DNA from: Candidatus Fermentibacterota bacterium
GTDB lineage: Bacteria; Fermentibacterota; Fermentibacteria; Fermentibacterales; JCC-6
Direction: 5' to 3'
Length of the DNA: 64,000 nucleotides
NCBI GenBank assembly: GCA_963845085.1
Contig: CAWJQI010000004.1
Coordinates: forward strand, 96,001-160,000
Positions 1-64,000 of this stretch are shown here, piece by piece; position 1 is the first letter of the stretch; each line of letters begins with the position of its first letter. A model generated the notes under the pieces. That model did no database searches. It was given only the letters and a program-made list of their open reading frames with translations, and was not told the origin of the DNA. Both the position numbers and the translations under genes were made by a program.

Positions 1-57
1 CTCGGGCAGGTGGGTCTTCAACTGGGAGCTCTCAACGCTCCGCATGAGCTGATCCAT
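1..57 (-). CDS. rplS: 50S ribosomal protein L19, N-terminal fragment (runs off window)
   Basis: Reverse strand from ATG at 57 reads MDQLMRSVESSQLKTHLPE; directly follows trmD, as in the conserved rpsP-rimM-trmD-rplS operon. Confidence 0.8.
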   Translation of the reverse strand, partial: MDQLMRSVESSQLKTHLPE

Positions 58-59
58 TT

Positions 60-800
60 CTACTCCTTCGCACGGTCGGCCCGGTGCATCACTTCGCCGA
101 ACCGCTGTTCCCTTTCCTTATCACTCGAACCGTCTTCAAGCAGCTCCGGCCTGACACGCCGGGTTTTTTCCAAAGCAGCCCGGTATCTCCAGGCGATTAT
201 CTCCCTGTGGTTCCCTGAAAGAAGAACATCGGGAACCCCCATGCCGCGGAACTCAGCGGGCCTCGTGTAGCGGGGGTAGTCGAGAAGCCCCGTTGCAAAA
301 CTGTCACTCTCGGCCGACTCGTACCTTCCAAGAACACCCGGGATCCACCTGAACACAGCGTCGAGCAGGAACATTGCGGGCACTTCGCCGCCGCTGACCA
401 CGGTGTCACCGATGCATACTTCGTCGGTCACCGCCTGCCTGAACCTCTCGTCGACCCCGCCGTAACGGCCGCAGAAAACAACAAGCCTGTCCTCGCAGGC
501 AAGCTCCCGTGTGAACCCGGTGTCCAGCCTGCGCCCCTGCGGGCTCATCAGGACCACCCTGGCACCCTGGTGCCACTCCAGGGATTCAAGCGTATCGAAC
601 AGCGGTTCCGGCCTCATTATCATGCCGGCGCCGCCGCCGAACTGGTAATCGTCAACGGAACCCCTGGCATCGACGGGATGATCGCGAATGTCCAGAAGGG
701 ATACGCTGACAATCCCGCCCTTAACCGCTCTGCCCACTACGCCGGTCTCGAGGAACGCCGTGAAAAGCTCGGGAAAAACCGTTGCCACAGCGGCTCTCAC
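60..800 (-). CDS. trmD: tRNA (guanine37-N1)-methyltransferase
   Basis: Motifs VDDYQFGGGAGM, CGRYGGVDER, SGGE, LLDYPRYTRP, LLSGNH. Confidence 0.97.
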   Translation of the reverse strand: MRAAVATVFPELFTAFLETGVVGRAVKGGIVSVSLLDIRDHPVDARGSVDDYQFGGGAGMIMRPEPLFDTLESLEWHQGARVVLMSPQGRRLDTGFTRELACEDRLVVFCGRYGGVDERFRQAVTDEVCIGDTVVSGGEVPAMFLLDAVFRWIPGVLGRYESAESDSFATGLLDYPRYTRPAEFRGMGVPDVLLSGNHREIIAWRYRAALEKTRRVRPELLEDGSSDKEREQRFGEVMHRADRAKE

Positions 801-1297
801 AGATCCTCCAGACCCTCCGGGAGCAGGACCAGAACCTCTCCGGCCTCAAGGTCCACTTTTCCCCTGACCAGCAGGTTCATCGGCGCCATGAAGTGCCCGT
901 TGGGGCCGTCCAGAATCACCTGCGGGTTCACGGGGTTCCACTCCACTTCAATGACCGGGAACCTCCGTTCCCGGGAAACAACATCGAAACCCTGGAACAG
1001 GTATACGGGAAGGGGAAACCCCGGACCCGCAACCTGGGCGGGAAGCGCAAACACCTCTTCGCCCTTCAACTGCAGAGCATCCTCTGAGGTTGTTATGCCA
1101 TCCAGCTCAACGGTGATGGAAACCTGGTCCTTCTCCTTCGAGGACAGAACCCTGAGCTCCCTGTCACCGCAATGCAGGATGGTTCCCGGCGAGAGCGCCA
1201 CTGCGCGCCCCATCACGAACACCCTGAGAACCAGTCTGCCGGTCAGGCCCTGCGGTTTTTCAAAAAAACCGTAGCAGACCAGGCCGGTATCAGTCAA
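797..1297 (-). CDS. rimM: 16S rRNA processing protein RimM (divergent)
   Basis: KPQGLTG N-terminal motif, C-terminal LPEGLEDL, position between khpA and trmD. Confidence 0.85.
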   Translation of the reverse strand: MTDTGLVCYGFFEKPQGLTGRLVLRVFVMGRAVALSPGTILHCGDRELRVLSSKEKDQVSITVELDGITTSEDALQLKGEEVFALPAQVAGPGFPLPVYLFQGFDVVSRERRFPVIEVEWNPVNPQVILDGPNGHFMAPMNLLVRGKVDLEAGEVLVLLPEGLEDL

Positions 1298-1523
1298 TGA
1301 TCTCTATGGTGGCCTTCTCGCCGTTCCTGGCCGCAGCGGAACGAACAATCATCCGCATCGCCTTGGCGATCCGCCCCTCCTTGCCGATGACCCTGCCCAG
1401 ATCGGCCTCCTGGACCCTGAGCTCGTAAACGGTCACGCCTTCCTCATCGGTCTTGACCTCAACGCTCACGCCTTCAGGGTCGGCCACAAGAGTCTTGGCA
1501 ATGTGCTCAACGAGATCCTTCAT
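1290..1523 (-). CDS. khpA: KH-domain RNA-binding protein (KhpA/YlqC)
   Basis: DLGRVIGKEGRIAKAMR KH motif, 77 aa, follows rpsP. Confidence 0.92.
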   Translation of the reverse strand: MKDLVEHIAKTLVADPEGVSVEVKTDEEGVTVYELRVQEADLGRVIGKEGRIAKAMRMIVRSAAARNGEKATIEIID

Positions 1524-1559
1524 GTGAATCCTCCGGTTTCGGGTGTGGGTCGAATTCGC

Positions 1560-1886
1560 TTAAACCTGCGAGGTTCTCTTCTCTCCCTTGATAAACACCA
1601 CCTCGGGAGGGGTTGCCTCCTCGCCGGCCTTTTTTCTGCTCCACTTGGCCATCGTGCCGGTGCGCTTCAGGAGAGCAAGCACGCCGTCGCTGACCTGGGC
1701 GCCATCGCCGAGCCATTTGAAAACCTTTTCCTCGTCGACCTTCAGCTCAAGGGGCTGCTTCAGGGGGTCGTAGTACCCCAGAACCTCGATGAAATTGCCC
1801 CCCTGGGCTTTTCTGGCGTCGGCCGCCACTATTCGGTAGAAGGGTTGCTTGGCGCTTCCCATTCTCCTCAGTCTAATCCTGACCAA
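1560..1886 (-). CDS. rpsP: 30S ribosomal protein S16
   Basis: MVRIRLRRMG..KQPFYRIVAAD..FIEVLGYYDP. Confidence 0.98.
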   Translation of the reverse strand: MVRIRLRRMGSAKQPFYRIVAADARKAQGGNFIEVLGYYDPLKQPLELKVDEEKVFKWLGDGAQVSDGVLALLKRTGTMAKWSRKKAGEEATPPEVVFIKGEKRTSQV

Positions 1887-1905
1887 AAGTCACCTCCGTG
1901 TAGGG

Positions 1906-3237
1906 TCAGCGAAACATGCCCGGGAAGCCTCCACGGACTCCGGGTTTCTTCATGGACTTCATCCTCTTCATCATCTTCTTCATATCCCTGAACTGGGAGA
2001 GAAGCCGGTTCACCTCCGAGACCCGGGTTCCGCTTCCCATGGCAATCCTCTTCCTGCGGCTTCCGCAGATCATATCGGGCCTGCGCCTCTCCTGCGGGGT
2101 CATGGAGCCGATTATTGCCTCCATTCTTGCGAAGGAGCCGGTGTCGACCTCCGCTTCCGCGGGGCGCATTCCCGCAGGCAACATGGCTAGTATATCACCC
2201 AACGAACCCATTTTGCGAATCTTCTTCATCTGCCCCGCAAAGTCCTCGAGTGTGAAATCGTTGTTCCGGAATTTCTTCTCGAGCTTGAGGGCTTCCTCCT
2301 GGTCAAATCCCTCCTGGGCCTTCTCCACAAGCCCCACGACGTCGCCCATTCCAAGGATTCGCCCGGCAAGCCGCCTGGGATCGAAGGCTTCGAGGCCTTC
2401 GACGCCTTCGCCGGTGCCCACGAACTTTATGGGGCGCCCTGTCACCGCGGTGAAGGAGAGGGCCGCACCGCCCCGTGAATCACCGTCCATCTTGGTGAGG
2501 ACCGATCCGGTAAAGCCTGTTCTCTCCTGGAACTTGACCGCCACGTTCACGGCGTCCTGCCCGGTGAGGCCGTCGAGAACAAGGAGAATCTCCTCGGGTT
2601 TCACCGCGTCCCTGACCCTGACGAGCTCGTTCATCAGCTCCTCGTCGACATGAAGACGCCCTGCGGTGTCGACGATCACGGTGTCGTACTGCTGAAGCCT
2701 GGCCTGGTTCAGCGCCTCGCGGGCAACCGCTGCAGGATCCTTTGCCGACCGGTTGCAGTAGAATCCCGCTCCCGCCTTGCCGGCCATGATCTCAAGCTGG
2801 TCGATGGCCGCCGGCCGCTGGAGGTCGCACGCGACAAGAAGGCTTCTGCGGTTCTTCTTCTTAGCAAGCCACCAGGCGAGCCTTGCTGCGGTTGTGGTTT
2901 TACCTGAGCCCTGCAGACCGCAGAGCAGCACCACATGGGGAGGGCTGCCTGTAAACGATATGGATGAAGGAACGGAGCCCAGAAGCTCGACAAGTTGGTC
3001 GTGGACGATCTTGACAACCTGCTGGCCGGGGGAAAGGCTTTTCAGAACCTTTTCACCGACGGCCTTCTCACGGGCCTCGGCAACGAACCTGCCCGCGACC
3101 TTGAAGTTGACATCGGCTTCGAGGAGCGCTCTGCGGATCTCCCTCATGGCATCGGAGATGTTGCCCTCGGTGAGCACACCCCTGCCGCTCAGGGTCCTGA
3201 AGGTTTCTGAAAGTCTCTCCGCAAGCCTGTCAAACAC
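1906..3237 (-). CDS. ffh: Signal recognition particle protein Ffh
   Basis: ALLEADV, GLQGSGKTTT, DTAGR, TKMDG, RILGMGD, M-domain; GTG start at 3237 preferred. Confidence 0.98.
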   Translation of the reverse strand: MFDRLAERLSETFRTLSGRGVLTEGNISDAMREIRRALLEADVNFKVAGRFVAEAREKAVGEKVLKSLSPGQQVVKIVHDQLVELLGSVPSSISFTGSPPHVVLLCGLQGSGKTTTAARLAWWLAKKKNRRSLLVACDLQRPAAIDQLEIMAGKAGAGFYCNRSAKDPAAVAREALNQARLQQYDTVIVDTAGRLHVDEELMNELVRVRDAVKPEEILLVLDGLTGQDAVNVAVKFQERTGFTGSVLTKMDGDSRGGAALSFTAVTGRPIKFVGTGEGVEGLEAFDPRRLAGRILGMGDVVGLVEKAQEGFDQEEALKLEKKFRNNDFTLEDFAGQMKKIRKMGSLGDILAMLPAGMRPAEAEVDTGSFARMEAIIGSMTPQERRRPDMICGSRRKRIAMGSGTRVSEVNRLLSQFRDMKKMMKRMKSMKKPGVRGGFPGMFR

Positions 3238-3338
3238 TTGTGCGCCTTTCAACTTCCCGGGGCACACCTATACCCCTTCGAAAGTACGCAACTATACTTC
3301 ACGGGGAATGCATATTCAAGTGCCTGAAAGGTCCGGAG

Positions 3339-3668
3339 CTACTCCTCCATCAGGAGTATGGAACCGTGTCCCGCAGGGCAGGACAGCGTTCGCTCTTCGT
3401 CGTCGATCTCGAGCACATACCTTTCTGCCGACACCGGACACACGAGAAGAGAGTCGGGAAGCGCTGTCCGTAGCAACTCATCGGTTACGACGCGCTGATC
3501 GTTGTCGTACTCCCAGCTCATGAGATCGTATGCTGCCTTGTCGAGAACGGCCCTGCAGCGGTTCGCGTCGAGACGTGCGCGGAAGTCATCGATGGTGGTG
3601 AGTTCGGTCTGCTCCCCGCAGGCGGCGAGCAGCAGAAGGGCGGCAAGAGACGCAAGAACAAGCCTCAT
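3339..3668 (-). CDS. Hypothetical lipoprotein
   Basis: Lipobox LAAC after a hydrophobic signal; ATGA overlap with rpe stop; C-terminal CP..C..HG. Confidence 0.7.
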   Translation of the reverse strand: MRLVLASLAALLLLAACGEQTELTTIDDFRARLDANRCRAVLDKAAYDLMSWEYDNDQRVVTDELLRTALPDSLLVCPVSAERYVLEIDDEERTLSCPAGHGSILLMEE

Positions 3669-4328
3669 GAAACACCCCTTAGTGATGCGATCATTTTAGC
3701 GGGGTCGGAGGCCCCCGTGATGAATGTACCACTGGCAAGCACCGATGCTCCGGCTTCGATCAGAGCCCCGGCGTTCTGATCGGTTACGCCCCCGTCGACG
3801 GAGACGTGTGCGGAACGGTTGCCGCATGCATCGAGCATCTCACGCACAGCTCTGACCTTGGAAGGCGTGGAAGGGATGAAGGACTGCCCGCCGTAACCCG
3901 GGTTGACCGCCATCACGAGAACAAGGTCGAGTCTGGGAGCCATCCACCGAATGACTTCGGGCGATGTTCCGGGGTTCAGTGCAAGCCCTGCAAGGCAGCC
4001 AAGCTCCCGGATCCTCATGAGAAGCCTGTCCGGGTGCTTCTCGGAGGATTCGGGATGAAAAGTGATGCACCTGCAGCCCGCAGAGGCGAACGCCTCAACC
4101 AGGGTGGCAGGATGCTCGACCATGAGATGGGCATCGACGGGTATGCCAACGCTGCCGCAAATGGAGCGGGCCGTTCCCGCGCCGAACGTGAGGACCGGAA
4201 CGAAAACCCCGTCCATTACATCGAGGTGAATCCAGTCGGCGCCGGCCTTCTCCATCGCCAGCAGCAGCCCCGGCCAGCCGTCCGTGGTCGCAGCCGAGAA
4301 GAGACGGGGCGACTACCAGGCTCCCCAT
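3665..4328 (-). CDS. rpe: Ribulose-phosphate 3-epimerase, one-base frameshift near 4260
   Basis: HLDVMDG, DAHLMV, VMAVNPGYGGQ, VDGG in ORF 3665-4255; N-terminus MGSLVVAPSLL lies in another frame (4328 start). Confidence 0.92.
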
Positions 4329-5077
4329 GTGGAGTCCGCCCTTCCGACAACCACCCTCACGGTGTCGCCATCCTGGTACATCGTGCCGCCTGCGGGGGTC
4401 TGCTCTATAATCCGTCCCGTCAAACCGGGATCTGCCACCATTCTGTTCTCAACAATCACCATGAAAAGCCCGCGTGCGTAAAGCAGGCTGTCAGCTTCAA
4501 CCTCGGACAAGCCCGAGAGGACCGGCATTCCCGTCCATCCCGTACTCACAAGAAGCCTGACGGTGCGTCTGACCGACAGGCTGTCGGGGAACCACGGGGA
4601 CGCCGAGATCACCCTTCCCTCGGGAACCGTCGGGTGTGGGACCCTTGTTCTTCCCCCGTTGTAGAGCTGCCAGTCAGCAACGAGCTCCTCGGCTTCCCCG
4701 GCGCTGAGACCCACGAGCTGCTCGGGAAAATACGGCCTGTAAAGCGGGCCGACGTTCCAGAACACATTCACGGGGGCGCCCCTGGGAACCTCGGTGCCGG
4801 GAGGCGGGTCCTGCCTTGTCACAAGCCCCATCGTCTCGAAATCTCCGTACTCGCTCCACTCCCCTGCAAGAAGGAGATTGCCTGATTCAATGACGCGCCG
4901 GGCATCCTGCCTCGAAAGGCCCACAACATCCGGAACCGCAACCGGCGCTGATGAATAGCCCATTGAGGAGATGAACACGGGCGTGCGGAACACCGCGGGC
5001 GCGGCAAGGCTTCCCGCGAGAAAACCCGTAACCATCCCGACAGTGATCAGAAGCACAATTGCGAGAGCCCTGTTCAA
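4313..5077 (-). CDS. PASTA-domain membrane-anchored protein (about 3 PASTA repeats)
   Basis: N-terminal TM; VPDVVGLS..QDPPPGT, EQLVGLS, MPVLSGLS..EQTPAGGT repeats. Confidence 0.85.
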   Translation of the reverse strand: MNRALAIVLLITVGMVTGFLAGSLAAPAVFRTPVFISSMGYSSAPVAVPDVVGLSRQDARRVIESGNLLLAGEWSEYGDFETMGLVTRQDPPPGTEVPRGAPVNVFWNVGPLYRPYFPEQLVGLSAGEAEELVADWQLYNGGRTRVPHPTVPEGRVISASPWFPDSLSVRRTVRLLVSTGWTGMPVLSGLSEVEADSLLYARGLFMVIVENRMVADPGLTGRIIEQTPAGGTMYQDGDTVRVVVGRADSTWGAW

Positions 5078-5128
5078 AACATCCCCTTCGACTGACTCAT
5101 GAAATATGCGGGTTCACCGCGCTGAAAC

Positions 5129-5581
5129 CTACCCCTTGAGAAGCCGGTCGAGCTCCACCCGGAACTCGGACACATCCTTGAACTGGCGATAGACTGATGC
5201 AAACCGCACATATGCAACCTGGTCGAGGTCGTGAAGCAGGTCCATGATGCTCTGTCCAATAAGAACGGCCGGAACCTCCTCCGGTGAATCCTCAGTAACC
5301 CTGGCGATCACCCTGTCCACAAGGTCCCTGATGTCGGAGGCGCTGATCGGCCTCTTCTCGCAGGCGCGGGAGATCCCCTTCTCAAGTTTGACCGGATCGA
5401 AGGGTTCCCTGGTCCCGTTGCGCTTCACGACCACCGGGTATGACGTTTCGATGTACTCGTAGGTTGTGAACCTGTGCCCGCACTCGTTGCACTCCCGCCG
5501 CCGACGGGTCGCCCGGCCCTCTTTGACGGACCTGGAATCGACCACCCTGTCATTGTTGCTCGCACACCTGGGGCATTTCAT
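5129..5581 (-). CDS. nrdR: Transcriptional repressor NrdR
   Basis: MKCPRC..VVDSR..RRRRECNECGHRFTTYE, ATP cone, VAYVRFASVYRQF. Confidence 0.98.
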   Translation of the reverse strand: MKCPRCASNNDRVVDSRSVKEGRATRRRRECNECGHRFTTYEYIETSYPVVVKRNGTREPFDPVKLEKGISRACEKRPISASDIRDLVDRVIARVTEDSPEEVPAVLIGQSIMDLLHDLDQVAYVRFASVYRQFKDVSEFRVELDRLLKG

Positions 5582-5628
5582 GGGCATTACACTGCTGCGC
5601 CGGGCGTGTTCCGTCAAGAGAAGCTTTC

Positions 5629-5657
5629 TTGACGGTTAGAGCGCAACCGGGTAGATT
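5629..5657 (+). promoter_or_regulatory. Sigma70-type promoter of the tRNA cluster
   Basis: TTGACG-17 nt-TAGATT, 13 nt upstream of tRNA-His. Confidence 0.7.
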
Positions 5658-5669
5658 CCCGGGCACTAC

Positions 5670-5746
5670 GGTGGGAGTAGTTCAGTTGGTAGAGCCCTTG
5701 ACTGTGGATCAAGTGGTCGCCGGTTCAAGTCCGGTCTCCCACCCCA
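5670..5746 (+). tRNA. tRNA-His(GTG)
   Basis: Cloverleaf; anticodon arm CTTGA-CTGTGGA-TCAAG; G-1 with C discriminator; encoded CCA. Confidence 0.96.
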
Positions 5747-5750
5747 CGAT

Positions 5751-5825
5751 GCGTCCCTGGCTCAATGGTAGAGCAGCGGACTCTTAATCCGCGGGTTCCG
5801 GGTTCGAGTCCCGGGGGGCGTACCA
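5751..5825 (+). tRNA. tRNA-Lys(CTT)
   Basis: Anticodon arm GCGGA-CTCTTAA-TCCGC; GGTTCGAGTCCC; CCA. Confidence 0.96.
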
Positions 5826-5863
5826 GATGGGGCACCGGAAACGGTGCCCCAACCAATTCCGAT

Positions 5864-5940
<77 letters not shown>

Positions 5941-5955
5941 GGACTGCTATCTCGG

Positions 5956-7164
5956 CTATATCTTCCGCAAGGCTTCAAGCAATTCCATCGGTTCCATGGA
6001 GAGCACTGTCTCAAGGGCCAGCCCTCCCTTGCCGATGAGCAGTATCCTGGCCTTCGGGTACTTTCTTTTAAACATGATCATTCCCGACCTTGCGTGCTCT
6101 CTGCCGCCTCCGTAACATTCGATTCCGACCAGCATATCGCGGCTTGAAACTACGAAGTCCACTTCACTTCCTCCGGCATTCCAGTAGCCAAGATCGAATT
6201 CAGGAGCGTGTGTGACAAAGCGGTAGAGAAATCCTCCAAGAGATGTTTCCACAATCCTCCCCATAACTCCGGGATCGAATCTCATGGCATTCTCATCAAC
6301 TCCCAGAACTGCATTTGTCAGTGCAGTATTCAAAGGCAGGAGCTTTGGGCTGGAGGCCCTTTGTCGCAATGCACTGCCGGAATACTTTCCGAGACCTGCG
6401 ACAAGCCCGGCGCTCTCGAGAAGGTTCAGATAGTGGGCGAGCGTCGTCGTGTTGCCGGCATCCTGAAGCTGCCCAAGCATCTTTGTGTAGGAAACGGTTT
6501 GACTCGGGTACCGGCAGGCCAGCATGAACAGGTTTCGAAGGAGAATCGGCTTTTCCACCCTGTTCATCATCAGGACGTCCCTTGAAATGGAAGTTTCGAT
6601 CAGCGAGTCAAGAATGTAGCTTCTGAATCTCTGAAAATCGTTGATGAGATCAGCTGCTCCGGGGTATCCGCCAAAAACCAGGTACTGCTGAAGCGTATAG
6701 CCAAAGGCTTCTTTCATTTCGGAGTATTCCCAGTGCCCCATGCGGATAACCTCGAATCTGCCAGCAAGGCTTTCGGTCAGACCGGCCTGCATGAGCAGCG
6801 GAGAGGAACCCAGCAGTACAACAAAAAGGCGATCCGGTCTTTCCAGCTCATCATCCCAGAGACCTTTGACGGTCTCCGACCAGCCCGGAACCTTCTGAAC
6901 TTCGTCCAGAACCAGAATTGTCCTGCCACCTGAGCTTCCCATCCTGGCTGCATTCCAGCAGGATTCCACCCATGTTCTGTCTCCAGGAGCAGGAAAATCC
7001 GCAGAGTTGTAGAAAACCTTCCCGCCGTCCTCCCGAAGAGTCTCCAACACCTGGCGGACCATGGTGGTTTTCCCAACCTGCCTGGGTCCCGAAACAACCT
7101 GAATTCTTGATGGCTGCCCTCTGAGCCTTGAGAGCAGTGTTCCGTAAGTGCTTCTTCTAAACAC
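5956..7164 (-). CDS. AAA+ ATPase, AAA_14/DUF4143 family, with C-terminal PD-(D/E)XK-like domain
   Basis: [38 protein letters not shown]. Confidence 0.88.
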
Positions 7165-7174
7165 GTTACTCCTC

Positions 7175-7224
7175 TTTACTCATTGCACTGAGTAAATTTA
7201 CTCAATGTACTGAGTAAATGTCAA
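7175..7224 (-). promoter_or_regulatory. Promoter overlapped by two tandem 22-bp palindromes (TTTACTCA-N6-TGAGTAAA)
   Basis: Palindromes at 7175-7196 and 7197-7218; TTGACA on the minus strand at 7219-7224. Confidence 0.75.
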
Positions 7225-7373
7225 ATCCGCCGGGGGCTCTTTTAAGCTCATGTGTTTCAAAGAAGCCAATTACGCTGACCATCGATCAAACGCGCATGAT
7301 CGATCACGGCATGGCTTTCGGCCCTGAGCGCAAGCGCCTTATCACACGATCTGCAAGTTCCCCTGCCTAATGC

Positions 7374-9075
7374 CTACCGCAACAGGCACACCGACTTCGA
7401 TGCGGTTCCCATGGGACCCGAGACGCGAATGGCGTATATGCCAGCGGGCAGAAGGCACCCGGAATCGTCAGCCCCATCCCAGGACAGGGTCTGCGGACCA
7501 GTCGTGAACTCACCGCTTCCGATGGTTCTCACAAGCCTTCCCGCGAGGTTGAAGACCTGAACGGAATAGTGGCCGGACTGCAACGGCTCGAAGGACACCG
7601 CCGTACCTGAGGCAAAGGGGTTCGGGCTGACATCGAGGGCCAGGTTCCGGGGGTCTCGGGGATCCGTCCCGATTCCGGTCTGCGTCACAGTGAACTGGAT
7701 GGTGTCGCTTGCGGCAACGGCACCCCCCGACCATGAGTCGATGATGAGTTCGTTGCTGCCGACATCGGCGAAGAGATCGTTTCGGTAGGTCCACTTCAGG
7801 CCCGTGCCGAACGCGTAGAGGCTGTCGTCCGAAGCGGCGATGTACATCACACCGTCGGTGATGGCAGGGCTGCCGGCAATCCCGCAACCGCTGGTGGCGG
7901 TTTCATAACTCCAGATCTCCTGCCCCGTCTCCTCGTCAACCGCACGGATGAACGCAGTCGGATCCGACTGCGTGAGTTCTCCCCAGAAAACCAAGCCATC
8001 TGCGATTCCGGGGGACCCATGAAGATAGTCGTTGCCCTTGGGTATCTGGAATTCCCACTCCATAACGGCGGAAAGAGCGTCCATAGAGATCACCCTGTTG
8101 GGGGGTGGTGATGAAACGATGCCGTAGAACAGCTTGCTGTCATGGTAAGCCGTGGTCGACGTGATCCCGACCGTGCCCCGGGCTTTGCCAGACAATCGAA
8201 CCGTCAGAGGCATCGATGGCGAACAGAATGTCGTCGAACATGCTGCCAATGTAGATGACACCGTCAACCAGGCATGGGGACGAGTCCCAGAAACCCCCGC
8301 ACTCGAAGAACCAGACGATCTCGCCGGTTTCGGTGTCAAGGGCGGTGAGTCCGCTCATCCCCGGTACGAACAGAAGGCCGTTCCAGGCAGTCATGACACC
8401 GAAGCAGTTGATGAAATCCGATGATCTCCAGATCTCCTGTCCGGTCAGGATGTCAAGTGCATGTACGTAGTAGCATGATGCGAAGACCATGTCATCGTAT
8501 ACGGCGGGAGGCCCTTGAAAGTAAATGTCCGGCCCGGAACCCCACCCGAATTCCCAGACCCTGGCACCTGTTTGAGCATCGAGGCAGTACACGGAATCAG
8601 CCGCAAAATATGCGAACCCGTCCTGGACATGCATGCCATCATCTACATAGGACCCTAAAACCTCGAAACGCCAGATCTCTGCGCCCGTTGCGACGTCGAG
8701 GCAGAAAGCGGTCTGCTGCTCCGTCGAAACGAAGTACACCCTTCCATCGACAATTACAGGTGTGGCGAACTCATGTTCCGATCCGGTGACGGGTGCTGTC
8801 CACATCACCGTGTTGTCGTGCGGCGCCGGAGATTCGGAGTAACCCGTACGGCAGTCGTTCGCCATGTAGGTGTACCAGTCGGTGACAAGCCGTGGAACAG
8901 GAGCGAACGGCTCCCCGTTCAGGGAGAAGACGACCGAGTCGGGCAGTTCGTTGTCGTTCTCGACAATTGCTTTCAATGTGAGCCAGCTGCCGTCGTAGAT
9001 GCCCCCGTCCTGGGGTTCAACGATGCAGACATCGACGGCCGACATTGCTGCGAGCACAAAAATGCAAATACTCAT
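7374..9075 (-). CDS. Secreted PQQ-like (BamB-type) beta-propeller protein with FlgD-Ig/T9SS-like C-terminal domain; one-base frameshift near 8180
   Basis: Repeated LD..TG.E.W and S(S)P motifs across ORFs 8140-9168 and 7374-8339, joined by removing one base of the minus-strand CCCGGGG run; tail PNPF..FNLAGRLV..GIY. Confidence 0.8.
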
Positions 9076-9214
9076 TTGTCCTCCCTTCGCCGGATCGCCA
9101 GTTCGGTCTGCACTGTAAAATCCACCAACAGGAAGGCAGTCCGCGCATGGAAACAACGCAACGCTCAAACGCCTCGGAACCTGCCGTTCAGGGGTTCATC
9201 CGCTTTTGCAGGGC

Positions 9215-11389
9215 TCACTCCCGAGTGACAACCAGGCAGCGCCCCGTGGTTACGGAATTCCCGGTCTCGAGCCTGAGAAGGTAAACACCAGGCGGAAGGC
9301 TGGTTGCATCCACAACGGCGCTGTTGCTGCCGGCGGGAAGTTCCCGGTCAACAAGAACTTTCACAAGCCTTCCGGTCAGATCAAACAGTGAAAGCCTGAC
9401 GGGACAGGGTGCGGAAAGGGTGAAGTCGACTCTGGAAGCATCGGTCACCGGGTTTGGAAACACAGTAAGACCGGCCGTGGAAGGAACCGGGGAGAACTCG
9501 GGACCGGCTGTCCCGGTAAGCGGATCGCGGAACGAGAGAATCCGCCCGTGTTGCCCACCACCCCATCCGAAGTCGATGTTCTGGAGGGACAGCCTTTGTA
9601 CGACAGTCGCCCGGCGATCTGAGAGAGAGGAGAAACTGCTGCCGCCGTTTATAGTTTCCAGAACGCCTCCGGAGACCCGGGAGACGTAACCGTGGTTGGC
9701 ATCGGCGAACCAGACGTCCTGCAGGTTGACTCCGCTACTATAGATCTTGTACCAGTTGTTTCCGCCGTTGTAGGTGCGAATCACATGGCCGCCCATGCCC
9801 ACGGCCCAGCCGGTGTTTGCATCCAGGGCGAATACGCCGAGGAGTTCCATGGTGGTATTGCTGTACTGAACGGACCACGAGTCGCTGGAAAAATCGAACC
9901 TCACCACAGTGCCCCCTGCTCCCACCGCCCAGCCATGGTCCGTGCCTGCAAAAGCCACCCTGTTCAAGGTGCTGGTCCCGGTGCCGGAGGGGCTCACCCA
10001 GGAACTCCCCCCGTCGTGGGTGCAGTAGACGGTTCCCTGATTGCCCACCACCACCCCGTTCAAGGCGTTCTGGAAGTCTACGGAGCGCATGGCATACACA
10101 GCCATGCCGGCAGGGGTTACCACTGTCCAGGTGGAGCCGCCGTTCACGGTTTTCAGGACGATTCCCTTGCTCGATGTGTCGGTTCCACATGCGAAACCCA
10201 CCTGAGAGTCAACAAAGTCGATGCCGAAGAGCTGGCTGACGACCCCGGGAGTGGTCTGCCTGGACCAGTCAAGACCGCCGTTGGCGGAATGGAGGATATC
10301 CCCGAATTCCGTGCACGCCCATACATGGGAATCACCAATGCTGCTCAATCCGGTAACGGTTTCACCGGAAAGATTTGTGGATGCCTGGGTCCATCCCCCC
10401 GGGTTGTCACGCCTGAACAGAAAGCCGTGGAGTCCGCCCGCAAACGCCCTGGCCAGGCTGGGAATGGATACGCAGTTCAGGGTTATGGCTGATGTCCCGG
10501 AAACGACTGAAGGTGTCTCCTCGAAGACCCAGTTCTGTCCGCCGTCAACGGTCACAAGCGCGCCGTTGTCACCCGGAAGGCCATCGCACGGAGCAATTCC
10601 GAAAGAAAGGCCGCAAAACTCGATGTCGTTCGCGTGATGGTTCGCGGTATACTGAAGAGACCAGGATGAACCGCCGTTCGATGTGGCCTGGATCTGCGTT
10701 GGACCGCTGCTGCTCCCGAAAACGACCCATCCCGTCTGGTCGTTTTCGAACCAGATGGCCCGTGATGTGTTTGATGATCCCGGAACAAAGATACTCTGCC
10801 AGAATGCGCCTGATGACTCGGTGAAAAGCACATTCTGGCTTGGCCCGGAAATCCATCCGATCACAGCATCAAGGAAGACTACGCCGGTAAGGGTTGCGGT
10901 AACACCGCCTGACTGAGAATTCCAGGTACTCCCGCCGTTGTTGGTTCTGCGTATTACTCCAGAGTTTCCGACCACTGTGCCATAGGAGGTGTCTGTGAAC
11001 TGCACCGCATAGAGGTTCTGGCTGGTCCCGGAGGACTGGGTGGACCAGTTCTGGCCGCCGTTGCTCGTTCGGTAGATGACACCGTTGTACCCGCAGACCC
11101 ATCCGTTCTCGGCGTCGACGAAACAAACATCAGTGAGTTCCTGCCCGGAAGTATACTGACGTGTCCAGGTAGCGCCGCCGTCGTCTGTTCGAAAAACCTC
11201 ACCGAATTGCCAGGTCGGGTCTTCCGAGCAACCCGATACAAACCACCCGATGTCATCGGTCACGAAATGAACGCCCTCAACGCTGATGCCCGTGGGGCGG
11301 GGATGGCTCCAGTCCCACACCGGCTCGGCGCTGAATGCGCCAATGGGACTGATGACAAGAAGAAGAAGCAGAGACCTATGAAGTTTCAT
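9215..11389 (-). CDS. Secreted YCF48/Asp-box repeat beta-propeller protein with T9SS-like sorting domain
   Basis: Signal peptide; many T.(D/N)GG.(T/S)W Asp-boxes and F.D...GW motifs; tail FPNP..FDLTGRLV..GVYLLRL. Confidence 0.88.
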   Translation of the reverse strand: MKLHRSLLLLLVISPIGAFSAEPVWDWSHPRPTGISVEGVHFVTDDIGWFVSGCSEDPTWQFGEVFRTDDGGATWTRQYTSGQELTDVCFVDAENGWVCGYNGVIYRTSNGGQNWSTQSSGTSQNLYAVQFTDTSYGTVVGNSGVIRRTNNGGSTWNSQSGGVTATLTGVVFLDAVIGWISGPSQNVLFTESSGAFWQSIFVPGSSNTSRAIWFENDQTGWVVFGSSSGPTQIQATSNGGSSWSLQYTANHHANDIEFCGLSFGIAPCDGLPGDNGALVTVDGGQNWVFEETPSVVSGTSAITLNCVSIPSLARAFAGGLHGFLFRRDNPGGWTQASTNLSGETVTGLSSIGDSHVWACTEFGDILHSANGGLDWSRQTTPGVVSQLFGIDFVDSQVGFACGTDTSSKGIVLKTVNGGSTWTVVTPAGMAVYAMRSVDFQNALNGVVVGNQGTVYCTHDGGSSWVSPSGTGTSTLNRVAFAGTDHGWAVGAGGTVVRFDFSSDSWSVQYSNTTMELLGVFALDANTGWAVGMGGHVIRTYNGGNNWYKIYSSGVNLQDVWFADANHGYVSRVSGGVLETINGGSSFSSLSDRRATVVQRLSLQNIDFGWGGGQHGRILSFRDPLTGTAGPEFSPVPSTAGLTVFPNPVTDASRVDFTLSAPCPVRLSLFDLTGRLVKVLVDRELPAGSNSAVVDATSLPPGVYLLRLETGNSVTTGRCLVVTRE

Positions 11390-11623
11390 ACACCTGCCTC
11401 CAAAGTCTTATGTATTCCGTATTATTCTGTCTGCTTACATATCCGTGTTCGCGCCCACCGTCAAGATGCGGTAAACACTATCGAGAGGGCATTCATGGCG
11501 CGCACCCGAATTGTGAGACACGCACCGCCGGTCTTGAATTGAAGAACCTGATCCCGACGCAAGGCATCATTTTAACAGAGAAGGTGTCCCCTTTCAGCTC
11601 GGCCAAAAGACAGGGATTGTCTC

Positions 11624-11652
11624 TGGTGTCGCGTGTTGGAAGGAATTCGACT
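11624..11652. repeat. Degenerate att-like site 5 of the tRNA-Arg(CCT) cassette array
   Basis: TGGTGTCGCGTGTTGGAAGGAATTCGACT; 19/29 gap-free identity to sites 2 and 3 (hand count). Confidence 0.5.
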
Positions 11653-11779
11653 GAGAGCATCCACAGAGAAACAGGATTTCTGTACAGGGTTCACAAGTGA
11701 AGCTCTTGCTTTTGCGAAAAGTATAACTTACAATATCACTGTTACAGTACAGTATAGTTTACGTAAAGGATACTGAGCG

Positions 11780-12109
11780 ATGACTCGAACCCTTGATCTC
11801 AAAAGGCCGATACCCGTCCAAAGGGCCATCCGAAAGCTCGGACAGGACATCAGGGATGCCAGACGACGGAGAAGGCTTTCCACGGCACTTGTCGCCGAGA
11901 GGGCGGGTATCAGCAGAGTAACGCTGTCAAAGCTGGAAAAGGGCGATCCCGGAGTCTCCATAGGAATCATCGGTTCTGTCCTGATGGCACTCGATCTTCT
12001 TGACAGGTTAAACGATCTCGCTGATCCCCGGTACGATCTTCTGGGAAGAATGCTTGAAGAGGAACAGCTTCCGCAGAGAATTCGTGAAAGAGCAGTTAAG
12101 AAGGGGTGA
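11780..12109 (+). CDS. XRE-family HTH antitoxin (HipB-like)
   Basis: LGQDIRDARRRRRLS..VAERAGISRVTLSKLEKG, immediately upstream of a HipA-family gene. Confidence 0.88.
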   Translation: MTRTLDLKRPIPVQRAIRKLGQDIRDARRRRRLSTALVAERAGISRVTLSKLEKGDPGVSIGIIGSVLMALDLLDRLNDLADPRYDLLGRMLEEEQLPQRIRERAVKKG

Positions 12110-12110
12110 G

Positions 12111-13358
12111 ATGAACCCGGTGTTCGTCTACATCGATCTGGAAGGCAGGGCCGTACAAGTGGGCCGCATGTGGATCCATGCCCGGGGACGGAGAGAGAGC
12201 GCAACATTTGAGTACTCCGGTTCCTGGCTTGCATCCCCGGCCTGTTTCGCCCTTGAACCAGCCTTGTCAGTTGAGGAAGGATCACACAACACAAGAGAGG
12301 GGCTTCCGGTCTTCGGGGCAATCGGAGATTCCGCGCCTGACAGATGGGGTCGGGCTCTGATACGCCGGGCCACTCTGAGGGCGGACAGGGAGAAAGGCGC
12401 GACTCCCCGGACACTTAGGGAGATCGACTTCCTGCTCGGGGTGAACGATGAAGCCCGAACGGGTGCTTTGAGGTTCTCGTTTACGGAAGGTGGCCCGTTC
12501 CTGGCGCTGGGTACCGGCGCAAGCATCCCGCCAATTGTTGAACTGCCAAAACTGCTTGCAGCGTCAGACAGCCTGTTGCGTGAAGAGGAGTCGGGTGAAG
12601 AGCTCAGGCTCCTTCTCGCACCGGGCTCATCCCTGGGGGGAGCACAGCCGAAAGCATCCGTTAAAAAGGACTCTCAGCTCTTCATCGCAAAGTTTCCCAG
12701 TTCTGTTGACAGCTACAACAGAATTGTCTGGGAAGCGGTTGCCCTTGATCTTGCAGAGAGGTCGGGAATCACGGTTCCTGAAAGATGGCTTCAGCAGATC
12801 GACGGCAGGCAGGTCTTGATCCTGAAGAGGTTTGACAGAAAAGGAAATATCCGGATCCCATTCCTGTCAGGCATGAGCATGATCTCAGCAAGGGACAATG
12901 AAACGCACAGCTACCTCGAACTTGCAGACCGGATCAAAGCGCACGGAGCATTTCCCGACCGGGACCTTCACGAACTGTGGAAAAGGATCGTTTACACGGT
13001 TCTGGTATCAAATGTGGACGACCATATGAGAAATCATGGATTCCTTCTCCACAACCGAAGTGGCTGGGTTTTGTCCCCGGCATTCGACCTGAACCCTACG
13101 CCAGTGGACATTGCCCCCAGGATACTGACTTCAGCGATCGACATCGATGATCAGACTGCATCCATTGATCTGACCCTTGATGTAGCGCCATACTTCAATG
13201 TCAGTGCTGAGGACGGAAGAAGGTGCATCAGGAGCATCGCACAGGCTGTCTCAAAATGGAGGAGGGTTGCATCCAGCTACGGGATTTCCCGCTCCGAGAT
13301 CGAAAGGATGTCTTCCGCCTTCGAACATGAAGATCTGCACAGAGCAACAAGCATGTAG
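12111..13358 (+). CDS. hipA: HipA-family Ser/Thr kinase toxin
   Basis: DSAPDRWGR, GSSLGGAQPKAS, KRFDR, NVDDHMRNHG, SPAFDL. Confidence 0.93.
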   Translation: MNPVFVYIDLEGRAVQVGRMWIHARGRRESATFEYSGSWLASPACFALEPALSVEEGSHNTREGLPVFGAIGDSAPDRWGRALIRRATLRADREKGATPRTLREIDFLLGVNDEARTGALRFSFTEGGPFLALGTGASIPPIVELPKLLAASDSLLREEESGEELRLLLAPGSSLGGAQPKASVKKDSQLFIAKFPSSVDSYNRIVWEAVALDLAERSGITVPERWLQQIDGRQVLILKRFDRKGNIRIPFLSGMSMISARDNETHSYLELADRIKAHGAFPDRDLHELWKRIVYTVLVSNVDDHMRNHGFLLHNRSGWVLSPAFDLNPTPVDIAPRILTSAIDIDDQTASIDLTLDVAPYFNVSAEDGRRCIRSIAQAVSKWRRVASSYGISRSEIERMSSAFEHEDLHRATSM

Positions 13359-13385
13359 GAAAGTTCCTTTGTTGTTGCATAGAAG

Positions 13386-13416
13386 AAAGGCCGCCGGTTC
13401 AGTTTCCGGCGGCCAA
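13386..13416. terminator. GC hairpin, identical to 14607-14637
   Basis: GGCCGCCGG-TTCAGTTT-CCGGCGGCC with minus-strand T-tract; between convergent hipA and HEPN genes. Confidence 0.75.
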
Positions 13417-13424
13417 AACTCTTC

Positions 13425-13452
13425 TGTTGCCCCGTGGTGGACCATATTGAAC
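13425..13452. repeat. att-like site 4
   Basis: TGTTGCCCCGTGGTGGACCATATTGAAC, variant of sites 2 and 3. Confidence 0.8.
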
Positions 13453-13476
13453 ATCAGCAAGCCTGTGGGATGTTTC

Positions 13477-13896
13477 CTAACCGGCTGGCAGAGCCCCCAC
13501 AGCTGTCATCACTTTTCCCGCTGCCACGATCAGGTCGTTCAGAAGCTGCCGGTCAATCTCCAGGAAGCCTTCATATTCAGCTGAATTCCTCCGCCTGTGA
13601 CACTCGGCAAGGGTTCTCCAGACCTCAGGCCCAAGGTTCAGGGTGAGTGGGATCACCTGAAAAACCACATACCTGTTCTCCGGACGGAAGCCATGCCAAC
13701 GAAGCGCCGCAAGTGCAAGAGAAAACGCTCCATTGTAAGCCAGATCGAATCGACTCTCGAAAGCCAGGGATTCGTTGCCGGCGTCGGTGAGCCTTTTCCT
13801 GCCCGAACCCACCAGACCTTCGTATTCAGCCTGGATCACCGGCTCATGCTTCAGGCTTCCGGTGCGCACCAGGTTATCGAGCTGTTTCGATTTCAT
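13477..13896 (-). CDS. HEPN-like putative toxin
   Basis: SRFDLAYNGA..LAALR..GFRP..RRRNSAEY (Rx4Y variant); overlaps the MNT stop. Confidence 0.75.
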   Translation of the reverse strand: MKSKQLDNLVRTGSLKHEPVIQAEYEGLVGSGRKRLTDAGNESLAFESRFDLAYNGAFSLALAALRWHGFRPENRYVVFQVIPLTLNLGPEVWRTLAECHRRRNSAEYEGFLEIDRQLLNDLIVAAGKVMTAVGALPAG

Positions 13897-14524
13897 CAAG
13901 AGATCCCAGAAGTGTGAGTTTCTCGAGTGACATGACCCTTGCAACGAATGAATCGCGACTCTGAAGGCGTCTTCCAAACTCATCACTGTTCAACAGGTTA
14001 ACGCTCACTGTCCTCCCGATGGCCTGTTCCACCGGAAGCAGTGCGGCAAGCACTTCGGGATAGGCCAGTTCATCGCCGATGATCATCAGGTCAACATCAC
14101 TCGCCGAAGTGTCATCACCTCTCGCTGTTGAGCCGTATATGAAAGCGTACTTGATCCTGTGAGCAAAAGGTTCAAGTGCATCCCTCAGAGGCTGCGAAAG
14201 ACCGACGGTTTTCATTATGAGACCATGAAGCTCCCCGAAAATGGGTGATCCCCTGTTGGCGCTGTAAATCTTCTGGCGTCCGAGCGGCGCAACAGAAACA
14301 ATGCCGCTCGAAACAAGACGGGTCAGTTCCCGATGCACCGCACCTACCCCGGAACTCGCCAGTCGTATCAGCTCCGCCCCCTGAAAACCCCTTTCGGGCT
14401 GACCGAACAGAAGGGCGAGTACCCTCAGCTGTACTCTGGAAAAGAGTCCCTCGGCCAATCCGAGTGAAGGCAGTTCGTTGTGTCTTCGGACAGGCTGGCT
14501 GCTCTCGGTCTTCAATACTTCCAT
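13874..14524 (-). CDS. HTH-fused minimal nucleotidyltransferase (MNT antitoxin)
   Basis: N-terminal winged HTH (VHRELTRLVSSG); GSTARGDDTSASDVDL nucleotidyltransferase motif. Confidence 0.85.
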   Translation of the reverse strand: MEVLKTESSQPVRRHNELPSLGLAEGLFSRVQLRVLALLFGQPERGFQGAELIRLASSGVGAVHRELTRLVSSGIVSVAPLGRQKIYSANRGSPIFGELHGLIMKTVGLSQPLRDALEPFAHRIKYAFIYGSTARGDDTSASDVDLMIIGDELAYPEVLAALLPVEQAIGRTVSVNLLNSDEFGRRLQSRDSFVARVMSLEKLTLLGSLDEIETAR

Positions 14525-14535
14525 ACAGTTGTCTC

Positions 14536-14578
14536 TTCCCATATTGGGAATATTTCTTCCCATTTTGGGAATTGTCAA
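14536..14578 (-). promoter_or_regulatory. Two TTCCCA-N3-TGGGAA operators next to a -35 box
   Basis: Palindromes at 14536-14550 and 14557-14571; TTGACA on the minus strand at 14573-14578. Confidence 0.72.
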
Positions 14579-14606
14579 TAGGGCACTCACAAGACCGGCA
14601 ATGACA

Positions 14607-14637
14607 AAAGGCCGCCGGTTCAGTTTCCGGCGGCCAA
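14607..14637 (-). terminator. GC hairpin plus T-tract, copy of 13386-13416
   Basis: 31-bp identity AAAGGCCGCCGGTTCAGTTTCCGGCGGCCAA. Confidence 0.7.
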
Positions 14638-14646
14638 TACTCGTTC

Positions 14647-14675
14647 TGGTGCCCCCTGGTGGACCTAATTTGAAC
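14647..14675. repeat. att-like site 3
   Basis: TGGTGCCCCCTGGTGGACCTAATTTGAAC; shares TGGTGCCCC and TTGAAC with the antisense tRNA-Arg(CCT) 3' end. Confidence 0.85.
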
Positions 14676-14751
14676 AGGCTTCAGGTACGAGATTGCCCTA
14701 TGAAGAAAGGGCCGCTGCCCATGCAACGGCCCTGCCCTCTATGGTAACCGA

Positions 14752-15961
14752 CTACCTGACCAGCACCACCTTCGCGGTCGTGCAAGTCTGAACCGCTGGT
14801 CATACGAACTAGGTACACCCCCGGAGGGAGTTCCGACCCATCAAAGGCTGCAGTGTGGTTCCCGGCTGGAAGGGGCTGGTTCAGCAGGGTGCTCACATGC
14901 CTTCCTGCCAGGTCGAATACATCCAGTTGAACGGGACCCGGAGCAGGAAGGGCAATGGATATGTTGGTGGTGGCCCGGAAGGGATTGGGGGCAATGGAGC
15001 GGATCTGGATGAAACCCCCGGTGAGTCCTGCGTCTTCGATCCCGGTGCTGATTTCACGGAGCGCGAGGCTATGGTACTCTCCCCCCGCCACCGCCACGAA
15101 ACCCTCGTTGGGCTCGGGTACATCACACTGGCCGTAGCAGTTCCAGCCCCACGCCACGATGGAGCCGTCTTCCTTCAATCCAAGGCTTTGCCCCCCACCT
15201 GCTGCAACCCCAACAAAGCCTTCATTAGGTTCAGGAACATCGCACTGGCCCCAATAATTGTTGACTCCCCACGCCACGATGGAGCCGTCTTCCTTCAGAC
15301 CGAGGCTGTGAGCTCCTCCAGCCGCCATCGCGACGAAATAGCTGTTCGGAGGGGGAACACCGCATTGACCATAGGTGTTTCACCCCACGCCACGATGGAG
15401 CCGTCTTCCTTCAACCCGAGGCTGTGATAGCCCCCCCCGCAACCGCCACGAAACCCTCGTTCGGTTCAGGAACATCGCACTGGCGGTAATGGGCCACTTT
15501 CCTGTTGTCCTGCTCCCCACGCCACAATGGAGCCGTTTTCCTTCAGACCGAGGCTGTGATACAATCCTGCCGCAACCGCCATGTAACGCTTGCCAGGAGG
15601 AACCGCACTGGCCGTAGTCGTTCAGTCCCCACGCCACGATGGACCCGTTTTCCTTCAGACCGAGGCTGTGATGGTTTCCCGCGGCAACCGCCACGAAATC
15701 GCTGTTAGGTGAAGGAACATTGCACTGGCCATCCCCGTTGGCTCCCCACGCCACAATGGAGCCGTCTTCCTTCAGACCGAGGCTGTGATAAAATCCTGCC
15801 GCAACCGCCACGAAACCGTTGTTCGGGGGCGGAACATCGCACTGGCCGTGGTAATTGTATCCCCACCCCTCGATCTCCCCATTCCACTGTGCCAGCCCGG
15901 TTCCAGAAACAACAAGCAGAAGCAGCATTGAGAGCAACACCGAACCTGGGACGGTTTTCAT
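14752..15961 (-). pseudogene. RCC1-like repeat protein paralog with several frameshifts
   Basis: Same signal peptide, 7 AWG..GQC.VP repeats and VVLVR* end as 16148-17362, broken near 15605, 15490, 15375 and 14785. Confidence 0.8.
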
Positions 15962-16042
15962 AGTATCCCTCCTGCAGACAGAATCTCTATTGGAGAGATA
16001 AATAGATTGTCTTGCCGGGTCAAGCATTGGTCGATAGGTTGT

Positions 16043-16071
16043 TGGTGCCCCCTGGTGGACCTAATTTGAAC
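16043..16071. repeat. att-like site 2
   Basis: Identical to site 3; identity extends about 45 bp further into the terminator region. Confidence 0.85.
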
Positions 16072-16097
16072 AGGCTTCAGGTACGAGATTGCCCTAT

Positions 16098-16129
16098 GAA
16101 GAAAGGGCCGCTGCCGAAGCAGCGGCCCT
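16098..16129 (-). terminator. Intrinsic terminator of the RCC1-repeat gene
   Basis: AGGGCCGCTGC-TTCG-GCAGCGGCCCT followed by TTCTTC on the minus strand. Confidence 0.8.
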
Positions 16130-16147
16130 GCACTCGTTGGCAAACGA

Positions 16148-17362
16148 CTACCTGACCAGCACCACCCTTGCCGTGGCGAATTCCGAACCGCTGGCGAGGC
16201 GAACCAGATACACCCCTCCGGGCATGGGTTCCCCTCGAAGCCCCGTACCGTTCCAGATCAAGGTTTGCTGCCCAGGAGAGACAGCGGTTACTTCCTGCTG
16301 GTGAACCCGACGGCCTGAGAGGTCGAAGATTTCCAATGTGACGGAAGCAAGACCCGGAGAAGTGAATTGCAGTGTAGCATGGGACTCGAATGGGTTGGGA
16401 TAGATGGAATTGATCCCCAGGGTTGTGGGGTCTATACCTACGTGTTCTAAGTGTTCAATGGAAGTGAGTTCCTTCAGGCCGAGGCTGTGACCGTATCCCC
16501 CCGCAACCGCCATGAAACCCTCGTTCGGTTCAGGTACATCGCACTGGCCGAACTGATTGCTACCCCACGCCACGATGGAGCCGTCCTCCTTCAGCCCGAG
16601 GCTGAAAAGGCTTCCCGATGCAACCGCCACGAAACCGCTGTTCGGGTAGGGAACAGTGCACTGGCCGTAGTCGTTCAACCCCCACGCCACAATGGAGCCG
16701 TCTTCCCTCAGACCGAGGCTGTGTACGTATCCCCCCGCAACCGCCACGAAATCGCTGTTCGGGGAGGGAACATTGCACTGGCCGCACTGATTGTTACCCC
16801 ACGCCACGATGGAGCCGTCTTCCTTCAGACCTAGGCTGTGGTAAAACCCCCCCGCAACCGCCACGAAACCGTTGTTCGGGGAAGGAACACTGCACTGACC
16901 TTCATCGTTCCACCCCCACGCCACGATGTAGCCGTCTTCTTTCAGACCTAGGCTGTGATACTGTCCCCCCGCAACCGCCACGAAAGGACTGGAGTCAGGA
17001 ACATCGCACTGGCCGTAGTCGTTCCAGCCCCACGCCACGATGGAACCGTCTTCCTTCAGACCGAGGCTGTGATCGCCTCCCGTTGCAACCGCCACGAAAC
17101 CGCTGTTCGGGGAAGGAACATCGCACTGGCCGAACTGATTGCTACCCCACGCCACGATGGAGCCGTCCTCCTTCAACCCGAGGCTGTGAGCGTCCCCCGC
17201 CGCAATCGCCACGAAATTCTCGTTGGGAGACGGAACATCGCACTGGCCGTCGTAGTTCCAGCCCCACGCCACGATCTCCCAGTTCCACTGTGCGAGCCCG
17301 GTTCCAGAAATGACAAGTAGAAGCAGCATTGAGAGCGATACCGAACTTAGGATGGTTTTCAT
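16148..17362 (-). CDS. Secreted RCC1/BLIP-II-like 7-repeat beta-propeller protein with FlgD-Ig/T9SS-like tail
   Basis: Seven ~39-aa repeats IVAWGxNxxGQCxVP..VAGGxxHSLGLKEDGS; signal peptide; YPNPF..FDLSGR..GVYLVRL. Confidence 0.9.
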   Translation of the reverse strand: MKTILSSVSLSMLLLLVISGTGLAQWNWEIVAWGWNYDGQCDVPSPNENFVAIAAGDAHSLGLKEDGSIVAWGSNQFGQCDVPSPNSGFVAVATGGDHSLGLKEDGSIVAWGWNDYGQCDVPDSSPFVAVAGGQYHSLGLKEDGYIVAWGWNDEGQCSVPSPNNGFVAVAGGFYHSLGLKEDGSIVAWGNNQCGQCNVPSPNSDFVAVAGGYVHSLGLREDGSIVAWGLNDYGQCTVPYPNSGFVAVASGSLFSLGLKEDGSIVAWGSNQFGQCDVPEPNEGFMAVAGGYGHSLGLKELTSIEHLEHVGIDPTTLGINSIYPNPFESHATLQFTSPGLASVTLEIFDLSGRRVHQQEVTAVSPGQQTLIWNGTGLRGEPMPGGVYLVRLASGSEFATARVVLVR

Positions 17363-17442
17363 AGTATCCCTCCTGTTTGAATTTTTCTATTGGAGAGATA
17401 AACAGATTGTCTTGCCGGGTCAAGCATTGATCGATAGGTTGT

Positions 17443-17519
<77 letters not shown>

Positions 17520-17676
17520 ACCGAGAGGTGCAATTATGACATAACGGTGCCTTTTCGTCAAACGGGCTGGCACGTTGCCCAGGAAAGCCATTGGGTTGTC
17601 TTGTCTGTGGAACAGCTTAAGACGGCGATGCGGTCTTCACTGCCAGGTGGCATTGGGGTAATCCTGCGGGGTCTGC

Positions 17677-18738
17677 TTACTCAGCCAGCTCAGCAGCCAT
17701 GCCGTCGGCCCAGAGCATTCCCTCCGGCGTGGGAACAACCATTGTCCCTCGCCGTTCAAGCCATCCGTATCCTGCAAACTTGTCCACGACAGGCGGGGGA
17801 AGGACCGATGCCCGTGTTCCCTTCAGGGTTCTCAGGCCAAGCATTATCTCCTCCCGAAGGGCATCCGCAGCTGTGATGAACTCCCGTCCATCCCTTGGAA
17901 GCACACCCTTTTCGATTAGCTGTAGATAGCGACCGGTATCGGGCGTGTTCCAGTACCTTTCCGTTCCGGTGAAGCCGTGGGCGGAAGGGCCTGCACCGAT
18001 GTATGGTCTTCTCTCCCAGTAGGACTGGTTGTGCTTCGACTCCCATCCAGGAAGGGCGTAATTCGACACCTCGTAGTGGGTGTAGCCGGCTTCGGTCAGT
18101 CTTGCATGGGCCATCATGAACATTGCCGCCCCCTGTGAGTCGGATGCCTTTCGCCCGGCGTCACCCATCGGTGTGCCCTTCTCCAGGGTTAGCTCGTAGC
18201 AGCTGATGTGCTTCGGAGACAGGGAAAGCGCGGTATCCAGGTCTCCCGCCCAGAGTCTTCGGGTCTGCCCGGGCAGCCCGTAGATAAGGTCGATGGAAAT
18301 GTTCTCAAAACCACCCGTCCGTGCCAGGGCCACTGCATCCAGAGCCTGTCCGGAGGTGTGGACCCTGCCGAGCCGTCTGAGATTCCCGTCGGAGAATGAC
18401 TGTGCTCCGATGCTGATACGGTCGAAACCGGCCTGCCTCAGTTCCCTGTATCCCTCCAGAGTCAGGACGGCGGGATTGGTCTCGATCGTCGCCTCGGTGC
18501 AACGGGAAAGATCGAGCCCTGCCAGCAGGGTCTGCCAGAAAGCACCCCCCATGAGCGTCGGGGTCCCTCCTCCGGCGTGGACGGTCGCCGGCTTGTTCGG
18601 AGCGGCAAGCACAAGCTCACGGAGAAGGCCGGCGGCGAACTCCGGAGGGGGCGGTTCCGGCCTGCTTGCAAATGCACAGTAGGGGCACTTTGAGAGACAG
18701 TAGGGAATGTGGATGTAGAGGCCTAATCCCTCTTCCAC
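17677..18738 (-). CDS. hemW: Radical SAM heme chaperone HemW (HemN-like)
   Basis: LYIHIPYCLSKCPYC, GGGTPT, DLIYGLPGQ, YEVSNY, HNQSYW; near lepA. Confidence 0.9.
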   Translation of the reverse strand: MEEGLGLYIHIPYCLSKCPYCAFASRPEPPPPEFAAGLLRELVLAAPNKPATVHAGGGTPTLMGGAFWQTLLAGLDLSRCTEATIETNPAVLTLEGYRELRQAGFDRISIGAQSFSDGNLRRLGRVHTSGQALDAVALARTGGFENISIDLIYGLPGQTRRLWAGDLDTALSLSPKHISCYELTLEKGTPMGDAGRKASDSQGAAMFMMAHARLTEAGYTHYEVSNYALPGWESKHNQSYWERRPYIGAGPSAHGFTGTERYWNTPDTGRYLQLIEKGVLPRDGREFITAADALREEIMLGLRTLKGTRASVLPPPVVDKFAGYGWLERRGTMVVPTPEGMLWADGMAAELAE

Positions 18739-19100
18739 CGCGGGTCCTCGAAACGCTGGATCTCCACGGTGTAACCCGACGGATCCAGGACGAAACAGTG
18801 GTAGATGTTGTAGTCCGGGTTGAAGGCGGGAGGCTTGACAACATGATGGCCGGCAACCCGCAGGGCTTCGAACCAGGGGTCAACTTCATCTGTGACAAGG
18901 GTTATGATCACTGTGTCATCAGTCGGGCGTTTCTCGCCCTTGCAGAAACCCAGGAACCCGCCGGCTGAAATCCTGTAGATCCTGCAGCAGCCCTGGTCGA
19001 GAACCATCGGCAACCCCAGAAGCCCGTTGTAGAAAGCGTGTGTCGCCCCGGGATCGGGGGTGCGCAGGAATGTGATAAGGGAATCGAACCCCTTCATCAC
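18723..19100 (-). CDS. VOC/glyoxalase family protein
   Basis: FY..LLGL..V.DQG; FVLDPSGYTVEIQ. Confidence 0.85.
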   Translation of the reverse strand: MMKGFDSLITFLRTPDPGATHAFYNGLLGLPMVLDQGCCRIYRISAGGFLGFCKGEKRPTDDTVIITLVTDEVDPWFEALRVAGHHVVKPPAFNPDYNIYHCFVLDPSGYTVEIQRFEDPRWKRD

Positions 19101-19516
19101 GGCTCCAGGATGGCCCGAAGCTCCGTGTCGACGAACGCCCTGATCAGGGCGCAGACTTCCCTGTAGGGTTCGATCCTGCGGTTTTCAGGAAGGCCTTCAG
19201 CAAGTGTCGGCGGGTCGGGAAAACCCTTGTGGATGTTCTTTGTGAGGGCCGGGAAGAACGGGCAGGCTTCGCGCGAGGAGTCGCAAACCGTTATGACGAG
19301 GGCGAAGTCACCCGACAACTCCCCGGTGGTCTTGCTGTGCTGCTTTGATATGTCAACGCCGGCCTCCGCCATGGCGGCGACTGCAAGGGGGTCAAGACCG
19401 GTTGCTCTCAGCCCGGCTGAGTGGAACTCATGGCCACCGTTCAGCAAATGCCTTGCCCATCCCTCGGCCATCTGGCTTCTGCAGGAGTTGGCGCCGCACA
19501 GGAATAGCACCCTCAT
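19097..19516 (-). CDS. arsC: Arsenate reductase, LMW-PTP family
   Basis: LFLCGANSCRSQMAEG, ITVC..EACP, FPDP. Confidence 0.88.
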   Translation of the reverse strand: MRVLFLCGANSCRSQMAEGWARHLLNGGHEFHSAGLRATGLDPLAVAAMAEAGVDISKQHSKTTGELSGDFALVITVCDSSREACPFFPALTKNIHKGFPDPPTLAEGLPENRRIEPYREVCALIRAFVDTELRAILEP

Positions 19517-19517
19517 G

Positions 19518-21314
19518 TCAGTCCTCCCTTTTTAGAACGGCGAGGAACGCTTTCTGGGGGATCATCACCTTGCCCACCATCTTCATCCTCTTCTTGCCCT
19601 CCTTCTGCTTGTCCAGAAGCTTTCTCTTCCTGGTGATGTCGCCGCCGTAGCACTTGGCGGTCACATCCTTCCGGAGGGCGCTGATGGTTGCCCTTGCGAT
19701 GATGGTGCCGCCGATCGCCCCCTGAATGGGGATCTTGAACTGCTGCTTCGGTATCTCTTCCTTCAGGTTCTCGCAGGCGCTCTTCGCCCAGCTTCCCGCG
19801 CGGTTCCTGTGCACCAGCATGGAAAGGGCATCGACCCTGTCGTGGTTCACGAGGATGTCGACCTTGACCAGGTCGCTCTTCCTGTATTCCCCCGGCTCGT
19901 AGTCGAAAGAGCCGTAGCCCTGCGTTATGGACTTGAGCTTGTCATAGAAATCGTAAACGACCTCAGACAGCGGCAGTTCGGCCTTGATCTCGACCCTCTG
20001 ACGCCCCACATAGAGGTTGGAGTATTTCTCGGCCCTGCGGTCGAGAAGAAGGTTGGTCACCGGTCCTATGTACTTGTCGGGCATTATTATGGATGCCTTG
20101 ATGTAGGGTTCCTCGGTGATCACGATCTGAGAGGGATCGGGGTATAGCAGCGGATTGTCTATGAAGACAGTTGAGCCGTTTGATAGAGTGATCCTGCACA
20201 GAACAGTGGGCGCAGTGAGCACAAGGCTGAGGTCGAACTCCCGTTCGAGCCGCTCCTGCACTACCTCGAGGTGGAGAAGCCCGAGGAAGCCGCACCGAAA
20301 ACCGAACCCGAGACCGGTGGAACTCACCTTCTCGAACGTCAGGCTTGCGTCGTTGAGCTTGAGCCTCTCGATGGCGGCCGCAAGGTCGTCGTAGTCCTCG
20401 CTGCTTACGGGAAAGATCGAGCTGAAGACGACCGGTTTGGCCTCCTCGTAGCCCGGAAGGGATTCCTGCGACGGGTTGCCCGTGCTCGTCACCGTGTCAC
20501 CGCTTCGAACATCGCTGACGCTCTTTATTCCGGCGATAAGGTAGCCGACCTCGCCGGCTTCGAGCTTCTTGCGAGGCTCCCTCCCTATTCGAAGGTACCC
20601 GATCTCCTCAAGCCTGTAGTCGGAGCCGGGGGCCATCAGCCTGATGTCGTCGCGGGCGGTCATGGTTCCCTGAACTATCCTGCAGTAGACGACAACACCG
20701 CGGTACGGGTCGAACACCGAGTCGAACACGCGGGCCATCAACACGCCGGAAGGATCGCCGGCGGGCGGCGGGATGCGGGCGATGATTGTCTCAAGCAGGT
20801 CTTCAACACCCTGCCCGGTCTTTGCGCTGACCATCACTGCTTCGTCGGGATCAAGCCCGAGCTCGTTCTCAAGCTCCTCGAGGGTCTCCTCGATGGAAGC
20901 CGATGGCAGGTCGATCTTGTTTATCACTGGAATTATCGTGAGGTTGTGCTCCATGGCCTTGAAAAGGTTGGCAACCGTCTGGGCCTCCACGCCCTGGGCG
21001 GCGTCGATGACAAGAAGGGCGCCTTCGCAGCACGCCATGGCACGGGAGACCTCGTAGCTGAAGTCAACATGACCGGGAGTGTCGATAAGGTTCAGGATGT
21101 AGTCTTCACCGGCGGCGCTCCTGTAGTCCATGGTTACCGCAGTGCTCTTTATGGTGATGCCGCGCTCCCTCTCGATGTCCATGGAGTCGAGCATCTGGTC
21201 GTGAAATTCCCTGTCGTTCACGGTGTGGGTCATCTGGAGCAGCCTGTCCGCGAGTGTGGACTTGCCGTGATCGATATGGGCTATGATGCAGAAGTTCCGA
21301 ATTCGTTCCCGCAC
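19518..21314 (-). CDS. lepA: Elongation factor 4
   Basis: IRNFCIIAHIDHGKSTLADR, GFRCGFLGLLH, KDVTAKCYGGDITRKRKLL. Confidence 0.98.
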   Translation of the reverse strand: MRERIRNFCIIAHIDHGKSTLADRLLQMTHTVNDREFHDQMLDSMDIERERGITIKSTAVTMDYRSAAGEDYILNLIDTPGHVDFSYEVSRAMACCEGALLVIDAAQGVEAQTVANLFKAMEHNLTIIPVINKIDLPSASIEETLEELENELGLDPDEAVMVSAKTGQGVEDLLETIIARIPPPAGDPSGVLMARVFDSVFDPYRGVVVYCRIVQGTMTARDDIRLMAPGSDYRLEEIGYLRIGREPRKKLEAGEVGYLIAGIKSVSDVRSGDTVTSTGNPSQESLPGYEEAKPVVFSSIFPVSSEDYDDLAAAIERLKLNDASLTFEKVSSTGLGFGFRCGFLGLLHLEVVQERLEREFDLSLVLTAPTVLCRITLSNGSTVFIDNPLLYPDPSQIVITEEPYIKASIIMPDKYIGPVTNLLLDRRAEKYSNLYVGRQRVEIKAELPLSEVVYDFYDKLKSITQGYGSFDYEPGEYRKSDLVKVDILVNHDRVDALSMLVHRNRAGSWAKSACENLKEEIPKQQFKIPIQGAIGGTIIARATISALRKDVTAKCYGGDITRKRKLLDKQKEGKKRMKMVGKVMIPQKAFLAVLKRED

Positions 21315-21390
21315 TGTTCCTCCCGGAGTGTCCGTGTAATATGTTCCCCCCGAACATACTCTTCAAACCGCTTGCGAAAGGGGTGAGCCT

Positions 21391-21870
21391 ATGCCGTTCT
21401 TCGGCAAGAGGAAAGAGGATTCCACCGAGAATGTCCTTCAGCTGATCAACGACTGCGAGATCGGGGAGGGAACGAAGGTCTGGAATTTTGTGAACATGTA
21501 CGGCTGCACCCTGGGCCGGAACTGCATGGTCGGCTGTTTCTGCGAGATCCAGAAAGGCGTTGTGATAGGCGACCGCACAAGGGTTCAGAGCCACAGCTTC
21601 ATTTGCGAGCTGGTGTCCATCGGAAGCGACTGCTTCGTGGGGCACGGCGTGATGTTCATAAACGATGTCTACCCGCCGCAGGCCGACCCTTCCAAGTGGA
21701 AGAAAACCGTGGTCGAGGACGGTGTCAGCATAGGATCCAACGCCACCATCCTGCCGGTCAGGATTGGGAAGGGCGCTGTGATAGGAGCCGGAGCCGTTGT
21801 CACCCGTGATGTTCCAGCCGGGGCAGTCGTGGCCGGAAACCCCGCTCGATTCCTGCGCACCAGGGACTAG
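21391..21870 (+). CDS. Hexapeptide-repeat N-acyltransferase (WbpD/WxcM-like)
   Basis: Left-handed beta-helix repeats; IGAGAVVTRDVP..VAGNPAR. Confidence 0.88.
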   Translation: MPFFGKRKEDSTENVLQLINDCEIGEGTKVWNFVNMYGCTLGRNCMVGCFCEIQKGVVIGDRTRVQSHSFICELVSIGSDCFVGHGVMFINDVYPPQADPSKWKKTVVEDGVSIGSNATILPVRIGKGAVIGAGAVVTRDVPAGAVVAGNPARFLRTRD

Positions 21871-23825
21871 GGACCAAGAACCGTAACCCTGGCCCTCCCG
21901 ATGTAACCGCCCCTGCGGGCAACGGCCGTGTAGAGGCCGGCAGGCATCCCCGAACAATCCCAGCTGACCTGGCCTGAACTCTGGACCGCGGTGCTGTATA
22001 CAAGCCTGCCCGCGATGTCGAAGATGTTGAGAGCGACCGGTCCGGCGGGGAAGTCCACGTTGAAGTACGCAGTGCCGCCGGTGGTGGGGTTTGCCCCGGC
22101 AAGGGAAACCCTAAGTGGGACCGGTGGCGGCGGTGGCGGCGGCGAAGTGACCATGAGCACCTCGAGTGCCGGGTCCATGAAAGCGGTGAATACAAGCAGC
22201 GACTGGAAAGTCCTGTCGTAGCCGCCGGACGTCAGGGGGACCTGGATGTCGCGGGCGGTGGTGAATGCCTCGCCCAGCGTGGCCGTGTGCTGCTCGAAAA
22301 CAAGCCGGACCATGTCGGTGCACATGTCCTCGCTGGGACCGAGCTCGGGCCAGAAACCCTCCCACCCCCAGCTGGTGTTCATGGCAACTGCAACTGCGCC
22401 GCCGTCTTCATGATGCAGGAGCATCTTGGCAAGGCATGTTCCGGGATCGGTGAAGTCGCCGGGATGGCAGGCGATGCTGGTGTGAATCCCGGCGCGATAG
22501 CCGTTGTCGAACCTGTCCTGGTCCGCCACCTTAACCTGGCTTGCGAAGGTTCCCCAGTAAACCCCCCTGTCGTTCCCGTGGCCGGCGTGGTTGTTCCACC
22601 CCGCTCCCGCGGCTATGGGCTCGAAAAAGGTGTCGGGGTAGTCACCCACCGTGAACTCGTATGATCGGATGACCTCCCAGTCATCTGGGAAGTACCCTGC
22701 CATCTCCTCGCAGCCCTTGGCTCCGGTGTATCCGATGTCCGGAAACAGCATGCCCCCGTTGAGGACCGCAGTGGAAGACCAGTCTCCCGGGGGCGGGTCG
22801 GTCATGTAGGCCACAGTCTTGTCAACGAATGCCTGTGCACCGCTGTAACTTGAAAAAAGAGCCCTGCCGAGGATGACCTCGGGGTACAGGTCAGGATCGT
22901 CCTGAGGCTGGCCCGGCACGCCGTCGCCGTCACCATCCCAATCACCGTCGAGGCATGAATAGTAAAGGTCGACGGGGGCCATTTCCGCAAGGCCTTCACA
23001 CGCCACGAGGAACTCTTCGGCGGGAACGATGGATGCATCACCGGCGAGAAGCACGTACATGGTCCCCTCGTTCTCGTAGTGCCAGCGGATGCACTCGCGC
23101 ACGCCTCCGTAACCCATCGCAACCTGGCTCATCCCCACTGCCTTCGTTGTGAGCCCCATTCCGGAGTGAAGCTCAAGCAGCGGCTGGATCAGGGGAAGGA
23201 ATGTATCGCCGGTTATTATGAGATATTGGGCGGCGCCGGGTGAGCCGACTGCAAGGGGAGGCGCGGCGGCTCCCGTCAAGGCTTCGATCCGTCTGCCGGC
23301 TGTCTCGGCCTGTAACGGGGAAAGTGAACGCCCCATGGATTCCGGTGTGTGGTCAACGGAGACCGTTACCTCGTGCGCCATCTCGAGAGAACCGCTCATC
23401 GGGTTGTACCGCCAGGGACTGACCAGGCAGCTCACCACGGTCACCCCCATCAGACTGCCTATGCTGACGGAAGCCAGTGGATTGCCCGGATAGTCGGACG
23501 ATGATGCGTAGACCTCGGGCGCCTCGCGGACAACACGCGGGCAATCCGAACCGATCGGTCTCAGGCTGGACGCGGGTTCCACGGGCGCAGGCAGGGGAAC
23601 GGGTGAGAAATCGTCCAGTTGGACAGAGACTTCCCCAGCTTCACCGCACATCGCGAAGACCACCGGAACCAGGGGAAGGAGGGGATGCCCTTGAGGGGAA
23701 GCCCTTCTTGTGTTCTCGAGCAAAACGGTGGCGTAGCCCGGTTCCGTCGAAGGAACAACGAACGGCTCGCCGAGGCTGATGGTGCGCAGCATTGCTGCAC
23801 CGCACAGGATGAAGGAAATGCCCAT
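21867..23825 (-). CDS. C25 (gingipain-family) cysteine peptidase with propeptide and sorting tail
   Basis: YLIIT, YVLLAGD, DLYYS, NHAGHG (His), SIACH (Cys); tail FDIAGRLV..GLY. Confidence 0.85.
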   Translation of the reverse strand: MGISFILCGAAMLRTISLGEPFVVPSTEPGYATVLLENTRRASPQGHPLLPLVPVVFAMCGEAGEVSVQLDDFSPVPLPAPVEPASSLRPIGSDCPRVVREAPEVYASSSDYPGNPLASVSIGSLMGVTVVSCLVSPWRYNPMSGSLEMAHEVTVSVDHTPESMGRSLSPLQAETAGRRIEALTGAAAPPLAVGSPGAAQYLIITGDTFLPLIQPLLELHSGMGLTTKAVGMSQVAMGYGGVRECIRWHYENEGTMYVLLAGDASIVPAEEFLVACEGLAEMAPVDLYYSCLDGDWDGDGDGVPGQPQDDPDLYPEVILGRALFSSYSGAQAFVDKTVAYMTDPPPGDWSSTAVLNGGMLFPDIGYTGAKGCEEMAGYFPDDWEVIRSYEFTVGDYPDTFFEPIAAGAGWNNHAGHGNDRGVYWGTFASQVKVADQDRFDNGYRAGIHTSIACHPGDFTDPGTCLAKMLLHHEDGGAVAVAMNTSWGWEGFWPELGPSEDMCTDMVRLVFEQHTATLGEAFTTARDIQVPLTSGGYDRTFQSLLVFTAFMDPALEVLMVTSPPPPPPPVPLRVSLAGANPTTGGTAYFNVDFPAGPVALNIFDIAGRLVYSTAVQSSGQVSWDCSGMPAGLYTAVARRGGYIGRARVTVLGP

Positions 23826-23946
23826 CTGATTGTCCCTTCCGGTTACAGGAATATTCCACATTCCCGCGGCTGTTCCAAGCGAGGTTGACAGGACGCCGCC
23901 CGGGAGTACTTTTCACCTTTCAGGAGTTCAACGAGGGAGGTCGTTC

Positions 23947-26493
23947 TTGAGGTCAATGGTTTTCAGGGTGGTCCCACGCCTGCCGGAAAGGCTCGAGTCG
24001 CTTCGCAGCATCGCCGGGAACGCCTGGTGGACCTGGAACCGCAATGCGGTCAGCCTCTTCCGCTCAGTTGACCAGGAACTCTGGGAGTCCTGCGGCCACA
24101 ACCCCATCCTTCTGCTGGGCAGGGCAAGCCAGTCCAGAATGAACGAGCTCGCGGAGGACACGGTTTTCATCTCACGGCTGGACGAGGTGAAGAACGAGCT
24201 CGAAACCTACATGTCCAAGGCCGGCTGGTTCAACCGGACACATGAAGGCATTCTCACCGGCAACGACGTTGTGGCATACTTCTCCGCCGAATTCGGCCTT
24301 CATGAGAGCCTGCCGATCTACTCGGGCGGTCTCGGCGTGCTCGCCGGCGACACGATCAAATCCGCGGGCGATCTGGGCATTCCCTTCGTCGGGATCACGC
24401 TGCTGTACAGGCTGGGCTATTTCAGCCAGTATCTGAACAGCGACGGCTGGCAGCAGGAACGCTACCCCGTCAACGATTACTCGAACATGCCCGTGGAGCG
24501 TGTGAGAACGGCCGACAACGAACCGGTGGTCATCTCTGTCAGAATGGCTGACCGCAGCGTTAAGGCAGCGGTCTGGCGTCTTCCCGTCGGAAGGGCATCG
24601 CTGCTGCTGCTCGATACCAACCTCCCGGAAAACCCCCCGGAAGATCGCATGATAACCGATCAGCTCTACGGCGGTGACAAGGAAATGAGGATCCGCCAGG
24701 AGATTCTGCTGGGGATCGGCGGCATAAAGGCTCTTAGGGCCGTCGGGCTCAACCCTGCGGTCAGGCATATAAACGAGGGTCATTCCGCGTTCCTGATACT
24801 GGAAATGCTGTCGGAGAGGATTGCGGGCGGTCTTCGGTTCGACGAAGCCTCCGAGGCGGTAAGAGCCGGGAACGTCTTCACAACGCACACCCCTGTACCG
24901 GCCGGCAACGAGGAGTTCGACCCCGGTCTGGTCATCCGCTACCTTCGCCCGTACATGGAAAGCATCGGGATCAGGGACAGTGATTTCCTCGAGCTTGGAA
25001 GGCACCCCGAGGGAACCACCTTCTCAATGACCGTGTTCGCCCTGAAGTTCTCAAGCGGTGCAAACGGTGTCAGCGAGCTCCACGGGAAGGTGTCGCGCAA
25101 CATCTGGATGGGTGTGTGGCCCAACCTCCCGCAGGAAGACATCCCCATCGGCCATGTGACGAACGGAGTTCACGAGGACTCCTGGGTGAGCGGCGAGATG
25201 CGCAGGCTGCTCGACCGCTACGTGGGCGACACGACCCCGCGGAACCCTCTCGGCGAGAAGTTCTGGCGCCACATCGACAGGATTCCCGATTCCGAGCTCT
25301 GGAGAGCCCATGAGCGCCTGAGGGAAAGGCTCGTTGCCTACGCCAGACAACACTGGACGAGGCAGCTCTCCAACATGGGGCTCACCCTCCCCGCATTTGC
25401 CGAAAAGCCGGTTTTGAACCCCGAGGTTCTGACGATCGGTTTCGCACGGCGTTTCGCCACCTACAAGCGGGCAGCCCTGCTGCTCCAGGATGAACCGAGG
25501 CTTCTGAAGCTTCTCACGGATCCTGAAAGACCCATACAGATCATTTTCAGCGGCAAGGCGCACCCGCACGATCAGGGGGGCAAGGACCTCATCCGGAGGA
25601 TATTCCACCTCTGCATGAAACGGGAGTTCTACGGAAGGGTTCTCTACCTCGACGACTACTCCATGAACCTCGCCCGGCTGATGGTGCAGGGCGTGGATGT
25701 ATGGCTGAACACGCCGGGCATGAACATGGAAGCAAGCGGGACAAGCGGCATGAAGGCCTGCATGAACGGCGCGCTTCACTGCAGCATACCCGACGGCTGG
25801 TGGCACGAGGGGTACAGGCGCGACGCCGGCTGGTCGATCGGAAGGGGCGAGCTCTACGACGACCCGGCACAGCAGGATGCCGTCGAGGCCAAAACACTTT
25901 TCGACCTGATCGAGAACAGCGTGATCCCGGCCTTCTACAACGCGGGTGCCGACAGGATACCCAGGGCCTGGACCGCCATGATGAAAAAAACGATGAAGGG
26001 CGTTCTCGCCCGTTTCAACACGAACAGGATGCTTGCGGAATACGTGGAGGGGTATTACCTCCCCGCCCTCTCCCGGACCCGGTCCCTCGAAGCAGACGAC
26101 TCGGCCGACTGCAGGGCTCTGGCAGCCTGGAAGAACAGCGTAAGGTCCGCATGGAAAGACATCCGGATCACCGATGTCACTGCCGATGCAGGGGCGGACA
26201 CCTTCACTGTCGGTGACTGCATCCCCCTCACGGTCACGGTATTCACAGGAGGTCTTTCACCCTCCGACCTGGCTGTCGAGGTGCAGCATGGAAACGCCGG
26301 CGGCGATGGCTACATCACGGAGAGATCGACAACCCCGCTTTCCCCATCCGGTGCGGGGGAAGCCGGAGCAGTCTTCACGGGCAATCTGCCATGCAACGAT
26401 TCGGGAAGGTTCGGCTTTACTGTGAGGGTTCTTCCCTCGCACCCCCGGTACGGACGGATCATCGAGCCTGGCCTCGTGAAGTGGTGGGAGTAG
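23947..26493 (+). CDS. glgP: Alpha-glucan phosphorylase
   Basis: AYFSAEFG, YSGGLGVLAGD, HINEGH, GFARRFATYKRA, EASGTSGMKA; TTG start after GGGAGG. Confidence 0.95.
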   Translation: MRSMVFRVVPRLPERLESLRSIAGNAWWTWNRNAVSLFRSVDQELWESCGHNPILLLGRASQSRMNELAEDTVFISRLDEVKNELETYMSKAGWFNRTHEGILTGNDVVAYFSAEFGLHESLPIYSGGLGVLAGDTIKSAGDLGIPFVGITLLYRLGYFSQYLNSDGWQQERYPVNDYSNMPVERVRTADNEPVVISVRMADRSVKAAVWRLPVGRASLLLLDTNLPENPPEDRMITDQLYGGDKEMRIRQEILLGIGGIKALRAVGLNPAVRHINEGHSAFLILEMLSERIAGGLRFDEASEAVRAGNVFTTHTPVPAGNEEFDPGLVIRYLRPYMESIGIRDSDFLELGRHPEGTTFSMTVFALKFSSGANGVSELHGKVSRNIWMGVWPNLPQEDIPIGHVTNGVHEDSWVSGEMRRLLDRYVGDTTPRNPLGEKFWRHIDRIPDSELWRAHERLRERLVAYARQHWTRQLSNMGLTLPAFAEKPVLNPEVLTIGFARRFATYKRAALLLQDEPRLLKLLTDPERPIQIIFSGKAHPHDQGGKDLIRRIFHLCMKREFYGRVLYLDDYSMNLARLMVQGVDVWLNTPGMNMEASGTSGMKACMNGALHCSIPDGWWHEGYRRDAGWSIGRGELYDDPAQQDAVEAKTLFDLIENSVIPAFYNAGADRIPRAWTAMMKKTMKGVLARFNTNRMLAEYVEGYYLPALSRTRSLEADDSADCRALAAWKNSVRSAWKDIRITDVTADAGADTFTVGDCIPLTVTVFTGGLSPSDLAVEVQHGNAGGDGYITERSTTPLSPSGAGEAGAVFTGNLPCNDSGRFGFTVRVLPSHPRYGRIIEPGLVKWWE

Positions 26494-26521
26494 GTGCGCC
26501 GGAACCGGGAGGGATGAGGTC

Positions 26522-28022
26522 TTGATCTCATTCCAGGCAAGGGCCGACGGTCTCGGACGGATTCTTCCGCATATCCTTCTCGCCGTGGCGGTGGTGCTCT
26601 GTTTCCATGGCGTTGTCGGAACCGGCTTCCTTTCCGATGATTTTTACCTTGTGCAAAGGCTGTCCGATGAGGGCTTCTTCTTCTCCTGGGGCGGCGCAGG
26701 CGGAAGCGGGTTCGTATAGGCCGGTAACCGTTCTGAGCCTTGCAGTTGACAGGGCTGTTTGGGGAGGGAACCCGGCGGGCTTTCACCTGACGAACCTGTT
26801 CCTGCACTGGATCACGTGCTGCCTTCTGATGCATGCAGCCAATCGCATATTTCACTGGTTCCATGTCAGCCGTCCCGGCCTCCTCTCCTTCAATGCCGCG
26901 CTGCTTTTCTGCGTGCTTGCCTCCCATTCAGAGCCGGTGGCATGGGTCATCGGCAGAACCGACCTTCTTGCGGGCGTCTTCAGCCTCGCGTCGCTGCATT
27001 TCTTCATGAAACACTCGGAAAGGCCTTCCCCCGCCTTCGGAATCCTGGCGCTCTCATGCTTCGCCCTGGCACTTCTTTCAAAGGAGAGCGCGATCGTCAT
27101 TCCGCTTGTGTGGGGGGCGCTGCTTTGTTTTGGCGGCAGGCGCAACGCCCCGTCACTGCGGCTGCTCATGACCGCAATGCTTCTCATGTTCATGGCCGCG
27201 GGTGCAAGGCTCCTTGCCGACGGCCACCTGATCCACTGGCTCGCCTCCCAGAACAGCGGCTTTTCCGTTCCCTCGAACATCGCGAGGTTCGTTCTCAGGG
27301 TGTTCACCGGCCCGTACCCTGCCGGGATTGCGGAGCTATTCACCTCGAACCCGATCCTCGCATCGGTCCCCATCATTGCGGCGCTGCTCGTTGTACTCCT
27401 GGCCGGCAGGGGACGCCCACTGCTCGTGTTCTGCGGGGTCAGTTTCCTTCTGTGCCTTGCAGCGGTTTCAAAATACCCCGTGGGTCTTACAGATACCCAG
27501 TCTGAAAGGCTTCTTTACCTTCCCGGGGCATTTGCGTGCATGTTCCTCGCCGGAGCGGCGGATTCCCTTCTCCGGGGACGGAAGGCCGTAACAGTGCTTC
27601 TCTTCATTGTCGCCGTCATTCAGGTTCCATTCCTGCTCGCGTCGAACAGGAACTGGGCGGCTGCCGGGAGAGCCACGGCAACGCTTGTCTCAGCTCTGTC
27701 TGCATACGACCCGGACAGCGTGGTGGTGCTGAATCTTCCCGACAACTACAGGGGGGCATACATGCTCAGGAACGGTGTGGACGATGCGGTCCGCATGGTT
27801 TCCGGAAGGCGGGGAGGTTACAGGGTCATCCTGAAGCATTCCCTGCCGTCTGAAACAGTCATCCTCGCCGATTCATCCGGCTTCCGGCTGACGTTCTCCG
27901 GCGGGGCGTGCTCTTTCGATGACCATGGGCTTGATGCGACACTCGAGGGGAACAGCGTTCACCTTGCCCCCGCCGGGGAACAGGTTCTCATCTATCACGA
28001 TGGTTCGCTTGGGCTTTACTGA
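26522..28022 (+). CDS. Polytopic membrane protein (GT-C/TMTC-like glycosyltransferase), one-base frameshift near 26714
   Basis: FLSDD, then (F)YRP, FHLTNLFLH, HSEPVAW..GR, LLSKE, ERLLYLP; an extra G splits ORFs 26522-26719 and 26607-28022. Confidence 0.75.
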
Positions 28023-30640
28023 CCCGCAGCGGTGCCGTTCAGCTGTTTACCGTATTCCTTGATGGCTGCGACTGAGGACCTCACGGCTTCCATGAACTCG
28101 TCGGAGATGCTCTGCTTTTTGAGGAGACCGCCGGAAACCTTCCCCATGTAGTCTTTGAGCACCTGGATGTCGTCTGTTTTCCCGTGATGGACGAGAAGGA
28201 CAAGCCCCTCCTCGGCGAGTTCCGCATTGTCGAAGGGATATCCCGAAGCGTTGTTGAAGGCGGACCGGACGTGCCTGATCACCCTGTCGTCGTCGGCGGT
28301 TTTCCTGAAGAAGTTCATTATGACGGGACGAACCGATGAGTGGGTGTGCCAGAGCCTGAGTGCGGTGGGGATCAGATCCCTGTCAGGGTCGTCCATTCCC
28401 GCAATGACTTCCATCGATGCCTTGACCACGTCACGGGAGGGGTCGCCGATCATCTCACGCGCCGCTGTTGCGGCCTTGCCCTTGTCCACCCGGAACAGGG
28501 CATTGATGGCGAGCTTTCTGACCCTGTCGTCGGGATCGTCGCACAGCCGTTCCAGGAGCTCGGCGCTGTCGCGGTGGCTGAGGTCGCCCAGGAGACCGAC
28601 GATGTTCCTCATGATGTAGAAGTCGGGGTTCTGAAGCCTGCCGGTTTCCTGGTCCCTGAAGTTGCCGCTGCCTGTGAGGATTTCCTCGACTCTGGCCTGC
28701 ATCTGAGTCCGGAACCCCATCCCGTAAAGCTTGAGGACCGAATAGGCTCGCGCCCTGTGGTCCCTGTGCCGCTCGAGGAAGGTGTCCATCAGGCGGCCGG
28801 CAAGGTTCCTGAATGAAAACTCTGAAACGATCTTCTCCGCGGCGGCACGGGGAACGCTGTCGCCGCTCATGAGGGAATCGGCGAGAATCTCGGCGGCATC
28901 GGGGGAGTCCATCCTTCTGTGGGCTTCAGCCAGTCCGCGCCGCATGGCGCTTGCAAGCGCCGGTGTGCCGGGCACCATGGTCCTGAGCTTCCTCAGGTTC
29001 TCCACCACACCGGCTGCCGCGGTCAGCTTGTTCATGGCCATCAGACGCTCGCAGATTGACCCGAGGAGCACCGCGGACATGTAGAGGCCGTCGGGGAAGG
29101 TCGTTCTGAGCATCCACTCCGAAACCGTCTCGGACACCTGCAGAACGGTGTTGATCTTGCCCCGTTCGGCGCCGGTTCCAACAAGGTCGGCCAGTTTTTC
29201 GAGGGCGGTGAGCCTCTTCTCCTCGTCCGGGGCCTCAAGGTCCTCGAGGCATCTGTCGATGATCTTCCTCAGTGCGCTCCAGGCGATCGATCTCTGGATC
29301 TCGCGGCTTGTGAGGATGCCGTCCTCGAGAATGGTCGGGTCGAGCGATGCCACGAAATCAGCGAGCATCGAGCGATACTTCCCCGTTCCTCCGGCCGACT
29401 CGTCGAGGATCTTCTGAAAGGCCTGCCCAAGCTTGTCGGCAGGAATGTCACGGATCGTCTCGCCCTTCTGAAGCCTGTCTATGAGCTCGCGGAAAACAAT
29501 GTCCTCCAGGGCGTTGTCTATCGGGCCGGTGACGGTCTCGGCTACCATTTCACCGTCGCGGGAAACCAGGGCGTACCTGAACTCGTCCACACTGACCCGC
29601 GAGAAACCCTTCTTGCGGCAGATCTCGCCAAGCCCTCCGCGTTCCTTCAGGTATCCGGCTTTTCTGTTGAGCATCTCCATGAAGTCGAAAAGCTCGGACT
29701 GGGTAAGCCCGGTGTCGAAGGCGACGCTGTTGACCCGCCTTTCCTCGAAATGGGAGAGAAGGTTCTCGACCGCCCTGACTTTCCTGTTCGCCTTGATGTT
29801 GTTCACCATGAGCCTTCCACCGAGGAGGGTGAAGGCCACCATCCCGCCCTCATTGCCCCGCTGGGCTTCAAGCCTCGCAAGGAAGTCGACGAGGGCAGGT
29901 TCAATGGCGGGATGATCCGGAGGGTACATCCCGATGGTCCGGAGAAGCAGGCTGAACTTTACGGCAAGGTTCTGCGCGGTTCTCGCCATGGCGAGCGGGC
30001 TCTGCCTGACCTCGGAACTCCTGACGTACGCCTTGAGATTGGCACCCGAGTGCAGCCTTTCGACGGTGTCGGGATCGAAGTTGAAGTGCCAGCTGTCCTT
30101 GCCCTGCCTTGAGAAGTCAAGTTCCTCGAGCACCTCCTCGAGTTTCTTCCTGGAAGCGCCGGGCCATGCCGATGCATCGAAAACAAGTTCGGGCTCAGGG
30201 GCCGGACCCGAGGCAAAAACGAGCTCAAGAACGTTCTCGCCCATTGGAAGCCTGTCGGTACGGCCTTCCTCGCGCAGATCGTTCCAGACCAGCGTGGCCG
30301 TTTCAAGCACCAGGGAAACCTTTGCAAGGAAACTGCTTCTTCCCTCGGGGGGCAGACCGTCGAGCTGCGACCATGCCTTGACGAGCTGGGGCAATTCGGA
30401 TCTCAAACCGTTTTCAAGCTGGGCCATGGACAGGTCCTTGAGCCCCTGGCTCCAGGATGGCGAGTTAACAGCGGTGTAGTAGGAAAGTGCCCAGACCGGT
30501 GCTTCGAGTGCTGATTCCGACATGGCCATGAACACCTCGCCCGGGGCGTGGTTCTCAAAGGCCTTCTCGACGAAGAGCGCACCCCTCTCCCTGGCGTCGG
30601 GAAGAGAGGCGAGAGTGGCGCACAGGTCTTTGACTTCCAA
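28016..30640 (-). CDS. HEAT-repeat protein
   Basis: 874 aa; MYPPDHP N-region; C-terminal repeats RNIVGLLG, DPDDRVRKLAINAL, DPSRDVV. Confidence 0.75.
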   Translation of the reverse strand: MEVKDLCATLASLPDARERGALFVEKAFENHAPGEVFMAMSESALEAPVWALSYYTAVNSPSWSQGLKDLSMAQLENGLRSELPQLVKAWSQLDGLPPEGRSSFLAKVSLVLETATLVWNDLREEGRTDRLPMGENVLELVFASGPAPEPELVFDASAWPGASRKKLEEVLEELDFSRQGKDSWHFNFDPDTVERLHSGANLKAYVRSSEVRQSPLAMARTAQNLAVKFSLLLRTIGMYPPDHPAIEPALVDFLARLEAQRGNEGGMVAFTLLGGRLMVNNIKANRKVRAVENLLSHFEERRVNSVAFDTGLTQSELFDFMEMLNRKAGYLKERGGLGEICRKKGFSRVSVDEFRYALVSRDGEMVAETVTGPIDNALEDIVFRELIDRLQKGETIRDIPADKLGQAFQKILDESAGGTGKYRSMLADFVASLDPTILEDGILTSREIQRSIAWSALRKIIDRCLEDLEAPDEEKRLTALEKLADLVGTGAERGKINTVLQVSETVSEWMLRTTFPDGLYMSAVLLGSICERLMAMNKLTAAAGVVENLRKLRTMVPGTPALASAMRRGLAEAHRRMDSPDAAEILADSLMSGDSVPRAAAEKIVSEFSFRNLAGRLMDTFLERHRDHRARAYSVLKLYGMGFRTQMQARVEEILTGSGNFRDQETGRLQNPDFYIMRNIVGLLGDLSHRDSAELLERLCDDPDDRVRKLAINALFRVDKGKAATAAREMIGDPSRDVVKASMEVIAGMDDPDRDLIPTALRLWHTHSSVRPVIMNFFRKTADDDRVIRHVRSAFNNASGYPFDNAELAEEGLVLLVHHGKTDDIQVLKDYMGKVSGGLLKKQSISDEFMEAVRSSVAAIKEYGKQLNGTAAGQ

Positions 30641-30733
30641 AGAACACCCCTCCCTGGTTCACAATAAATGGGACGATAATGCCCAGATCAGGTATTGACA
30701 ATCTCCCGGTTCATGAGGAGTTTACCGTCACGC

Positions 30734-30830
30734 GGGAGCGGAAGGGGACTGGTGTCTCTCCCGGACTTCAAATCCGGCGTCGGGTGCTTAAACCATCCTG
30801 GGTGGGTTCGATTCCCACACGTTCCCGCCA
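30734..30830 (+). tRNA. selC: tRNA-Sec(TCA)
   Basis: 97 nt; CCGGA-CTTCAAA-TCCGG anticodon arm; long variable arm; GGTTCGATTCCC; GCCA end; TTGACA at 30695. Confidence 0.93.
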
Positions 30831-31561
30831 TCCCCCCCGACTATAGAATCAAGAACCATCTGAGCAAGGGCGTACCCGAAAACGCCCGGCATTGTCATCA
30901 GGCTCGGAAGCCTGTTCCTGACCCTCCCCCTTCGGCACGAAACATCCTCCTCGTCCGGTGGAAGGGGTTTCACGGCCGTCTCGACGGAATAGACACAACC
31001 GATACTTCCGCTCACGGACCTTCTGCGGAGGTAGCGTCTGAGCTGCCTTGCCAGCGGGCAGCCACGGGTCTCCCACAGGCTTCCCACCCTCACCATGGAG
31101 GGATCCCTCCTGCCCGAGGCGCCCATGCTGCTGAACACGGGAATGCCGTTGCCAAGGCACCAGGACAGGAGCTCCGCCTTGGGATTCAGGCTGTCGATCG
31201 CGTCGGCAACGATGCAGCCGCAGCTGCGCGGAAGCAGCCCGGGCAGCGAATCCGCATGAATGAAGACGTTTCTGTGAAGAACCCGCGTGTCGGGGCATGC
31301 CGATGACAGGATCTCGGCTGCCGCTTCCGCCTTGTTCCTTCCAACATGCGCGGGGGTGAACAGCGCACTCCGATTCAGCCCCGTCTCGGTCACGGGGTCG
31401 AAATCACACAGAGTCACCTCGCCCGCACCGGTGCGACAAAGGGCTGCAGCGCAGTGGCTTCCAACGCCACCCACCCCGGCGATCATGATCCGGGCCGACC
31501 TGATGCGCGCAAATCCCTCTTCGCCGAAGAAGTCCAGAACGCGTTCGAAGCGCCTGCTCAT
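30788..31561 (-). CDS. tcdA: tRNA threonylcarbamoyladenosine dehydratase (ThiF/E1 family)
   Basis: GVGGVGS, DFD..LNR, DAIDS, SSMGA, CPLARQLR, CVYSVE. Confidence 0.85.
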   Translation of the reverse strand: MSRRFERVLDFFGEEGFARIRSARIMIAGVGGVGSHCAAALCRTGAGEVTLCDFDPVTETGLNRSALFTPAHVGRNKAEAAAEILSSACPDTRVLHRNVFIHADSLPGLLPRSCGCIVADAIDSLNPKAELLSWCLGNGIPVFSSMGASGRRDPSMVRVGSLWETRGCPLARQLRRYLRRRSVSGSIGCVYSVETAVKPLPPDEEDVSCRRGRVRNRLPSLMTMPGVFGYALAQMVLDSIVGGDGGNVWESNPPRMV

Positions 31562-32294
31562 AGTCCGGGCAGAAGGATGCGCCCGGCGTTCTTCGAAGAC
31601 GCCAGTGCGACAGTTTCAAAGGGAACTCCACGGATTGCGGCCATGGCCGACGCTACAAGGCGCAGGGAAGATGGTTCGGAAGGACCGCCCTCGATCCCGA
31701 GCCACGGGGAATCGGTCTCGAGAACGAAGCGGTCTTCGGGGACAGCTGCAGCGCTCGCCCTGGCGTTGCGTGCCCCTCCCCTGGTCACGGCCCCGCCGAA
31801 GCCGATGCAGCAGCCAAGCTCCAGAAGCAAAAACATCTGCTCAGGGCTTCTGCTGAAACCGTGGATGATCGCCCCCGGGGGCGGTGAAGCCTGCAGCAGC
31901 TCCCTCAGCTCGTCAAAGGCACCCCGGCAGTGCAGAAGCACCGGAAGGGAGAGCTTTCGTGCGATCCTCAACTGCTTTTCAAGGCAGTCGAGCTGAACAC
32001 TCCGTGGAACGGGCACCTTCCAGTCCAGCCCGACCTCCCCGACAGCGACGGCGTGTCCCAGGGCTTCTTCGAGAAGGGACTCGACCACGCCCTCCTAGCC
32101 TTCCACGGGTGGATGCCGAAGGAGGTGAACACGCCGGGAAGACCGTCAAGCGTTTTCATGGCAGTCCAGTCGGCCATGGTGACCGATGGAACGATCAGGG
32201 CCGTCACACCGGACAGAAGCGCCCTGCTTCGGACCCCGTCGAGGTCTGCGAAGAGGGGCTCGTCGCAAAGGTGGCAGTGGGTGTCAATCAGCAT
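31558..32294 (-). CDS. TatD-family hydrolase, one-base frameshift near 32097
   Basis: LIDTHCHL..GIHPW in ORF 31968-32294; VGEVGLD, LLHCR, IHGFS, LETDSP in ORF 31558-32088. Confidence 0.88.
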
Positions 32295-33246
32295 CGGAGT
32301 AGTCTATGGTTCTCTTCCTGAACCCGTAACCCATGACGTCATAGGCATCGTGCAGGACCATGAATGCCTCGGGGTCGATGTCTTTGACCAGTTTCTGCAG
32401 GACCATGACCTGCCTTCGATGCACGCAGACGTAGATCACGTCCCTGTCGCGCCGCTCGTATCCGCCCTGTCCCTTCAGAAATGTGACCCCTCGGTCGAGG
32501 TGTTCGAAGATGGCGTCACGGATCGCCTCGGACTGGTCGCTGATGATGAAGACCGCCTTGACGAAGGGCATTCCCTCGGCGGCGAGGTCGGTCATCCTTG
32601 TGGTCAGGAAGAGGTTGAGGTATGCCCAGATAACGAGCCGGGCATCGCCGAAGACCATGCCCACGATAAGGATGATGATGCTCTCAACCATCCAGTAGCC
32701 GGTCGATATGGTCACCCCGGCGTACTTCTTCAGCATTGCAACCGGAATGTCGGTGCCCCCTGTAGACCCCCTGAACCGGAAGATGAGGCCCAGTGCGATC
32801 CCGAGAAGGGAGGAACCGGCCACCGACGCAAGCAGGATGTCCATCTCGCTGCCGCCGGTGAGAAGCACTGCAAGCCTCGGAAGCTCCCCTGCCGGGGCTA
32901 TGTCGTGAACGAACCGGTCGAAACCCGGTATGAACGAGAGCCTCGCGGGGGCCAGGAGCCAGCACATCCCGTTCGAGATCATCATCCCGACAAAGCTCCG
33001 TACGCCGAACTGCTTTCCCACCATGTAATAGCCCAGAAAGAACAGCGGGATGTTGAAGCCGAACATCCACAGGCTTTCCTGTATGCCGGTGAAGTGGTAA
33101 AGGATCTGGGCGAGCCCCGCCACTCCTCCCGGCGAGATGCGGAAAGGCATGAGAAACCAGGAATAGGCTATCCCGAAAAGTATCGCTCCAAAAAGGATGC
33201 CGATGTAGTCACGATCCGGGAGAAACCGTTTCGCCCCTCGCATCAT
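32284..33246 (-). CDS. YitT-family membrane protein
   Basis: PGGVAG, FNIPLF, GSTGGTDI, RGVT..G.GGY, IDPEAF, GYGF. Confidence 0.9.
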   Translation of the reverse strand: MMRGAKRFLPDRDYIGILFGAILFGIAYSWFLMPFRISPGGVAGLAQILYHFTGIQESLWMFGFNIPLFFLGYYMVGKQFGVRSFVGMMISNGMCWLLAPARLSFIPGFDRFVHDIAPAGELPRLAVLLTGGSEMDILLASVAGSSLLGIALGLIFRFRGSTGGTDIPVAMLKKYAGVTISTGYWMVESIIILIVGMVFGDARLVIWAYLNLFLTTRMTDLAAEGMPFVKAVFIISDQSEAIRDAIFEHLDRGVTFLKGQGGYERRDRDVIYVCVHRRQVMVLQKLVKDIDPEAFMVLHDAYDVMGYGFRKRTIDYSDAD

Positions 33247-33265
33247 GAGTCCGGATCGAACGATG

Positions 33266-33922
33266 TCACTCGGGCAGCTCGAAGGAGGTGAGTCTGGAGG
33301 TGACGCTGGTGTTGTACTGCCCCGCGCCCTGCGTGTAGATGTTCCTCACCATTCCGACGTTGGGCGCGTAGTCCGTGGTGTTCACCACATTGCCGCCCTC
33401 GATCCAGGTGGTGCGCATTTCCGCACAGTCCTCGTAGCTTCCGGCGGGAACGGTCACGTCCTCGGTCATTGAAAGAATCTCCCCCGTCATGCTCGGCTCG
33501 GTGCTGAACGGCCAGATCATCCCCGCGACAAGCGGGAAGGGGACGGTCCAGCTGGAGTCGGTCGAATCGAGCTCGGGATAGCCGAAAAAGCCGTCGTCCG
33601 TGACCCTGATGTAGCTGGTGTCTGTGTTCGTGATCACCATGAGGCCCTGGATCGTATCGGCGACCATGGTTTCCTCGACGAATACCTGAAATCCGCCGCT
33701 GTGCTCTGCCGTTCCGGTGATCCTTACCGTGGAGGCGCCGGTGACGGTATAGCTCAGGGAATCAACGTTGTACGTTCCGATGCGGGAGTAGTTCCAGATG
33801 TTTCCCACTGCGAGCGGGTAGAAACGGGAATCATCACCCTGGGCGGGATCGAAGGGGTCATCGCCGCATGCAGCAACGAGAATGAGAAGTAATGCAACAA
33901 AAACACTTACAGCTACCTTCAT
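33266..33922 (-). CDS. Hypothetical lipoprotein
   Basis: Lipobox VAAC; FYPLAVGNIWNY, VTVPAGSY, YAPNVGMV. Confidence 0.75.
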   Translation of the reverse strand: MKVAVSVFVALLLILVAACGDDPFDPAQGDDSRFYPLAVGNIWNYSRIGTYNVDSLSYTVTGASTVRITGTAEHSGGFQVFVEETMVADTIQGLMVITNTDTSYIRVTDDGFFGYPELDSTDSSWTVPFPLVAGMIWPFSTEPSMTGEILSMTEDVTVPAGSYEDCAEMRTTWIEGGNVVNTTDYAPNVGMVRNIYTQGAGQYNTSVTSRLTSFELPE

Positions 33923-33976
33923 GGAAAACCTCCGGGATGGATGAGATCCAAAATGCCGAAGACAAGTATTCAGGGT

Positions 33977-34678
33977 TCAGAGAGCGGCGGCAAGTGCGGA
34001 CAGTGCTGGAGCGAACAGTAGCCCGGGAAGGAGGTTCGCCGCCCTCACATGCTTAAGGTCGAGGAGAAGCAGGCCCAGTCCGAGAAGAATGACCCCTCCC
34101 GTGGCAGTCATGTCCGCAGTCATCGATTCGTTCAGAAAGCCCGAGAGTGCCGAGGCGCCGAGGGTAAGCCCCCCCTGTACAACAAGCACGATGAGGGCGG
34201 CGAAAGTCACCCCCATGCCCATCCCGGCGGCGAACGCCATGCCCGCGAAGAAATCGAGAACGCTCTTGATGACAAGGAGAGAGGGGTCACCCCGAAGGCC
34301 GTCCTGCATCGAGCCCACCACCGTCATCGGTCCAACGCAGAAAACAAGCCCGGCAGTGACGAAACCCCTCGTGAACTCACCCCTGGCGAGGAACGGAATT
34401 CGGCCGCAACAGGCCTTGAGCCTCTCGCCGATGCTTTCGAGGCGGTCCTCGAGGCGCATGAGCTCACCGGTTATCCCGCCGATGATGAGGGCGCCCAGAA
34501 CGACAAGAACGTTGCCCGCCCCGAGGAACATCTTCACCCCCATGGCCAGGGTGAAGACCCCGATAACCTGCATCACCGTTTTCTGGATTCCCGCGGGAAA
34601 CCTGGCGCCCATGAGGCTGCCCAGAGTGCCGCCGAGAAGCACTGCGCCAGTGTTTACGAGGGTTCCTGTCATTCCCAC
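33977..34678 (-). CDS. DUF554 (YdfK-like) membrane protein
   Basis: GTLVN, GFVTA.LVFCVGPM..GS..DGL.GD, KS.LD, ANLLP. Confidence 0.88.
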   Translation of the reverse strand: MGMTGTLVNTGAVLLGGTLGSLMGARFPAGIQKTVMQVIGVFTLAMGVKMFLGAGNVLVVLGALIIGGITGELMRLEDRLESIGERLKACCGRIPFLARGEFTRGFVTAGLVFCVGPMTVVGSMQDGLRGDPSLLVIKSVLDFFAGMAFAAGMGMGVTFAALIVLVVQGGLTLGASALSGFLNESMTADMTATGGVILLGLGLLLLDLKHVRAANLLPGLLFAPALSALAAAL

Positions 34679-36206
34679 TCTATGGTGGCAGGCGGCTTCG
34701 AAGAAATGTCGTACACCACTCTGCTGACGCCGGGAACACGGTTTACGATCTCGCTCGCAAGCCTGGCCATGTGTTCGGGATCCATCCTGTACCAGTCCGC
34801 CGTCATGCCGTCGGTGCTTGTTACGGCGCGGAGGGCAGCCACCCTGTGGTAGGTGCGCTCGTCACCCATCACCCCAACCGTCCGTATCGGAAGCAGGACA
34901 GAAAACGCCTGCCAGATCTCGTGATAGAGGTTGTTGGCCCTCAGATACCCTATGAAGACCGAGTCGACCCTGCGAAGCAGGTCAAGGTCTTCCCTGTCAA
35001 CCGGTCCGAGGATCCGGACCGCAAGCCCCGGGCCGGGAAAGGGGTGGCGGTCGACCATCTCGTCGGGCAGCCCCAGCTCCCTTCCGAGTTCCCTCACTTC
35101 GTCCTTGAAGAGCTCGCGGAGCGGTTCCAGAAGGGAGAGGTGCATCCTTTCAGGAAGCCCCCCGACATTATGATGGCTTTTGATCGTTGCGGAAGGGCCC
35201 CTGAAGCTTACGCTCTCGATTACATCGGGGTAGAGTGTGCCCTGTGCAAGATGTGTTGCGCCGGGGATGCCCGCAGCGGCCTTCTCGAACAGCTCGATGA
35301 ACACCCTGCCGATGATCTTCCTTTTGCGCTCCGGGTCGAACACCCCGGCGAGTTCGTCGAGGAATGCGTCGGCACCGTCTATTACGACAAGAGGCATTTT
35401 GAAATGATCACGGAAGGTGGCTTCGACCTGTTCCCTCTCGCCGGCCCTGAGCAGCCCGTTGTCAATGAAAATGGGCGTGAACCTTCCCGGCACCGCGCGG
35501 TGGAGAAGGGCTGCAACTACAGAGCTGTCCACTCCCCCGGAAAGACCGAGGATCACCCTGCCCTCCGCGCCAAGCTCCCTGCGGATGGCCTCGGAGGCTT
35601 CAACGGCGTAGGCCTTCATGTTCCATTTCGGCTCGAGCCGAGCTATCCCGAAAAGAAACCTTCGCAGAAAGTCCGTTCCGAAGACGGTGTGGTTCACCTC
35701 GGGGTGGAACTGCACACCGAACCTCTTCGCTCCGGGATTCTCCATGGCGGCTATCGGAAGGAGCGAAGTTGAAGCGGCAACCGTATAGCCCGGCGGAAGG
35801 CCTGTCACCCTGTCGCCGTGGCTCATCCATGCCTGAAGGCCAGGCTCCTGCCCCTTCAGCAGAACGCTGCCCTCACTCGGGTACAAAGCAGCCGGACCAA
35901 ACTCGCGGTGATGCCCTCCCTCAACCTTTCCACCGGTATGATGGGCGAGGAGCTGCATCCCGTAGCAGATCCCGAGAACCGGAAGGTCGGAAGTGAAAAC
36001 TTCAGGGGCCGGGTGCGGCGAGCCTTCCCTGTAGACGCTGAACGGGCTTCCGGAGAGGATCACAGCCCCGGGTTCCATGCGAAGCACACGGCTCCATGGG
36101 GCATCGCCGGGGAGAAGCTCGCAGTATACGCCTGCTTCCCTCACTCTCCTGGCTATCAGCTGGGAGTACTGGCTGCCAAAATCAAGGATGGCCACGCCCC
36201 CGGGAA

Positions 36207-36210
<4 letters not shown>
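34669..36210 (-). CDS. guaA: GMP synthase (glutamine-hydrolysing)
   Basis: LDFGSQY, GICYGMQ, QFHPEV, SGGVDS, IKSHHNVGGLP, KPPATIEWE. Confidence 0.98.
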
Positions 36211-39328
<3,118 letters not shown>

Positions 39329-39397
39329 TCACCCGAGGGCACACTATATTACGATGTCAATTTACATGTTCCGTCAACCCTGAAGGGGAACAAAAAC

Positions 39398-42064
39398 ATG
39401 AAACAAGCGTTTACCGCAGTGTTGCTCATTTCAGCCTCGGCCCTCGCGGTCCCCGAGGTGAGTGTTCTGGATAACGGGCTTACCGTGATCACAGAAGATA
39501 TGGATTATACCAGGTCGGTCGCGGTGGTGATCCAGTACAATGTCGGAAGCAGGAACGAGACCGATGACATCGCCGGCATAAGCCACTTCACTGAACACAT
39601 GCTGTTCAACGGCACACCCGGCATGCCCGACACCCGCCTGTGGCAAATCGTAGAGAAGAACGGTGGTTATGCCAACGGCGGCACGAATGAGGATTGCACG
39701 ACCTATTTTCTGCAGTTCCCGGCAGCGCGGCTTTCAGAGGCTCTTGCCATCGAGAGCGACAGGATGAGGAACTGCGGGATGGATTCGGCTGCAGTTGCGG
39801 AGGAGATCGGCGTCGTCCTCGACGAGTGGCGCCTTGGTGAGGACAACCCGGAGTGGGCGCTTTGGCGCAGGGTTGGCGAACTGATGCACCCGGTTCACCC
39901 CTACCGAAGGTCTGTTCTCGGCAGTGGGGAAACCATCACGGCATTCACCCGCGAATCCGTCAGGGACTACTACGACACATGGTATCAGCCCTCAAACGCT
40001 GTTCTGGTGATAGCGGGCGACATCGATACCGGCGAGACGCTCGCGCTTGTCGAGGAATACTTCGGAGCGATACCCGGGGCTTTCGTACCCGGACTCGAGT
40101 TGCCGGCGGACCCTCCCCTGAACGGACCGATCCTTGATTCCTTCCTCTTTCCCGTGGAGGGCGAGAGGCTCATGATTGCCTTTCAGGGTTGCGACCAGCT
40201 GCACCCCGATGCAGTGGCGCTATCGTTTCTTTCCACATACCTCTCCTCAGGGCGCACATCCTGGTTCGAGAACAACCTTGTCCTGCCCGGGCTGGCTTCC
40301 GAAGCCTACGCCTATTCCCCCGGCAGCATTGATCCCGAGGCATTCACGGTCTACGCAGCCCTCCAGGACGGGGCAGACCCCGACTCGGTTTCGCAGCTCA
40401 TCCTCGGGGAGATGCACCGTCTCGCAACGGACCTTCTCGATCAGGACACTCTTGACCGCATCAAGCAGAGGTATGCCGCGAGGGATGTATTTTCATCCGA
40501 CAGCCCCCTCGACATTGCCATGCGCAGGGCCTACAGCTGGGGCGCTTCAGGTGATCCCCTCCACAGGGAGAAGCTCCTCGAGGCGATCAGCGCCCTGACT
40601 GCCGAGGAGATCAGGGATGCCGCCCAGCGTTACTTCACCCCGGAACGCATGGTCCTTGTGGTCATGAGCCCTGGCGGCGAGGCACCCGCTTCGTCGGCGG
40701 ACAGTGACCCTCACAGGGAGCTCGTCCCGCCGGATGACATGAACTGGGACGGGCTTGTGATAACCGAGGCCGACCTTTCCGTTCCCGATAGGTCAGTATC
40801 CTTCGGCGTAACGCGTTTCACTCTCGAAAACGGTCTCACGCTGCTCGTGAAGGATGACCATTCATTCCCCATAGTTGAGATCATGTTCAGCTTCCCCATG
40901 GGCGACGGAAGAACAACGCCGGACATGGCGGGGCTCTCCGCCCTTGCCGCCGAGACCATGCTCGGGGGCACTGAAACGCTGGACAGGCTCGCCTTTCACA
41001 GCAGGCTCGAGGAACTCGGCGCAGGAACATGGCTGAACCCAAACCCTTCGTACACACTGGGAAACACATACGGACTGAGCGGTGATGCCGGGGTGCTCTT
41101 CGCGTCGACGGCCGATCTGCTCCGAAGGCCTGCAATGCGTGAGGAAGACTTCCTGTCCGCACGGGACAGGATGGTCGGCATGCTGCGCGCGTCTCTTGAA
41201 CAGCCCATGGGCCGCCTGTTCTGCGAGTCCGACCTGGTCATCGCGTCAGAGGGAACGGCATCGATCGTCACCGAGACTACCCTCGCATCGATATCCATCG
41301 ACGACGTTAAAAACTTCCACGCCCTTTGCGCCAGACCTTCTGAAACGGTCATTGCGGTCGTGGGTGACATCACCCCCGAACAGGCCCTTTTCGAGGTTGA
41401 AAGGCACTTCGCGGACTGGACAGAACCCGATGGGCAGCTGCCCGCCCTCTCCGAGTACCAGTTCAGACCGGTTCCGGGGGATACAATGGTCGCATCGATA
41501 CCGGGACGGATCCAGGCGGCCACAACCGTGATGTGCCCCGCACCGGGGCTCGATTCCCCGGACGAACCGGCTTTCAACATGGCTGTGCGCATCCTGGGTG
41601 CCGGAATTTCCAGCCGTCTCGGTCGTTACATCCGGGAGCAGCAGGGGCTTGCCTATTCAGTATGGGCCTACTCCGACGCAGGTTCAACCGGTTTCAGGAA
41701 TACGGCCATGTTCAGAGCCGTGTATTCGACAGGCGCATCGATGAACACAAGAGCTCTGCGGTCAACGGTCAACGAGTGTGAGCGCATCGCCTCGGAAGGC
41801 GTCGAACCGATGGAGCTTCTCATCGAGCAGTCAAGGGCGGTGGGCTCCCAGGCGCTCGGCTTCGACACTTACGGCGACCTTGCGCAATACCTTGTCGAGA
41901 TGGAGGCTTCGGGGCTTCCTCTGGACAGGGACATACGGCGGCTTGAACAGATAACCGCCCTGACGGCCGATCAGGTAAGGGATGCGGCGGCGAGGTACTT
42001 CACCGGCGACTGGTTCGTCTATTCGGCGGGGGGAGTGGGAGAGGAACTGGAACCGCTCGAGTAG
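39398..42064 (+). CDS. M16 (pitrilysin-family) zinc peptidase, two-module, secreted
   Basis: Signal peptide; LDNGL, HFTEH (HxxEH); second LENGL module; REQQGLAYS. Confidence 0.92.
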   Translation: MKQAFTAVLLISASALAVPEVSVLDNGLTVITEDMDYTRSVAVVIQYNVGSRNETDDIAGISHFTEHMLFNGTPGMPDTRLWQIVEKNGGYANGGTNEDCTTYFLQFPAARLSEALAIESDRMRNCGMDSAAVAEEIGVVLDEWRLGEDNPEWALWRRVGELMHPVHPYRRSVLGSGETITAFTRESVRDYYDTWYQPSNAVLVIAGDIDTGETLALVEEYFGAIPGAFVPGLELPADPPLNGPILDSFLFPVEGERLMIAFQGCDQLHPDAVALSFLSTYLSSGRTSWFENNLVLPGLASEAYAYSPGSIDPEAFTVYAALQDGADPDSVSQLILGEMHRLATDLLDQDTLDRIKQRYAARDVFSSDSPLDIAMRRAYSWGASGDPLHREKLLEAISALTAEEIRDAAQRYFTPERMVLVVMSPGGEAPASSADSDPHRELVPPDDMNWDGLVITEADLSVPDRSVSFGVTRFTLENGLTLLVKDDHSFPIVEIMFSFPMGDGRTTPDMAGLSALAAETMLGGTETLDRLAFHSRLEELGAGTWLNPNPSYTLGNTYGLSGDAGVLFASTADLLRRPAMREEDFLSARDRMVGMLRASLEQPMGRLFCESDLVIASEGTASIVTETTLASISIDDVKNFHALCARPSETVIAVVGDITPEQALFEVERHFADWTEPDGQLPALSEYQFRPVPGDTMVASIPGRIQAATTVMCPAPGLDSPDEPAFNMAVRILGAGISSRLGRYIREQQGLAYSVWAYSDAGSTGFRNTAMFRAVYSTGASMNTRALRSTVNECERIASEGVEPMELLIEQSRAVGSQALGFDTYGDLAQYLVEMEASGLPLDRDIRRLEQITALTADQVRDAAARYFTGDWFVYSAGGVGEELEPLE

Positions 42065-42074
42065 GCAGAGCGGA

Positions 42075-42869
42075 TCAGTGGTTTTTCGGCCTGCCGAGCG
42101 TGATGCTGATGCAGCTATCGGGATCGACGCCCCTGTAGGCGGAAAGAAGCCCGCGCAGGGCTCCCTCGAGCGCCCTTGCCGGAAAACCCGTGAGGGGAAC
42201 ACCGATCCCGTCGCTGCGAAGTTCAACCTCCCCCGAGCACTTGTCGGGACAGGATTCACAGCGCGATACCGCTCCGGTGAGTATCCTTACCGCTTCGAGG
42301 GCCATCATTGAAGCAACAAGGCATACCCTTGCGGAAAGCGTTCCCAGGCTGAGCTGGGATGCCCCGTCACCGATCATCACGAGGTTCCTGCGTCTGTCGA
42401 TCGTGACAGATGAGGGGTCACCCATGCCTGCAAGGCCGCTGCACGCGACAACAGGCGTGTCCGGCAGCGCGGAAAGCCAGGCGTTGAGCAGCATCTCCTT
42501 CGATTCATCGAGGTCAAGGGCTTCGACAAGAAGGTCACACCCCGTGAACAGGGAGACCGCGTTGGCCGAATCGATGAGATCCTCCCGGGTTTCAACAACG
42601 GTCCCGGCCTCGATGCCGAGGATCTCCCGCCTGAGGGCTTCGACCTTGCGCATGCCGATATGCTCTGCGAAATAGCACTGACGGTTCAGGTTCCTCTCCT
42701 CGACCCTGTCGAAATCGATGAGAACGAGCCTTCCAACTCCGGCCCTCGCAAGCATGAGGGCGACATTGCTTCCAATCCCGCCGCATCCGGCGATGCCCAC
42801 ACTGGAGCCCGCAAGTTTTTCTCTGAGACCGGCAGGATTGTCCCTGAAAACCTCTTCACCCCTGTTCAA
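42075..42869 (-). CDS. thiF: Sulfur-carrier adenylyltransferase ThiF-like, with C-terminal extension
   Basis: GCGGIGS, LARAGVG, DFD.VE..NLNRQ, EALD, SGLAG. Confidence 0.78.
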   Translation of the reverse strand: MNRGEEVFRDNPAGLREKLAGSSVGIAGCGGIGSNVALMLARAGVGRLVLIDFDRVEERNLNRQCYFAEHIGMRKVEALRREILGIEAGTVVETREDLIDSANAVSLFTGCDLLVEALDLDESKEMLLNAWLSALPDTPVVACSGLAGMGDPSSVTIDRRRNLVMIGDGASQLSLGTLSARVCLVASMMALEAVRILTGAVSRCESCPDKCSGEVELRSDGIGVPLTGFPARALEGALRGLLSAYRGVDPDSCISITLGRPKNH

Positions 42870-42883
42870 GGCGTCCCTCCCAT

Positions 42884-44257
42884 TTACAGCAGAACGAGCC
42901 TCCGAGTGGCAGCCGTTCCGTCGGATCCCCTGTATAGAACGATGTAGGCGCCTCCCGGAAGCTCCCCCATCGGAATGACACTGCTTCCATCCCCGTCTGC
43001 CTGAATACGGGCAACCCTTCTGCCGGCGAGATCGTAGACTTCTATGGTACCCGGGCCTGATGGATGTGACACGGTGACTTCCTGAAAAGCGGGAACCGGA
43101 GACACATGGAGAATTATTGTTGATCCCGCTTCAGGATCCATGCCGGTGTACTGCGGATGCGGCCCGTAGTGGAACCCCATGTCCGCCTGGCCGGCATCGG
43201 TGACCTGGTCGGTCCTGGTCCAGTAAAGGCCCAGGCCCGATCCCGCCGAGGGCTCTGAACCCGCGTCGACACAGGGGCTGTCCTGGGGCTGCCCTGAGGC
43301 AGTCTGGGACAAATAGTACCCGTTGAGGAAGACAGGATTCTCGGAAATGTTGCCGTTCTGACCCGTTCCGTCCGGCAGGTTGCCCCAGTCACCGTCAGGG
43401 TTGCCCCAGATGCAGTTGTGGTTGAACTGCGGATCCCCCCCGCCGTCGATCCACAGTGCGGGTGTGATGTTTCCCGACACGATGCAGTCGTGAACAACCG
43501 CGCTTGAACCGACACGGAAGTAAATGGCGCTTCCCTCGTACAGGGTGGAGTTGCCTGAGAAGGTGCACCAGCCGACGTCAGGATCGGAATAGGCGTAGCA
43601 GTAAAGGCCGGCCCCGTTGTCCCATGCGTAGTTGTCGGCAAAAAGGCAGTTCCAGACGACCGGCGAACTGTGGAACAGGTAAACCCCGCCTCCGTCGTCA
43701 TTCGAGTTGTTGTCCTCGAAAACGCAGGACTGCAGCACGGCGGCGTCGGTGGAGTAGAAGTAGATTCCCGCACCTGACGTGTTGCAGGAGTTCATGTTGA
43801 ACGAGCAGGACACGAAGATTGGCGCCCCCCTCCAAAGGTATGCTGCACCACCGCTGCCCGCATGACAGCCGTTGAACTCGACAGCCGTGATGCTCGGACT
43901 TGCGTAATAGCAGAACAGGCCTCCCCCGAGCTCCGGTGCTGTTCCGCCTGTAACGGTGAATCCCGCGAGCACCGTGCTTCTGTCCAGCGTGTCCGAGGTG
44001 AAGCCGTCGAGATGGATCACCGAGGCTGAAAGCCCATCACCGTTCAGGACCACCGTTTCAGGGTCGGACATGCTGCCGAGAAGCGTAATGCCGTTGTGTG
44101 AGCCGTTCATAAACACCAGGTTTTCCCCGGAGCCCTCATGAACACCGGGCAGGAGAAGAACGGTATCACCCGCTGCGGATGCGTCCAGGGCGTCCTGAAT
44201 GCTTTCCCCCGGGGATACCTGCACAAGACCTGCAAAAACCGCCAGCAGCATGATCAT
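42884..44257 (-). CDS. Secreted right-handed beta-helix (pectin-lyase fold) protein with sorting tail
   Basis: SIQDALD..GDTV, GG(G/A)xY / FxxN repeats, SPCVDAG, DMGFHY, YDLAGR. Confidence 0.82.
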   Translation of the reverse strand: MIMLLAVFAGLVQVSPGESIQDALDASAAGDTVLLLPGVHEGSGENLVFMNGSHNGITLLGSMSDPETVVLNGDGLSASVIHLDGFTSDTLDRSTVLAGFTVTGGTAPELGGGLFCYYASPSITAVEFNGCHAGSGGAAYLWRGAPIFVSCSFNMNSCNTSGAGIYFYSTDAAVLQSCVFEDNNSNDDGGGVYLFHSSPVVWNCLFADNYAWDNGAGLYCYAYSDPDVGWCTFSGNSTLYEGSAIYFRVGSSAVVHDCIVSGNITPALWIDGGGDPQFNHNCIWGNPDGDWGNLPDGTGQNGNISENPVFLNGYYLSQTASGQPQDSPCVDAGSEPSAGSGLGLYWTRTDQVTDAGQADMGFHYGPHPQYTGMDPEAGSTIILHVSPVPAFQEVTVSHPSGPGTIEVYDLAGRRVARIQADGDGSSVIPMGELPGGAYIVLYRGSDGTAATRRLVLL

Positions 44258-45669
44258 CTCAGCACGACCGTTCCGGCCACGGCCACACCATTCGCCCCGG
44301 TGCAGCGGATGAACAGGATCCCCGCCGGGATCCCGCCCGGTACCGTCCAGGCGGTCTCGACCTCCCCACTGCACGTTACATCACCAATATCGGCGAGCAG
44401 CCTGCCGTAGAGGTCGAAGGCGGCGAGGTGAACGGCTATGGAATCGATGGAACTGATCCGTATCGTCAGCGAGCCTGTGCTCGGGCAGGGATAAAGCCCG
44501 AGTTGAAAGGGTTCCGGCTGCGGGTCCGGTGACCACAGCAAGGCAAATGGGTTGAAGTGGTACCCCATGTCGGCGGTGTTCTGGTCCGGAATGCTGTCGG
44601 TACGGGTGGAGAACCAATCGACCGGGCTTCCCGCAGCCGGAACATGACCGGCATCGAAGCAGGGGCTGTCAAGCGGCTGGCCGGAGGACAACTGTGACAG
44701 CCTGAGCAGGCTGTCGGCGTAAAGGGGGTCTTCCGAGATGTTCCCGAACGAGCCCGTGGGATCTTCCATGTTGACGTAGTTCGCATACTCGTTGTCCCAG
44801 ACGCAGCAGTGACTTACAAAAACCGATTCGTCGCTGTTCTTGCGCTGCACACCGCCCTTGCCCTGGCTGTGGGTCACCAGGCACGATTCAAGGGCAAGGC
44901 TGTCAGCCGACGATACAAGGATCCCTCCTCCGTCGTCGTTGCAGGAGTTGTCATGCAGGGTGCAGAACTGCATGAAAAGCCTTCCCCGGAGATGCATCAC
45001 GCCCCCTCCGTCATCACCGGCCTGATTGCCGTGCAGAAGGACGTTCCTTGCCGTTGTGTCACCGAGGTAGGCGTAGATCCCTCCTCCATCGTCCTCGCTT
45101 GTGTTCCAGCATACCGATGAGTGCTCGAGGAGTGCGTCACTTCCATAGAAGCACACACCTCCGCCCGACACCAGGGCGAGGTTGTTCTGCACGACCATGC
45201 CCGTCAGGGAGGGAGCACCCCCCTCCGCGAAGATACCGCCCCCCATGAGGGCGCTGTTGTCTTCGACAGTGCAGTACGAAACGGTGCAGGATGCATTGGC
45301 CATGCACAGCCCGCCTCCGCCGAACCACTGGCCCGAGACGGGGTTCCCACCGGTGAGGGTAAGGTGCCTCAGCACGGTGTCATCTCCGAGAGGGCCCTGC
45401 AGTACGATAACGGGACGATTGTACCCGGCGCCGTCAAGGATCGCGGGGCTGATTGAGTCCGACATTATCACGACGCCGTCGTTTTCTGGAAGGACGTGCA
45501 GCAGCGGGAGGTCATCGGCCCTCGTGTAGGTTCCGGTATTGAAGTACAACGTGTCACCCGCGCCAAGGGCCTGAAGGCTGTCCTGGAAGGCATCGCCGGG
45601 CCACACTTCAACCCTCGAGGCGACCGCGAGGGCACTCGGAATGATAACCAGCAGGAACAGCCACCTCAT
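44254..45669 (-). CDS. Secreted right-handed beta-helix protein, paralog of the downstream gene
   Basis: GGGI repeats, GNISEDP, SPCFDAG, DMGYHF, FDLYGR. Confidence 0.82.
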   Translation of the reverse strand: MRWLFLLVIIPSALAVASRVEVWPGDAFQDSLQALGAGDTLYFNTGTYTRADDLPLLHVLPENDGVVIMSDSISPAILDGAGYNRPVIVLQGPLGDDTVLRHLTLTGGNPVSGQWFGGGGLCMANASCTVSYCTVEDNSALMGGGIFAEGGAPSLTGMVVQNNLALVSGGGVCFYGSDALLEHSSVCWNTSEDDGGGIYAYLGDTTARNVLLHGNQAGDDGGGVMHLRGRLFMQFCTLHDNSCNDDGGGILVSSADSLALESCLVTHSQGKGGVQRKNSDESVFVSHCCVWDNEYANYVNMEDPTGSFGNISEDPLYADSLLRLSQLSSGQPLDSPCFDAGHVPAAGSPVDWFSTRTDSIPDQNTADMGYHFNPFALLWSPDPQPEPFQLGLYPCPSTGSLTIRISSIDSIAVHLAAFDLYGRLLADIGDVTCSGEVETAWTVPGGIPAGILFIRCTGANGVAVAGTVVLR

Positions 45670-47837
45670 GGAGCACCACCTGTCTTGATGAATCGGAGAG
45701 CCCTCTGCATGCCTGCATATGAAATCTGGAGGAAGTACACGCCTGAAGGAAGGGCTTCCACTTCGACAGCAACCGAATGAGTGCCTGCATTCAGGTCCAG
45801 TTCAAGGGGGGGCATCGCTTCCCTCCCGGCCAGGTCGAACACCCTCAGAACACATGCCCCCCCGGGATATACAAGAACCGATGCCGATGCGAAACTTGTG
45901 GCAGGGTTCGGATGGAGGGAAAAGAGATCAAGGGTGTAATCCGGTGTCCAGGGCGGATCGGAGCTGTTGGACAGCCCCGGAGTGCCTCCGTCCGGGATCG
46001 CCGTCCAGGAGGCGGGATCCGAGTTATCCCTTTCCGGGCTCGAAAGGGCGAGACTCCACCCGCCGTCCGCCGGTTCCGACGGCCAGGGATGGAAAGGAAG
46101 ATAGGGAACGTAGTCGACCTGATTGCCAAGGTGGTCGTAGAGCCTGAGTATCTCGCCTTCGGCAGAGAGCCCGAACTGAAAGGGATCAGGGTCGGCATTG
46201 CAATCACGATATGTGTTGATGAACGCTTCGGGGTTCTGCCGCAGCACAAGGTATGCGCCGGGGTCAAGCACGATGTCGCTTATCACGTGGAGGTTCCTGT
46301 CCTGCGTGTCCCGAAATGCCCAGCCACCAAGATCAACGGCTTCGGCCCCGGCATTGTAAAGCTCCACCCAGTCATCGGGGGCGATCAGGTCGCCGTTCCT
46401 GTAAAACACCTCGTTTATTACGATGCTGCCGGTTCTTGCGACAACAGGTGATGGTGCGAGGCGAACCGATCTGTTGAGGGCCCTCTCCTCCCTGAACGTG
46501 TTGTACGCCCTCACCTGAAGGTAGGTTATCGAGCCGGGGCCGGCGCCGGGGTCATGGATCAGGATCGAGGTGTCGCCAGTCTCGGTCTCCCAGAATACCG
46601 CGGACTCGTCAAGGAATGTCGAATCCGTGGACAGGCTTACCCTGTACCGGGAGGATCGCTCAGCATCCGACCATGTTGCGAGGATCTCATCCGGATCGTA
46701 CTGCTCGGTCGGGTGGAGGAGGAATGGAAGCGGCCAGGAAGCGAGCATCTCCTCAAGCGCTGAAAGCCTTGCTGCCGGCCAGTTCCTGATCACGTCAACA
46801 GAAGCCTCGAACTGGGCCATGGAGTAGTCCCGAAAGGGATCGACCTGTACAAGAGGTTGCGCCAGGGCTGCCAGCGAATCGATCACACCGCCTGCGGACC
46901 AGGCGAGAAACTCCGAAGACCGCTCTTCGAGCCTTTCCAGAATGAGCTCCCTCAGGTGCGGAATCGCCCACAGACGGTACAGAAGGACATTGGGTTCGCA
47001 GGAATCGTTCGTCACCCAGTAGTAGGGCAGGTCCGTTCCGTACGCCGACCCCCATGTCTTGTCCATGTCCCAGGGGACCATCCTCCATCTGCCGAAGGTT
47101 CCCGGTGCGTCCAGCACCATGTGGTAGTTGTGGTAGTACGTGCTGCCATGACCGAGGAGCGTATTCGCTGCAATGCAGTCCAGAAGGGCGTCGAAGTGCG
47201 TCCTGCCCGCCAGGTCACCGACGAACACGCTGTCGGGGCAGGTGAGCAGCCAGCGTATGAGCCATTCCAGATCATCGGTTGGAAGGTCCTCGAATGTTTT
47301 CTTGAGGTAACGGTTCAGGACGTGAGGGGAGTTGAGGGAGGATCCGTATTCCCTGCATTTGTAGATGACCGCATCGTCAGGCAGCCATGTTCTGAGCGCG
47401 AAGTCGCCGTCCACGTCCTCGACGAACAGGTAGGGGCCCTGGGTGGCGCCGTTGTACACAACCTCGGTCATGGCGACAAAAGGAACGATCTGTCCGCAGT
47501 ATTCGTGAAAAAGGTAGGACAGGTTCTCCCTGATCCTGCTTCTATCAGTGTACTCGGTGTTGAGGTTCAGCTCGTCGAAGCCGTGCAGGAGAAAACCCGG
47601 TGCAAGTCTCACCTTGATCGACTTTTTGGGATAGTAACTGCTGCTCTGTCCCCTGATCTGCATCGTGCACCCGCATGACAGGGAACCGGACGAGAGGGCT
47701 GCATCGACGAGTATCTCCTGGTCAGGATGGGCGCAGGCAAATGCCCACTCCTCGGGATCGAACTCCAGGGAAATCGTCACCACGGTATCCGGCCATGCGG
47801 ATACCGCTGACAGAAGAACGAGCATCATCGCAGCCAT
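45666..47837 (-). CDS. CotH-family kinase-like protein with lamin-tail domain and sorting tail
   Basis: IRGQSS..PKKS, HNY, PWDMD; INEV..DWVELYN..GTPG lamin tail; PNP..FDLAGR..GVYF. Confidence 0.85.
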   Translation of the reverse strand: MAAMMLVLLSAVSAWPDTVVTISLEFDPEEWAFACAHPDQEILVDAALSSGSLSCGCTMQIRGQSSSYYPKKSIKVRLAPGFLLHGFDELNLNTEYTDRSRIRENLSYLFHEYCGQIVPFVAMTEVVYNGATQGPYLFVEDVDGDFALRTWLPDDAVIYKCREYGSSLNSPHVLNRYLKKTFEDLPTDDLEWLIRWLLTCPDSVFVGDLAGRTHFDALLDCIAANTLLGHGSTYYHNYHMVLDAPGTFGRWRMVPWDMDKTWGSAYGTDLPYYWVTNDSCEPNVLLYRLWAIPHLRELILERLEERSSEFLAWSAGGVIDSLAALAQPLVQVDPFRDYSMAQFEASVDVIRNWPAARLSALEEMLASWPLPFLLHPTEQYDPDEILATWSDAERSSRYRVSLSTDSTFLDESAVFWETETGDTSILIHDPGAGPGSITYLQVRAYNTFREERALNRSVRLAPSPVVARTGSIVINEVFYRNGDLIAPDDWVELYNAGAEAVDLGGWAFRDTQDRNLHVISDIVLDPGAYLVLRQNPEAFINTYRDCNADPDPFQFGLSAEGEILRLYDHLGNQVDYVPYLPFHPWPSEPADGGWSLALSSPERDNSDPASWTAIPDGGTPGLSNSSDPPWTPDYTLDLFSLHPNPATSFASASVLVYPGGACVLRVFDLAGREAMPPLELDLNAGTHSVAVEVEALPSGVYFLQISYAGMQRALRFIKTGGAP

Positions 47838-50362
47838 ATCATTCTTCCCGCGCTTGTGTCACCTGCTGAACTCACAACAAGAAAATACACTCCCGAGGGC
47901 AGTCCGGGGGGCGGCTCGAGGGAGTACTCTTCCACACCCGGCTCAAGCATGCCAATATCGTGCACCACCCTTCCCGCCAGGTCGACAAGAAGCGCTGATA
48001 CAGGGCTGTCGACGGCTGATACCGAGAAGTAGACCCGGTCATGCCCGGCTGGAACAGGATGGATGCAGCGCAATTCCAGCGGCTCGGAGACATGCAGGTC
48101 CCAGGAGGCGTTCGGTGAACCCGGAGTGCCGGGATACATGACAACCTCCCATGATTCTGCATTCTTCGGGTCCTTGTCCGGACCAATAAGGGAGAGTACC
48201 GCATCTGATGCGTCCGCCCATGGGAGTTCCGACCCGAAGGTCAACAGGTTGGAGGTAGAACCTGTACGGCTGATGAAACGAAGTGTTTCACCTTCCGCTG
48301 AAAGGTCGAAGCCAAGTGCGGTCACACCACACTGAAGCCTCGGGTGAGCGAGGAGGAACGACTGCGGGCTGGATGCAAGGATGAGGTATCCGCCGGGAGG
48401 AATCCCGGTCCCTGCGGGAAGCACCGTGAACCCTTCTCCGGAGTCGGATATCCCGGTGAGGGACAGGTCCAGCCATCTCCCGTCAGGGTTGTGGAGCTCA
48501 ATCCAATCGCCCGAGCCCGCGCACTGCGGCTGTGAGTAGCACAGTTCGGTCAGAAGCGGGATGCAGTTGCCGATTCGGAGAAGTCTTTCCCCTGGCGGAA
48601 CCAAGTGAGTGGTGGCCGGGGTCCATGAAGGATCGCAGATCATGACAACCGATGAAGAAACGGAAGGAGCGGCGCAGTCACCTGCTGCTTTCCTCCCTGA
48701 AAGCGTAAGCGAAAAGGCATCGAGATCGTTGGTTACGAACAGTGTTTCTCCAGGCGCGAGCAGCAGGCTGTCCGGGAAGAAAACGCTGTAAGGCGGATCG
48801 CCCAGCACAGCCTGACAGAGAGAAAGATCCATCGTTGTGCAACTCTCGTTCACCATGGGAAGAGCCCAGAGGGAAGGTCCCAGGCGTATCTGGGTTCCAG
48901 GAAGGAGCATTTCCACTTCAGGTTCCGCGTCAACACGAACAACCGAGGGAAGCGCTTCGTTTCCATAGGTATTCCCGTATATCCCGTATGAAGGATAATA
49001 AATTGTAGGGGTCGGTTCAGGCAGATTGGCCTGACGATAGTAAACAAGGAAACGCATTGACTCTTCGAATGCTGCCAGAGCTGCAATCCCGGCAGTCCAC
49101 TCCCTGCCTCCTGACCCTTGAACCTGATGCATTTCAAGTTCTTCGGGATCATCATTATCAGGAACAACATAAAGCGTGCACCACGCAAGAGAATCTGAAG
49201 AAGAGAAGTTCACCGCGAGAATCCGGTCATCCGGAGTAACCCATCCCGGTTCGATGGACAGGGAAGTGAACTCGGGAGGGTTGTGATGCACCGACAGTTC
49301 GCGCACGACGGCGGAACGCTCCGTGATGAACAGCCTGAGGGAGTCGCAGGCCGATTCGAAATCCGCCGGAGTTCCCTGTCTGAGAGGATCCTGATACACA
49401 TCAGCCCTGATGCTGTTTCTGATCGAATCCAGACTCATCGGCAGTTCGTTCTCAAGAATATCTGCCGCCCTTTCCAGGTCCTGACCGAATTGTTCTCTAT
49501 GGCTGCACTCCGCGAGCGCTCTTGGGAATAGCGAGTTCATGTACATGGGCTGGTAGTAAACTGCTTCGACCCTTGCGAAGTCGAACAACCCCCTCCAGTC
49601 ATTCCCGAAGGATGCGTCGTGGTCCCATGGATAGTACCTCCACACCCCGTCCACACCGAGAATCAGAAAGTAGTTTTTCACGCAGCAGTCCATGTCAAAG
49701 ATTGCAAGGTTCGCTGCCATATTCCCAACGAAGGATTCCACTTCGAAACGGCCTTCATATTCGCCGCCACGGCATACATCCCCGATGAGCCGTACAAGCT
49801 CCGGAATACCGTACTCGTCACCGCTCCTGCATTCAAAACCATCATCGGGCGGGTGCCCGGAGAGGAACGGAACCAATCTTGCCTGACTTCCCACAGCCTT
49901 GAACACCGCACCATCGGGCAGGCCGTTCCTTGCAAGGAAGTCATCATCCACGCGTTCAGTCTCAAGGTACACACCCATGTTGGAGCCGTTGATGGAGAGC
50001 GTGACATGTCTGGTCATCGGAGCCGGGTACCCCATCCGCCTGACCAGTTCCATTGCCAGGTGGTTCCGCATCATGCTCAAATCCCTGTAATGAGCGTCGA
50101 GGAGCAGTTCGCAGCGTCCGATCATGCCTTCATCGAACAACTCCATTCGCCAGGATTTCTTCGGCAGCTCAAGCGATGTGCTCCCGCGAAAGCCCACCAT
50201 GCAGTCGCACTCCCCGGAAGGACAGGATATGTGTGCCGGGTAGGTCGTTTCCGTCTCCGGATACCCGTAAAGCGCTTCAAGATCCTCGGGAGCCATCGTC
50301 ACCTCGTAATGCCAGAGGTCCCCGGTCAGAATGACGGCAATCAGCAGCATCATCGCAGCCAT
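47825..50362 (-). CDS. CotH-family kinase with lamin-tail domain and sorting tail
   Basis: FRGSTS..PKKS, YRDLSMMRN, DCCVKNY, PWDHD; TELCY..DWIELHN..GTPG. Confidence 0.87.
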   Translation of the reverse strand: MAAMMLLIAVILTGDLWHYEVTMAPEDLEALYGYPETETTYPAHISCPSGECDCMVGFRGSTSLELPKKSWRMELFDEGMIGRCELLLDAHYRDLSMMRNHLAMELVRRMGYPAPMTRHVTLSINGSNMGVYLETERVDDDFLARNGLPDGAVFKAVGSQARLVPFLSGHPPDDGFECRSGDEYGIPELVRLIGDVCRGGEYEGRFEVESFVGNMAANLAIFDMDCCVKNYFLILGVDGVWRYYPWDHDASFGNDWRGLFDFARVEAVYYQPMYMNSLFPRALAECSHREQFGQDLERAADILENELPMSLDSIRNSIRADVYQDPLRQGTPADFESACDSLRLFITERSAVVRELSVHHNPPEFTSLSIEPGWVTPDDRILAVNFSSSDSLAWCTLYVVPDNDDPEELEMHQVQGSGGREWTAGIAALAAFEESMRFLVYYRQANLPEPTPTIYYPSYGIYGNTYGNEALPSVVRVDAEPEVEMLLPGTQIRLGPSLWALPMVNESCTTMDLSLCQAVLGDPPYSVFFPDSLLLAPGETLFVTNDLDAFSLTLSGRKAAGDCAAPSVSSSVVMICDPSWTPATTHLVPPGERLLRIGNCIPLLTELCYSQPQCAGSGDWIELHNPDGRWLDLSLTGISDSGEGFTVLPAGTGIPPGGYLILASSPQSFLLAHPRLQCGVTALGFDLSAEGETLRFISRTGSTSNLLTFGSELPWADASDAVLSLIGPDKDPKNAESWEVVMYPGTPGSPNASWDLHVSEPLELRCIHPVPAGHDRVYFSVSAVDSPVSALLVDLAGRVVHDIGMLEPGVEEYSLEPPPGLPSGVYFLVVSSAGDTSAGRMIWLR

Positions 50363-52896
50363 ATCATTCTTCCCGCGCTTGTGTCACCTGCTGAACGAAC
50401 AACAAGATAGTACACCCCCGAGGGCAACCCCGGGGGAAGCCCGAGCGAACGCTCCTGCAGGCCGGGTTCAAGGATCACGGGGTCAAGCACCATCCTTCCG
50501 GCCAGATCGAAAACAAGCAATGAAACAGGGCCGATGCCTCCGGAAACAAAGAAGTGCACCTCACCGGCCGTGACCGGATTCGGTCGTATCGACCGGATCA
50601 GGACGTCACCGCCTTCGCACTGGAACCATGATGGATTTGCCGTGCCGGGAGTTCCCGGCTGCTCCGCCGCTTCCCAGGATGCCGGCTGAGAGAGGTCGGC
50701 TGATGGATCAATCGCGGCGATGATGCCGGATTCTGCTTCCGGCCAGGGTGGGTCTTGGGAATAGCTGACGAGATCGGTCGGGTGCCCTGCCCTGTTGATG
50801 AAACGAAGGGTTTCTCCATCGGATGAAAGGCTGAAACCCATGTCCAGCACCGGGCAGCCCGGATCGGGGAATTGTTCGAGGAAAAGATCCGTGTTGGACG
50901 CGAGTACGAGAAAGCCGAACGGAGGCATCAGTGTGCCTTCCGGGAACACCATGCGTCCGGGATCCGAACCGGCAATTCCGGCATTGGACAGATCAAGCCA
51001 GTCCCCTCCCGGGTTGTAGCACTCGATCCAGTCGCCCGGGTTGGCGTTCACCGGCTGCGCGTACGAGATCTCCGTGACAAGCGGGTGATCGTTCGTGGGA
51101 CGGATTGTCCGCTCGGACAGCGGGACCATGTGACTGATGCCGAAACACCAGCCGGGATCGAAAAGCGTTGCCCAGGAGCCGGTGGCGGAGATGGCGCTGC
51201 AATCCCCCACAACCGTCCTTCCCGGGAGCTCGGTTGAGAACGCCTCGGAATTGCTGGCGACGAACAAGGTCTCACCCGGGGCCAGTATCAGGTTCTCCGG
51301 GAAAAAGACCCTGTACGGAGGATCGCCCACGGCAAGATAGCACAGCGAGAGGTCCATCGCTGAACCGCTTTCGTTGACCATTGGAAGCGCCCATAATGAA
51401 GGACCGAGCCTGATCGGTTGTGCAGGAAGAAGCAGGGAGGGGTTCGGAGCTGCCTCAACCCTTACTGCGGAGGGAAGAGCCTCCTCGTTGTAGACCCCGC
51501 TGAAAACTGAATATGGAGGAAAGAACAGGGGTGGCTCCGGCCAGGAAAGGTCGATCTGGCACATCTTGACGAAGAAATGAAGGTCATCGCCGAGCCATTC
51601 GTCGGCGCTGATCATCACGCTCCATTCCTTTCTGCCGGTCCAGGCCACGGGCTGCATTTCCTTTTCGAAAATGAGCCCCGAATCGGAATAGGCGAAGAGG
51701 CGGCACCAGAACAGGGAATCCGAGGAGTACGCAGTGATGGCAATGCTGTCGGTTCCGGGGGTTATCCAGGAAGGTGCTGCAAAAAGGGAGAGCGAGTCGG
51801 GTCTGCTGTGGTGGGAGGCGAAGCCGGGAAGCATCTCGGCGCGCTCTGTTATAAACCACCTGAGGCTGTCGCACGCTGCTTCGAAATCGTCAATGGTCCC
51901 CTGTCTCAGAGGATCGAGCATTACATCGGCGCGTATCGCACTCCTTACGGAATCAAGGCACGCTGTCAATTCCGTCGCCATGATCGACGCAGCATCATCC
52001 AGCATCTCGTGGAATGCCTGCCTGTGAACGGGATCCCTCATGATGCCTTGAAACAGCGGGGAGACAAGCATCTGATCCGTGTACGGCCATCCCGCCAGTT
52101 CCCGATGAAATTCACCCTGCCAGTCGTTTCCGAACGATGAATCATGATCCCATGGAAAGTAGCGCCATACGCCGTCTGCTCCAAGGCTCAAGTAGTAGTT
52201 CTTGCACGGACCATCCTGCTCCATCATTGCCAAATTCGCAACCATATTGCCGATAAGCGGTTCCATGTCGATCGAGTTCTCGAACCCACCGTGGCCGCAC
52301 ACGGATTCAATCAGTCGGAGCAGTTCCGGAAGCATCCATTCGTCACCGGTCCGCCACTCGAATCCATCCCCCCTGGGATGGCCGGAGAGGAAGGGTGAGA
52401 ACCTGCCTGCACCGCTGACGGCTTTGAAAAACGCCCCGTCGGAAAGACCGTTCCTTGTCAGAAACCCCTCGTCGATCCGCTCGGTCTCAAGGTAGACGCC
52501 CATGTTCTCGCCATTTATGGACAGGGTAACATGCCTCGTGAGGGGTGCGGGGTATCCCATCCTCCTCACCAGCTCCATCGCAAGGTGGTTTCTCATCATC
52601 GAGAGATCCCTGTAGTGGGCGTCGAGATTGACCCTGGAGCGGCCTGTAAGCCCTTCATCGAACACATCGATCCGCCATGACTTCTTGGGGAGATGAACCG
52701 ATGTGGTGCCACGGAAGCCAACCAGGCAGTCACTCTCCCCCGCGGGGCAAGAGATGTGTGCCGGGTACATGGCTTCCGATTCGGGATAGCTGTAAAGCTC
52801 TTCGAGATGCTGCGGATCCATGACCATCTCGTAATGCCACAGACCCTGTGCCTGAATTGCAGATACGAGCAGGAACAGGAAGGTCACAGCGTGCAC
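50350..52896 (-). CDS. CotH-family kinase with lamin-tail domain and sorting tail
   Basis: FRGTTS..PKKS, DGPCKNY, PWDHD; collinear paralog of 47825-50362. Confidence 0.87.
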   Translation of the reverse strand: MHAVTFLFLLVSAIQAQGLWHYEMVMDPQHLEELYSYPESEAMYPAHISCPAGESDCLVGFRGTTSVHLPKKSWRIDVFDEGLTGRSRVNLDAHYRDLSMMRNHLAMELVRRMGYPAPLTRHVTLSINGENMGVYLETERIDEGFLTRNGLSDGAFFKAVSGAGRFSPFLSGHPRGDGFEWRTGDEWMLPELLRLIESVCGHGGFENSIDMEPLIGNMVANLAMMEQDGPCKNYYLSLGADGVWRYFPWDHDSSFGNDWQGEFHRELAGWPYTDQMLVSPLFQGIMRDPVHRQAFHEMLDDAASIMATELTACLDSVRSAIRADVMLDPLRQGTIDDFEAACDSLRWFITERAEMLPGFASHHSRPDSLSLFAAPSWITPGTDSIAITAYSSDSLFWCRLFAYSDSGLIFEKEMQPVAWTGRKEWSVMISADEWLGDDLHFFVKMCQIDLSWPEPPLFFPPYSVFSGVYNEEALPSAVRVEAAPNPSLLLPAQPIRLGPSLWALPMVNESGSAMDLSLCYLAVGDPPYRVFFPENLILAPGETLFVASNSEAFSTELPGRTVVGDCSAISATGSWATLFDPGWCFGISHMVPLSERTIRPTNDHPLVTEISYAQPVNANPGDWIECYNPGGDWLDLSNAGIAGSDPGRMVFPEGTLMPPFGFLVLASNTDLFLEQFPDPGCPVLDMGFSLSSDGETLRFINRAGHPTDLVSYSQDPPWPEAESGIIAAIDPSADLSQPASWEAAEQPGTPGTANPSWFQCEGGDVLIRSIRPNPVTAGEVHFFVSGGIGPVSLLVFDLAGRMVLDPVILEPGLQERSLGLPPGLPSGVYYLVVRSAGDTSAGRMIWLR

Positions 52897-52928
52897 CCCT
52901 CCAATTCCATGCCTCCTTTCGCGGCTTC

Positions 52929-53621
52929 TCAGTACTCCACGTCGTTGCAGGATGAAACCATGTTCACATTGTCCACGCCGACGAGTGCGTTAAGGCTCGT
53001 GGCAATGGCGGCGGGAGTGGTCCCGGGGGAAAGCCTGATGTCGTAGGTGAGGATCAGGTACTTGCCGCCGCCGGAGGGCTCAACATGGATCAGGGTGCTG
53101 TTTCTGGAGAGCCTGCGGATGATCTCGACGTGTTGTTCCTCGCCGCCGGCCTCGCGGTCGTACCGGAACCTCAGGATGAACTCGCTCTGCATCATGCTGC
53201 CGTAGTTGGTTTTGGCGAGCAGCCAGGCCACGATGCAGATGAACACCGTGGAGAGCACGGCAAGCCTGATGTTTGCCGTGCCGCATGCTATGCCTTCAGT
53301 GAGGGCAAAGAAGATGAACGCCGTGTCACGGGTGTCTTTGACCACTGTCCTGAATCGCACTATGGTGAGGGCGCCCACCAGCGCGAAGGCTCTGGCCAGG
53401 TTGCTTCCGATCACCATCATCACGGAACAGACGATAAGGCTCATCAGGACAAGCGTGATTACGAGTGATTGGGAGTATGAGAGCCCCCTGTGGGTCCTGC
53501 GGTACACGTACCCGATGAAGAGGCCGATCAGAAGCGATGCGAGAAGGTTCTCGAAAACATATAGAAGACTGTACCCCATGGTCTGGTCAACCTCGGTGAA
53601 CCAGGAGATCAAAGCGGCCAA
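52929..53621 (-). CDS. DUF4956 membrane protein
   Basis: VIGSNLARAFALVGALTIVRFRTVVKDTRD signature; TM helices plus soluble C-terminal domain. Confidence 0.88.
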   Translation of the reverse strand: MAALISWFTEVDQTMGYSLLYVFENLLASLLIGLFIGYVYRRTHRGLSYSQSLVITLVLMSLIVCSVMMVIGSNLARAFALVGALTIVRFRTVVKDTRDTAFIFFALTEGIACGTANIRLAVLSTVFICIVAWLLAKTNYGSMMQSEFILRFRYDREAGGEEQHVEIIRRLSRNSTLIHVEPSGGGKYLILTYDIRLSPGTTPAAIATSLNALVGVDNVNMVSSCNDVEY

Positions 53622-54391
53622 CTGCGCCCCCTCTCAACCATCCTGTCAAGCATGGAACGGGAGTTGAGCATCCATAAACGCTCTCCTGCCGTGTGAAACT
53701 TGGAGAACGAGATGCGTGTAAGCTCAAGGCCCTGCGTCAGCCTGTGAAACCAGGCGGGGAGATGGTAACGGAACTTTATCTCAAGCACTGAGAAATCCGA
53801 TGAAAGGTCTTCTTCGTTCCCTGTGGGAAGGCCGTCCCTTCCCGCCTTCCATGCGGTAACCCCCCTGTCGATGGTAGCCCGGAAATCCGGGTTGGCTGCG
53901 TTCTCAAAAGCGGTTCTTCTGTAGTCAACCACAAGGCTCGGGGAAAGCCTGTTCCTGAAACAGTCCGCCACGAAATGGCGCCCCACGCCGTTGCAGCCCT
54001 CGCTGTCCATGACAAAACCGCAGAGCTTCGAGGTACCTCCCGCCAGAGCTTCCCGGAGCCCCTCGGCCGGCATGATGTGCCTGTGCTTGTAAACAAGGCA
54101 GTCCTGCTTGCCTTTCAGCTCGAGGAACACAGGATCGGCCGAGCCCGGGTTATACGACCTGATCCGGAACTTGTACCTCGAGTGAAGACCGTCGGTTTTC
54201 TGCTGGTGATATGCGAAATTGGATGTGTCGAAATATAGGCTCCTGACGCTGTACGACCCGTCTGCTGCGGAATGAGAGTCACGCTCCATCCGGTTTTCGA
54301 TGGCGCCAAGAACGGAGGTCTCCGTCTGACCGGAGACAAGGTATTTGAACTCGTACCTGTGAAAATGCAGCTTGCGCATGGATGAATCCAT
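53609..54391 (-). CDS. VTC-domain (polyphosphate polymerase / CYTH tunnel) protein
   Basis: RYEFKY, VRSLYFDT, KFRIRSY, FLELK, YRR.AF, RATID, VLEIKF, FSKF. Confidence 0.9.
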   Translation of the reverse strand: MDSSMRKLHFHRYEFKYLVSGQTETSVLGAIENRMERDSHSAADGSYSVRSLYFDTSNFAYHQQKTDGLHSRYKFRIRSYNPGSADPVFLELKGKQDCLVYKHRHIMPAEGLREALAGGTSKLCGFVMDSEGCNGVGRHFVADCFRNRLSPSLVVDYRRTAFENAANPDFRATIDRGVTAWKAGRDGLPTGNEEDLSSDFSVLEIKFRYHLPAWFHRLTQGLELTRISFSKFHTAGERLWMLNSRSMLDRMVERGRSWPL

Positions 54392-55416
54392 CAGAACCTG
54401 ACCCCCAGCTCCGTGATGTAGTCGGTGCAATCATCCCGGGAATCATCCTGAAAGCTCCTGTTGATCATCGTGAACCTGAGCCTTGTTCTGGAGGTCATCC
54501 AGACCCCTATCAAAGGCGCGACGAAACTCTCCTCATCCGAGCCGTCCACCTCCGGCGCAAGCACAGACCAAGAGACTCCGGCTTCGATGGATCTTATCCC
54601 GGGAACGCTCCCGAGCCTTTGTTCCAGGACCCCTGAAGCCCAGTAGCCCCTGAAACCGGGCGGGGTTTCACCGTAGATCACATCGGCTTCATCCCAGTTG
54701 TCTCCCGCAACGTACTCGGCATCAAGCTCTAGCCTTGTGCTGAAAGTGACGGGCTGATCCAGCCTGAGGAATGCAGAGAACGCCTGCATGCTCCCGGAGG
54801 AGGCATATCCCGAGGGCAGCATCGGGTCGTATTCCCCGAGGCGCAGGCTTGACAGAGCGCCCCCCATGGTCAGGGCGGCCACGGGCTCGAACTCGATGGA
54901 AGCGGTGTACATCTTTTCCCTCTCATTCCCGGGGCCGTTAAAAACTCCGAGAGAGAGCGTAGACTGAAGCGGAACAGGCGATGAAAGCTCGACCATTGCT
55001 CCCGTTGAGCGGTCGGAGTATCCCAGGTCGCCGGCAAGATCGTGTATCAGCGGACGCTCCACTGAAAGAAGGTTCCAGTTGGACGTGGATGTTGCCATGC
55101 AGAAGGGCTTTTTAAACAGCCCCGCTGTCAGTTCCAGATAGTCGAGTGGCGACCAGGAGATGATGCAGTCCTTGAGATAGACCTCGTCGGGTCGCGTTTC
55201 CACCTCAATTTCGACGGCGAGGTTCCCCCCGAGGTCTGAGCCGGCGGTCAGGCTTGCCCGCTTGATGAGGAATTCACCGATCGGGCCGCATGTGATCTCG
55301 CCGAGCATCTCATGCCGGGCGTACACCTGCCCGGAAAGCTCTACGGCTGCAGCCGGCGCGACCAGGGCCGAGGCCATGAACAGAGCATGCAGATGGCTGA
55401 ACGAAAAAAAACGCAT
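54391..55416 (-). CDS. Outer-membrane porin (OprO/OprP-like)
   Basis: Signal peptide; F.IKRA.L, LKD, L.AGLFKKPF, VER, GVFNG; C-terminal ELGVRF beta-signal. Confidence 0.72.
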   Translation of the reverse strand: MRFFSFSHLHALFMASALVAPAAAVELSGQVYARHEMLGEITCGPIGEFLIKRASLTAGSDLGGNLAVEIEVETRPDEVYLKDCIISWSPLDYLELTAGLFKKPFCMATSTSNWNLLSVERPLIHDLAGDLGYSDRSTGAMVELSSPVPLQSTLSLGVFNGPGNEREKMYTASIEFEPVAALTMGGALSSLRLGEYDPMLPSGYASSGSMQAFSAFLRLDQPVTFSTRLELDAEYVAGDNWDEADVIYGETPPGFRGYWASGVLEQRLGSVPGIRSIEAGVSWSVLAPEVDGSDEESFVAPLIGVWMTSRTRLRFTMINRSFQDDSRDDCTDYITELGVRF

Positions 55417-55473
55417 TTTCCACACTCCGTTACTGGATTGGAAAGCTGAATATAGCGGTATGTCCGTGTTCCG

Positions 55474-56541
55474 TCAGAGCCAACCCTTTCTGCGGAACCA
55501 GAGCAGCATTCCGATGGCGATCAGCGCACAGAGCAGCAGAACCGCCGGATAGGCCCATGGATATGAAAGTTCCGGCATGCGTCTGAAGTTCATTCCGTAG
55601 ATGCCGGCAATGAATGTGAGCGGTATGAAGATGGTCGAGATTATCGTCAGGACCTTCATTACGCTGTTCGTACGGTTGCTCACGCTGGACAGGTACACGT
55701 CGAGGAGCCCCGAGGCCATGTCCCGGAAGGACTCAACCGTGTCCATGATCTGTATGGTATGGTCGTGAAGGTCCCTGATAAAGGGCTGAGTCCCCGGTTT
55801 TACCAGTGCCAGTGCATCGCGCATCAGGATGGCAAGGCCGTCGCGCAGCGGCCATACCGCCCTTCTCAGAAGGATCAGCTCACGCTTGAGCCTGTGGATC
55901 ATGTTTGCGACTTCCTGGCCCGCGTGATCCGTGACCTGATCCTCTATGGCGTCGACGTCCTCCCCCATCTTCTCCAGTGCAAGGAAGTAATTGTCGATGA
56001 CCGCGTCCATCAGGGCATAGGCGAGGTAATCGGCGCCCTGTTTCCTGATCAGACCCTTGCCGGAGCGTATCCTTTCCCTCACCGGATCGAACACGTCCCC
56101 CTCTTTCTCCTGGAAGGTGATCACCACGCTGTCCGCAAGGATGATGCTGACCTGTTCGATGTCCAGTTCCCCGATTTTCTCATCATATCTTATCATTTTG
56201 ACCACCATATAGATGTGGTCATCGTAAACTTCCACCTTGGGACGCTGGCTGGTATGGAGAATGTCCTCCTGGACCAGGGGATGCACCCCGTAACCACTGC
56301 ACAGCTTCGCCACGAGATCGGTGTCGGACAACCCCGTGACATTCAGCCATTTCACCCTGGGTGATTCTTTGCGGAGCATGGCTGTTTCGACTGAAACCGA
56401 GCCTGTCTCGGTGACTCCGGTTCCGTCGAATTCGATCAGTTCGAGGCTGACTGCCGATGCGTGTTTCTCTCCGACATGTATGAGCGTTCCCGGTGCCTTG
56501 CCCGATTTAAGGCTGTGCCCCCTGGCGTAAAGACGGCTCAT
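55474..56541 (-). CDS. corA: Magnesium/cobalt transporter CorA
   Basis: HPLVQEDI..QRPK, FQEKEGDVF, GIYGMNF, MPEL. Confidence 0.95.
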   Translation of the reverse strand: MSRLYARGHSLKSGKAPGTLIHVGEKHASAVSLELIEFDGTGVTETGSVSVETAMLRKESPRVKWLNVTGLSDTDLVAKLCSGYGVHPLVQEDILHTSQRPKVEVYDDHIYMVVKMIRYDEKIGELDIEQVSIILADSVVITFQEKEGDVFDPVRERIRSGKGLIRKQGADYLAYALMDAVIDNYFLALEKMGEDVDAIEDQVTDHAGQEVANMIHRLKRELILLRRAVWPLRDGLAILMRDALALVKPGTQPFIRDLHDHTIQIMDTVESFRDMASGLLDVYLSSVSNRTNSVMKVLTIISTIFIPLTFIAGIYGMNFRRMPELSYPWAYPAVLLLCALIAIGMLLWFRRKGWL

Positions 56542-56612
56542 GCGATCCCCTTTCCGCAATCTTCCATATTCGCGGAAGATGGGGAAGAATCGACCCGCAC
56601 GCCAGTGCGACA

Positions 56613-56634
56613 CCCGCTTCTTGCGTGAAGCGGG
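56613..56634. terminator. Intergenic hairpin
   Basis: CCCGCTTC-TTGCGT-GAAGCGGG downstream of the propeller lipoprotein; no clear T-tract. Confidence 0.4.
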
Positions 56635-56661
56635 CGGTTGCGGGTTCAGGGGGGGATTCAG

Positions 56662-57771
56662 CTACTCGGCGGGATGGGGATAATCAATGATGTACAGCTT
56701 CTGCCACTCCACGGGATTCAACGGGTATGCCACGACGGCATCGGGTCCGAAACAATAGTCCCACACGGTGCCGTCCATCGCGGGCATGTTCACTGTGAAC
56801 AGCTGGTTTCCATCGTAGTCATACACGTCGAACACGGGTTCGGCCACTGTCCCCCGGCGAATCCAGAGACGCTCCATGCCGTCGGTTTCGACCTCTGCGA
56901 TCGCATCACGGCATGGGTCGGGCGTGAAGCTGATAACGACTCCCGACGCTCCAACGCTTGAGAGATACCCTTCGATCCACTCCTTCTCCTCCTGGATCTC
57001 TTCGGGTGTCTTGTTCACCGGGGGGCATTCCCTCTCGATGGTGAGAAACCTCTCACCCCCGGCTCTGAAACCCTCCACAATGTAGTCGGGGGAAAGGTGC
57101 GCGAGAAAAACGTTCCCCTGCCTGTCCGCTGTGAACACAAACCCGTAGAGGCTGTTTCTGAGCATGTGGGTTATGTCCGTCGGATCAAACGGGAAAGAGT
57201 TTTCCCAGTAGATGACGGAAGGCTCTTCGTCCCCCTCTTCGTACCTGCCGATCAGAACGCGGCATTCCAATTCGTCGCCAACCTCCTGCACCGAGAATCG
57301 AATCGCAATGAAAGCGCTTCCGTCAGCGCCACGCAGCTGCATCGGGGGGTTGTTCAGAAATGGGGTCACGAGGCCCAGCCACTCACCATCCATTGAGAAG
57401 GCATGCAAACCGCCGCTCCATGGAGAGCAGACCATAACCCTGCCGTCCTCGGTCACATACATGTCCAGCGGGTTCATGAGCTCACCAGGACCGCTCCCCC
57501 TTCGACCGAATGATCCGACAAATCCGCCGTCAGCCGAGTAGCGGCTGACCCGGCATGCCGCCCTGTCCAGCACCAGGATGTCACCCTCCATGTCAAAACA
57601 GGCTGACTGGATCCAGCCGAACACATAGCAGCTGTCTCCGATCTCGATCCCGATCGAATCCCTGAGAGTGGATTCGAGAATCGTTGGGGCGTTGTTCGAC
57701 GCATCCGTTCCAGGGTTGCCTGAACCGCAGGCGAGAAGCAACATGCAGGAAAGCAGCGCCATCTTTTTCAA
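56662..57771 (-). CDS. 6-bladed beta-propeller (NHL-like) lipoprotein
   Basis: Lipobox LLAC; GDILVLD, FGRRGSGPGE..P, FDVYD.DG. Confidence 0.8.
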   Translation of the reverse strand: MKKMALLSCMLLLACGSGNPGTDASNNAPTILESTLRDSIGIEIGDSCYVFGWIQSACFDMEGDILVLDRAACRVSRYSADGGFVGSFGRRGSGPGELMNPLDMYVTEDGRVMVCSPWSGGLHAFSMDGEWLGLVTPFLNNPPMQLRGADGSAFIAIRFSVQEVGDELECRVLIGRYEEGDEEPSVIYWENSFPFDPTDITHMLRNSLYGFVFTADRQGNVFLAHLSPDYIVEGFRAGGERFLTIERECPPVNKTPEEIQEEKEWIEGYLSSVGASGVVISFTPDPCRDAIAEVETDGMERLWIRRGTVAEPVFDVYDYDGNQLFTVNMPAMDGTVWDYCFGPDAVVAYPLNPVEWQKLYIIDYPHPAE

Positions 57772-57842
57772 ACAGGGCCTCCTTCTCCGGTGTTCGGAAA
57801 ACGGACGGCCCTGTTCTGCCGAATGTTACACCGGCCCAGGCT

Positions 57843-58058
57843 TCAGCCCTTCCTCCGGGAAAGGTAGTTCGCCTTCACCCATGGCCAGTTGAGGGAGAGG
57901 TGCAAAAGCCCCAGCAGCAGCAGCAACATCCCTGCGATCGGATGCATGAGTTTGAAGTGCTCGTAAAAACTGAACCGGAGAAACCCGGTCGCACCCTGGT
58001 ACAGAAGGACGACGAACATGACGGGGTTCAGTGTCTTCAGCGCTTTCTGCCTGTTCAT
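57843..58058 (-). CDS. Small two-TM His-containing membrane protein (DUF4405-like)
   Basis: ATG..H...G....LHLSLNW.W. Confidence 0.65.
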   Translation of the reverse strand: MNRQKALKTLNPVMFVVLLYQGATGFLRFSFYEHFKLMHPIAGMLLLLLGLLHLSLNWPWVKANYLSRRKG

Positions 58059-58142
58059 GGCATTCCCTCCGCTGGTTTTCCTTTACGGGCCGTTCTCATT
58101 ATATGTTGTACCGGCCAGAAGTATAAACGAAAAGGAGAAGAC

Positions 58143-58691
58143 ATGATAAGGAGACTCGTGGGCTTTCAGGCACTGCTTCTAATGGTGCTCCTTCCCTCAT
58201 GCACCAACGGTTCCCAGGGGCAGGCCGAGTCAGCCGGAGGCCCCGGCGAACCGGTCGTTTACACTGCCGACGGTGTAACTCTCACCATGCACCTGTACAC
58301 CGACTCGATCCATGTCATCCTTTCAGCCCCCACGACCGGATGGGTCTCAGTCGGTTTCGAGCCGTCCCAGGTCATGAAGGACGCCGATATCTACATCGGT
58401 TATGTTGAAAACGGGACCGTTCTTCTCCGCGATGACTTCGGCACTGGAAACACCTCCCACGCTCCCGACACGAGCCTCGGCGGAGCAAGCAGTTACACAG
58501 GGCTTTCCGGAACGGAGAGCGGGGGGGTCACCGAGATATCCTTCATGATCGCCCGCAACCCGGGTGATCCGTATGACAAGGTTCTGACGGCGGGCGGCAC
58601 CTACAAGGTGCTTGTCGGGTACGGACCCGACGACGCCGACGATTTTACAACATACCACAGCTGGGTCAAATCGGTCGATCTCACTCTCTGA
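58143..58691 (+). CDS. DOMON-domain lipoprotein
   Basis: AGGAG RBS; lipobox LPSC; APTTGWVSVGF..MKDADI.IGYV; C-terminal H. Confidence 0.82.
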   Translation: MIRRLVGFQALLLMVLLPSCTNGSQGQAESAGGPGEPVVYTADGVTLTMHLYTDSIHVILSAPTTGWVSVGFEPSQVMKDADIYIGYVENGTVLLRDDFGTGNTSHAPDTSLGGASSYTGLSGTESGGVTEISFMIARNPGDPYDKVLTAGGTYKVLVGYGPDDADDFTTYHSWVKSVDLTL

Positions 58692-58710
58692 ATAGCGACG
58701 GGAGGCGGTC

Positions 58711-60492
58711 TTGCACAGCAACCCGGGGCTTTTGGAAGAGCTTGAAGCAGGGCTTTCGGATACGTTCGGAGCCGACCGCATTGATCTGCTGAACAGACTT
58801 GCGGCCATGGTCACGGAGATGGACCCGGGACGAGGGGAGATATTCGCTCAGGAAGCGATGGAGCTCTCCCGAGCCTGTGGAAACAACAGCGGAGAGGCTG
58901 CAGCCAATTTCAGCCTGGGCGATGCGGCAAGGGTCCGGGGAGACTACCGCCGGGCGCTTGAGCATTACTCCATAGCGCTCGACATGTTCGGCGCCCTGGG
59001 GAACATGGTTCAGAAGGGGCGCTGCCTCAGGCGCCTGGGAGACATCCACTACTTCGTCACCAACCTTGATCTTTCCATCCGCTATTACCTCAAGGCCCTG
59101 CGAGTCTTCGAGAATCTCGTCGAAAGGAACGGCCCCCCCGAGGCGCTCCTTCAGACCGGACACCTCCTCTCAACGATAGGAAATGTTCTGAAGGAGTCCG
59201 GCGATCTCAACAGCGCGCTCGAGTACTATCACAGGTCGCACGCTGTGTACCTGAAGGAAGGCTTTTCCACTGGAGTTTCCGGCGTTCTTCACAACATCGG
59301 TGACGTACTGCAGGAAAAGGGGCATCTCAGGGAGGCCGACGAGGTCTACAGGAAGGTTCTCGCAGATGCACTTGCCTCTGATGACAACTACCTGGCTTCA
59401 CTTGCCCTTTGCAGCCTCGGGTCGGTGTGTGTCGCCACTTCCGAATACGAGGAGGCAGGAGCCTGCTTTCAGCAGTCGATGGCCCTTTCGGAAGCGCTGG
59501 GGCGCAAACGGGGCATTCTTACCTGCCTGGTCAAACAGGCCGAACTGAAACGTCTGCAGGGGCTCCATTCCGATGCTCTTGAAATCGCGCTTAGAGCTGA
59601 AGACCTTGCCCGGGACCTTAACGACCGTGCAGCCCAGGCCCGGATCCTTCAGGAGAAGGCGATGCTCCAGAGCCTGACCGGCGATCCTGGAGGCGCCTTC
59701 GCATCCCTCTGCTGCCAGCAGAAGCTGACCGATGAGGTGCTTGCCGAGAAAAGGGTCCGGCAGATCGATGTTCTCAGGCTGCGATATGAGACTGAGTCGA
59801 AGGAGCGGGAGATAGAGCGCCTGCGGAGAGACCGCTCCATCCAGAGACTGATGATCGCAGGAGCCGCAGCCGGACTTGTACTGGCAGGCATTTCACTTTC
59901 CTCCGTGTACCGCAGCGTCCGCCTGCGATCCAGGGTCAACCGCGAACTCAGCGCCAAGAACTGCGAGCTGGCAACTGCTTACTCAAAGGTCGAGGAGCTT
60001 TCGAGAACCGATGACCTGACAGGGCTTGCCAACCGGCGGGCCATGCTGGAGCGCCTCAGGAACGAGCAGGCAAGATTTGCCAGGACCGGACGGAGCTTCG
60101 GCCTCATTCTCGGTGACATCGATGACTTCAAATCATGGAACGACAAGTGCGGCCATGCCTGTGGAGACTATCTTCTCGCCGAGCTCTCGAGCAGGATGAA
60201 GAGCGCCGTCAGAGAGCAGGACCTGGTTGCCAGGTGGGGCGGAGAGGAATTCCTCTTCCTACTTCCGGACACCGACAGGGAAAGTGCGGTGAAGGTCGCC
60301 GAAAAGCTTCGTGCTATGCTGCTCGACAAACCGTTCTTATGGAAGGGGCACCGAATTGACATGACCATGACCTTCGGAGTCTGCGAAGGCGGCCGTGTAC
60401 CGATCGATGAGGCCCTTCGAATGGCCGACACAGCGCTTTACAAGGGAAAGCGACTCGGCAGGAACAAGGTGGAGACAGTAAAGTCAGGGTAG
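58711..60492 (+). CDS. TPR-repeat diguanylate cyclase (GGDEF) with one TM
   Basis: TPR repeats; TDDLTGLANRR, DIDDFK..ND..GH, REQD I-site, RWGGEEF. Confidence 0.92.
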   Translation: MHSNPGLLEELEAGLSDTFGADRIDLLNRLAAMVTEMDPGRGEIFAQEAMELSRACGNNSGEAAANFSLGDAARVRGDYRRALEHYSIALDMFGALGNMVQKGRCLRRLGDIHYFVTNLDLSIRYYLKALRVFENLVERNGPPEALLQTGHLLSTIGNVLKESGDLNSALEYYHRSHAVYLKEGFSTGVSGVLHNIGDVLQEKGHLREADEVYRKVLADALASDDNYLASLALCSLGSVCVATSEYEEAGACFQQSMALSEALGRKRGILTCLVKQAELKRLQGLHSDALEIALRAEDLARDLNDRAAQARILQEKAMLQSLTGDPGGAFASLCCQQKLTDEVLAEKRVRQIDVLRLRYETESKEREIERLRRDRSIQRLMIAGAAAGLVLAGISLSSVYRSVRLRSRVNRELSAKNCELATAYSKVEELSRTDDLTGLANRRAMLERLRNEQARFARTGRSFGLILGDIDDFKSWNDKCGHACGDYLLAELSSRMKSAVREQDLVARWGGEEFLFLLPDTDRESAVKVAEKLRAMLLDKPFLWKGHRIDMTMTFGVCEGGRVPIDEALRMADTALYKGKRLGRNKVETVKSG

Positions 60493-60579
60493 CGCCGGAA
60501 GCGTTCGCTCGGCATATTACCAACAGGGTTGTGCATTTGCGCATGATCCAACTCCATCCGTTCAATCGGCCAGACGCCA

Positions 60580-61458
60580 GTGAAAGTGTGCACAATGTCA
60601 GTCGAATCAACCCTGAGCACCCCGAGGGTGTCATGGCGGTGCCGGTGTTCAACCCCTGTTTTCAGTGCTGTCTACAAGCTTCTGATGAAGGCCAGGGCAC
60701 CCGTGATCAGGCGCTGGTACGACCAGATGTCACGGATCGACCGGGATGCCGACATGACGCTGATGAACTACGGCTGGGCAGCCACCGACGATTCACATGT
60801 TCCGGTTACCCTCGATACGCGGGACGAGGTTAACCGTTACAGCATACAGCTCTACAACGAGGTCGCCGGTGCGGTCGACCTTGCGGGGAGAAGTGTTCTG
60901 GAAATCGGCAGTGGAAGGGGCGGTGGTGCCTCTTTCATAGCTCGGTACCTCAGTCCTCTGTCCATGACCGGTCTCGATTTCTCCCCGAAAGCGGTCGCGT
61001 TCTGCCGCAACCATTACAACGTGCCCGGCCTCAGTTTCCAGCAGGGAGACGCTGAGAATCTGCATTTCTCCCCCGAAACTTTCGATGCGGTCGTAAATAT
61101 CGAATCATCGCATTGCTACGGTTCCATTCCCGGCTTTCTGCGCGGGGTCCACCGGGTACTCAAGACGGGCGGGCATTTCCTGTACTCCGACTACTGCCCG
61201 GAAAGCCAGCTCGACATATTGAGGCACCAGATGAGTGAGACGGGCTTTTCCATTCTTGAGGAAACCGACATCAGTGAAAACGTGCTCAGGTCGCTGGAAC
61301 TCGATGACAGCAGAAAGCGCGCCCTGATACGCAAAAAGGTTCCGGGGGTTCTTCGGGGCTTCTTCAACGAGTTCGCAGGGCTTCAGGGAACCCGCTCATA
61401 CAACAGCGCCCTTCGCAAGGGCGAGAAGATCTACTTCAGGTTCGTGCTGGAGAAGTAG
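60580..61458 (+). CDS. Class I SAM-dependent methyltransferase (start uncertain)
   Basis: MNYG, VLEIGSGRGGG, GDAENL, NIESSHCY, RVLKTGG. Confidence 0.88.
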   Translation: MKVCTMSVESTLSTPRVSWRCRCSTPVFSAVYKLLMKARAPVIRRWYDQMSRIDRDADMTLMNYGWAATDDSHVPVTLDTRDEVNRYSIQLYNEVAGAVDLAGRSVLEIGSGRGGGASFIARYLSPLSMTGLDFSPKAVAFCRNHYNVPGLSFQQGDAENLHFSPETFDAVVNIESSHCYGSIPGFLRGVHRVLKTGGHFLYSDYCPESQLDILRHQMSETGFSILEETDISENVLRSLELDDSRKRALIRKKVPGVLRGFFNEFAGLQGTRSYNSALRKGEKIYFRFVLEK

Positions 61459-61529
61459 CTCGGCAAAAGTCCTTCCCGTCCCCTCATGTCCGGGATATAG
61501 TAAGCCTTGTTTTCCGGGGGGGGATTTAT

Positions 61530-62225
61530 TTGGCCGGTTCCATTTACACGTGCGGCAGGTGTGGAAGGGTTCTTCCCGGACCATCCTCGGGTTGTCCGTT
61601 CTGCGGAGTGTCGTTCAGTGGCATACACTGCTGCAACTGCGGATACAACGGCTCGAAGTCGGATTTTGCCGGAGATGTCTGCCCCAAGTGCCGCAGGAAT
61701 CCCTACACGGGGGCAGTCACACGGCGGCCGGGGCAGGGAGTTCACGGCAAGCCCGGCGAACCCCGCAACGACAAGAATGCAATCGGTTGCTCAATGGCCA
61801 CAGGCGTTGCTTTTCTTGCAGTCGGGATCCTCACGAACGCTTCAGCAGGCTGTCGTTCAGTGTCAATACTTGCAGGCATTTTTCTGTTGTTCGTGCCCCT
61901 GGGCATGAAGTTTCTCGGGGGCACACGGAAAGAATCAGTGCCCGCAGGTTCTCAGTCCCGCAAGCCTGACGCCATGCCGGTTCCCTGTCCCGAACCGGTC
62001 GACCCCTGCCCGTACCCGGCCTTCCCAAGAAGCGGATGGCTGGACCCGGCAGCAGGGGGATTCTTCGTCCCCCACGGCTGGAGCTACGATGAAGGGCTAA
62101 AGAGGGCCAACTCCGGTGTGACGAAATTCATAATATCCGGCGACATGAACGGCACCATGACCTACGCGCATTTCGAGAAGTCCGGCGGCAACTGGACGAC
62201 CCGCATCGATGACTATCTTCCCTGA
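61530..62225 (+). CDS. Hypothetical protein with N-terminal zinc ribbons and two TMs
   Basis: CGRC, CPFC, CCNC, CPKC followed by two hydrophobic segments. Confidence 0.6.
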   Translation: MAGSIYTCGRCGRVLPGPSSGCPFCGVSFSGIHCCNCGYNGSKSDFAGDVCPKCRRNPYTGAVTRRPGQGVHGKPGEPRNDKNAIGCSMATGVAFLAVGILTNASAGCRSVSILAGIFLLFVPLGMKFLGGTRKESVPAGSQSRKPDAMPVPCPEPVDPCPYPAFPRSGWLDPAAGGFFVPHGWSYDEGLKRANSGVTKFIISGDMNGTMTYAHFEKSGGNWTTRIDDYLP

Positions 62226-62277
62226 CTCAGTATTTGCAATGGGATTCAAATGCTGAATGCCCGAAAGGTTGCAGCGG

Positions 62278-62306
62278 TTGACAAGCTACGTATACATTTG
62301 TATACA
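62278..62306 (+). promoter_or_regulatory. Promoter with GTATACA-TT-TGTATAC palindrome
   Basis: TTGACA at 62278-62283; palindrome 62290-62305 covers the -10 region. Confidence 0.65.
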
Positions 62307-62332
62307 TCTCCCACTCCAACAGAAAGGCATCA

Positions 62333-62671
62333 ATGAGCAAAATCGCTTACTGCGGTCTGGATTGCGAAGGCTGCCCGGCCTTCGTGGCCCATCTCACGAA
62401 CGACCAGGCCCTGCGGGAGAGAACCGCTGCGGAATGGTCCAAAGCCTACGATGCAAACATTCTGCCTGACGGAATCGACTGCACGGGATGCATCAGCACG
62501 GGGGTCCAGTTCTCCTGGTGCAGCTCCGGCTGCCCTATCAGAAAATGTGTGACGGGCAGAGAGCTTTCCTCCTGCGGTGCGTGCGCCGACTACCCCTGCG
62601 ACAGCCTGGGCTTCATCATCAACCACTGCCCGGAAGCCAGGGAACGGCTGGATGCCGTCGGTAAAAACTAA
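62333..62671 (+). CDS. DUF3795 Cys-rich protein
   Basis: AYCGLDCEGC, CTGC, CPIRKC, CGACADYPC. Confidence 0.85.
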   Translation: MSKIAYCGLDCEGCPAFVAHLTNDQALRERTAAEWSKAYDANILPDGIDCTGCISTGVQFSWCSSGCPIRKCVTGRELSSCGACADYPCDSLGFIINHCPEARERLDAVGKN

Positions 62672-63672
62672 AGCAACCTTATCCGCAGTACCTCGCCCGA
62701 CCCAATCAAAGCCCTGCGGGAGTACAATGTAACGCCGCCGTCCTGCTCTCTGCAGCCCGCGCAGAACAGGTACTCCCCGGGGCCGAGTTCAAGGCTGTCG
62801 AGTTTCATCGGATCGAACCCAAGCCAGTCCAGGGGAATGAAACCGCCTGTCACCGGGATGCTGACAGTTCCCATCCAGTCCCCAACCAGCGGCTCATCAG
62901 GGGGTTCGATGAATACCATCCCCGTTTCCACGATGCTTCCAGTGGTGAGCTCTCCCGTGGCCTCGCACACAGCGAGTGCAAGATCGGCGAATCCTTCCGG
63001 AACCGGCTCCCATGGAAGCGGCAAGGGTTCCCATCCTGCTCCCGCCAGCCAGACCTCAAGCCACCTTCGTCTAGCGCCGGACTCGCCCGAGAACCAGCCG
63101 TCGATCTGCCGCGATGCAATGCCAAGGGCCTTGAGGCTTGAACAAAGGATAACGGTGCATTCTGTGGGGGTGGCGATCCGCGCTCCCAGTGAGATGAGCG
63201 GCGGTTCAACGCCGCCCAGGTAACCCTGCTCCCGGATCTCGATGTTTTCCTCGAGCGAGTTTATTATGAACTGCGCTGCTTCAAGGGGATCAGTCCCTCC
63301 CCCGGGCAGCTGCGGGAGCCAGTACGAGCGCAGAGCGCTTCTGTAGGCCGTAACAGGTTCCTGGTCGATCCTGTAGGAAAGGATGCACGAGCGGAACAGG
63401 CTGTCCGGAAGCCCGCCCGCTTCGTAGAAGCTCTCCCGGGCGTCCAGCGCACCCTGAATGTGGTCAATCAGGGCTTCCTGCGTCATCTCAAGTCTGTCCA
63501 GCCTTGGAATGCTCTCGAAAAGGTATTCTGCGCACAGGAGCTGCTCGCCGGTGAACTCGCCCAGAGCCGTGTTCCACACTTCCCTGTTGCCGGGTGTATC
63601 AGCAAGCAGGCTGTCTCTCAACGCAGGCGTCAGACCCCCGGAAAGACCCATCAACAGAAGAAGAGCGCTCAT
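62668..63672 (-). CDS. Transglutaminase-like domain protein (probably inactive)
   Basis: ILSYRI..EP, LKALGIASR, RWLEVW; ATG at 63672 overlaps the upstream stop. Confidence 0.65.
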   Translation of the reverse strand: MSALLLLMGLSGGLTPALRDSLLADTPGNREVWNTALGEFTGEQLLCAEYLFESIPRLDRLEMTQEALIDHIQGALDARESFYEAGGLPDSLFRSCILSYRIDQEPVTAYRSALRSYWLPQLPGGGTDPLEAAQFIINSLEENIEIREQGYLGGVEPPLISLGARIATPTECTVILCSSLKALGIASRQIDGWFSGESGARRRWLEVWLAGAGWEPLPLPWEPVPEGFADLALAVCEATGELTTGSIVETGMVFIEPPDEPLVGDWMGTVSIPVTGGFIPLDWLGFDPMKLDSLELGPGEYLFCAGCREQDGGVTLYSRRALIGSGEVLRIRLL

Positions 63673-64000
63673 CTCGCCGTCCTTGTGTTCATGTGCATCA
63701 CAGCGGGAAACCCTTCCGTTGTGCATGGAGTGAACCGGGTTGTCTCGCCGGGCACCACGTCGACCAGCGATGTGTTGACCGGCCAGCCCCATGTCAGAAG
63801 GTATGTCCCCTCACCGAGATCTACGGATCTGAGGGGGGCGGCAAGGCGAACGATACGCCTCGGAGCACCGTAGTTCGCCAGACAGACCCATACCTCGGTC
63901 GAATCGTCAGCGATTTCGAGCCTGCCGACAGCGGCATACGATTGTGTCACTGGAATGAAGGAAACCCCGGGCATATATTGAAGGGCGCCGGCGACCGAGT
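63669..64000 (-). CDS. C-terminal part of a gene entering from outside the window
   Basis: Open frame to the window edge; ATGA coupling to the downstream gene; similar LG.G.YL tail. Confidence 0.55.
   Translation of the reverse strand, partial: SVAGALQYMPGVSFIPVTQSYAAVGRLEIADDSTEVWVCLANYGAPRRIVRLAAPLRSVDLGEGTYLLTWGWPVNTSLVDVVPGETTRFTPCTTEGFPAVMHMNTRTAR

Follow-up and report, generated by a model that had tools for sequence, protein, structure and literature searches.

A porin-VTC-DUF4956-CotH gene cluster of Candidatus Fermentibacterota as a possible source of polyphosphate for surface kinases

Genes of the CotH, VTC and DUF4956 families have been seen together before. The trio of cotH, a poly-phosphate polymerase gene and a DUF4956 gene accompanies the pel loci of Gram-positive bacteria as accessory genes (10.1101/768473), and the same genes lie side by side in NELoc-2 of C. 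perfringens (PMC2879425). The pel authors suggested that cotH regulates through phosphorylation; the available parts of both reports assign the trio no function and give no export or donor model (10.1101/768473, PMC2879425). Regarding the single proteins, the closest described systems are the eukaryotic VTC complex, the CotH of Bacillus spore coats, the OprO/OprP porins and the MgtC/SapB family. Here we analyze a locus with the same three families adjacent to each other which, in comparison with the published descriptions of the pel and NELoc-2 loci, belongs to a diderm, carries an OprO/P porin and T9SS-tailed CotH proteins, and contains no polysaccharide synthase within the operon. To the known trio it adds a Ser-type CotH, the T9SS tails and a porin whose gain and loss follow those of VTC.

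The window, a stretch of 64,000 nucleotides, comes from a Candidatus Fermentibacterota genome. A first-pass annotation had described eight overlapping or abutting genes on the minus strand, and both the genes and their family labels were borne out by Pfam matches and by a check of the open reading frames in which start codons were read. The porin gene ends at the ATG of the VTC gene (54391), and the other junctions fall at 53609-53621, 50350-50362, 47825-47837, 45666-45669 and 44254-44257, with a 32-nt gap between the DUF4956 and CotH1 genes. A thiF gene on the same strand starts 14 nt past the final gene of the operon. Scans of the locus for promoters (5 vs 5.0) and terminators (18 vs 13.4) stayed at chance level, so we infer the operon from gene packing alone. 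The conserved core consists of the porin, VTC and DUF4956 genes plus CotH, and corA and two beta-helix genes are local neighbors. The Mg2+ transporter gene corA (55474..56541, minus strand; Pfam CorA 5e-74, TIGR00383 7e-97) ends 48 nt before the porin frame; its membership of the module is not supported, as it lies next to it in 7 of 20 relative loci, every one from the same genus, and in none of the 31 loci from other phyla. Similarly, the beta-helix proteins had been put forward as CotH substrates. Both proteins 1 (44254..45669, minus strand; Pfam Beta_helix 4e-10; net charge -34) and 2 (42884..44257, minus strand; Beta_helix 6e-14; T9SS-type tail) are acidic, predicted to be secreted, accessory and lineage-restricted; each is present in 6 of 20 relative loci and neither matched, over its full length, the beta-helix of CotH fusions found elsewhere, which speaks against conserved substrates.

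According to our best reading, to which we assign a probability of roughly 0.4, polyphosphate is made, exported and consumed by kinases at the cell surface. The VTC enzyme would convert ATP into polyphosphate in the cytoplasm, DUF4956 would thread it across the inner membrane to the periplasm, and the dedicated OprO/P-family porin would release it across the outer membrane. There, T9SS-tailed CotH proteins, likely held at the surface, would take it instead of ATP as their source of phosphoryl groups, with CotH1 and CotH2 as active kinases, CotH3 as a catalytically altered partner, and surface proteins or a glycan as acceptor. The single-copy porin-VTC-DUF4956 set would be one supply line for every CotH of the genome. 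Neither periplasm nor cell surface is known to contain ATP that could serve exported CotH-type kinases, which are common in bacteria, as phosphoryl donor. The likelihoods given below for synthesis, translocation, porin passage and CotH use, the steps drawn from the observed gene identities, residues, linkage and co-occurrence, are not independent of each other.

The VTC gene (53609..54391, minus strand) encodes a single-copy protein of 260 aa without signal peptide that matches Pfam VTC at 2e-36 (126 bits vs a cut-off of 23) and Vtc4 (3g3q) at E 7e-23 in a profile search. It has in common with yeast Vtc4 (3g3q, 8i6v, 7ytj) the tunnel domain and nine catalytic residues, K16, R76, R78, K93, Y157, R159, E204, S230 and K231, which correspond to K200, R264, R266, K281, Y359, R361, E426, S457 and K458 of Vtc4 (numbered by hand count on the 8i6v alignment). 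All nine are those named as required for synthesis, and K458 is missing from the inactive Vtc2 and Vtc3. Six of them, together with K16, are invariant in 105 sequences, and K93 and S230 are kept in at least 90%. The VTC domain alone covers the protein, with no SPX or fused three-helix membrane domain in the Pfam search, in agreement with the proposal of a stand-alone polymerase-type domain. With this site intact, the protein probably synthesizes polyphosphate. An argument against polyphosphate supply is Glu14, aligned with Thr198 of Vtc4, which appears to bring the tunnel motif closer to ExExK, the motif of hydrolytic tunnel enzymes.

In the eukaryotic complex the catalytic domain is fused and the membrane partner is Vtc1, while here the enzyme is free and its partner is MgtC-like, with five helices and an ACT-like domain. 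In both systems a membrane protein whose basic residues are conserved is the obligatory partner of the enzyme, and in both it is proposed that the polymer is made and moved across the membrane in one coupled process; the bacterial operon adds a porin and exported kinases. The partner, a candidate translocator of the inner membrane (52929..53621, minus strand; Pfam DUF4956 2e-15), is a single-copy protein of 230 aa, modeled with five membrane helices and a C-terminal ACT-like domain. MgtC proteins are built in the same way, although the Pfam MgtC match is weak (6e-4, with 20.7 bits below the cut-off of 31.4). In the fold search, the C-terminal domain matched ACT folds, among them the MgtC C-domains 2lqj and 7qa5; these matches were filled by the ACT-like domain and barely covered the membrane part. 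No homology to Vtc1 was detected, and profile and fold searches gave no likeness to nucleotide carriers. The structure model is MgtC-like rather than Vtc1-like, and such a build, typical of regulators, argues against polyphosphate supply. Unlike MgtC/SapB, the protein is found with VTC in every locus examined and has its own motif of R77, R89, R91 and K95, invariant in 109/109 homologues. These residues sit at both ends of helix 3 and, since basic residues line the channel of yeast VTC, they argue for the supply of polyphosphate. DUF4956 had been proposed as the inner-membrane channel; with its MgtC-like build, it is a candidate for this role by analogy, not by homology. We consider that the chances slightly favor translocation of polyphosphate by DUF4956.

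The porin gene (54391..55425, minus strand, with a likely start at ATG 55416) matches Pfam Porin_O_P at 9e-5, barely above the cut-off, and OprO/OprP were the only matches at E<0.01 in the profile search. The model (pLDDT 89) has 16 strands, and its best TM-scores were 0.72 to OprP and 0.70-0.71 to OprO (2o4v, 4rjw), with which it also has in common a loop-3 motif containing the R133 equivalent. It differs from them in its sequence (about 13% identity), in its net charge of -23 (family median, -19) and in having VTC rather than pst as neighbor. The gene directly precedes VTC in 19 of 20 relative loci, and its orthologue (E<1e-100) was found in 20 of 21 VTC genomes, each time beside VTC, and in 0 of 20 other related genomes; this tracking of VTC argues for the supply of polyphosphate. 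Outside the phylum, a porin was found in only 2 of 31 VTC/DUF4956 loci (with a profile built on the own lineage and many short contigs), which argues against polyphosphate supply. Two gammaproteobacterial loci carry a strong Porin_O_P match (1e-66) immediately before VTC. The genome has a second Porin_O_P gene, which precedes pstS-pstC-pstA-pstB-phoU, so phosphate uptake already has a separate porin, a further point in favor of polyphosphate supply. We take K121, R133 and the basic ladder of OprP to be phosphate-site features of OprO/OprP porins. In our porin K121 aligns with Thr, the R133 equivalent is kept as R or H, and the other conserved basic residues are K102, R136, R192 and R314. The assignment to the OprO/P family stands, and the phosphate site seems only partly kept. 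The acidic charge, the loss of K121 and the analogy with OprO/P porins, which are known as importers, would argue against polyphosphate supply. Altogether, outward passage through the porin seems to us evenly balanced.

The three CotH genes, all on the minus strand, encode CotH1 (50350..52896; Pfam CotH 3e-48), with a signal peptide, a CotH kinase domain, LTD and a T9SS-type tail; its tandem duplicate CotH2 (47825..50362; 1e-45); and CotH3 (45666..47837; 2e-41), of a distinct CotH subfamily, with LTD and a T9SS-type tail. The CotH domains score 143-165 bits vs a cut-off of 23.8, and all three proteins have an LTD match, that of CotH2 being below the Pfam cut-off. CotH1 and CotH2 are 54% identical over 842 residues, with a DNA repeat period of 2525, and the same 25 nt precede the starts of CotH2 and CotH3. 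The kinase fold is common to Bacillus spore-coat CotH (5jd9/5jda; 10.1101/469122), a protein that has no signal peptide and uses ATP in the mother cell, and its catalytic Asp, Asn and W-D motifs are also present in CotH1 and CotH2. Residues R62, K71, E139, D228, N233, W249 and D250 of CotH1 align with B. cereus CotH (5jd9), and the motifs DGPCKN/WD and DCCVKN/WD of CotH1 and CotH2 align with its catalytic D224, its N229 and its metal-binding D247, in a spacing that agrees with D228/D251 of B. subtilis. In CotH3, which forms its own clade in a quick tree (SH-aLRT 100), Ser replaces the catalytic Asp (STYYHN), as in 9 of 43 aligned rows of CotH from VTC loci; it is likely a pseudokinase or an altered enzyme. 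Hence, of the three kinases originally proposed, CotH1 and CotH2 retain intact motifs and CotH3 does not.

CotH1-3 further differ from spore CotH in their signal peptides, LTD and T9SS tails, and in the nucleotide site. In all three, the hinge Glu and the equivalent of Trp245 are retained, and Lys takes the place of the adenine-stacking Tyr142 (located with a one-residue offset between the 5jd9 chain index and the numbering in the paper, inferred from Trp245 and the L124 start). This Lys is found in 35/43 CotH from VTC loci and missing from 8/43, while spore-type CotH carry Tyr142 (3/3 plus 5jd9). As support for polyphosphate-using CotH it is a lead only: genomes in which no VTC was found likewise have CotH with this Lys (L137, L155, L158 and L159), and the sole characterized CotH uses ATP, both of which would argue against polyphosphate supply. 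We place the use of polyphosphate as phosphoryl donor by CotH just short of an even chance. Regarding secretion of the CotH proteins, the proposal agrees with their predicted signal peptides (assessed by eye for T9SS-type substrates) and tails. TIGR04183, the T9SS type A C-terminal domain, was above the cut-off in CotH1, CotH3 and beta-helix protein 2, below it in CotH2, and gave no match in beta-helix protein 1. The genome contains 87 such tail matches and, in a component search covering SprA, PorU and PorV, a SprA match in two frames, the PorV family above and a PorU-like gene below the cut-off. Tails and T9SS genes point to export past the outer membrane and so argue for polyphosphate supply to CotH.

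Of 41 related genomes, 21 have VTC above the cut-off and exactly these also have CotH above it, each with one VTC match and up to eight of CotH, and four family members have neither, although these counts overstate the association because kin genomes are non-independent. This joint presence and absence argues for the supply of polyphosphate, and bears out the conservation of porin and CotH with VTC in relatives. The VTC and DUF4956 genes overlap in 20/20 relative loci and share a locus in 30/31 loci of other phyla. Among 151 Planctomycetota, 36 had VTC and CotH, 5 VTC only, 4 CotH only and 106 neither. PPK1 and PPK2 were found in 0 of 25 genomes (the own and 24 of the family), Ppx was not above the cut-off in the own and family genomes, and CHAD was absent from the own genome, which leaves the polymer without a known consumer in the cytoplasm and argues for its supply to CotH. 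Some VTC genomes lack CotH (2/6 in Pseudomonadota and 5/41 in Planctomycetota), which argues against polyphosphate supply. Of 16 Pseudomonadota genomes that have CotH but no VTC, 14 carry an NTT/TLC ATP/ADP-carrier-like gene 3' of cotH, and this pairing in place of VTC argues for it. Still, the swap is confined to one CotH clade (one lineage) and was seen in 0/4 CotH-only Planctomycetota genomes, which weakens the argument. NTT-like genes were found in 16 further genomes of 201, including one with VTC, and no NTT/TLC carrier in the family of the host. A broader version, in which a split VTC-DUF4956 polyphosphate synthase-translocase, joined here by its own porin, and an ATP/ADP carrier are interchangeable donor supplies for kinases outside the cell, and T9SS-displayed CotH are polyphosphate-dependent with a remodeled nucleotide pocket, beside a CotH pseudokinase, is somewhat unlikely.

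One could argue that exported polyphosphate is an envelope polyanion or a phosphate or cation store, and that CotH binds, trims or anchors it, or has only a regulatory part, instead of using it as donor. We consider this unlikely, as the kinase motifs of CotH1 and CotH2 are complete, no PPK2 or Ppx is available to recover a store, and the carrier beside other CotH points to a need for phosphoryl donor; in its favor are the DUF4956-VTC-PHO4 operons of two CotH-less VTC genomes (L151 and L153), the missing Asp of CotH3, the surface proteins of the locus, all strongly acidic, the upstream corA in the own genus and yeast VTC, which fills a store. Distinctly unlikely is a system without export, with VTC as a cytoplasmic triphosphatase or short-chain polymerase, DUF4956 as an MgtC-like regulator or sensor of phosphate or Mg2+, a porin importing phosphate or pyrophosphate, and all genes co-regulated. 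The ACT-like domain of DUF4956, the pst-linked paralogue and acidity of the porin, and the additional Glu14 of VTC would fit, but the exported kinases would be left without donor, and it would explain neither the joint presence and absence of porin, VTC and CotH, nor the overlap and shared loci of VTC and DUF4956, nor the second porin.

Finally, DUF4956 might export another donor for CotH, either a nucleotide (ATP or a different one) or a short chain, for instance triphosphate, long polyphosphate not being the working product. The hinge Glu and Trp245 equivalent, the ATP used by characterized CotH, the carrier coupled to CotH in the VTC-less lineage and the slowness of the isolated Vtc4 domain all point this way; we regard it as quite improbable because DUF4956 is unlike nucleotide carriers, the complete polymerase site of VTC would go unexplained and the second adenine-stacking residue has become Lys. 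If export of polyphosphate to surface kinases is true, two widespread families, bacterial VTC and DUF4956, would gain a function, bacteria without PPK1 and PPK2 would have a PPK-independent route to polyphosphate, and a kinase consuming it outside the cell would be predicted, an undescribed mode of extracellular phosphorylation in which polyphosphate replaces ATP. VTC and CotH are both present in the cultivable Corynebacterium glutamicum, Bacteroides thetaiotaomicron and Methanosarcina acetivorans.

Re-reading the window sequence, we found the eight minus-strand genes claimed by the first-pass annotation (42884-55425), with corA (55474..56541, minus strand) above them and the junctions as described there. 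They encode a porin (54391..55425), a VTC protein (53609..54391), a DUF4956 membrane protein (52929..53621), three CotH proteins (CotH1, 50350..52896; CotH2, 47825..50362, a tandem duplicate of CotH1; CotH3, 45666..47837) and two beta-helix proteins (44254..45669 and 42884..44257). HMM searches with the window proteins returned Pfam VTC, DUF4956, CotH in three proteins that also match LTD, and Beta_helix in two, together with a weak Porin_O_P match (9e-5). By the names of its nearest homologues, the host belongs to Ca. Fermentibacterota. From the gene packing we infer that the module would be co-transcribed; promoter and terminator scans of the window region gave matches at chance level.

In 20 loci of relatives, centred on VTC, DUF4956 always follows VTC, the porin precedes it in 19 and a CotH kinase domain is present in 16 (17 with one contig-cut gene). 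The beta-helix pair occurs in six of the 20 and corA in seven, throughout of the window's own genus. Gene order varies, and outside this genus cotH lies mostly before the porin; of the seven same-genus loci, two cotH are present in five and three in one, and a contig end truncates the last. Regarding other phyla, the best 80 of 465 matches to the DUF4956 alignment gave 31 loci (the other 49 were Fermentibacterota-like), with VTC in 30, CotH in 20, a porin in two, and beta-helix homologues or corA in none. Both porin loci are from Gammaproteobacteria, with Porin_O_P (1e-66) directly before VTC in a Pfam scan of 64 chosen ORFs. Because of these counts, we take porin-VTC-DUF4956 with CotH as the core, and corA and the beta-helix genes as local. 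The core of the proposed unit stands, while corA and the beta-helix pair fall away; VTC-DUF4956-CotH neighbourhoods do occur in other bacteria, as had been stated, and the pairing of porin with VTC holds in the relatives but in just two of the 31 other-phyla loci. Many of the other-phyla loci without a porin have a beta-helix fused to CotH; comparison ruled this out as a counterpart of the window's two beta-helix genes.

Several arrangements recur around these loci. In relatives (loci L049, L051, L054, L056, L059, L061, L062, L067 and L075) a convergent operon abuts DUF4956, with a peptidase C25, a TPR protein, a CotH/beta-helix/LTD/FlgD fusion of Ser type and an LTD protein. In Deltaproteobacteria, Planctomycetota, Verrucomicrobia and further groups (loci L090, L092, L096, L098-L100, L109, L111, L112, L116, L119 and L120), a gene of 340-410 aa, with weak TPR matches in some cases, recurs ahead of VTC and a ~930-aa protein that fuses CotH to a beta-helix; metallophosphatase genes lie upstream in three of these loci. 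One further locus (L154:1839-7566) reads CotH - VTC - DUF4956 - HlyD-type adaptor.

The cotH/VTC/DUF4956 trio has been described among the accessory genes that accompany pel in Gram-positive bacteria (10.1101/768473), and its families appear in a C. perfringens locus table (PMC2879425). Besides, DUF4956 is a row in two expression tables (PMC10434189 and PMC13454231) and is named in PMC6848847. In the portions of the literature covered, subscription journals lying outside, the trio is known as a neighbourhood only, with no function tested there.

Among 41 related genomes (the window's own, 34 of the same order and 6 distant), VTC and CotH exceed the cut-off in the same 21, in line with the expectation that CotH is kept with VTC. 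Four family members, 94-98% complete, have neither above cut-off, one of them with a weak sub-cut-off CotH match. VTC gives one match per genome and CotH up to eight, many distant from VTC. A porin orthologue (E<1e-100) is present in 20 of the 21 VTC genomes and missing from the remaining 20, where only distant paralogues occur. In samples that each contain one seed genome picked for carrying the module, and whose kin are not independent, Planctomycetota (n=151) showed both genes in 36, VTC only in 5, CotH only in 4 and neither in 106, and Pseudomonadota (n=201) both in 4, VTC only in 2 and CotH only in 16. In one genome where VTC was not found, a DUF4956-like gene directly follows cotH (L157:6782-9009).

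A profile of 105 VTC homologues matches Vtc4 at 7e-23. The residues of yeast Vtc4 that a cryo-EM preprint lists as binding triphosphate and Mn2+ and as essential for synthesis (K200, R264, R266, K281, Y359, R361, E426, S457 and K458; 10.1101/2023.01.27.525886) correspond to K16, R76, R78, K93, Y157, R159, E204, S230 and K231 in the window protein. All nine are invariant or at least 90% conserved among homologues, and the last is shared with Vtc4, which it sets apart from the inactive Vtc2/Vtc3. Glu14 replaces Vtc4 Thr198 and is closer to ExExK, the motif of hydrolytic tunnel enzymes. As proposed, the catalytic domain stands alone, with no SPX and no fused helices; these absences and a different membrane partner rule out membership in the eukaryotic VTC complex. 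Neither PPK1 nor PPK2 turned up in the window's genome (88% complete) or among 24 family genomes, Ppx gave a single sub-cut-off match, and the window's genome showed no match to CHAD or PHO4. VTC would be the sole known polyphosphate maker here, and no cytoplasmic consumer of the polymer is known. In one genome that lacks CotH, the gene after DUF4956 - VTC encodes an EF-hand/PPDK_N (dikinase-like) protein of 813 aa (L160:7045-11057), possibly another consumer.

In the DUF4956 model (pLDDT 80), five long helices are followed by an ACT-like domain at the C terminus. This domain matches many ACT folds, MgtC C-domains among them, and the Pfam MgtC score is below cut-off. All 109 close homologues share R77, R89, R91 and K95, which the positive-inside rule would place at both ends of helix 3. 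The yeast VTC channel is lined with basic residues from the inner helices, on which translocation depends (PMC9911596); the DUF4956 model differs in build from the three-helix Vtc1, and a channel role is therefore drawn by analogy.

The porin model (pLDDT 89) is a 16-stranded barrel with best TM-scores to OprP (0.72) and OprO (0.70-0.71), general porins ranking above them by E-value; in the sequence profile search, OprO and OprP were the sole matches at E<0.01. The equivalent of OprP R133 is kept and that of K121 is not. The window porin is acidic, which is compatible with a phosphate role because a Porin_O_P paralogue, encoded at another site of the genome immediately ahead of pstS-pstC-pstA-pstB-phoU, is just as acidic (-22). 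This paralogue links the porin family of the lineage to phosphate and shows that uptake is served by a porin of its own. Its operon opens with a histidine kinase gene (L172, G000:C4:467500-476500); one more Porin_O_P match, the third and a short one, is found at L173:3279-3962.

In the alignment with B. cereus CotH, its catalytic Asp, Asn and W-D motifs are retained by both CotH1 and CotH2. In CotH3, Ser replaces the catalytic Asp, as in 9 of 43 aligned CotH, among them 1110-residue CotH-beta-helix fusions on the same strand as a peptidase-C25 gene in relatives. This Ser suggests that CotH3 is a pseudokinase partner, as Fam20A is of Fam20C. T9SS type A tails (NCBIfam) exceed the cut-off in CotH1, CotH3 and the second beta-helix protein of the window, and the genome has a SprA match, a PorU-like gene adjoining a PorV-family gene and 87 T9SS tail matches. 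T9SS tails direct proteins to the cell surface, which would account for the need of a porin. The SprA match (L170, G000:C1:243500-251000) spans two consecutive frames (471 and >1368 aa), which may reflect a natural split, a frameshift or an assembly error. Regarding the donor, Tyr142 of spore CotH stacks on adenine (10.1101/469122). The position is Tyr in spore-type CotH (3/3 plus 5jd9), Gln or His in a carrier-linked clade (15/15), and Lys in CotH1-3 and in 35/43 CotH from VTC loci; since Lys is present too in CotH from genomes that gave no VTC match, it is a lead.

The module is real and conserved and, by our best reading, would act like a split VTC complex that reaches out to the cell surface. 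On the inner side of the membrane, VTC would make polyphosphate; an oligomer of DUF4956 would hand it to the periplasm, a dedicated porin would let it out, and surface CotH1 and CotH2, together with an altered partner, CotH3, would use it as donor. We give this whole chain, the most likely reading, a probability of about 0.4. Export of a polymer that serves as a store or coat appears rather unlikely. Two VTC genomes without CotH have DUF4956-VTC-PHO4 operons (L151:6621-9772 and L153:4518-8512), which count against a strict link of VTC to kinases. There, DUF4956 is short (190 aa, without the full ACT-like tail), PHO4 is a phosphate transporter and a phytase-like gene comes next in one. Somewhat less probable still is a system without export, in which DUF4956 would regulate in the manner of MgtC and the porin would import. 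Least probable is the export of some other donor.

Carrier-linked CotH offer a comparison. In 14 of the 16 Pseudomonadota genomes having CotH without VTC, a carrier-like gene of 420-440 residues comes right after a cotH (Pfam TLC at 1e-11 and 7e-9 in the two scanned; match to the solved ADP,ATP carrier 9j3n, 2e-6), surrounded by glycosyltransferase, GH113 and ManC genes. This fits the view that an exported CotH needs an exported donor, VTC-DUF4956 being one supply. These CotH form one clade in the tree, the pattern fails in the CotH-only Planctomycetota genomes (0/4), and 16 more of the 201 Pseudomonadota genomes carry NTT-like genes. Searches of the window's own family found no carrier of this kind. 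Such carriers in free-living bacteria are described as having no known function (PMC5381601). The marine-type operons (L135-L150, L166-L168) read GT2 - GH113 - CotH - NTT/TLC carrier - ManC, without VTC; their CotH have Leu or Phe instead of Arg in the RG motif, and some have SH3 repeats.

Finally, a thiF-like adenylyltransferase gene (42075-42869, minus strand) starts 14 nt past the last beta-helix gene on the same strand; it comes after the module in most same-genus loci and is convergent with an M16 peptidase gene with four domains in a single chain (39398-42064, plus strand). Upstream of corA lie genes for a beta-propeller lipoprotein (56662-57771, minus), a DOMON protein (57684-58691, plus), a TPR-GGDEF-like protein recognized by eye (58711-60492, plus) and a transglutaminase-like protein (62668-63792, minus).
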